A stretch of DNA of 36,612 nucleotides from Octopus bimaculoides (Eukaryota), in the NCBI RefSeq assembly GCF_001194135.2, contig NC_068993.1:10303026-10339637 (forward strand), read 5' to 3'. The notes under the pieces are model-generated. The model did not search any database. It was given only the letters and a program-made list of their open reading frames with translations, and was not told the DNA's origin. This document shows, one piece after another, positions 1 to 36,612 of the stretch. Each line of letters opens with the position of its first letter. The stretch's first letter is position 1. Position numbers and translations under genes: made by a program.

Positions 1-29
<29 letters not shown>

Positions 30-35
<6 letters not shown>

Positions 36-985
36 TGTCACTAATAATAAATTTTTAATTAGCTTGTTGGCTATTTGCAACATCAGTGCCTGAAAAGTCA
101 TTGAAATTCTATTTATTGTTGAGTGAGATTTGGCTAGTAGGCAACTAGTAGACATCTGTCACTGAGATGAAGTACGTCGAAATAATGTGATCTGGCAGTT
201 CCAGTATCCATAGCAGACAATACTCATCTTATTTCTTTATTGCCCACAAGGGGCTAAACATAGAGGGCACAAACAAGGACAGACAAAGGGATTAAGTCGA
301 CTACATCGACTCCAGTTTGTAACTGGTACTTAATTTATCGACCCCGAAAGGATGAAAGGCAAAGTCAACCTCGGTGGAATTTGAACTCAGAACGTAACGG
401 CAGACGAAATACCTCTAAGCATTTCGCCCAGCGTGCTGACATTTCTGCCAGCTCACCAACAACTCATCTGCCAACAATATATCCATATGAGAGGTCCTTA
501 CAAAGCAAATGCCACAGTGTTCAACATTCTAGTAAAACATCCACATTAAGTTGGATATAAAGATTGCCTTTTTATACTTATACACACACACACACACATA
601 TATCTATATATATACATATATTGCTTCTGTCATTAATAATCAATTTTTAATAAACCTGCTGTGCCTTGCTTCTGTCACTAATAATCAATTTTTAATAGCT
701 GTTTGCAACATCAGTGCCTGAAAAATAACTGAAATTATACATACATTGTTGGCTGGCATGCAGCTTGCAGATGTCTGTCACTGAGGAGATGGGGTATGTC
801 GAAATAATTGTGATGCGGCAGTTCCAGCACCGACACCAGACAATACCCATCTGCCAATGGTATAAACATGCGTTCTTTTATGCATCATGCATCCATATAA
901 GAGTTCCTCTCAAAGCGAATACCTCACTATTTGCTGTTCTAGCAAAACATCCGCATTAAGTTGAAAATAAACTTTACTGATCACT
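30..985. repeat. Local tandem duplication of an about 330-bp unit (copy 1 about 30-585 with SINE, copy 2 about 665-985)
   Basis: Colinear blocks TGTCACTAATAAT, TTGCAACATCAGTGCCTGAAAA, GTCGAAATAAT, GGCAGTTCCAG, AAAACATCC(A/G)CATTAAGTTG. Confidence 0.85.
230..461 (-). mobile_element. SINE family C with 8-bp TSD ACTCATCT
   Basis: Reverse complement of the GAGCTGGCAGAA...GAGTTCAAATTCC head and CCTTTCATCCTTTCGGGGTCGATAAA body; TSD at 222-229 and 462-469. Confidence 0.85.
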
Positions 986-1789
986 TCAATTATGGAATGT
1001 AGCTAGTGTAAATGTGGTTAAAATGTCTTACCTGTTCAATAAAATTATCGGGAAGCAGAAGCTCATCTTTACCAATAATACATCGTTCCAACTGTCCTAC
1101 TCTGCTCGTAGATTGAACCATTGCATCCATTCTTTAAAGTCACCTAAAACATGAAACCAGACATTGATGAATCATTGTAATAATTCTCATCACAACTGCA
1201 ACTATAACTACAATCATACATGATATTGTTTGGATAGTCATCAATAACCCTTTTGATATCAACCCACCCAAGAGTGCGCTTGGTTCTAAATTATGGCCTT
1301 CTATCAAAATTTCACATTGGCTTATATTCCAAACACAAGTTTAATAATGACAAAGTTATTTTACTAAATTCTTCATTATTCTAAAATTGAAACAACGGCA
1401 GTACTTAGTGTTGAGAGTGGGGTCTTGTCTTGTGAGTACCTTACAACCTCACCAGAGTGCTTATGTCAGGAAAGAGTAGCCAGTATCCTATGTGAAGTGG
1501 TTGGCATTAGGGACAGTACGGGTTGAATGTTCAACAGAAACCAAAGACAGAAGACTGCACCAGGCCCCAGTCGTCTGTTTTGGCATGGTTTCTACAGCTG
1601 GGTGTCCTTCCTAGCAGCACCACTTTACAGAGTGTACTGGGTGCTTTCTTTCATGGTATTGACACAAGTGAGATCACCAAGTAATTCAAAAGACAGCTTC
1701 AACTGAATGGAGATGCAGCACATAAGTATGAAAACATATGATGGACTTTCCTGTCAAAGATGACATTTGAGCGTTCGTTCAGCTTCTGC

Positions 1790-2046
1790 CGAATGACCTG
1801 CACAAATGATTTGTTTATACGGATCAAATGTTCATGCCACACATTAGCTCACATTCTCCCATCAAATCAACGTTGTCTGAACAGGTGCACACAGGTGTAC
1901 CACGCATCAGGTGTCGAAGTGATTGCAGAGCAGCACAAGATGAAGTGTTTTGCTCAAGAATACAACATATCACTCGGTCTAGGAATTGAAATCACAATCG
2001 CTAGATCATGAGTGCAACACCCTAACCACTACTCCATGTGCCCTCA
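1790..2046 (-). mobile_element. tRNA-headed SINE, fourth family (also about 34848-34965 on +)
   Basis: Minus head GCACATGGAGTAGTGGTTAGGGTGTTGCACTC and body CTTGAGCAAAACACTTCAT, shared with the 34850 copy. Confidence 0.6.
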
Positions 2047-2073
2047 CATGAATATATATACATATATATATAC

Positions 2074-2126
<53 letters not shown>

Positions 2127-2517
2127 NNNNNNNNNNNNNNNNNNNNNNNNNNNNNNNNNNNNNNNNNNNNNNNNNNNNNNNNNNNNNNNNNNNNNNNNNN
2201 NNNNNNNNNNNNNNNNNNNNNNNNNNNNNNNNNNNNNNNNNNNNNNNNNNNNNNNNNNNNNNNNNNNNNNNNNNNNNNNNNNNNNNNNNNNNNNNNNNNN
2301 NNNNNNNNNNNNNNNNNNNNNNNNNNNNNNNNNNNNNNNNNNNNNNNNNNNNNNNNNNNNNNNNNNNNNNNNNNNNNNNNNNNNNNNNNNNNNNNNNNNN
2401 NNNNNNNNNNNNNNNNNNNNNNNNNNNNNNNNNNNNNNNNNNNNNNNNNNNNNNNNNNNNNNNNNNNNNNNNNNNNNNNNNNNNNNNNNNNNNNNNNNNN
2501 NNNNNNNNNNNNNNNNN
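2127..2517. other. Assembly gap inside (TA)n
   Basis: N run. Confidence 1.
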
Positions 2518-2563
<46 letters not shown>

Positions 2564-3086
2564 ATACATATGCTTTTACTGGTTTTTGTAACTCGTCATG
2601 GGATATCACATCACATTCAATGGTTTAGTCCATCATATACTTATTTTTAATACTTAAGAACTCAATACTTGTTCTTAAGTCTGCTACTTATCAATCTCTA
2701 TTTGTCAAATCACTAAGTTAGAGCATGCTTTTAAACATAAACACAAAGATGGATATAAACAAACACACATGAGAGTGTGTGTGTGTGTGATAACATGTTA
2801 GTAAATAAGGTGGCTGTGTGCTGGCATCATAAATAAAGGAAATTAAGTGCAAATGATGAGAATGTATTACAGGCAGAACAAAAAAAAAAATGCTAAAACA
2901 ACAAAATGACCCCTAATCATGTTTTCTTAAGGATTCTCAGATTCAATGTAAGACAGAACCGCAACCTTAGAAAAATCAACAACAATGAGATACAGGTGTG
3001 AAATATCTCATCATCATCATCATTTAACATCCGTTTCAATATTCTGTAAATCTTGACATATATATGTATATATATATATATATATA

Positions 3087-3300
3087 TGAGATGGTGCTGA
3101 AAAGTTTCTGGCTTTGGGCAAAAGAAAATAGAGGATCAGTTAATTATGATTTTATCGAACATATTCCCCTCTCAGATTCACACACTAACTGCAGCAGTCC
3201 TTCAGTTTTTCTAAGCCCCGTAAAAGAACTTGGAAGGTTAGGTCTCCAACCAGGCCTTTTGTGATACCCTTAAAGCCAGGATCTTTTCAGCACCCCCTCA
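3087..3300 (-). mobile_element. Mariner-derived MITE (214 bp, TA TSD)
   Basis: TIRs TGAGATGGTGCTGAAAAGTTTCTGGCTTT and TGAGGGGGTGCTGAAAAGATCCTGGCTTT, TA on both sides. Minus strand encodes CVNLRGEYV, like the mariner transposase C-terminus. Confidence 0.85.
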
Positions 3301-3443
3301 TACATATATAGAAAGCAAAAGAACTGTAGGATTTGTCTCATGAAAGCGTCTTATATAGTGCTTAAAAAGCACAGAGGTATATCAATAAAAGATGAAAAGC
3401 ACTTAGCAGCCACAGTGGAACAGATAAATCCAGATTAGATCTG

Positions 3444-3838
3444 NNNNNNNNNNNNNNNNNNNNNNNNNNNNNNNNNNNNNNNNNNNNNNNNNNNNNNNNN
3501 NNNNNNNNNNNNNNNNNNNNNNNNNNNNNNNNNNNNNNNNNNNNNNNNNNNNNNNNNNNNNNNNNNNNNNNNNNNNNNNNNNNNNNNNNNNNNNNNNNNN
3601 NNNNNNNNNNNNNNNNNNNNNNNNNNNNNNNNNNNNNNNNNNNNNNNNNNNNNNNNNNNNNNNNNNNNNNNNNNNNNNNNNNNNNNNNNNNNNNNNNNNN
3701 NNNNNNNNNNNNNNNNNNNNNNNNNNNNNNNNNNNNNNNNNNNNNNNNNNNNNNNNNNNNNNNNNNNNNNNNNNNNNNNNNNNNNNNNNNNNNNNNNNNN
3801 NNNNNNNNNNNNNNNNNNNNNNNNNNNNNNNNNNNNNN
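3444..3838. other. Assembly gap
   Basis: N run. Confidence 1.
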
Positions 3839-5416
3839 AAAAAAAAAAAAAAAAAACGCCCCCCCCTATTTGTCTTCCTTTAAAATATTAACCTCCACCC
3901 CACCCCACCTCACCCACTCATTTGTCCAAAAAATAATAAACGATTAAAATGTTTGAAGAAAATAATTTGGAATTTTTTTAATAGTCACTAGGGGTCATTT
4001 ATATGTAACAAACACTCTATCCCCGTGCCCCTTGAATCTACCAGGACGTCGTTTCTATTGGAAACATCCTGCAGGAATCAACTCCGCCAGTTAACCTTCT
4101 TGGCATAGGACGGTCGTTGTTATGGTATAAATTTTGATAAGTGCATCCGCGCTTTTCAAAATTTACCGTTGTTTAACCCCTAAGCTAGTCCTGATCAAGC
4201 AAACCTATGTTTCAAGGTATTCTGTGTTCTAGTTACTATGATCGTTACATCAGTTTAAAATATCAAGGACTTGAGGACTCCAAAAGACGGAAGGGTAATT
4301 GGAAGATGATTTGACTGGTTGTTAATTGTAGCAACTTAAGCGACCAAGATATTACATCATAGGAAGGGGGGTCTTAGACAAGGCATATACCAGTAGTATA
4401 TTAAGGACCGATTCAGTTGACTGTGTCCTTCTACAGAAGTCCACCCTTGATCATTGTGGAAAAAAAAACAAAACAAAAAAACGAAACATTCCAAGAAAGT
4501 GGTTCGTGACTTGTTTACTTTCGATGAATATATTCATTTTCGGTGAAAACTTAACTTAATAGTAACTAAAATTCGGCCTTTGATTCCAAATAGAATTAAG
4601 GAATCGCTGTTAATATCTGGAATTGTGTGGTTCTACACATCTTCAGCATTAAAAGTAGATTGTCAAAAGTGTGAAACGAGGAAAGAAAATAGGAAATATA
4701 TTTATAAAAAAACTAGTCGATGTTTCTTTTTTTTTTTATATAATAGTAACTGGAATTATATAAGTGATTTGCAAGGAGTCTTTAAAAGTATTTCGAACTA
4801 TTACCGCTAATTTAATCCCTAAAGGAATTCTTAACAAGACTGAAGTAGTAATAAAGAAGGGACATATTTCGAGAGAATAGAGGGAAAAGTCGTTTCTTTT
4901 TTTCTCCTAAATTATACGTGTCAAATATATGAATATATATAAGTATATATTAATATAAACGAACATTTATATATATATAAATATACATGATCTTGGTAAA
5001 ACAAAAAGTGTTATTTATTAAGGTAATTATTAGTGGTCAATAATAGGGTTTAATAAAGTAGTAAATCTACAGGTATGAGTAAATATAGGCGTGAGAAGAA
5101 AGAAAGAAAGAAAGAAATTACTTTAAACTGGCAATATAAGAAAGATATTCATCCAGCACCCCGGATATAATAAGAGTCATTATAACAGACAGTTAAGGCT
5201 TAAATGCTTTGTTAATTTCAAAGGGCCATGCTGTCAGAACAGAAGCAACAGAGGTCCGACGTGGATCTTTAAGAAACGAAAAAAAAAAATAAAAGTCCCG
5301 TCCACTAACCTTCCAACAAAGTCAGAGTTGGTATTAAAGCATTAGGTATGAAATAACACTTTGCATCGGAGATTCTTTGCATTCCAGATTCAAAACACAA
5401 AATCTCCAACATAAAT

Positions 5417-5426
5417 ACCGGAAGTG
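5417..5426 (+). promoter_or_regulatory. ETS/GABPA-type motif ACCGGAAGTG
   Basis: Exact ETS consensus in non-repetitive, visibly CpG-retaining DNA; function not shown. Confidence 0.3.
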
Positions 5427-6329
5427 AACTGAGCTCCATACTAGTATCTCGGAGCAAATGATAAACGAAGAAGAAAGGCATCTTTTCTCTTAAATTACGG
5501 TTATTTTTTACAATGTTCACTTCAAAATTTAGATTATATCATAAAAATGACACTAGGTCACAATTTTGCGAATAGTAAAATGTTTTTATTATTATAAAGA
5601 TATTCATTTGGCGTACCGGATTTTTAAATTGGTGATACCAAAATTTTGATTGGACATAATAACTGTTTTCGTTTCGGAAAAATCCTTACTACAAAAACCC
5701 CTTTTAAGACGATAAACACTAACATTTGTTGCGACAAAGAAGTGAAAAGTTCAGAAGAACAGTAGAAATTATTATATAACGAAGTAAATTATTTCTTATA
5801 TTTAGTTACGTCCCTTTATGGGCTAAACACAAATCCAGAAAGGGTTAATTTTAACTTCTTCCGGCTGGAAAATTCAAGATTTTGTATACTGTCTACTTTT
5901 CTCAAAAAGGTATGGGAAACTTCTAGTTAATTTATAAAAAGCCGGATCAATATAAACTTAATGACCTATTCAACTAATTGATTTGTACTTTAGTTGTTCT
6001 CAACGGTTCTAGTGAATGTAAATCAATAGAACAATACCCATAGGGTTAGCAGTGTGTATTCCCTCGCAAATACTAAACTGTGTCCATCCTTATTATTATT
6101 ATTATTTTTACCGTTTACTTGTTTCAGTCGTTAGACTGCGGCCATGCAGAAGCACCGCCTTGAAGAATTTTTATTCGACTGAATCGACCCCAGTACTTAT
6201 TTGCTTTATAAGCTTGATACTTATTCTATCGGTCACTTTGGCGAACTGCTAGGTAACCGAAACGTAAACACACCAACACCGGTTGTCAAACGGTGATGGG
6301 GGACAAAGGCGCACACACACACATATATA

Positions 6330-6720
6330 TATATTTGAAATTTATCGTAAAACAAAAGACGAAGACAGGTGTATGAACAACAAAAAAGTGCATTAGTTTG
6401 ACTCTCGGGGAAAAGTAAGAAAAAGTCTTTTACGTTTCGAGCCTACGCCCTTCAACAGAAAGGAATAAGAGAAACTAAATGGAACGGAGAGACATTGAAA
6501 AAACTTGTATGTGTGTGTATATATCTATACATATAAATATCCAAACTGAGGGAGTCGGGCAGGTAAAGTTCAGATATATGTTTCCTAGTTCGAAGCTTAC
6601 AAACTTCCTACGCTTAGATCCTTGAATCTTATAATTACATATCCCATCCAAGGGACATAACTCCTAACCTAATCCTCTGGCCCCTTTATTTGACAAAAAG
6701 GAAAAAATGCCCTCCCGAAA
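6330..6720 (-). mobile_element. Probable degenerate Penelope-like 3' end with mutated minimal hammerhead, nested in a SINE
   Basis: Minus strand 6462-6427 reads CTTT CTGTTGA A GGGC GTAG GCTC GAAAC GTA AAAG. The segment interrupts a family A SINE. Confidence 0.4.
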
Positions 6721-7399
6721 TACAGCAATTATATATATATATATATATAGATAGATACACACACACACATACAACAGGTCTCTTTCAGTATCCGTCTACC
6801 AAATTCCCTTACAAGGCTTTGTTCGGCCCAAGACTGTGGTAGAAGACGCTTGCCCAAAGTACCACGCAGTAGGACTGAACCCAGAACCATGTGGTTGGTA
6901 AGCAAGCTTCTTACCACATTGTCACGCCTCACTCCATCCAACTGGCTGTAATTTAGGTCCAAGGACACTTTGTTACTTTATTTTATTAGCTCATTTATTT
7001 CATTTACAGTGATGTGCTTAAACCTGCCGAAATTAGCTTTGTCTTTCATCCTTCTGGGTCAATAAGATAAAGAGGAATCAAGCACTCAAAGACCAATTTA
7101 ATCAGCAGATACTGGTACCTTCCATGTCTCTTGATGCCAGAGGCTGTCTGGGGATTCCAAACAAATCTTCGTAGTATGCTTGTGATTTAATGACCATTAA
7201 ATTCCTGAGAAGTGATCGTAGATATTGTTAGCTTTATAGAAGATATAATAGATCAAACTTACACATCTCAATAGATGTATACATATGCATCAATATATAA
7301 ATTTAGATATGGCCGGCTTATGGGATTACCCGGGGTTTCACGTCCGTAAAGTGCTTGGCTTTACAGCTTTCCTTCAGACCCTAAATCCATTGGCCTATC

Positions 7400-8215
7400 A
7401 ATAGATTTCAAATTTTGGCACAAGACCTGCAATTACGGAAGAGGTGGGTGGGGTAAGTCGATTACATCGATCCATGTACTTAACTGGTTTCTATTTTATC
7501 GATCCAGAAAGGATGAAAGCAAAAATCGACCACGGTAGAATTTGACCTCAGAACATCAAGACGGGTGAAATGCCGCTGAGAACTTTGCCCGACATGGTAA
7601 CGATTTTGTCTGCTCGCCGCCTTCACATATCTCATTATTAAACGGGATTTTAAATGGAAACCTTACCTGTCATTGTGGTTTTGTGGCACGAAGCAAAGCA
7701 GGCCTTGTTTTCAACTCAAGAAAACATGGAGTAAATGATCCACAAGCAAACTAAGTCCTCACCTTGTTCCCTTTGCCTAAAGGTTTGCAAGGCACCAGCA
7801 GGCCTCAAAAGACACATTCGTGTCCATAGAATGTGATCACCATTTTATCAACTGATACGTATTTTATCGCCTGAAAGGATGAAAGGCAAAGTCAATCTCG
7901 GCAGAATTTGAACTGATAACGTTAAAATGGATTAAATGCCGCTAAGCATTTTGTTCGGTTTGTTAATGATTTTGCCTGGTCGCTGCCTTTTGATACATAG
8001 TTTCAAATTTTGGCACAAGTCCAGTAAATTCTAGTGGGAGGGTTAAGTCGATTACATCAATTCTAATACTCAAATAGTACTTGTTTCACCAACGTCGAGA
8101 GGATGAAAGGCAAAGTTGACCTCGGCGGAATTTGAACTCAGAACATAAAGAGCCGGAAAAAATACTGCTAAGCATTTTGTCTGATCACTTTAACGATTCT
8201 GCCAGCACACCGCTT
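7400..8215 (-). mobile_element. Cluster of three SINE family C copies (about 7400-7625, 7830-7990, 7995-8215)
   Basis: Repeated GAAAGGATGAAAGGCAAAGTCGACCTCGGCGGAATTTGAACTCAGAAC. Other copies about 15810-15900, 26205-26400 (+) and 35540-35758 (-). Confidence 0.85.
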
Positions 8216-8700
8216 TCATTTCCCAAGAAATATATAAAGTAAAACATTAGCAATTCATAATAAACAGGAAGAAGAAATGAGATTATATGGTATTCATGCC
8301 TTTCCATAGTAGTTGATATGAAATGGCTATAAATGAAGAGAGAAAAACAATGTCGTGAAATCTAAACTTCGTCAGTTCCCATGCGACAAGTGGAAGTCGA
8401 AGAAATTGACTTCGCAATCAGTAAAAATAGGAATGGGACAATAAAGTCTGTATCATTTCTTAAGAATTTCACTGAGTAGTATTTTCCAACCAATCGAATA
8501 AACGACAAATTTAAATATATATGCAAAAGTTTTTATGGAACAATTAAATGAAAGACAAACAAGACTTTTAGATAATTAATAAAAATTTTCTTTTCGGTTT
8601 CAACACCTTTTGTATCAGTTTTCATCAGCGGTTTATCAATTTCGTTTTCGTTTTTCGTTTTTTCAGTCCCATTTATCATATCCGGTCTCTTATTATCAAA

Positions 8701-8806
8701 ATGGCGGGCCTCGTGTGCCGTGTTCATCCCGTGGTCTTATTTTCTATCGTCGATGCTTATGAACGAAGACAAGAAGATGCACACCGAGTTATTGGAACAC
8801 TATTAG
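8701..8806 (+). CDS. eIF3f: eIF3f exon 1
   Basis: ATG 8701; [35 protein letters not shown]+G; donor GT at 8807 (phase 1). Confidence 0.95.
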
Positions 8807-11205
8807 GTACAATTTATTATTGAATTTCATTAATAAGTCTCATCACACTCTCCCCAACCATCATAAATAGACATGTTTTTTCCCCCATTTAATATCACGT
8901 TTTCCCAAAGCACATTTGGTTTGCTGGGTTAGTCATCTATTATTAATTAATTAACAAACATTAAATTCTAAAACTATTTCATATTTACTAATTTATACGT
9001 TATAAGATTATCTATCGTAAATCAATGCATTCTTTTAATAGTCACGTTACTGTGTTTTTTTTGTGTTCTTTTAATGATCTATATTTGATTTAATTTTCTG
9101 ACGTTTTTATCTAGTTAGTTAATAACTGAATAACCCATATGTTGGTAGTTGCTTATAAGATCCTCCAATAGTCGTAAACATAGCAATATAAGCTAGGACT
9201 AAAGTATATTTTAACGATGTAAAATCGTTTGTGTTATTTTTCAGTTTGTTTCTTCACAAGCATGTTTTTATGTGAAGGAAAAAAGTGTATAAAAAGGATA
9301 GTTACTCCGCTAAAATATATTTTAACCAAAATTGAGTTAAAGTTGGAATTTTGTTTCGATTTCTTGTTAATCAGTTTAAAATATAACAATATACTATCTG
9401 TCATCCAATTATCTAGTACACATAACATACATATTAAGTTCCCTTCCCCGTACGCACGTACAAAGTTGACAAATCAATGTATAAGTAAGTAGAGTCGAAA
9501 TGGTAATTCATACTCGTGTTGTTAGACTACCTTAGAATTGAAAAAAAAAATGGTTATTCTTTTTATGGAAGATATGAATGATTGGAGGGAAAAAAAGGAA
9601 ATTTATAAAAATCTTCGTAGTTTTTTTTTGTTTAGTTTTCTTTTTAAATCACATCTTTGATGTAAATACTTGAAGCTGACAACATAAGCATCTTTCCTTC
9701 GTGTTCCTTGACTGTTGTGTACTGTGCTTGGAGCCATCAAGTGAGAGACAAGGAACTGAATGAGGATCAGTGATGTCTGTGCACCTGGCCATTCCTGGTT
9801 AGGTGCAGCTGCCACATACCAAAGGTACTGCCTCTATTCAGGTAGTACCCTTACACTCCAACTGTACCATAATATTGTGACAACTAACAGCGCCAATCTT
9901 ACCAAATTTGGAGGGTATGTGAAGGCAGTGGACATTGCCTCATTCTTCAAGCTAGTGGTGGGGGAAAATTCAAAAACTGTTGAGGCTACTTTTTTCATGC
10001 TTTTATGTATGAGAAAAATAGATTTTAGTGAATTCCTTTCATTAAATAAGTAAATATACTGGCATCAACCAGCTGTGCCTCTCCTCAAATTTGTAGCTCT
10101 CTGCCAAAGTTAAAAATTGTTGTGTTATAAAGTTAAAGAATTGTCTCTTGTGAGAAAAACAAATGAGACATTCTGGATCTTTGTCTTCAGTTACATCATT
10201 CTCAGTTTGGTAGCCTTTGATTTATTCATCTGTGATGTGTGTGTTTTGTTTGTAAGTTTGAGGTATTGAAAAAATGGTGCAGGAGTGGCTGTGTGGTAAG
10301 TAGCTTGCTTACCAACTACATGGTTCTGGGTTCAGTTCCACTGCGTGGTACCTTGGGCAAGTGTCTTCTGCTATAGCCTCGGGTCGACCAAAGCCTTGTG
10401 AGTCAATCTGGTAGATGGAAACTGAAAGAAGCCTGTCGTATATATATGTATATGTTTGTGTGTTTGCCCCCCACCCCTAATCGCTTGACAACTGATGTTA
10501 GTGCGTCTACCTAGCAGTTCAGCAAAAAGAGACTGATAGAATAAGTACTAGGCTTACAAAGAATAAATTCTGGGGTTGATTTCATCATCATCATCGTTTA
10601 TCGTCCACTTTCCATGCTAGCATGGGTTGGACGATTTGACTGGGGACTGGTGAAACCGGATGGCAACACCAGCCTCCAATCTGATTTGGCAGAGTTTCTA
10701 CAGCTGGATGCCCTTCCTAACGCCAACCACTCCGAGAGTGTAGTGGGTGCTTTTACGTGTCACCTGCAACTAAAGGCAGTGCTCCAGCATGGCCACAGTC
10801 AAATGACTGAAACAAATAAAAGAGTAAAAGAGTGATGTATTCTCTAATATATCTAGTAAACATTTTTTTTTTTTTCAATTATTTCTTTCGATTTAGGTAC
10901 CTGTGAGAAAGGGGCAGTTGAAGTTTCTAATTGCTTCACCGTTCCACATAACGAATCAGAAGATGAAGTAAGTATAGATGTACATACATGTGTGTGTCTT
11001 TATTGTTATTTATCTTTTGCTACCAACCTGCCTGAGAGTGCCCTTGATTGGATGATACCAACTCCTTCTTTAAAGTGATCCAAAAACTTGCCTTAAAAAT
11101 TCCATATTAATTAATGTTTCAAACACTGGACAAAGTTATCTTACTAAATTCTTCATCATCATCATACATATGTTGTCCATGATGACATGGGTTGGACAGT
11201 TTGAA

Positions 11206-11236
<31 letters not shown>

Positions 11237-14200
11237 GTCGGTGTTTGTCCCCCCCCCCCCATTATCACTTGACAACGGGTGTTGGTGTGCTTACATCCCC
11301 TTAACTTAGCAGTTTGGTAAAGAGATCGATAGAATAAGTACTGAGACTTAAAAACTAAGTCCTGAGGTCAAATTGTTCAACAAAAATACTTTGGGGTGGT
11401 GCTCCAGCATGGCTGCAGTCAGATGAATGAAACAAGTAAAAGGATAGAAAATACACACACAGAGAAAGAGGAACGAGCAATAACACGTGTGATAATAGGC
11501 ATATTAATTGTAATATAATGTTTACAGGATATTACGCATAAAATTATGTAATTAGCTGAAATGATAGCTGAATGGTTTCACTCCTATTACAAGCCTGATT
11601 CTCATTTCTTTCTTAAATTGGTACTTATAGGGGTTCAAATTCAAATCCAGTCAAATTTAATTTTAGCTTTTTTTGTTCGTTTGTTTTTCCTCTTTCTGGA
11701 TTGATGAGATACCAGTCATATACTGTGTTTAGACCAATTGCCTATTCCCTCGATTCATTATATTGTGCAGTGATAAAGAAATTGTTATTTTCATTCAGGT
11801 TGCTGTTGATATTGAATATGCTCGAAATATGTACGACCTTCACAGGAAAGTCAACAGTTCTGAAGTCATAGTCGGCTGGTAAGTTGCTAAGTTCTGTGAT
11901 CAATTATCTGGAAAATTAGTATGGCTATTATAATTAGAAAGATGATGGTGATGGATTGGCGGAATTGTTAGAATATGCCTTGCAGTATTTCTTCCAGCTC
12001 TTAATATTCTAAGTCAGCTTTGCATTTTAACCTTCTGGTGTCAGTAAAATAATTCTGGAGTCAATAAAAATCAGGTGTTCCCCCCCCCCAAATGTCTGGC
12101 CTTGTGTTAATGTAAGGCAGTGGTTCCCAAACTTTGGCAGACTCTGTGTGTGTGTGTGTGTGTGTATCATCATCATCGTCATTTAATGTCTGTTGTCCAT
12201 GCTGGCATGGTTTGACCAGAGCTGGGGAGCTTCACCAAACCCCATTGGTATGGTTTCTATGACTGGATACTCTTCCTAACACCAACCACTTTACAAAGTC
12301 TGCTGGGTGCTTTTATGTGGCACTGCACAAACGCTTTACGCCACCAGCAGGGTCAGCCTTAACACTTCTGCTACAGGGTACAGGTCTTGAGTACGGTCAA
12401 GTATCTCAGTCTTTTGTCATCTCACCTGAAAGGTTCAGTTTCCCAAATTGCCATGCAGTAGGACTGAACCTGGAACTATGTTTTTAAAAAAAATTTTTTT
12501 TTATCTGGTCTGGCTATTGTATTGTCGAAATGTTTTTCTGTTTTTTATTATTACTTTTCAATTGATAGGTTTTCCAGTAGTGGTGAAATATCTGAGTACT
12601 CTGTGCTCATTCATGAGTATTATGCTCGTGAAGCGAAGAATCCTGTGCATATTACAGTAGACACATCTTTGATGACTGGAAAAATGGGTGTTAAAGCTTT
12701 TATCAGGTAAGTAAACAAATTAACCTCTTAGTATTTAAACCAGCCATATCTGGTCAAAATATTCTGCTTGTTTTATAAAAATTCCATGAGAAATGCAGCA
12801 AGATTTTGACAGATAGTTTACACTGCATCATCATCATCATTCAATGACTATTTTCCATGCTGCTATGGGTTGGACAGTTTGACAAGAGCTGACCAGCTGG
12901 AGCATTGCCTGGGCTCTATTTGTCTATTTTGGCATGGTTTCTACACCTGGATACCTTTCCTAGTGCCATCCACTTTACACAGTGTACCAGGTGCATTAAA
13001 TGTGACGCCAACACATGTTTACACTCTACTATATTGACTTATATTTCAGAAAATAGGTATGTGTTTATGTATGTCGTTGTCAATGCCAGTGCCCCCTGAC
13101 TGGCTCCCGTGTCAGTGGCATGTAAAAAGCATTCTGGGAGTGTAGTGGGTGCATTTTATGTGCCACCAGCATGGAAACCAGTCAGGCAGCATTGGCATCG
13201 ACCACGACATACATAAACACATACAAATACACACATATATACATATATATTTTTAAAAATATAAATCAGAGTGGTTGGCGTTAGGAAGGGCATCCAGCTG
13301 TAGAAACCTTGCCAGATCGGAGCCTGGTGCAGCCAACTGGCTTGTCAGTCCTCAGTCAAACTATCGAACCCATGCTAGCATGGAAAGCAGATGTTATACG
13401 ATGATGGTGATGATGTGTGTGTAATATTTTTATAAATATTTATGCATGTGTAGAGATGTATTTTGCAGTATGAAGCATAACTGTTTATTATTTTGCTCTT
13501 TTTGTCATATTCCAGTACACCAATGGGTGTTGCCAACAAGTCAACCGGTATCATGTTTACACCAGTTAATGTAGAAATTATTAAGTACGAGACAGAGCAA
13601 GTTGCAAGTAAGTAGTTCTTTGAAATATCTCTGTCTGTTATATGCACTCATAATTTACTGCCTGTTATATGCACTCATAATTTACATGAAGTACACGAAG
13701 TACTGAAAAACGACCTCAAGACACTGAACTTTTCTGACAGGATGACAAAGGACTGAGATGCTTGATGCCTTGTATTCAAGAAGACCTGTACTCTGCAGCA
13801 GAAGTGTTAAGATTGGTCCCTCCTGGAAGGACCAGTCTCAACACTCGAGGTGGTGTCATATAAAAGTGCCTGTGCAGTGCCTATGTGGTGCCACATGAAG
13901 GCACCTAGCACACTCTGTAAAGTGGTTGGCATTAGGAAGGGCATCCAGCCGTAGAAACCATGCAAAATCAGACTTGAGTTTGGTGCAGCTCACTGGCTTG
14001 CCAGCTCTGGTCAAACCATCCAACTCATGCCTAAATGGACAACAGACGTTAAATGGTGGTGATGATCAGCAGCAATGGTTCAGTGCAGAAGAAACCCCGG
14101 CTGCTCTTTTTCTACATATTGAATCTTTTGTGCTTCATGAATATGATTGCTTTGTTGATGGTTGCTGAGTCCTGCCTTCTTGCTAGCTAAAAAAAAACAT

Positions 14201-16886
14201 TTGCCCATGATAGATTTACTGTTAGGCCTCTCAACTCTAGGGCTTGCTTATATGTTTAGTAGTTCTTTAATTCTTTGATGGATTCAGCTACAAGAATGAT
14301 ATCCCATCACTATATGGGAGTTCTTACAAAAAGGCAATCTTAAGCTCCTCCGTTACGACCTGGAGAATAAGAAGGGGGTCTGAGAACTGATCTGTAGTGA
14401 ATGGGAAGTTTTCACTGATGGACATGCTGTTGGTGTGTCACCTTCCCAATGGAACTTTGCTCCATCTGCAGATAAGATTTGTATATTTTTAGTTACTTGT
14501 TATGTAGAAATATTTGGTTTGAGTAACAGAAATTGTTAAAGTGATCTAAATTAAGACCTTCCATCAAAATCTGATGTTAATTAATGTTCCAAACATCGAA
14601 TTAATAATGATAAAGTTATTTTTCTAAATTCTTCATTATCATCATTAATTGAAATAAAGGCAATGAACTTCAACAGAAATATGGTAATGAAAAGGGGTTA
14701 ACTTGTTTCAACCATTGAATGCAGATGTGATGGTCACTTGGGCATGGAGTTAATTTTAGTTGTTTTGTTTTTTTTCTTTTTGTTTTGGATTATTTTCATT
14801 TTAAATTGACAATATCTTTTCATGATTTTTCCTTCTGTTTCTTAATTATAGTCAACTTGATTCGGGAAAGCCAGCTTTCTTCTAAACGGTCCGTCTCTAT
14901 GGTAACTGATTTACAACAAGTAGACATACTTTGTGGACGACTGCAGAGCATGCTTGCAATTGTTCAGCAATATGTTGAAGATGTTCTGGTAAGTTGGTCC
15001 TGAACCCCTCTCTCTCTCCCTTTCTCTTTCTCTCTCAGCCACTGGACTGATCATACTGGGGCATCATCTTCAATGAAGGTATGAGACAAGTGGGAGTTGC
15101 CAAACTGGAATAAATTTCACCTACCCAAAGTGGTCAGTTTGCTAGTTCTGGATTTGTGTGTGTATATATATATTATTGAGTGTATATACTCAATTTGTCT
15201 TTTTCCTTCTCTGGAATCATGGCGAGATAGAACTTGGGGATGATTCCTTTTAATGTTGAGTGTTAAAACACCAGAAAGTACGTGAATTAAGCCTGGGACA
15301 AATCAAATCCCCAAGCAGTGTCTCACAGCAAATCCAACAAATAAACAAAAATACACACACTGAGTACATGTGATCAATAATGTTTACACCATTAGCACTG
15401 CTTTTAATTTGATGTTGAATTTAATCTTACAGGTGCATTGGTGTAACATGTCAGCAAATAGTTCTTATACTGTTTATATATAGTCATAGTAGAGCCTATT
15501 AAAAAAAAAAAAAAGTCTTAGGGTCTTATTTTTCAAGGTGGTGCCCCAGCATGGCTGCTGTCTAATAAATGAAACAACTGATGAACAAAAAAAAAAAAGG
15601 GGGAAAAAATGGCATTTTATTTTATTTTCTGTTATAATTCAGGATGGTAAAATTGCTCCAGATAACAGCACAGGACGCTTTCTGATGGAACTCATTCACA
15701 GTGTCCCTATGATTGATCCTGATGAATTTTCTGCAATGCTAAACGCCAACATAAAGGTGAGTATGTTTATGGTCTCTCTCTCTCTCTCTCAAAGTATGAG
15801 TGCAAGAGATGATGACTACATTGACTCCAGTGTTCAACTGGTAGTTATTTTGTCAACCCTTGAAAGGATGAAAGGTAAATTTTTACCTCAGCAGACTTTG
15901 AGCTCACTACATACATACATACATACATACATCATCATCATCGTTTAACGTCTGCTTTCCATGCTAGCATGGGTTGGACGATTTGACTGTGGACTGGTGA
16001 AACCAGATGGCTACAGCAGGCTCCAATCTGATTTGGCAGAGTTTCTACAGCTGGATGCTCTTCCTAATGCCAACCACTCTGAGAGTGTAAAGGGTGCTTT
16101 TTACGTGCCACCAGCACGAAGGCCAGTCAGGTGGTACTGGCAATGGCCACACTCGAAATGGTGTATTTTACGTGCCACCTGCACAGGAGCCAGTCCAGCA
16201 GCACTGGCACGATCTCGCTCGACTGTCTATACAAAGGTAAACTGTTGCTGCACTTTCTGTCTGCAGTGTGCTAACCATTCTAAGACACAATATTAATAAT
16301 GCCACTCTTTGACTCTTTTAATAAAGATGACCATCCATTTATTGATGACTTAATGTAATTGTTTTGTATGGGAGTAGGCTGGTCTTTTTCTGTTGCTAAT
16401 TAGTTTCAAGTGGAGACCTTTTCTCAAACAACCAACTGGCCCCAAGGCTTTAGGAAACGTCAGATTACTGTTTCAAATATAATGCTTATTTATTAACATT
16501 GTTTCGAATTAATCAGGCATCATCTCATTGCTTAGGGATTTCAATGATATGATTGACTGTTTTTAGAATGGCATTGCAGGTTAGGTGTGAGACGCCAGAT
16601 CCAGCTAGTCAAAAAATAAAAAGAATATTTGGGCTGGATATGGCCAGTTTAAATGCCAAAAGCTTAAATATAATTAAGTATTCAGTGGTTTAGTCTTAAG
16701 TTAATGGTTCAGAAATTTAATTTAGAGTTTGGTTAATTTTCAGTGTTATTTGTGAATTGATTTTTATTCTTTATTTCTTCTTTGCAGGATCTTCTGATGG
16801 TTACTTACCTCTCCAACTTAACTCGTGCCCAACTGGCCCTGAACGAAAGGCTCACTATGTTTATAGCTATGGGTGCTAAAGAGTAG
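8701..16886 (+). CDS. eIF3f: Eukaryotic translation initiation factor 3 subunit F (MPN domain), complete gene, 8 coding exons, 278 aa
   Basis: join(8701..8806,10897..10967,11799..11878,12569..12706,13516..13607,14852..14988,15643..15756,16788..16886) = 837 nt. All introns are GT-AG with consistent phases. Protein [87 protein letters not shown]...[22 protein letters not shown] matches eIF3f as recalled. Confidence 0.97.
10276..10832 (+). mobile_element. SINE family A interrupted by a family B copy (about 10582-10767)
   Basis: Family A body splits between GGGGTTGATTT and CAACTAAAGGC, with a (CAT)n-led family B copy in between. Confidence 0.85.
10897..10967 (+). CDS. eIF3f: eIF3f exon 2
   Basis: tttag acceptor; [24 protein letters not shown]; donor gtaagt. 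Confidence 0.95.
11799..11878 (+). CDS. eIF3f: eIF3f exon 3
   Basis: ttcag acceptor; [26 protein letters not shown](W); donor gtaagt. Confidence 0.95.
12569..12706 (+). CDS. eIF3f: eIF3f exon 4
   Basis: [45 protein letters not shown]; AG and gtaagt flanks. Confidence 0.95.
13516..13607 (+). CDS. eIF3f: eIF3f exon 5
   Basis: ttccag acceptor; [30 protein letters not shown]; donor gtaagt. Confidence 0.93.
13631..13685 (+). repeat. 27-bp direct duplication CTGTTATATGCACTCATAATTTAC
   Basis: Two adjacent copies just after eIF3f exon 5. Confidence 0.8.
13690..13790 (+). mobile_element. Short RTE-like C-terminal relic
   Basis: [22 protein letters not shown] resembles the RTE terminal motif EVV..DL..L....M..DR..W. 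Confidence 0.4.
14480..14701 (+). mobile_element. piggyBac-type MITE family 2 (also about 1245-1410 and 11010-11160)
   Basis: Shared core AATAATGACAAAGTTATTTTACTAAATTCTTCATTAT in three copies. End AAGGGG-TTAA at 14692-14701 and start TAACCCTTTTGATA near 1245. Confidence 0.6.
14852..14988 (+). CDS. eIF3f: eIF3f exon 6
   Basis: [45 protein letters not shown]; donor gtaagt. Confidence 0.93.
15643..15756 (+). CDS. eIF3f: eIF3f exon 7
   Basis: [38 protein letters not shown]; donor gtgagt. Confidence 0.95.
15932..16215 (-). mobile_element. SINE/LINE-tail family B with (CAT)n tail
   Basis: CATCATCGTTTAACGTC...GGATGCCCTTCCTAACGCCAACC core. Other copies about 1555-1650, 12166-12330, 12825-12990, 13270-13415, 13900-14070, 17740-18058, 22615-22699, 25020-25380, 27060-27200, 27640-28070. 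Confidence 0.85.
16788..16886 (+). CDS. eIF3f: eIF3f exon 8 (terminal)
   Basis: tttgcag acceptor; [32 protein letters not shown] then TAG. Confidence 0.93.
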   Translation, partial: DLLMVTYLSNLTRAQLALNERLTMFIAMGAKE

Positions 16887-16955
16887 GGAAAGATTCAGGA
16901 TGCATTTAACTATTAAAAATACAAGGACTCTTCAAAGTAATTTCAATTATATTGA

Positions 16956-16967
16956 AATAAAATTAAA
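16956..16967 (+). terminator. Candidate polyadenylation signal of eIF3f
   Basis: AATAAA at 16956-16961 directly followed by ATTAAA, 70 nt after the stop; T-rich tract downstream (about 17020-17055). Confidence 0.55.
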
Positions 16968-18150
16968 ATGTAATAGAATTTTGAGTTGCCGTTTTAACTA
17001 TTGGACTGTGTAATTTAAAATAATTTTATTTATTTAATTTTTCTTTTTTGTCTTTGGTCAGTAAATGTTATTTCCTATGCTTCTACCTAGAAGTCAAAGG
17101 AAATGACTACTATTCCCTTTAGATCTTGGTTTTATGACCTGGATATCAATGTTGTGAAACACCTATTTTTCATTACATTTCAGACAGATTCGGTGCTGAG
17201 TTGTTGAAGCAATAATAGTAATTATTCTGCTCAATGCCACAGATTTGCTTGTCAGTTGTTTGACCTTAACCAGTTGAGCATGTCCCTTAGTGGCTGATAA
17301 TATGTGCATCTCTGATCACGAGCAGGAGTAGTGGGAGAGCATCATAGCCATGTGTGGAGTGGGGTTCTTTGGGGTTTGAATAAATGTTAGCAAAGTTTGA
17401 AGGAAATATTAGCCATTTTTCATTCTTTCTAGAGGTAAGCAAATAGGAAATAAGTTATTACTCAAGGACAAAAATCGTGTTAATCAGTGCAATGTTTCAT
17501 TAAATGCCTCATTATCAATGACCTAGATGGGAAAATATTCTGATTTGTAACTAGTCTGGCACTGTTTACACCACATTATTGATATGGCAGTAACCCTCAT
17601 TTACAAATAGCTGATATCAAAGAACAGATATCTAGCGCTTTGCTGTACTCGTTCACCGCAGTAAAACTGTTAATGCTTCTCCCTCCAACTGAAGCTGAAA
17701 GGGTTTTTGATTTGCAAATGCCTTCATTCTTGTCAACATAGAAGCACCCTGCACAGTCTGTAAAGTGTTTAGCATTAGGAAGGACATCCACCCATAGAAA
17801 CCAAGCCAAAGTAGACTGGAACCTTATGCAGCTCTGGTCAAACTCTTGAACCCATGCCAACTTGAAAAATATGTTAAATGATGATGATGATGATGATAAC
17901 AATGAGGTACAAATACACACACATCATCATCGTTTAACGTCCACTTTCCATGCTGGCATGGGTTGGATGGTTTGACTGAGGAATGGCGAGCTAGATGGCT
18001 GCACCAGGCTCCAATCTGATCTGGCAGAGTTTCTACAGCTGGTTGCCCTTCCTAACGCATATTTGTTCTTTATAAGAAAGTACTGAACAAGACGAGAACC
18101 CACATTGTGCAAGGGACTATGAAGAAGAAATTAAGATGAAAGGAATGGAT

Positions 18151-18415
18151 TTACTTCAGACTTGGAAGAGAGTTCCAAAGTCTAGCAATTTGAGGAAAAA
18201 AAGCTATGACTGTAGAAAGACTTCTTTATTCATGGACACAAAACAGCATTTGGATGAAGATGCTGCGAATTTTGGGTCAGGCAAGATGGCACAAAGGGAT
18301 CTGGAATTAAGAGAGAAGGTTCTTCAGAGCACTTCCTGTAGCAATAACAACAGCAAAGACTAAGACTGGTGACGTCATGTTGATGTAGGAAGGGTTGCAG
18401 AGTTGAAGTGAGGAG
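18151..18415 (-). mobile_element. CR1/Jockey-like LINE reverse transcriptase C-terminal relic
   Basis: Minus strand translation ...SLSLCCCYCYRKCSEEPSLLIP...HP...*IKKSFYSHSFFPQIARLWNSLPS; FFP..ARLWNSLP motif; internal stop. Confidence 0.75.
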
Positions 18416-18577
18416 CCAATCAAATCAGAGATTTGCTTCTGAACCTGCTTTCAGTTTCCATCAACCAAATCCAGTCACAAGCCTTTGGTTAACTTGATCA
18501 GAGCTGGTGGAGTGTGAAATATTGCAGAAAGGACTCCTTCCAAGCCTCTTCAGTGGTGAAATGATTAAAGAAGACCA

Positions 18578-18801
18578 TTTATGGAAGATGGGGCTCCTTG
18601 TCACACAGCTAAATGACCCAAGATTTGTTGGATGAGAATGGCATTAAAAAGCTTCCATGGCCAAGCTAGTCACCAGATATGAACCGTATTGAACACCTCT
18701 GGGACATCATGGACAGGACACTACATAAAAAGAAGAAGAAAGCATCTTCAAAGCCAGATCTTTTGAGATTACTGAATGAAACTTGGCGAGAAATTCCGTA
18801 A
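18578..18801 (+). mobile_element. Tc1-family transposase relic (second half of DDE domain)
   Basis: FMEDGAPCHTAK*, frameshift, TQDLLDENGIKKLPWPS*SPDMNRIEHLWDIMDR...LNETWREIP*. Confidence 0.85.
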
Positions 18802-18802
18802 C

Positions 18803-19395
18803 GTATCTTGGAAGGAGGGCTTCCAGGTTGAGGGTAGAAGGAATTCCCCCAGAAATTGATGTGGCCTGGATAGCGGCTGCTGTTCTCCTAGGTAATGAGG
18901 ATGAAATAGCAGTCCCCCAGGCCACTAAGACAGAAGCAATGAACTGGAAGGGACGGACATTGGAGCTGATTATCCAAGGATTGATAGAGAGCATAAAAAA
19001 AAAATGGTGGAGACAATAACTGTTGGAGATATGGTATTAAGAGTTAGGGTAGAGGACAGAATCCCTCGATGCTTCAGATGTGGCCAAAAGGGCCACATTA
19101 GAGTGGACTGCTCTTCACCAACCAAGAGAGAACACAAGAGCCAGCAGAGAAGGATGTACCAACAGAAGAGGTAAAAGATGATGTATCATGGAAAGTTGTG
19201 GAGAATAGAAGAAAAAGGAAGAAAGCGAATCAAACAGGTAAAACCCCACACCTTTTCAACCTCCCCTCCTCCACTGACACCAGAGTGACCTACTCCCCTC
19301 CGACACAAAAGCAAAAAAAGAAAAACGCTGACACACAGGAACCCCCCAAACTCCCCCTCCCCCAGCCAAGGAAGAAAGTTTTGCGTGTATGTTGA
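18803..19395 (+). mobile_element. Non-LTR retrotransposon ORF1 relic with CCHC zinc knuckle
   Basis: RLRVEGIPPEID (RRM-like), frameshift in the A-run near 19000, then VLRVRVEDRIPR CFRCGQKGHIRVDC (19070-19111) and basic WKVVENRRKRKK. Confidence 0.7.
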
Positions 19396-20112
19396 TCGAA
19401 AGGTGCAAGTGAGGAACAGAAGCAGTGAGTATTGGTTGATTTAGAGGGAGATGTGAACGTTAATGGGTGGCACGCATGCTTGTTAATGTCAGAAAAGCAA
19501 AAGGAAAGAGTGGAAAGATATAAAGGTGGGTTCACGGTGTGGAAGGTGAACATAAAACATAAGCAATTTGCCTGAAGACATATTAGATACGGATCTCACA
19601 AAAAATAGCAAAATAGACATTCTAAAAGGAAGTGCTCAAAGTAGACATTCTCAGTGAAGTTGCTTGGAGTGGGGCGAATAACTTTATTTTCATGTTTTGT
19701 CATACGCTTTTTCTCATTTTTTTTGTGTCCCCACGTCTTTGTATTGTCCCCTCTATGTTTGCCTCTAGTGGGCAATAAAAAAATCAGAGTCATGATATAC
19801 GTGTACATGCGAGGATATCAGGTGTAGTATTGGCGAATTTCAAGAAGGATGCAATGTCTCGGCAACTAACAACTGATGCAGATAGTTTGTTCCATATCCA
19901 TACAAAATATCAGAAAAAGAAGCATACTTAAAAGCATAAGAGCAGTAATATATATATATTTATTCAGTTAAAAGTTATGACTGGCCATCTATCTATCTAA
20001 TTAATAAATTCAATAATGGAATAAAAATCTTTTACAAGAATTTTATCAGGAAGCTAGTGTGCAAAAAATTCATAAGGGAAATTTCTATTCCCAAGAATAT
20101 AATTATTCGTTT

Positions 20113-20264
20113 ATATTTATATATGGGCATTACTACAGAATAATGCCACACACTAGACTTCCCAAATAAACACATTTTACTACCTCGCATTCGGTAGTAA
20201 AATGTGCTTATTTAGGAAGTCTAGTGTGTGGCATTATTCTGTAGCAATGCCCTTATATAAATAT
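20113..20264. repeat. 72-bp inverted repeat, 8-nt loop, 68/72 identity
   Basis: Arms 20113-20184 and 20193-20264 aligned by hand; 4 mismatches. Confidence 0.95.
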
Positions 20265-20334
20265 CTATCTATCTATCTATATGAATAAATAAATTGCGAG
20301 TTATCTGCCCTTGTTCATCGAAGAAGCACTTTCC

Positions 20335-20353
20335 CTCGGTGCGGGAATTTAAA
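20335..20353 (+). promoter_or_regulatory. Candidate E2F/CDE-like plus CHR-like element in TTF2 promoter or 5'UTR
   Basis: CGGTGCG GGAA TTTAAA about 30 nt upstream of the ATG: GCGGGAA resembles an E2F site and TTTAAA is a CHR variant. Confidence 0.3.
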
Positions 20354-20380
20354 TATCGCTCCGTCTCTTCATAACAAAAT

Positions 20381-20408
20381 ATGGAACCAGTCTTATGTTC
20401 TGGACACA
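20381..20408 (+). CDS. TTF2: TTF2 exon 1
   Basis: ATG GAA CCA GTC TTA TGT TCT GGA CAC A|gtaagt = MEPVLCSGH, matching the TTF2 N-terminus MEEVRCPEH as recalled; phase fits exon 2. Confidence 0.85.
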
Positions 20409-20566
20409 GTAAGTTTTAAAAGTATTTTAAATATTTCTATAATAGACATTTGACATTTTAATTAATTTTACAAGTATTTTGAAAGCTATGTATCATTTTT
20501 CAAGTGCGTTTTCCCATTCACTTTCACTTTTTGTTTTTCGGTATAAACAAGTGCGTAGTTAATTTC

Positions 20567-20621
<55 letters not shown>

Positions 20622-21723
20622 ACAACTTTACTTGGTTATATATATATATATATAAGGAATGGTAATGAAATATTTTGGGATATTGGAGATTAGTAGACCA
20701 AACTCACGCTTGTATCCCTTAAATATAAGCATATAATACTGACCTATCGATGTTTTATGTCTGTCTTAGCGCGACAAATATAATTGACAAACAATTTTAA
20801 AACAATAATACGGCGAATCAAACTAGAGACATAAAATATTTGGCATAACTACAGGGTTTTACCCCCCAGACTTTGGGAGGTCATAACTTTCAGAAAAATG
20901 AATATTTTTTAATGAAATTTTCTATGCATATAGTATTTACTATGTAGAATCCGAATATACAAAACTTTCCGGTGAAAGTGTTTTAGAATGGTGGTGGGCT
21001 ACAATTTTCGGAAATTCCAACAGAGTCCACTTAAATTCTTCTTAACTTCCAGGAAAATTAATATTTTTTCGTGAAATTTTCTACAAATATACCTTGATGT
21101 ATGTACATTTCGAGCATGTAGGAATTTTGAAGGAAACAAGTGCAGGTTATTTTTGAGAAGCGTTCCCCCACTCGGTGGTGTTTCGGAGCAAGTCGTCCAT
21201 ATTTGTTTCATTTTTCTCTATTATGTGCGTATGTGCATCCGTAGATTTCTAGACAGTGAAGAGAAGCCGTCATAAGAAAACTTTCGTTAAAAATAACATG
21301 CACACGATTTCTTTTTCTCAATAGAAGTAAATTCCAAAGTAAACGTTTCTAGTAGAGAAGTAGAAGAGAACAGGAGCAAAAATAGGAATATACACGCACG
21401 GTTAAATAGAGAAACTATCACAGTGTCGCTTCCCGAAGAATTTAAAAATGTTAGCTTTCCGAAACTTTTTTTTCAATCTTGCAAAAACACGAAGATTAAG
21501 AATAAACAGAAAAAGTACACAAATATATTTTACATACCTGTCGTATACGTCGATTTTGTTTTTTTCACTTTAAAGGTAGTTATGTTATTTTGTTGGGATT
21601 AATCCACCTTTAAAGTGAAAAAAACAAAACCGACGTATACGACAGGTGTGTAAAATATAGTCACACACACACTCGTATATGTGTGTGTGTGTGCGTGTAA
21701 AAATATATGCATATATCCGTGTG

Positions 21724-21764
<41 letters not shown>

Positions 21765-21905
21765 ATGTATGTACAAAGAATAAGTCCCGGGGTTGATTTG
21801 CTCGACTAAAGGCAGTGCTCCAGCATGGCCGCAGTCAAATGACTGAAACAAGTAAAAGAGAAAAGAGTATATGTGTGTGTGTGTTTATATATATACATGT
21901 ATGTA

Positions 21906-21938
<33 letters not shown>

Positions 21939-22709
21939 AGACAAGGCATACATAATGGTCATTACATATTTTTCTTTATTGTATTAGATTTAACTTTGCC
22001 TTGTTTTGCATATCACTCTGTGTAAAAACCAGTGTAACTGGAGCACAATGATGGATTTACAATATAGAATGGTGATGAACTATAACCCCGGACCCTGCCA
22101 CAAGAATATGTGGAGTTCTTTACTAACCTGAACAATATTGATAGTCTGGTGTACTAACAGAAAGCTTATAAAGTATTGATAATCCATCACTAATCTCTCT
22201 CTCTCTCTTTTCAATTTCCTTTTAATATATGCAGAAAAAGAATGTTACTTGAAAACCGGAGGGAAACCTGGCCCTAATTTCAAAAGGAGTTTTTATGTGT
22301 GTAGTGTACGCGAGTCTCGTTGTGACTTTGTTCAACCTGTGAGGTAAGTCATCAGAATTACTTAAAAATCTTATATTTCATTATCTTTTTTTGTTTGTCA
22401 GTCTTTGTGGCATTAAGGTACTGGTTTAGTTTAGTCTGTCATAATTCCAGTTCCTTTGTGGTAAAATGGAATCCCTCTCAATATTGCTGTGAATTTTTTT
22501 CTGTCTCTGTGTGTCTGCCTGTCTTACTGCTGTATTATAAGATCTATTTATTTGTTGTGTCGTCCTAATAGCATATGTACAATATCTCTTTTATATATAT
22601 ATATATATATATAATCTGCCAAATCAGATTGGAGCCTGGTGTGCCCATCCGGTTCACCAGTCCTCAGTCAAATCGTCCAACCCATGCTAGCATGGAAAGN
22701 NNNNNNNNN

Positions 22710-22750
<41 letters not shown>

Positions 22751-25700
22751 CTAACAAATACCAATAATAATATTGCTAATAATTATATAAATAGAAGTGG
22801 AAATAACAGTGACAATAGAAATTATGAGGATAACAATAATATGCTTAGTCCTGCCAACCATAATTTTAACCAACAAATAGAATGCAGCAGTATTGATGTT
22901 GAGGGTTTAACTGAAGTTGATGATAGGCTCAACTCCAATGAAAATAATAGGAATCAGGGACCTAGTTCATATAATATCAATATGCCTAATGCTGGAAGAA
23001 TAATTCTAACTGATAGCGCATCAGGAAACTGGTTAAATAATGATGGAAATGATCAAAATATACCTAATAGTAGAATTGAGGAAGGGATAAATAATATTAG
23101 TGTAAATAATTGTAACAATAATAATAGAGATATTAGAAATAATATAGGTGGGGTTGATAGCTCCACTAGGTGCACCTGCAGAAATAAGTCCCATTGTCCG
23201 TTATTAGGAAGTTGTTGCACTCGTAACGTAGTGTACAAATGCATTATAAGTACGATAACCGAAAATTATATTCACATAGGATGTAGCATTAATGTGAAAC
23301 AGAGAATATATAACCATAGGTCTTCTTTTAGACTAAGACATAAGGCAAATAGTACGACATTAGCAAGTAAACTTTGGGAGTTGAAAGATAATGGTATTAA
23401 TTTTAGCCTTAAATGGGAAATTATAAGAAAAGCTCAACCTTATAGAAATAGTAGATATGGATGTGAATTATGTTCTATGAAAATNNNNNNNNNNAACCTT
23501 ATAGAAATAGTAGATATGGATGTGAATTATGTTCTATGAAAATATATGAAATTTTTAAACTTAGAAATAATCCCAATCTAATCAATAATAGATTAGACCT
23601 TAGGGTATTGTGTGTACACTGCTCGACTCGCACTTTTAAATTTTTTAAAAAGTAGTTAAAATTATCAAAATATAGTATTTCAACTTCTACCATGTTCATC
23701 TGGGGCTATTAATTAGCACATATTTTAAATTGGAAATTGAACCTTTATAACATATATTTCTGATCTCTCACCTTAACATATAATCTTCTTGTGATAACTA
23801 AGATTTCAACTTTATTCCATGAAAGATATTTTTTCACACCACTTCTGCTAATGCTGTTAGTTCTTAATATGTATCTTAACCCTATGTAGCTTATAAGAAT
23901 AGGAAGTTTCGTAAGTTCTAAATGTTTTTAATTAGTTCCCCTAATTTAAATTTTATTTATTGTATTTAATGCTTGACTCTAAAAGGATCATTATTATTAT
24001 TACATTTTTTCAGGGCTTGTAGTGGTAGTGTCTTGTTTATTCTATATTTTGACTTAAATAAATCTAATCCTTATGCCTAAAATAAATCTAATCCTTATGC
24101 CTAAAATAAATCTAAACCTTGGGTTTATTAAGGTTTAAGGGACAAAAAAAAGAAAACGAATAGTAGGAATTAACAAGGACATCCAATATAGAAACATGAT
24201 AATTGATTACTAGTTTAATTAGTCATGAACTTGTTTTAAGACTAACATGGGCTAATTAAAGAATATTAATTGAATTATAAAAATAAAGCTTACCTTTTAT
24301 GTGTCTTCAAAATAGTATTATTATATATATCAGCTTAAATTTTAAAATCATTTTAAAAATAATTCAAAATAGTTTTCCTGAGCCCAATATATATAATATT
24401 CTTAAACTTTACACCTTATCTATAGCCTTTGAATTCAAAATTGACATTACTTTGGGATTTTTTATTATTAAAATATTATTTAAACTAATATTGATATCTG
24501 TAAAACAATACTGATGCTTTATTCAGACTAAAGAAAAAGCTCTGTTGACCTAAATGCTTAAGGTTTAATTCCTCAACATTATGATAGCAGTAGAAAAACC
24601 CCAACCTAAAATAGTGTTGCCACTCTGACCAGAGAAACCTTTATAACCATATCCATGTATAATGCTTACACCTTCCCTTTCCTTAGAAGTGATTGCCCCT
24701 TATACTATAACTACTAGATAAGAGACAATAAAATCAGAGACAGTTAGAATTCTGCCTAGAACTAATTACTAGCCTGATAGCCTTGGCTATGTCAAGATGG
24801 ATTTTTATGTATTCTTCTTCCCACTTGGATTTTAAATGTTGCCACAATTATAATGTCTATTCTACTGTAATTTTCTACATTTTTGTGCAGCTGAAGATTG
24901 CTCTACATATTGCATTTAATGTAATGCTCACATTACTTAAATAAATGGAGTAGCATGAAACGTGCGTACTGCAATCATCTTTAAAATCCGTGTTGCTTAT
25001 TTTGATTATATATATATATATATTGGACGGTTTGACCGGGCTGGCACACTGGAAGGCTGCACCAGACTCCAGTCTGATATGGCATGGTTTTCTATGGCTG
25101 GATGCCCTTCCTGATGCCAACCACTCCAAGAGTTTAATGGGTGCTTTTACATTCCACCGGCACAGATACCATTTGCATGACACTAGGGTGTGTTTATGTG
25201 CCACCAGCACGGGTGCCAATTTGCATGACACTGGTAACTGCCATGACTACAATTTTTTGCTCAGCTTGATGGGTCTTCTTCTCATGCACAACATAATGCC
25301 AAAGGTCTTGGTCATTGCCTAAGTGAGGCCCAACACTTGAAAGGAACTCAACCACTTTGCCTCCATGAGGCCCAACACTCAAAGCAGCTCTACTGTAATA
25401 ACATATACTAATGTATATGGTTTGTGTATTTTCTGGTGGCTGCAATGGCATAGCAGAGTATATCATTCTTGAGCTAATCATCATCACCATTATCATTCAG
25501 TCAGTCAAGACTGAGATAGAACTAAACATAATCATCATCATTCAATCAGGATTGAGAATCACCACCAATCATCAACCATCATCATCATTCAATCAAGTAT
25601 TATCAACTGTCATCATCAACCATCAGTCATCAATCAGCATGCATCAATCATCAATCACCGTTCGTCAATCACCACTCATCAGTCACCATTCGTCAATCAC

Positions 25701-26484
25701 CAATCATTATTCATCAATCATCAATCAATCAATCAAGACTGCAGTAGACCTAAATATCATCAATCATTATCATCATTCCAGCAAGACTGAGCTATCAGTC
25801 ATCATTCAATCAAGATTCGGGTAGAACTAAATATCGTCATTACCTACCATCTTCAACTATCATCATCAACCATCAACTGTCATCATTCAATCAAGACAGA
25901 ACTAGAGCTAAATATGATTATCACTACTACTGCCACTACCACCCCCGCCTCCATCTACATCCTGCTCAAAAATGACTATAATTTTCTTCCGTTTCTTTCC
26001 AGCATAACTCCTAGAAACTGTGATAAACATCCATCAGCTATTGTTGAATTGCAGGCCATTTATCGCAAAGATAGCGAAAACCGGTAAGAGTTTTCCTACT
26101 GTTTATTCTATCAATTAATGTGCGTATTTAATGGGATCGCACGAATACATGAACATTGAAGAAATATTAAAGAATTGGATACATTCTGGCAGTATTATTA
26201 ATAGGAGAGCTGGCAGAATTGTTAGCACATGAGGCAAGTTGCTTAGCAACATTTTGTCAATTTGTACATCAAAATTCTGCTGATGTCGACTTTGGCTTTC
26301 ATCCTTTTAGGGTTGATAAAATATGTACCAGTTGAGCACTGGGGTTGATGTAATCGACTTATCTCTTCTCCCCGAAATTGCTGGCTTTGTGCCAAAATTA
26401 TATATATACACTGACACACACATATTATATTTATATATCCACACACATGGTGTGTGTGCATAAACTTTATTTCTAAAATAGTGA

Positions 26485-26527
<43 letters not shown>

Positions 26528-29500
26528 CTCTTTTACTCTTTTACTTGTTTTAGTCATTTGACTGCGGCCATGCTGGAGCACCGCCTTTAGTCGAGCAAAT
26601 CGACCCCAGAACTTATTCTTTGTAAGCCTAGTACTTCTATCGGTCACTTTTGCCGAACCGCTAAGTTTCGGGGACGTAAACACACCAGCATCGGTTGTCA
26701 AGCGATGTTGGGGGGACAAACACAGACACACAAACACACATATATATACATATGCATATATACGACTGGCTTTTTTCAGTTTCCATCTACCAAATCCATT
26801 CACAAGGCTTTGGTTGGCCCAAGGCTATAGTAGAAGACACTTGCCCAAGGTGCCACGCAGTGGGACTAAACCCGGAACCATGTGGCTGGTAAGCAAGCTA
26901 CTTACCACACAGCCACTCCTGCGCCATATATAATAATGCATTTACATTATTTTCTTATATTGGTTTCTTTCTCACAGGTGTTACTACCGATGTAATCAAA
27001 AAAAGGAAGGAACAGACTGGTGCGGTTTTAGGATGAGAAAAGCTCTGAAGGTAACTTCAATTTATCATCATCGTCATTTAATGTTTGTGTTCCATACTGG
27101 CACGAGCTGGATGGTCCAAGAGGATCCAACTAGCCCAGGGTCTGTGTTGGTCTTCAGTGTCTGCTTTGGTAAGGTTTCTACAGCTGAATGCCCTTCCTAA
27201 TGTTACCAACAAGGCATTCATGACAAATAACAAATGAATGCTTTTATGGAGACCTGCCGAAAGTTAGCAAGATCAAGCAAAGATGGCTGTAACTACCTGG
27301 TCACTGCATGTGTTACCCTAAACTGGAAGCAGCCAAATTAGTCTTGTGGAACCCACTTACATCAACAACTTGATTGCAGACACTGGCCTGGAATGTATCC
27401 AGGACCTAGAGGCAGTGACGATGGACCGAGAAGTGTGGCAGGTAGACTTTGTTGCTGTGACCCAAGTTGGAACCTGGTAACAATAATGCTATCCGGGTGT
27501 TTTTTTTTTGTGCCACCAGCACAAGCAAAGTAACTGTGCAGCTTGCATGACTATGAAACCCAAGGAGGGGCAGAGCAGGTTCTTGTTGTAGAGGAGTTCA
27601 ATGGCTGTTTACATTTAGAAAAGTGTGTGAGGGGTCATCGTCATCATTTGTTTTCCATGCTAAGATGGATCAGATGGTTTGGCTGGGGTTGGCAAACTGG
27701 AGAGCTGCACTGGGCTTTGGTCTGATATGTCTTGGTTTGTACAGCTGGATGCCCTTTTTAACACCAACCATTTCATAGTGTGTAGTGGGTGGCATTCACG
27801 TCACTGGCACTGGTGCCTTTCACGTCCCTGGCACAGGTGCCTTTTATGTGTCACCAGCACTGGTCACAACTATGCTTTCACTTAGCTTGATGTGTCTTCT
27901 CAAGCATAGCAGCAACTCGCCAAAGGTCTCTGTCACTTGTCATCACTCCCATGAGACGCAACATCCAAAGATCATACTTCCCCATCTTGCCCCACACCTT
28001 CCTGAGTCTGCCTCAGATCAACACTTCTTTACGCAGCTCTCCTCCTCAAATAAAGGTGATGAGGTATCCAGGCAGTTACCTCAAAATTTATACTATGCTT
28101 ATGAAGTTAACCCTTTAGCATTCAGATTATTCTATCAAATGTAATACTTATTCCCTCACGTTGTTTTCAATTAATCATCCATTATCTCATAGCTTCGAGA
28201 TTCCAATGATGTATTTGATTAAGTTTTGAACGACATTGCTAGGTAGGTGTGACAGGCCAGATCTGGCCTGTTTGAACATAACACAGGAAGAAAATTTAGG
28301 GCTGGATATGACCAATTTAAATGCTGAAGGGTTAAATTGATAGACTACTGATGAAATAGTTGTAAGGTCACTGACTTTAGACTTGGCCCACTTCTTAATG
28401 GCTGTTTTTAAATCCTTGATTACCTTTTACAGTGTTCTTTGAGAGTGGAAACTGAGCATTAATTAGGGATCTTATTCTTCCAGGAAAATGAGAAACCCAT
28501 CAAGAGTAATAAACAAGCAAACCCATCATCCAAGGTAAGGATTGTTTATTAAATGAGCATCTTTTATATTTAACTTGTTTCAGTCATTTGACTGCGGCCA
28601 TGCTGGGGCACTGCCTAGAAGGTTTTTTAGTCGAACAAATTGACCCCGGGACTTGTTTTTTAAGCTTAGTACTTATTCTGTTGGTTTCTTTTGCCAAACT
28701 GATTGTAAACTCACTAGCACTGGTTGTCAAGTGGTGGTGGTGGTAGGGGACAAACGCACACATGCATGCACACACACACACACACACACGTAACACATAC
28801 ACAAAGACACAAACATAGATATATGCATATATATATATACGTACATACATGTCACTGAAGTGAACAAGGGCACTAATCAGCACCAGTATTGCTGGAAATA
28901 AGAGTCAAAACAACTCAGTAGCCACAAAAGGCACTCTCTTAATGAGCTGACATATGGCCAGTTTGAATATATAATAAGTTGAATATTTGGGCCAGATATG
29001 GCCTGTTTGAATATATTTGGGCCAGATGTAGCCAGTTTGAATATATAACAGGTAGAATATTTTGGGCCAGTTTTGAACCTGATGTGGTCAGATTGACTGT
29101 TAAAAGGTTAAACTGCAAAATATTATGTTTATGTATACAATGAGAATTACACTCAGAAAATACTTTTTTTTTGTTTTTGGTTAATTATTGCTAGCATGAA
29201 ATTACGAAGGAATTGGCTAAAGGTGAAAAGAAAGAGCTGCCATCATTTTCATCATTGAGTAAGTCTGAGCACAAAGCGCCGTTGTTTGGAAAAGAAGACA
29301 AGTTGGAAGACAATAAACCTGTGAAGGATGGTAATGATAGCTTCACGCAATGGAGGGACAGTCCAGTCAAAGATACTTCAAGGCAGAAGGAGAAAGCCAG
29401 TCTTACATCTGCTCTTCAAAAACAAAAGGTTTGTGATAAATTTAGTGGAGATCTTTTAGATGATGATGATGATGGTTGTTGTTGTTATTATTTTATTGTT

Positions 29501-32500
29501 GTTTACTTTTAATATGTATGTTTGTTACAATCACTTGCTGAGACACACCAAGTGTCCTAGGGTGGGTGAAGGATAAGAGATGTTACAGTGTGTCTGAAAA
29601 CTTGGGGAGGGCAAGTGGCAGGGGTAGTAGTGAAATATCTTCATGTAATTCAACACATACATTTAAATTGATAAGGTTTTTTTTAAGGATGCGGGCTGTA
29701 CTTGTCAGCACAATCTTTTGAATTTCTCTGAATACATGAGATAGTGCTGAAAGGTTCCTGGTTTTAGGGGTATCACGAAATGCCTGGCTGGAGGCTCAAT
29801 CTTCCAAGTTCTTATACAAGGCTTAGAAAAACTGAAGGACTGCTGCAATAAGTGTGTGTATCTGAGAGGGGAATATGTTGGATTAAAAACATCATTAACT
29901 GATCCTCCTGTATTTTCTTTTACCCAAAGCCAGGAACTTTTCAGCACCTCCTCACGTGCTGTAGAATGGTTTCTTGACATTGCGTGATAGTTGTAAATGA
30001 GTATAATTGTTATACAACCAGTGTCCTTCATGTCCAGTTTTCTGTGAGAACATATCTGATTATATGGAAATGTCTTGCTTGGAAACAGGTGAGGGTTGGT
30101 AACAGGTGGGCAGCCAGCCATTGAAACTCCACTTAAACAAATTTTATCCAACCTATTTGAGTCTAAAAAAAAATGGACATTAAAAAAACTAAAAAAACAA
30201 TAAATATTAATGAAAATAAACAATGAAATACTGTATACTCATAGGTGAGAGGTATGTATAGCTAATTTCTCTGATTGTTTGTAATACAGGAGCTGTTATC
30301 TCGTGTGCAGTTGTCAGCACTCCCTGACAAAGGTGCTCGTCTCAAAGAAAATATTCAACAATTGGAAAGTAAGATCCAAAATATAGATCTAAATAAAGAT
30401 GTTTCCAGAACTTCTAAGAGTAAGTTTTACTTTCAAATACTCTCCTACCTTATCACACTTGGATCACCATTTGTTTTATATTTTTGTTACTTGTTTGGAA
30501 CAAATTTTTCATGCTTAGTTTTCTATCTACACCCAAGGGAGGGGGTGGTTTGAGGCAAGTCTTCTTGCACTGTTACAGGCTAGCTGAGTATTATAGAGAG
30601 TGGTGTGAAGCAACTAGAGTATTATGGTCCATCATATTGGTGTACTGAATCAAATAGTGTTATGCTTTATATTACAGTGTGGAAGGGTACACTGAATCAA
30701 ACAGATAAGTTTTATAAGGAGGATTAAAGTAAATACAGCATTATAGTGTAAGGGGAGTATAGTGGTCTGATTGAGCAAACATAAAAGCATCTCAACCGTG
30801 ACTGTCCTGTTCTATTTTTAACATAGTAGGGTGCAATTTGGCTGAATGACCTTATAGAGAAGCTTTTGTTGCTTGGACTGGTATATATGTCCATAAAGCA
30901 ATGAATAAGGTATGCAAGCATATCTTTCCATAAAATGAAATAAAATAAATTAAAACATTAAACTTTTTTTTTTTTCATTTTATTTTATTTCTAAGTGATT
31001 TCCTCTTTCTTCCCCTCAGCACATACTGAACCTGAAATCATCAGAGTCCATCCACCAAATGAACCAGGAGGTCAACCCATACACAAAACAGTGAATAAGC
31101 CAAGTATGTATGAGATTAGTTTTACTTCATTTATGAGTGACCTGTTACATATTACAAGTTTAGAAATGAGCACAAGAGACAAACTAAGCCAAATGAATAT
31201 GAGTGCCTGGCACAATGGTTAGGGTATCGAGCTCCCAACTCAAAGCCTGTAAATTCAAGTCCTGCTGTACTGTTATAAATAATTTTTGCTGTCATCAATC
31301 TTAATGTAATTGCACTGTGTTCCTGCTTTAGTGGGAATTGCTTTAATGTATTCTCAACCAGATTCCTGTTAAAGCAGTCATAAACAAGAAATATAGAAAA
31401 AGATGATAAAATACTAAAATTAGATGACTGATCACATTGTAGTTTTGTAGTCAAGTGTGTTTATGACTCATTGTTAATAGTGTCCCCTCATAGCTGTTGT
31501 TTATTTTTGTTTTTAATTGGGGAAAAAAAGATTTATTTTTCTGTAATGAAATGAGTGTGTGATAAACCTAGCACTTTGTAAACAAGCAAAGCCTAGACTC
31601 TTTAGAGTTGACGAAATTATTAATGATGTTTACTCTTCAGACAAAGAGTTTATCCTCATGTAGACAATGAGAATGATTCTGATAATCAAACTGGTGAAAG
31701 TGATGAAGAAAGTAGTGATGCAGGTGAACAAATTATGATAGTTGAGAGACAGACTTCTTATTTTTATGAATTTTTTTTTTTCAATTCTATCTATTAGTTT
31801 GCTTGCAATGAACAAATATGGTAGTTGAGAGAAAGGTCTGTTATTGCTATTCACCTGAATATTTCTGTGGTTCTATCTATTAGTCTTCCTATCAAATATG
31901 GTAGTAAAGAGAAAGGTCTGTTATTATTACTCTCCTGAATTTTTTTGCAATTCTGTCCATTGAAAAAATGTTGTAATTGTGAGAGAGGCTTATTATTGTT
32001 AATCTGAATTTTTTTGTGATTCTGCAATCGTTACTCTTGAGCTGTGTATGCAACTATTTTTTAGCATGGGAGTCCAGGTGGAGGGTAAAGTTAGATGCCG
32101 GGTCCTAGGCCTGTGAGGGTTAAGCATAGTTCACTCATCCTCCTCGCAGCAAAAGCTTTCCATTTTGTCTTAATTTCTTTTTCTTCCCCTCAGCACATAG
32201 TGAACCCGAAATCATCAGAGTCCATCCACCAAATGAACCAGGAGGTGAACCCGTACACAAAACAGTAAAAAAGCCAAGTATGTATGAGATTAGTTTTACT
32301 TCATTTATGAGTGACCGGTTACATATTGCAAGTTTTGAAATGAGCACAAGAGACAGTCTAAGCCAAATGAATATGGGTGCCTGGCACAATGGTTAGGGTA
32401 TTGAACTGCCAAATCAAAGCATGTAAGTTCAAGTCCTACTGTACTGTTATAAATAATGTTTGCTGTCATCAGCCTTAACACTGTTGCATCATGTCTCTGG

Positions 32501-35500
32501 CGTAGCAAGAGTAGTCTAAATGTAATCTCTACTGGATCCCTGTTAATGTGGTGAAGAATATGAAATGTAGAAAAAGAAGATAAAACTATATGGCTGCAAA
32601 GTAAGCTTGTTAACAACCACACAGCCATGATTGTAACATCTTGGCTGGAGAGACTCCCTGATCTCCAAGCTATGCACCTTCTTCCAACACAGGAATATCC
32701 ATAAGTAATTACTGAATGAAAAGACAGAAAAAAAAAATAATGAAGAGAAAGAAAACTATTAGAATTTTTGTCCAATTTTTTTTTCTCTAGTTTTATTTCG
32801 CAGTCATGGCTATATGGTAAGAAGTTTGCTTCCCAGCCTTATAGTTCTGGGTTCAGTCTCACTGCATGGCCTCTTGGTCCTCGGGCCCACTAAATCCTTT
32901 TAAGCGTAGGTGAAAACTGACAGACGCCTGTCATGTGTATATATATATATGTGTGTTCCTGTGTATGTGTGTGTTTGTCTTCCACTACCACTTGACAACC
33001 ACATGGTTCCAGGTTCAGTCCCACTGCATGGCACCATGGGCAGGTGTCTTCTACTATAGCCTCGGGCCGACCAAAGCCTTCTAAGTGGATTTAGTAGGCG
33101 GAAACTGAAAGTAGCTATTCAATATACATACATACATACATATATATGTGTGTGTGTATATCTATGTATGTATACATATGTATGTATGTATACATATGTA
33201 TGTATGTATATGTGTACGTATGTATGTACGTACATATATATATATGTATGTATGTATGTATATCTCTGTGTGTCTTTGTGTTTGTCCTCTCATCACCGCT
33301 TGACAACCGGTGTTGGCGTGTTTATGTACCCATAACTTAGTGGTTCAATAAAAGAGACCAGTAGAATAAGTACTCCGCTTAAAAAAGAAATATAAAGCGA
33401 GTCCTGGGGTCGAATTATTTGGCTAAAACCCTTCAAGGCCGTGCTCCAGCATGACCACAGTCAGATGACGGAAACAAGTAAAAGATAAAAGGTAAAACTA
33501 GTTTTTAAACATCAAATGGCTATGGGGATCCGCCAGAGTGAAGCAGTAATCAAAGGAGCCCATGGTTAAAAAATGGTTGGGAGTCACTGATTTACATTAT
33601 TTGAGAATTTCATTTCTTTCTCCAGGCCAGCAAGGATCATCGAGTGTAAAGAATGAAGTTGATAGTGATGATGATGAACCATCGTCAGCTTCTGATTACT
33701 CTGAAAAGTTACAAATACATAAACATCACAATCCTCAAAATTTAAGACAAGTCAAACTCACTGAAGCTTTTGCTTTACCAAAAGAATTTCTTGAAGGAAG
33801 TTATTCACGTAAGTTTATCATTTGTTTCTACAGCTAAAGTTTGTTGTAACGGATTTTGGTTCAGTTTTAATTTATTAGTCTTGTTTAAAACTGAACCAAA
33901 ATCCATTACAAGCTATGACCCCAACAAACTTTTTCCCCAATGTCTAGTAAATTCTAAGCTGAAGTGGTGACAGCATGGACTTTGTCTGTCTTCTTACTCT
34001 ATCAGAGTATTTAAGTAAAATTATAATATGTCCTACTGATTAAAAACTTCTATTTATTTATTTATGCAGCTGAGGATAGGCCTGCATTTAAATTGATGTA
34101 ATGATTGCATTGTTCAATTAAATGGAGCCGCTTGAAATGCTGGTACTGCATCACCTCTTGATATCCTGTTGCTTATTTTGATTTTATTCACCCTATTTTG
34201 AGTTGTACTAATAATACCTCACTAATTTTTGGTGCTTCAACTTAATCTCAATTATTTTATATATATATATAATTATTAATTTAATATGTATATATTTGTG
34301 TGTGTGTGTGTCCCTCACCACCACTTGACAACTGGTGTTTATTTATGTTCCTAATTTAATGGTTTTGGTAAAAGAGACTGATGGAATATGTACCAGGCTT
34401 CAAAAAATATGCACAGGGGTCGATTCGTTTGGCTAAAAGCTCTTCAGGGTAGTGCTCCAGCATGGCCACAATCCACTGACAGAAACAAGTGAAAAATAAA
34501 AGAAAAGATAAAGCTTTTATGCCCACTCTTTGAATGCACTTTCTTTTGGAATCATTAACCGAATAAAGGTTATCAAATCCTTGTCTTTTCAGAAGCCGGT
34601 TGGCAGCCTGCAACACTGTATGGAGGTCGAATGACCGTAACACGTCTCGAAGAAGTGAGGAACGCAATGGATAAAATTACTAACTCTTTGCATGAGTAAG
34701 CTCTTATTCTTGGAACTGAATTTCTTAAGATCTCAATTAGAGGCAGATTTAAAAATTCCAGTTTGGTGTGGTGACTGTGTTGGTGTGGTAGTATAGTAGT
34801 TATACAGGAATTATTTTAAACATGTTTTTGTGTCTCTCTGTGAAAGTGCATAGCCCAGTGGTTAGGGTGTTGCACTTATAGTTGTCAGATTGTGAGTTCA
34901 GTTCCCAGACTGGGTGGTGTGTTATTTTTCTTGAGTAAAACACTTCATTTCATGTTGCCTCCAGTGCAGTATGTATTGTAAAGAGGCAGCCTAAAAGAAG
35001 TAGAGGTAAGATTTACACTCCGACCTTGCAAAACCCTCATCAGCAATGATTATCCATACAGACCCATGGGTTGGAGGGCTGTCGCCCAAATGGTGCAGGT
35101 GTCATCTGCCAAGGAGTTGGGAATGACCAACAAATGATGGATGCAGCGACGTAATGTTGCATCACATGCACCATTACTACTGCTGCCGTAATGTCTTAGA
35201 CCTAATAGATGGGCTTAAATTCAACACAGCAAATTCACAAAACACTTGATATTTGTACTGTGTTCCTGCTATTAATGAGTTTAATATGTGAAATTGTTAT
35301 ATCATCATCACCATGATCATTGTCATCGTCGTCATCATTGTGGGTTTTATAATCATTCATTTTGCATAAATGTTTTTTTTTTCCATTCTTGCTTAGGTTG
35401 ATTGGTTATGAAGAAAGTTAACCTCTGAAAGACTGACTTCCTATTCATATATGCTGTAGATGTCTACCATTCTTATGAGCTATCATAAAATGGTGACAAT

Positions 35501-36010
35501 ACATGCTTAGACACACACATGCACATGCATACACCAAATAATGGTTTCATATTTTGGTACAAGGCCAGCAATTTCGGAGGAGTGGGGTAAGCAAATTATA
35601 TTGCCACCCCAATGTCCAACTGGTACTTCTTTTATCAACCCTGAAAGGACAGAAAGCAAAGTCGATTTTGGTGAAATTTGAACTCATAAAGTAAAGGCAG
35701 ATGAAGCACTGCTAAGCATTTTGCCTGGCAGTCTAATGATTCTAACAGCTCGCCACCTTATATACTAAATAATACAAATACATAATCTCTCTCTCTCTGA
35801 CATAAGTATTGATATTTTACAGAGGGGAATCTCAGATTAATATTGATTCTTGTCTATCTTTGATCATCAGGCAACTCAAAACTTGTCCAAAAGAAGATGA
35901 AGAAGAGGAAGATCCTCGAGGTTTGAAGGTCTCTTTGATGCCTCATCAGAAACATGCTTTAGCCTGGTTACTCTGGAGGCAGAAACAGAACCCTTCCGGT
36001 GGTATTTTAG
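20381..36010 (+). CDS. TTF2: Transcription termination factor 2 / lodestar (SNF2-family helicase with N-terminal GRF-type zinc finger), 5' partial; continues beyond window
   Basis: join(20381..20408,22235..22343,26003..26083,26978..27050,28484..28534,29195..29428,30290..30419,31020..31103 and/or 32194..32277,33626..33808,34593..34695,35871..36010). All GT-AG, phases consistent, no stops. Motifs: [32 protein letters not shown]; ALPDKGARL; LYGGRMT; [19 protein letters not shown]...GGIL immediately before the expected ADDMGLGKT. Confidence 0.93.
21524..21659. repeat. 54-bp inverted repeat, 28-nt loop, 52/54 identity
   Basis: Arms 21524-21577 and 21606-21659 aligned by hand. Confidence 0.95.
22235..22343 (+). 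CDS. TTF2: TTF2 exon 2 (GRF-type zinc finger)
   Basis: [35 protein letters not shown]; gcag acceptor, gtaagt donor. Confidence 0.92.
22700..22709. other. Assembly gap (10 N, true size unknown)
   Basis: N run between a truncated family B copy and (TA)n. Confidence 1.
22841..23655 (+). CDS. GIY-YIG endonuclease ORF of Penelope-like element (251 aa after removing the gap-induced duplication; frame is also open upstream of the ATG)
   Basis: ORF track entries 22841..23539 and 23470..23655 join into one 756-nt frame once the N-gap and the duplicated 49 nt are collapsed. Confidence 0.75.
23485..23494. other. Assembly gap flanked by an identical 49-nt overlap
   Basis: 23436-23484 equals 23495-23543. 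Confidence 0.95.
24056..24115 (+). repeat. 24-bp tandem repeat AAATAAATCTAATCCTTATGCCTA, about 2.5 copies
   Basis: Read directly from sequence, inside the Penelope-like 3' region. Confidence 0.8.
24886..24973 (+). ncRNA. Type I hammerhead ribozyme fold (HHR-1)
   Basis: TGCAG CTGAAGA [59-nt stem II] GAAAC GTGC GTA CTGCA: 5-bp stem I, CUGANGA and GAAA core, GUA cleavage triplet at 24966-24968. Confidence 0.8.
25470..25925 (+). repeat. Degenerate ATC-rich minisatellite with recurring TCATTCAATCAAGACTGAG...GAACTAAATATC unit
   Basis: Unit visible about 5-6 times among (ATC)n tracts. Confidence 0.7.
26003..26083 (+). CDS. TTF2: TTF2 exon 3
   Basis: tttccag acceptor; [26 protein letters not shown]; donor gtaaga. 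Confidence 0.88.
26528..26925 (-). mobile_element. SINE family A (tRNA-derived), full length
   Basis: Minus head GGCGCAGGAGTGGCTGTGTGGTAAG with B-box-like GGTTTAGTCCC, internal microsatellite, GTAAAAGA tail. Other copies about 6112-6932 (-), 10276-10832, 11235-11450, 21770-21865, 28570-28760 (-), 32800-33495, 34310-34510, 36250-36605 (-). Confidence 0.9.
26978..27050 (+). CDS. TTF2: TTF2 exon 4
   Basis: cacag acceptor; [24 protein letters not shown]; donor gtaact. Confidence 0.88.
27210..27480 (+). mobile_element. RTE-clade LINE 3' end relic
   Basis: [20 protein letters not shown]...AAKLVLWNP, frameshift, [29 protein letters not shown], typical of RTE RT C-termini. Confidence 0.75.
28111..28331 (+). 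mobile_element. piggyBac-type MITE family 1, full length, TTAA TSD
   Basis: TTAA CCCTTTAGCATT ... AATGCTGAAGGG TTAA (11/12 TIR match). Related fragments near 12720-12790, 16450-16668 and 28940-29110. Confidence 0.78.
28484..28534 (+). CDS. TTF2: TTF2 exon 5
   Basis: ttccag acceptor; [17 protein letters not shown]; donor gtaagg; phase 0-0, low-conservation linker. Confidence 0.75.
29195..29428 (+). CDS. TTF2: TTF2 exon 6
   Basis: 78 open codons [13 protein letters not shown]...SALQKQK; ctag acceptor, gtttgt donor. Confidence 0.8.
29737..29954 (+). mobile_element. Mariner-derived MITE, second copy in opposite orientation
   Basis: Same TIRs (GTGCTGAAAGGTTCCTGG...CCAGGAACTTTTCAGCAC) and internal [10 protein letters not shown]. 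Confidence 0.82.
30290..30419 (+). CDS. TTF2: TTF2 exon 7
   Basis: [34 protein letters not shown]; conserved LPDKG motif; donor gtaagt. Confidence 0.9.
31020..31103 (+). CDS. TTF2: TTF2 exon 8a (first copy of duplicated 84-nt exon)
   Basis: cttcccctcag acceptor; [27 protein letters not shown]; gtatgt donor; phase 1-1. Confidence 0.75.
31590..32123 (+). mobile_element. Probable piggyBac relic: acidic N-terminal-like peptide, degenerate 60-75-nt tandem repeats, AGGG-TTAA end
   Basis: [20 protein letters not shown] then, after a frameshift, [21 protein letters not shown]. Repeats at about 31730-32030. AGGGTTAA at 32116-32123. No matching 5' TTAACCCT found. Confidence 0.4.
32194..32277 (+). CDS. 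TTF2: TTF2 exon 8b (second copy of duplicated 84-nt exon)
   Basis: cttcccctcag acceptor; [27 protein letters not shown]; gtatgt donor; phase 1-1. Confidence 0.75.
33626..33808 (+). CDS. TTF2: TTF2 exon 9
   Basis: tctccag acceptor; [20 protein letters not shown]...EFLEGSYS; donor gtaagt; phase 1-1. Confidence 0.85.
34064..34151 (+). ncRNA. Type I hammerhead ribozyme fold (HHR-2), homologous to HHR-1
   Basis: ATGCAG CTGAGGA [57-nt stem II] GAAAT GCTG GTA CTGCAT: 6-bp stem I, intact core, GUA at 34143-34145; shares downstream GTTGCTTATTTTGATT with HHR-1. Confidence 0.72.
34593..34695 (+). CDS. TTF2: TTF2 exon 10
   Basis: [33 protein letters not shown]; LYGGRMT motif; donor gtaagc. Confidence 0.9.
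35871..36010 (+). CDS. TTF2: TTF2 exon 11 (start of SNF2 ATPase domain)
   Basis: [46 protein letters not shown]; donor gtaaga. Confidence 0.95.
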
Positions 36011-36612
36011 GTAAGAAAATCATGTTTGATTTTGGGTTTATTTTGCTTATGTGTCCTGTTGGGGTGCTGGTATGCCTAAATGGTTAAGTAGTTTGCAATC
36101 ATGAGGTCTGTGGTTTGATTCTTTTTCACAGAAGATGAAATTTTTCATGAAGCTGTTTTTGTAACCATGTGGTTTTATGCGCAGTAATACCTTGGGAAAG
36201 TTCCATTGTAACCTAGCTGACCAATGCCTTGTGAGTGAATTGGGGAAAAGAAACTGTGTTGACTGCAACCATACTGGAGCACCGCTTTTAATCAAACAAA
36301 TCGACCCCCAGGACTTATTTTTTGTAAGCCTAGTACTTATTCTATCGGTCTCATATGCTGAACCACTAAGTTACGGGGATACATAAACACACCCGCATCA
36401 GTTGTCAAGTGACGGTGGGGAACAAACATAGACACACAAGCATATACGACAAGCTTCTTTCGGTTTCCGCCTACCAAATCCTCTCACAAGGCTTTGGTTG
36501 GCCTGAGGCTATAGCAGAAGACACTTGCCCAAGGTGTGTTGCAGTGGGACTGAACCTGGAACCATGTGGTTGGGAAGCAAGCTTCTTACCACACAGCTAT
36601 GCCTGCACCTAT

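What the first reader, a model, noticed from the sequence alone, without database searches (positions are those of the whole stretch)
31020..32277. Tandemly duplicated frame-symmetric TTF2 exon with both copies intact
Seen: two 84-nt phase 1-1 exons 1174 nt apart with identical splice flanks (cttcccctcag / gtatgtatgag). They differ at 6 sites: 4 replacements (T>S, Q>E, I>V, N>K) and 2 silent. The duplicated downstream intron diverges more with distance. Established: tandem exon duplication is a main route to mutually exclusive splicing, but symmetric exons can also be included together or skipped. Inference: a lineage-specific isoform switch or repeat expansion in the linker ahead of the helicase.
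Basis: partly seen in the sequence, partly recalled or inferred. Interest (0 to 1): 0.7.

Follow-up and report, generated by a model that had tools for sequence, protein, structure and literature searches.

The report
Young local exon duplication, usage unproven
An 84-base exon-like unit and about 300 bases of its downstream intron have been copied 1.2 kb away inside a TTF2/lodestar-type helicase gene; the copy is real, but this is a common kind of event and nothing in the sequence shows that both copies are used or that they act as a regulated switch.

Summary
Two 84-nt, phase 1-1, open units lie at 31020-31103 and 32194-32277, with identical AG/GT signals and 6 differences (4 replacement, 2 silent). 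They sit in a 412-nt ungapped duplicated block (31000-31411 and 32174-32585, E 1e-136).

It is not a head-to-tail tandem. Only 20 nt upstream of the exon is shared, and 762 nt of unrelated sequence separates the blocks. Divergence is a step, not a gradient: 7.4% up to about 31298, then 33% (0 of 2000 permutations). That points to gene conversion or re-copying.

The block carries a tRNA-like, SINE-like element and ends at that element's A-rich tail.

I found no sign of selection. The exon is as diverged as the intron (p=0.82), and pN/pS is 0.58 (p=0.61). A neutral copy would stay "intact" 57% of the time.

All four splice combinations are in frame, the intervening intron is 1090 nt, and both copies are GT-AG. 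So steric, U2/U12 and NMD exclusivity are ruled out, and a docking/selector candidate is not significant.

An assembly artefact is unlikely, since the nearest N gap is more than 7 kb away and the two-age pattern does not fit alleles. No orthologue or transcript data were reachable.

Verdict: an ordinary young exon duplication whose function is untested. Interest is low.

The parts
31000..31411 (+). Duplicated block, copy 1: 20 nt of acceptor region, the 84-nt exon, and 308 nt of downstream intron
   Evidence: Ungapped 412-nt alignment to 32174-32585, 85.4% identity, E 1.5e-136
31020..31103 (+). Exon-like unit 8a, 84 nt, phase 1-1; encodes (T)[27 protein letters not shown]
   Evidence: Open only in this frame; cag| acceptor and |gtatgt donor; GC 43% against 34% in the introns
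32174..32585 (+). Duplicated block, copy 2
32194..32277 (+). Exon-like unit 8b, 84 nt, phase 1-1; encodes (T)[27 protein letters not shown]
   Evidence: 6 differences from 8a
31201..31273 (+). tRNA-like head of a SINE-like element inside copy 1 (degraded)
   Evidence: Rfam RF00005 16.8 bits, below the gathering score of 29; homologous position to the copy-2 hit
32375..32447 (+). tRNA-like head of the SINE-like element inside copy 2. It has A-box-like TGGCACAATGG and B-box-like AGTTCAAGTCC, and an A-rich tail follows that ends where the homology ends (about 32575-32585)
   Evidence: Rfam RF00005 27.4 bits, E 0.004, just under the gathering score of 29; ARAGORN finds no tRNA
31298..31411 (+). 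Old, low-identity part of the block (67% identical to 32472-32585)
   Evidence: Change-point analysis and gapped realignment: JC distance 0.44 against 0.078 for 31000-31297
31412..32173 (+). Non-duplicated spacer. It forms most of the 1090-nt intron between the two units and contains a degenerate tandem repeat of about 80-84 nt at 31725-32024
   Evidence: No similarity to intron 7, to the sequence after copy 2, or to anything else in the window
30290..30419 (+). Upstream exon ('exon 7'), ends in phase 1
   Evidence: Open frame with acag|GAG acceptor and AGA|gtaagt donor
33626..33808 (+). Downstream exon ('exon 9'), starts in phase 1
   Evidence: Open frame with ccag|GCC acceptor and CAC|gtaagt donor
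35825..36010 (+). Helicase-proximal exon encoding ...[30 protein letters not shown]
   Evidence: 11 homologous ORFs, 56-81% identity, all ending at the same intron position; SNF2-rel_dom exons follow them on L002 and L006
32640..32685 (+). Marginal candidate docking site. It can pair with the homologous sites 31194-31244 and 32368-32413, one downstream of each unit
   Evidence: Duplex -30.8 / -35.5 kcal/mol. 30-nt windows give -23.6 / -27.0 against a null minimum of -23.6 +/- 2.1; 19/40 and 2/40 shuffles reach the observed values. Not significant

Best explanation
This is a genuine, evolutionarily young, local same-strand duplication. The copied piece is about 412 nt: the last 20 nt of an acceptor region, an 84-nt frame-symmetric exon, and about 308 nt of downstream intron that already contained a tRNA-derived SINE-like element. 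It lies in the part of a TTF2/lodestar-type SNF2 gene that codes for the low-complexity linker before the helicase.

Shown: the copies are separated by 762 nt of unrelated sequence, so the event was an insertional or template-switch type copy rather than a clean head-to-tail tandem. The block has two ages, 7.4% and 33% divergence.

Inferred: an older duplication had its exon-proximal 300 nt re-homogenised by gene conversion, or that part was re-copied later.

Inferred: both units carry identical core splice signals and nearly identical exon bodies, are separated by a normal 1090-nt intron, and keep the frame in every combination. The spliceosome should therefore treat them as two equivalent cassette exons. 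That would give transcripts with both units (a 28-aa tandem repeat in a disordered linker) and/or with one. No mechanism enforces 'one and only one'.

Shown: there is no sequence evidence that selection has acted on either copy since the duplication.
For: Block extent, identity and uniqueness. No homology outside the block. Two-age structure: (0 of 2000 permutations), and it is not an alignment artefact (gapped alignment). SINE-like content, with the block's 3' end at the A-rich tail. Faint continuation of homology past the tail, 13/16 at P=0.047, and a shared putative SINE target-site duplication at P=0.058; both favour one SINE insertion predating the duplication.

Exon-likeness: GC 43-44% against about 34% in the introns, and splice sites comparable to neighbouring exons. 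All four isoforms are open. No selection signal: exon 6/84 against intron 17/202 mismatches, p=0.82; pN/pS 0.58, p=0.61; 57% of neutral simulations stay intact. No assembly gap within 7 kb. Tandemly duplicated exons occur in about 10% of animal genes (Letunic et al. 2002, as cited in PMC9013439).
Against: There is no transcript evidence of any kind, so neither unit is proven to be an exon. Exon 7 can splice directly to exon 9 in frame. The branch point of 8b is not part of the duplication, because only 20 nt upstream is shared, so 8b may be recognised less well than 8a. No orthologous locus could be examined, so age and polarity are unknown. The gene-conversion inference rests on a single pair of sequences. 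Strong selection on 31000-31297 could in principle produce the same step.
Confidence: 0.5

Rival explanations
1. Only one unit is a functional exon. The other is a silent pseudo-exon: a recent intronic copy that has not yet decayed or is poorly recognised.
For: At this divergence a neutral copy keeps its ORF and AG/GT 57% of the time. Exon and intron are equally diverged, and pN/pS is not distinguishable from 1. Only 20 nt upstream of the exon is duplicated, so the two units have different branch-point contexts.
Against: The polypyrimidine tract, acceptor, donor and the first 43 nt of intron are identical, and the exon bodies are 93% identical, so there is no obvious reason for differential recognition.
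Confidence: 0.25
2. This is a nascent pair of mutually exclusive exons. The duplicated intronic segment downstream of each unit acts as a selector, and the two selectors compete for a single docking site downstream of 8b (about 32640-32685). This is the model in which duplicating one arm of an intronic stem creates competing structures.
For: The layout fits: equal length, equal phase, and a duplicated downstream intron. The best intronic pairing partner of both copies is the same site, 32651-32685, and it pairs at homologous positions 31199 and 32373. The evolutionary model and the existence of downstream docking sites are described in PMC6071210.
Against: The pairing energies are not beyond chance: 2/40 shuffles reach the observed value for copy 2 and 19/40 for copy 1. 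The 'selector' is the GC-richer tRNA-like SINE head, which pairs well with many sequences. Steric hindrance (1090-nt intron), U2/U12 incompatibility (both GT-AG and identical) and NMD (84 = 3 x 28, all isoforms open) are all excluded (criteria from PMC6071210). The four amino-acid differences are conservative changes in a low-complexity linker.
Confidence: 0.1
3. Neither unit is a real exon. The 412-nt block is a repeated or transposed element, or an intronic sequence that happens to be open and flanked by AG/GT, and exon 7 splices directly to exon 9.
For: Exon 7 to 9 is in frame. Half of the block is SINE-like. The open frame runs on past the donor in both copies, 30995-31222 and 32130-32396. 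No homologue of the 28-aa peptide was found anywhere.
Against: The exon-proximal 200 nt has no other copy in the 36.6-kb window even with nhmmer, although other repeat families occur 8 or more times there. The unit has a strong polypyrimidine tract with cag|, a gtatgt donor, the correct phase, and higher GC than the introns. Non-conservation is expected for a disordered linker, and exons 6, 7 and 9 also found nothing.
Confidence: 0.1
4. This is an assembly artefact: two alleles or haplotigs of one exon placed in series.
For: The assembly has gaps elsewhere in the window: 2127-2517, 3444-3838, 22700-22709 and 23485-23494.
Against: There is no gap within 7 kb. The duplicated piece is only 412 nt and is embedded in unique sequence on both sides. 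The copies differ by 7% in one part and 33% in the other, a pattern not expected between alleles. 762 nt of unrelated sequence lies between them.
Confidence: 0.05

Closest known systems
Tandem exon duplications in animal genes (Letunic, Copley & Bork 2002; re-surveyed in PMC9013439)
   Same: Two homologous exon-sized units of identical length and phase, in the same orientation, sit next to each other in one gene with their splice sites retained. The duplication extends into adjacent intron.
   Different: The copies are not head-to-tail. Only 20 nt upstream and about 310 nt downstream are shared, and a 762-nt unrelated spacer separates them. Expression of either copy is unknown.
Mutually exclusive exon clusters controlled by docking and selector RNA pairing (Dscam exon 4/6/9 clusters, 14-3-3zeta, Mhc, ATE1; PMC6071210, PMC7797038)
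   Same: The exons are homologous and of equal length. The duplicated intronic sequence downstream of each could in principle serve as a selector, with one shared partner site downstream of the cluster.
   Different: The pairing is not statistically supported here, and no conservation data exist. Exon length is a multiple of three, so double inclusion or double skipping is not penalised. The known examples are ancient and under clear constraint, whereas this pair shows no constraint signal.
Internal protein repeats created by exon duplication in disordered regions (recalled from general knowledge, not tested here)
   Same: A symmetric 28-codon exon in a low-complexity, charged and proline-rich linker would yield a 28-aa tandem repeat if both copies are included.
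   Different: There are only two units, and no further, older copies exist in the window. Co-inclusion is unproven.
Retroelement-associated exon copying (L1 or SVA transduction, exon shuffling; recalled from memory)
   Same: The block's 3' boundary coincides with the A-rich tail of a SINE-like element, and the copy sits at a non-adjacent site.
   Different: No significant target-site duplication flanks either block (P=0.17 and 0.30). Faint homology continues past the tail. The two-age structure does not fit a single retrocopy event.

Membership tests
Tandem exon duplication | Two homologous exon-sized sequences in the same gene, same strand, adjacent | tested here: met
   31020-31103 and 32194-32277, 92.9% identical, with no exon candidate in the correct phase between them
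Tandem exon duplication | Same length and same intron phases, splice sites retained | tested here: met
   84/84 nt, phase 1-1, identical cag| and |gtatgt
Tandem exon duplication | Head-to-tail arrangement of the duplicated unit | tested here: not met
   The 412-nt blocks are separated by 762 nt that has no homologue on either side
Tandem exon duplication | Both copies present in mature transcripts | not testable with these tools
   No transcript data. The protein collection holds no spliced product of this gene
Mutually exclusive exons | Exclusivity by steric hindrance (intervening intron too short) | tested here: not met
   The intron between the units is 1090 nt (31104-32193)
Mutually exclusive exons | Exclusivity by U2/U12 spliceosome incompatibility | tested here: not met
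   Both units have the same GT-AG signals and identical flanks
Mutually exclusive exons | Exclusivity by frameshift and NMD when both or neither unit is included | tested here: not met
   84 = 3 x 28; all four isoforms have zero stops
Mutually exclusive exons | Competing docking and selector RNA structures | tested here: inconclusive
   One shared candidate site at 32640-32685, but its energies fall within the shuffle distribution (2/40 and 19/40)
Mutually exclusive exons | Transcripts carry exactly one of the two units | not testable with these tools
   No RNA data
TTF2 / lodestar subfamily of SNF2 ATPases | SNF2 helicase domain following the HQK.ALAW..WRE....GGIL motif | tested here: inconclusive
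   The window ends 600 nt after the motif exon. Homologous ORFs on L002 and L006 are followed by PF00176 SNF2-rel_dom exons. The profile's only PDB hit is RAD5 at E 0.36. No database hit carries a name. The subfamily assignment rests on the recalled human TTF2 / fly lodestar motif
TTF2 / lodestar subfamily of SNF2 ATPases | N-terminal GRF-type zinc finger (as in vertebrate TTF2; recalled) | tested here: inconclusive
   A regex scan of all six frames found no Cys-rich GRF motif in the window. It may be split by an intron or lie outside the window
tRNA-derived SINE | tRNA-like head with Pol III A and B boxes | tested here: inconclusive
   27.4 and 16.8 bits against a gathering score of 29. The box-like motifs were seen by eye. 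ARAGORN finds nothing
tRNA-derived SINE | Many dispersed copies in the genome | tested here: inconclusive
   No other full copy in the 36.6-kb window; only faint head-like hits at 34845-34906 and 2038-1980. The genome is not available
tRNA-derived SINE | Flanking target-site duplication | tested here: inconclusive
   ATATGGGTGC / ATATGGCTGC, 9/10, around the copy-2 element, P=0.058; nothing for copy 1, P=0.87
Haplotype or assembly false duplication | Near-identical copies next to a gap or contig join, with divergence at allelic level | tested here: not met
   The nearest N run is at 23485-23494. Divergence is 7.4% and 33% in two parts, with a unique spacer between the copies

The most novel reading that the evidence does not exclude
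The pair is a newborn mutually exclusive exon cluster caught soon after its origin. Duplicating the exon together with one arm of an intronic stem (here the head of a tRNA-derived SINE) created two selectors competing for one docking site at about 32640-32685. That would be a natural example of the duplication-creates-competing-structures model, with a transposable element supplying the selector.
Probability: 0.06. Interest if true: 0.55.

Novelty: new member of a known kind. Interest (0 to 1): 0.2.

Why it matters
If both units are spliced in, the protein gains a 28-residue repeat in a disordered linker. That is a small change, of a kind seen in about a tenth of animal genes, with no obvious functional consequence. 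The locus would become interesting only if transcript data showed strict either/or use. It would then be a very young mutually exclusive pair whose enforcing mechanism could be dissected, possibly with a SINE-derived selector. As it stands, the main value is as a curation note: gene models here should be checked for one, two or no copies of this exon. It is also a clean small example of a two-age duplication, probably from gene conversion.

Tried and rejected
(1) Orthologue and transcript comparison. A spliced 234-aa linker query found nothing. The exhaustive representatives search refuses spliced queries. The helicase-proximal ORF found only distant raw-ORF homologues from host DNA in metagenomes, and none of their contigs carries a recognisable homologue of exons 6-9. 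A fully degenerate DNA pattern for [13 protein letters not shown] found nothing in the metagenome contigs. I ran no further search on the 8a ORF. Exons 6, 7 and 9 had already found nothing, so no close relative is in that collection.

(2) Retrocopy origin. The apparent GCAAA..AGCTT direct repeat flanking copy 2 is not significant (P=0.17 against shuffles, 0.30 empirical), and there is none for copy 1. Rejected.

(3) I thought a dispersed-repeat fragment abutted the 3' end of copy 2. blastn-short shows only 12-nt matches. Rejected.

(4) Larger diverged tandem unit. There is no homology between 30700-30999 and 31874-32173 (score 12 against 12.9). Between 31412-32173 and 32586-33347 there is only a weak local signal, explained by a short extension past the tail.

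(5) Further, older copies of the 28-aa unit. tblastn and nhmmer found none.

(6) Whole-region duplexfold as a docking test was uninformative, so I replaced it with a windowed scan and a null.

(7) An AG/GT-bounded acidic open stretch in the spacer (31641-31723) is in the wrong phase to be an exon between 8a and 8b.

(8) PDB and Pfam could not name the gene from the single helicase-proximal exon.

(9) The miRNA-family hits at 33122-33263 are microsatellite artefacts.
Full report
**What is there**

Two 84-nt units lie at 31020-31103 and 32194-32277 on the + strand, 1174 nt apart. They share the acceptor ttcttcccctcag| and a donor |gtatgtatgag. The donor continues as 43 identical intronic bases.

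The units differ at six positions. Four change the amino acid (T>S, Q>E, I>V, N>K) and two are silent (CCT/CCC, GTG/GTA). Only one frame is open, and it is phase 1-1.

After correcting neighbouring exon boundaries by a base or two, the partial gene model is:
- 29195-29428
- 30290-30419
- 8a
- 8b
- 33626-33808
- 35825-36010

With 8a+8b, 8a only, 8b only, or neither, the spliced product has no stop codon.

**Extent and shape of the duplication**

A gapped self-comparison gives a single 412-nt ungapped alignment: 31000-31411 against 32174-32585, 85.4% identical, E 1.5e-136. blastn, tblastn and nhmmer find no third copy of the block or of the peptide anywhere in the 36.6-kb window.

Only 20 nt upstream of the exon is shared. 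A T-rich 16-nt extension across a 10-nt indel is possible. At the other end, 13/16 matches past an 8-nt indel suggest about 19 nt more (P=0.047).

The 762 nt between the blocks (31412-32173) resembles neither the sequence before copy 1 nor the sequence after copy 2. It has no other copy in the window and contains a degenerate internal repeat of about 80-84 nt. So this is a local, same-orientation duplication, but not a clean head-to-tail tandem.

**Two ages**

Mismatch counts by segment are:
- acceptor flank: 2/20
- exon: 6/84
- proximal intron: 5/97
- tRNA-like segment: 8/73
- next 32 nt: 4/32
- last 106 nt: 35/106

A likelihood change point falls at about 31298, with 22/298 mismatches before it and 38/114 after it. 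The JC distances are 0.078 and 0.44. None of 2000 permutations reaches the observed value. A gapped realignment introduces no gaps in the tail, so misalignment is not the cause.

A single copying event cannot give this pattern. I considered three readings.
- An old duplication whose exon-proximal 300 nt was later homogenised by gene conversion.
- Two old related SINE copies, one of which primed a later one-sided copy of the exon and its flank.
- Strong selection on 31000-31297.

The third would need 195 nt of intron, including a SINE head, to be as constrained as the exon, which is unlikely. This part is inference.

**SINE-like content**

Rfam's tRNA model hits 32375-32447 at 27.4 bits (E 0.004 in a 1.5-kb search, gathering score 29). 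It hits the homologous 31201-31273 at 16.8 bits. ARAGORN calls no tRNA.

The segment has A-box-like and B-box-like motifs and is followed about 130 nt later by an A-rich tail, which ends exactly where the block homology ends. This looks like a tRNA-derived SINE of about 210 nt that was already in the intron when the block was copied.

Membership in a SINE family is unproven. The score is below threshold, there are no other copies in the window, and the target-site duplication is marginal.

I tested a retrocopy origin by looking for target-site duplications around the whole block. The repeat I saw by eye is not significant (P=0.17 and 0.30).

**Is either copy under selection, and does "both intact" mean anything?**

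The exon (6/84) is no better conserved than the high-identity intron (17/202; Fisher p=0.82). pN/pS is 0.58, with 4 changes at 62.8 non-synonymous sites and 2 at 18.2 synonymous sites (p=0.61).

In 20,000 simulations at the observed 8% divergence, a neutral copy keeps an open frame 81% of the time. It keeps the open frame plus AG and GT 57% of the time. Intactness therefore says almost nothing about function.

On the other side, both units look like exons. GC is 43-44% against about 34% in the flanking introns. The polypyrimidine tracts are strong, the donor is comparable to those of neighbouring exons, and the phase is correct.

**Mutually exclusive splicing?**

PMC6071210 lists four known ways of enforcing exclusivity. 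They fare as follows here.
- An intron too short to splice: no, it is 1090 nt.
- Mixed U2/U12 sites: no, the GT-AG signals are identical.
- Frameshift plus NMD: not applicable, since 84 is a multiple of three and all isoforms are open.
- Competing docking and selector RNA structures: tested below.

A windowed duplex scan of all flanking intronic sequence against the duplicated intron segments did pick the same partner for both copies. That site, 32651-32685, pairs at homologous positions 31199 and 32373, which is the layout expected for a downstream docking site. But the energies (-23.6 and -27.0 kcal/mol) are reached by 19/40 and 2/40 composition-preserving shuffles. The "selector" is also the GC-richer tRNA-like head.

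I count this as not supported, but I keep it as the most novel reading that is not excluded.

**Artefact?**

The only N runs are at 2127-2517, 3444-3838, 22700-22709 and 23485-23494, all more than 7 kb away. A 412-nt block embedded in unique sequence, with 7% and 33% divergence in two parts, does not look like collapsed or expanded haplotypes. Read depth could not be checked.

**Gene identity and comparative evidence**

The last exon in the window encodes ...[33 protein letters not shown]. Its ORF finds 11 unnamed raw-ORF homologues (56-81% identity) on Logan, ENA and JGI contigs, apparently host DNA in metagenomes such as termite gut. All of them end GGILGK, which is read-through of the same phase-1 intron. 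On L002 and L006 the following ORFs hit Pfam SNF2-rel_dom.

A profile of these sequences finds only RAD5 in the PDB, at E 0.36. So [quoted passage not shown] is supported. The specific label TTF2/lodestar matches the motif as I recall it, but no tool result names the gene.

The linker exons, including the 28-aa unit, have no detectable homologue in any fetched contig, in the protein collection, or in the metagenome contigs. For that reason "lineage-specific" and the polarity of the duplication remain untested.

**Comparison with what is known, and verdict**

About 10% of animal genes are reported to contain tandemly duplicated exons, and many unannotated copies exist (PMC9013439). This locus is another instance. 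Its mildly unusual features are the non-adjacent copies, the 3' boundary at a SINE tail, and the clear two-age pattern.

It fails three of the four mechanistic criteria for mutually exclusive exons and is inconclusive on the fourth, so I do not file it as an MXE pair.

My best estimates are:
- real young duplication whose two units are both spliceable cassette exons, with no enforced exclusivity: 0.5
- one unit is a silent pseudo-exon: 0.25
- nascent MXE: 0.1
- not an exon at all: 0.1
- assembly artefact: 0.05

Interest is low (0.2). Junction-level transcript data would settle the question quickly.

Noticed in passing
window 14785-15003 and 15538-15948 (+): Two open stretches hit Pfam PF13012 MitMem_reg (E 0.003 and 3.5e-8). 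This is the C-terminal region of MPN-family proteins (eIF3f / COPS6 / PSMD7 type), so a second gene lies upstream of the SNF2 gene on the same strand.
   Followed up: partly
window 22841-23539 (+): A 232-aa ORF with an Asn-rich N-terminal half and a Cys-rich C-terminal half, bracketed by 10-N gaps at 22700-22709 and 23485-23494. It has no Pfam hit. It may be a transposable-element protein.
   Followed up: partly
window 32800-33491, with copies at 26530-26923, 36286-36606, 10286-10459, 6106-6333, 6782-6919, 11205-11442, 28561-28850 and 34258-34502: A dispersed repeat family, in both orientations and often next to (TATG/TGTG)n microsatellites, occurs at least 8 times in the window and fills most of the intron after copy 2.
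   Followed up: partly
window 31725-32024: A degenerate tandem repeat of about 80-84 nt (3-4 units, 70-81% identical) lies in the spacer between the two copies. The repeat finder and blastn see it, but TRF does not.
   Followed up: partly
window 31641-31723 (+): An open acidic stretch, [27 protein letters not shown], is bounded by ttcag| and |gtgaac in the spacer. Its composition resembles the real downstream linker exon, but it is in the wrong phase to follow 8a, so including it would shift the frame.
   Followed up: partly
window 33122-33263: A palindromic (TATG/TACA)n microsatellite gives many sub-threshold hits to miRNA families (mir-297, mir-466 and others). These are low-complexity artefacts.
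   Followed up: yes
window 35818-35825: A NAGNAG-type acceptor (acagag|GG) precedes the helicase-proximal exon. Only the distal AG keeps the frame with the upstream exon as modelled. In the nearest long homologous contig, L001, the open homology starts later, at RQLDTCP.
   Followed up: no
P0001-P0011; L002, L006: All 11 homologous ORFs of the helicase-proximal exon, from very different samples, end in GGILGK. The phase-1 intron after GGIL is therefore conserved across distant animals.
   Followed up: partly
window 34845-34906 (+) and 2038-1980 (-): There are faint nhmmer matches (E 0.002-0.02) to the tRNA-like head of the element inside the duplicated block. They are probably heads of other tRNA-derived repeats.
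   Followed up: no
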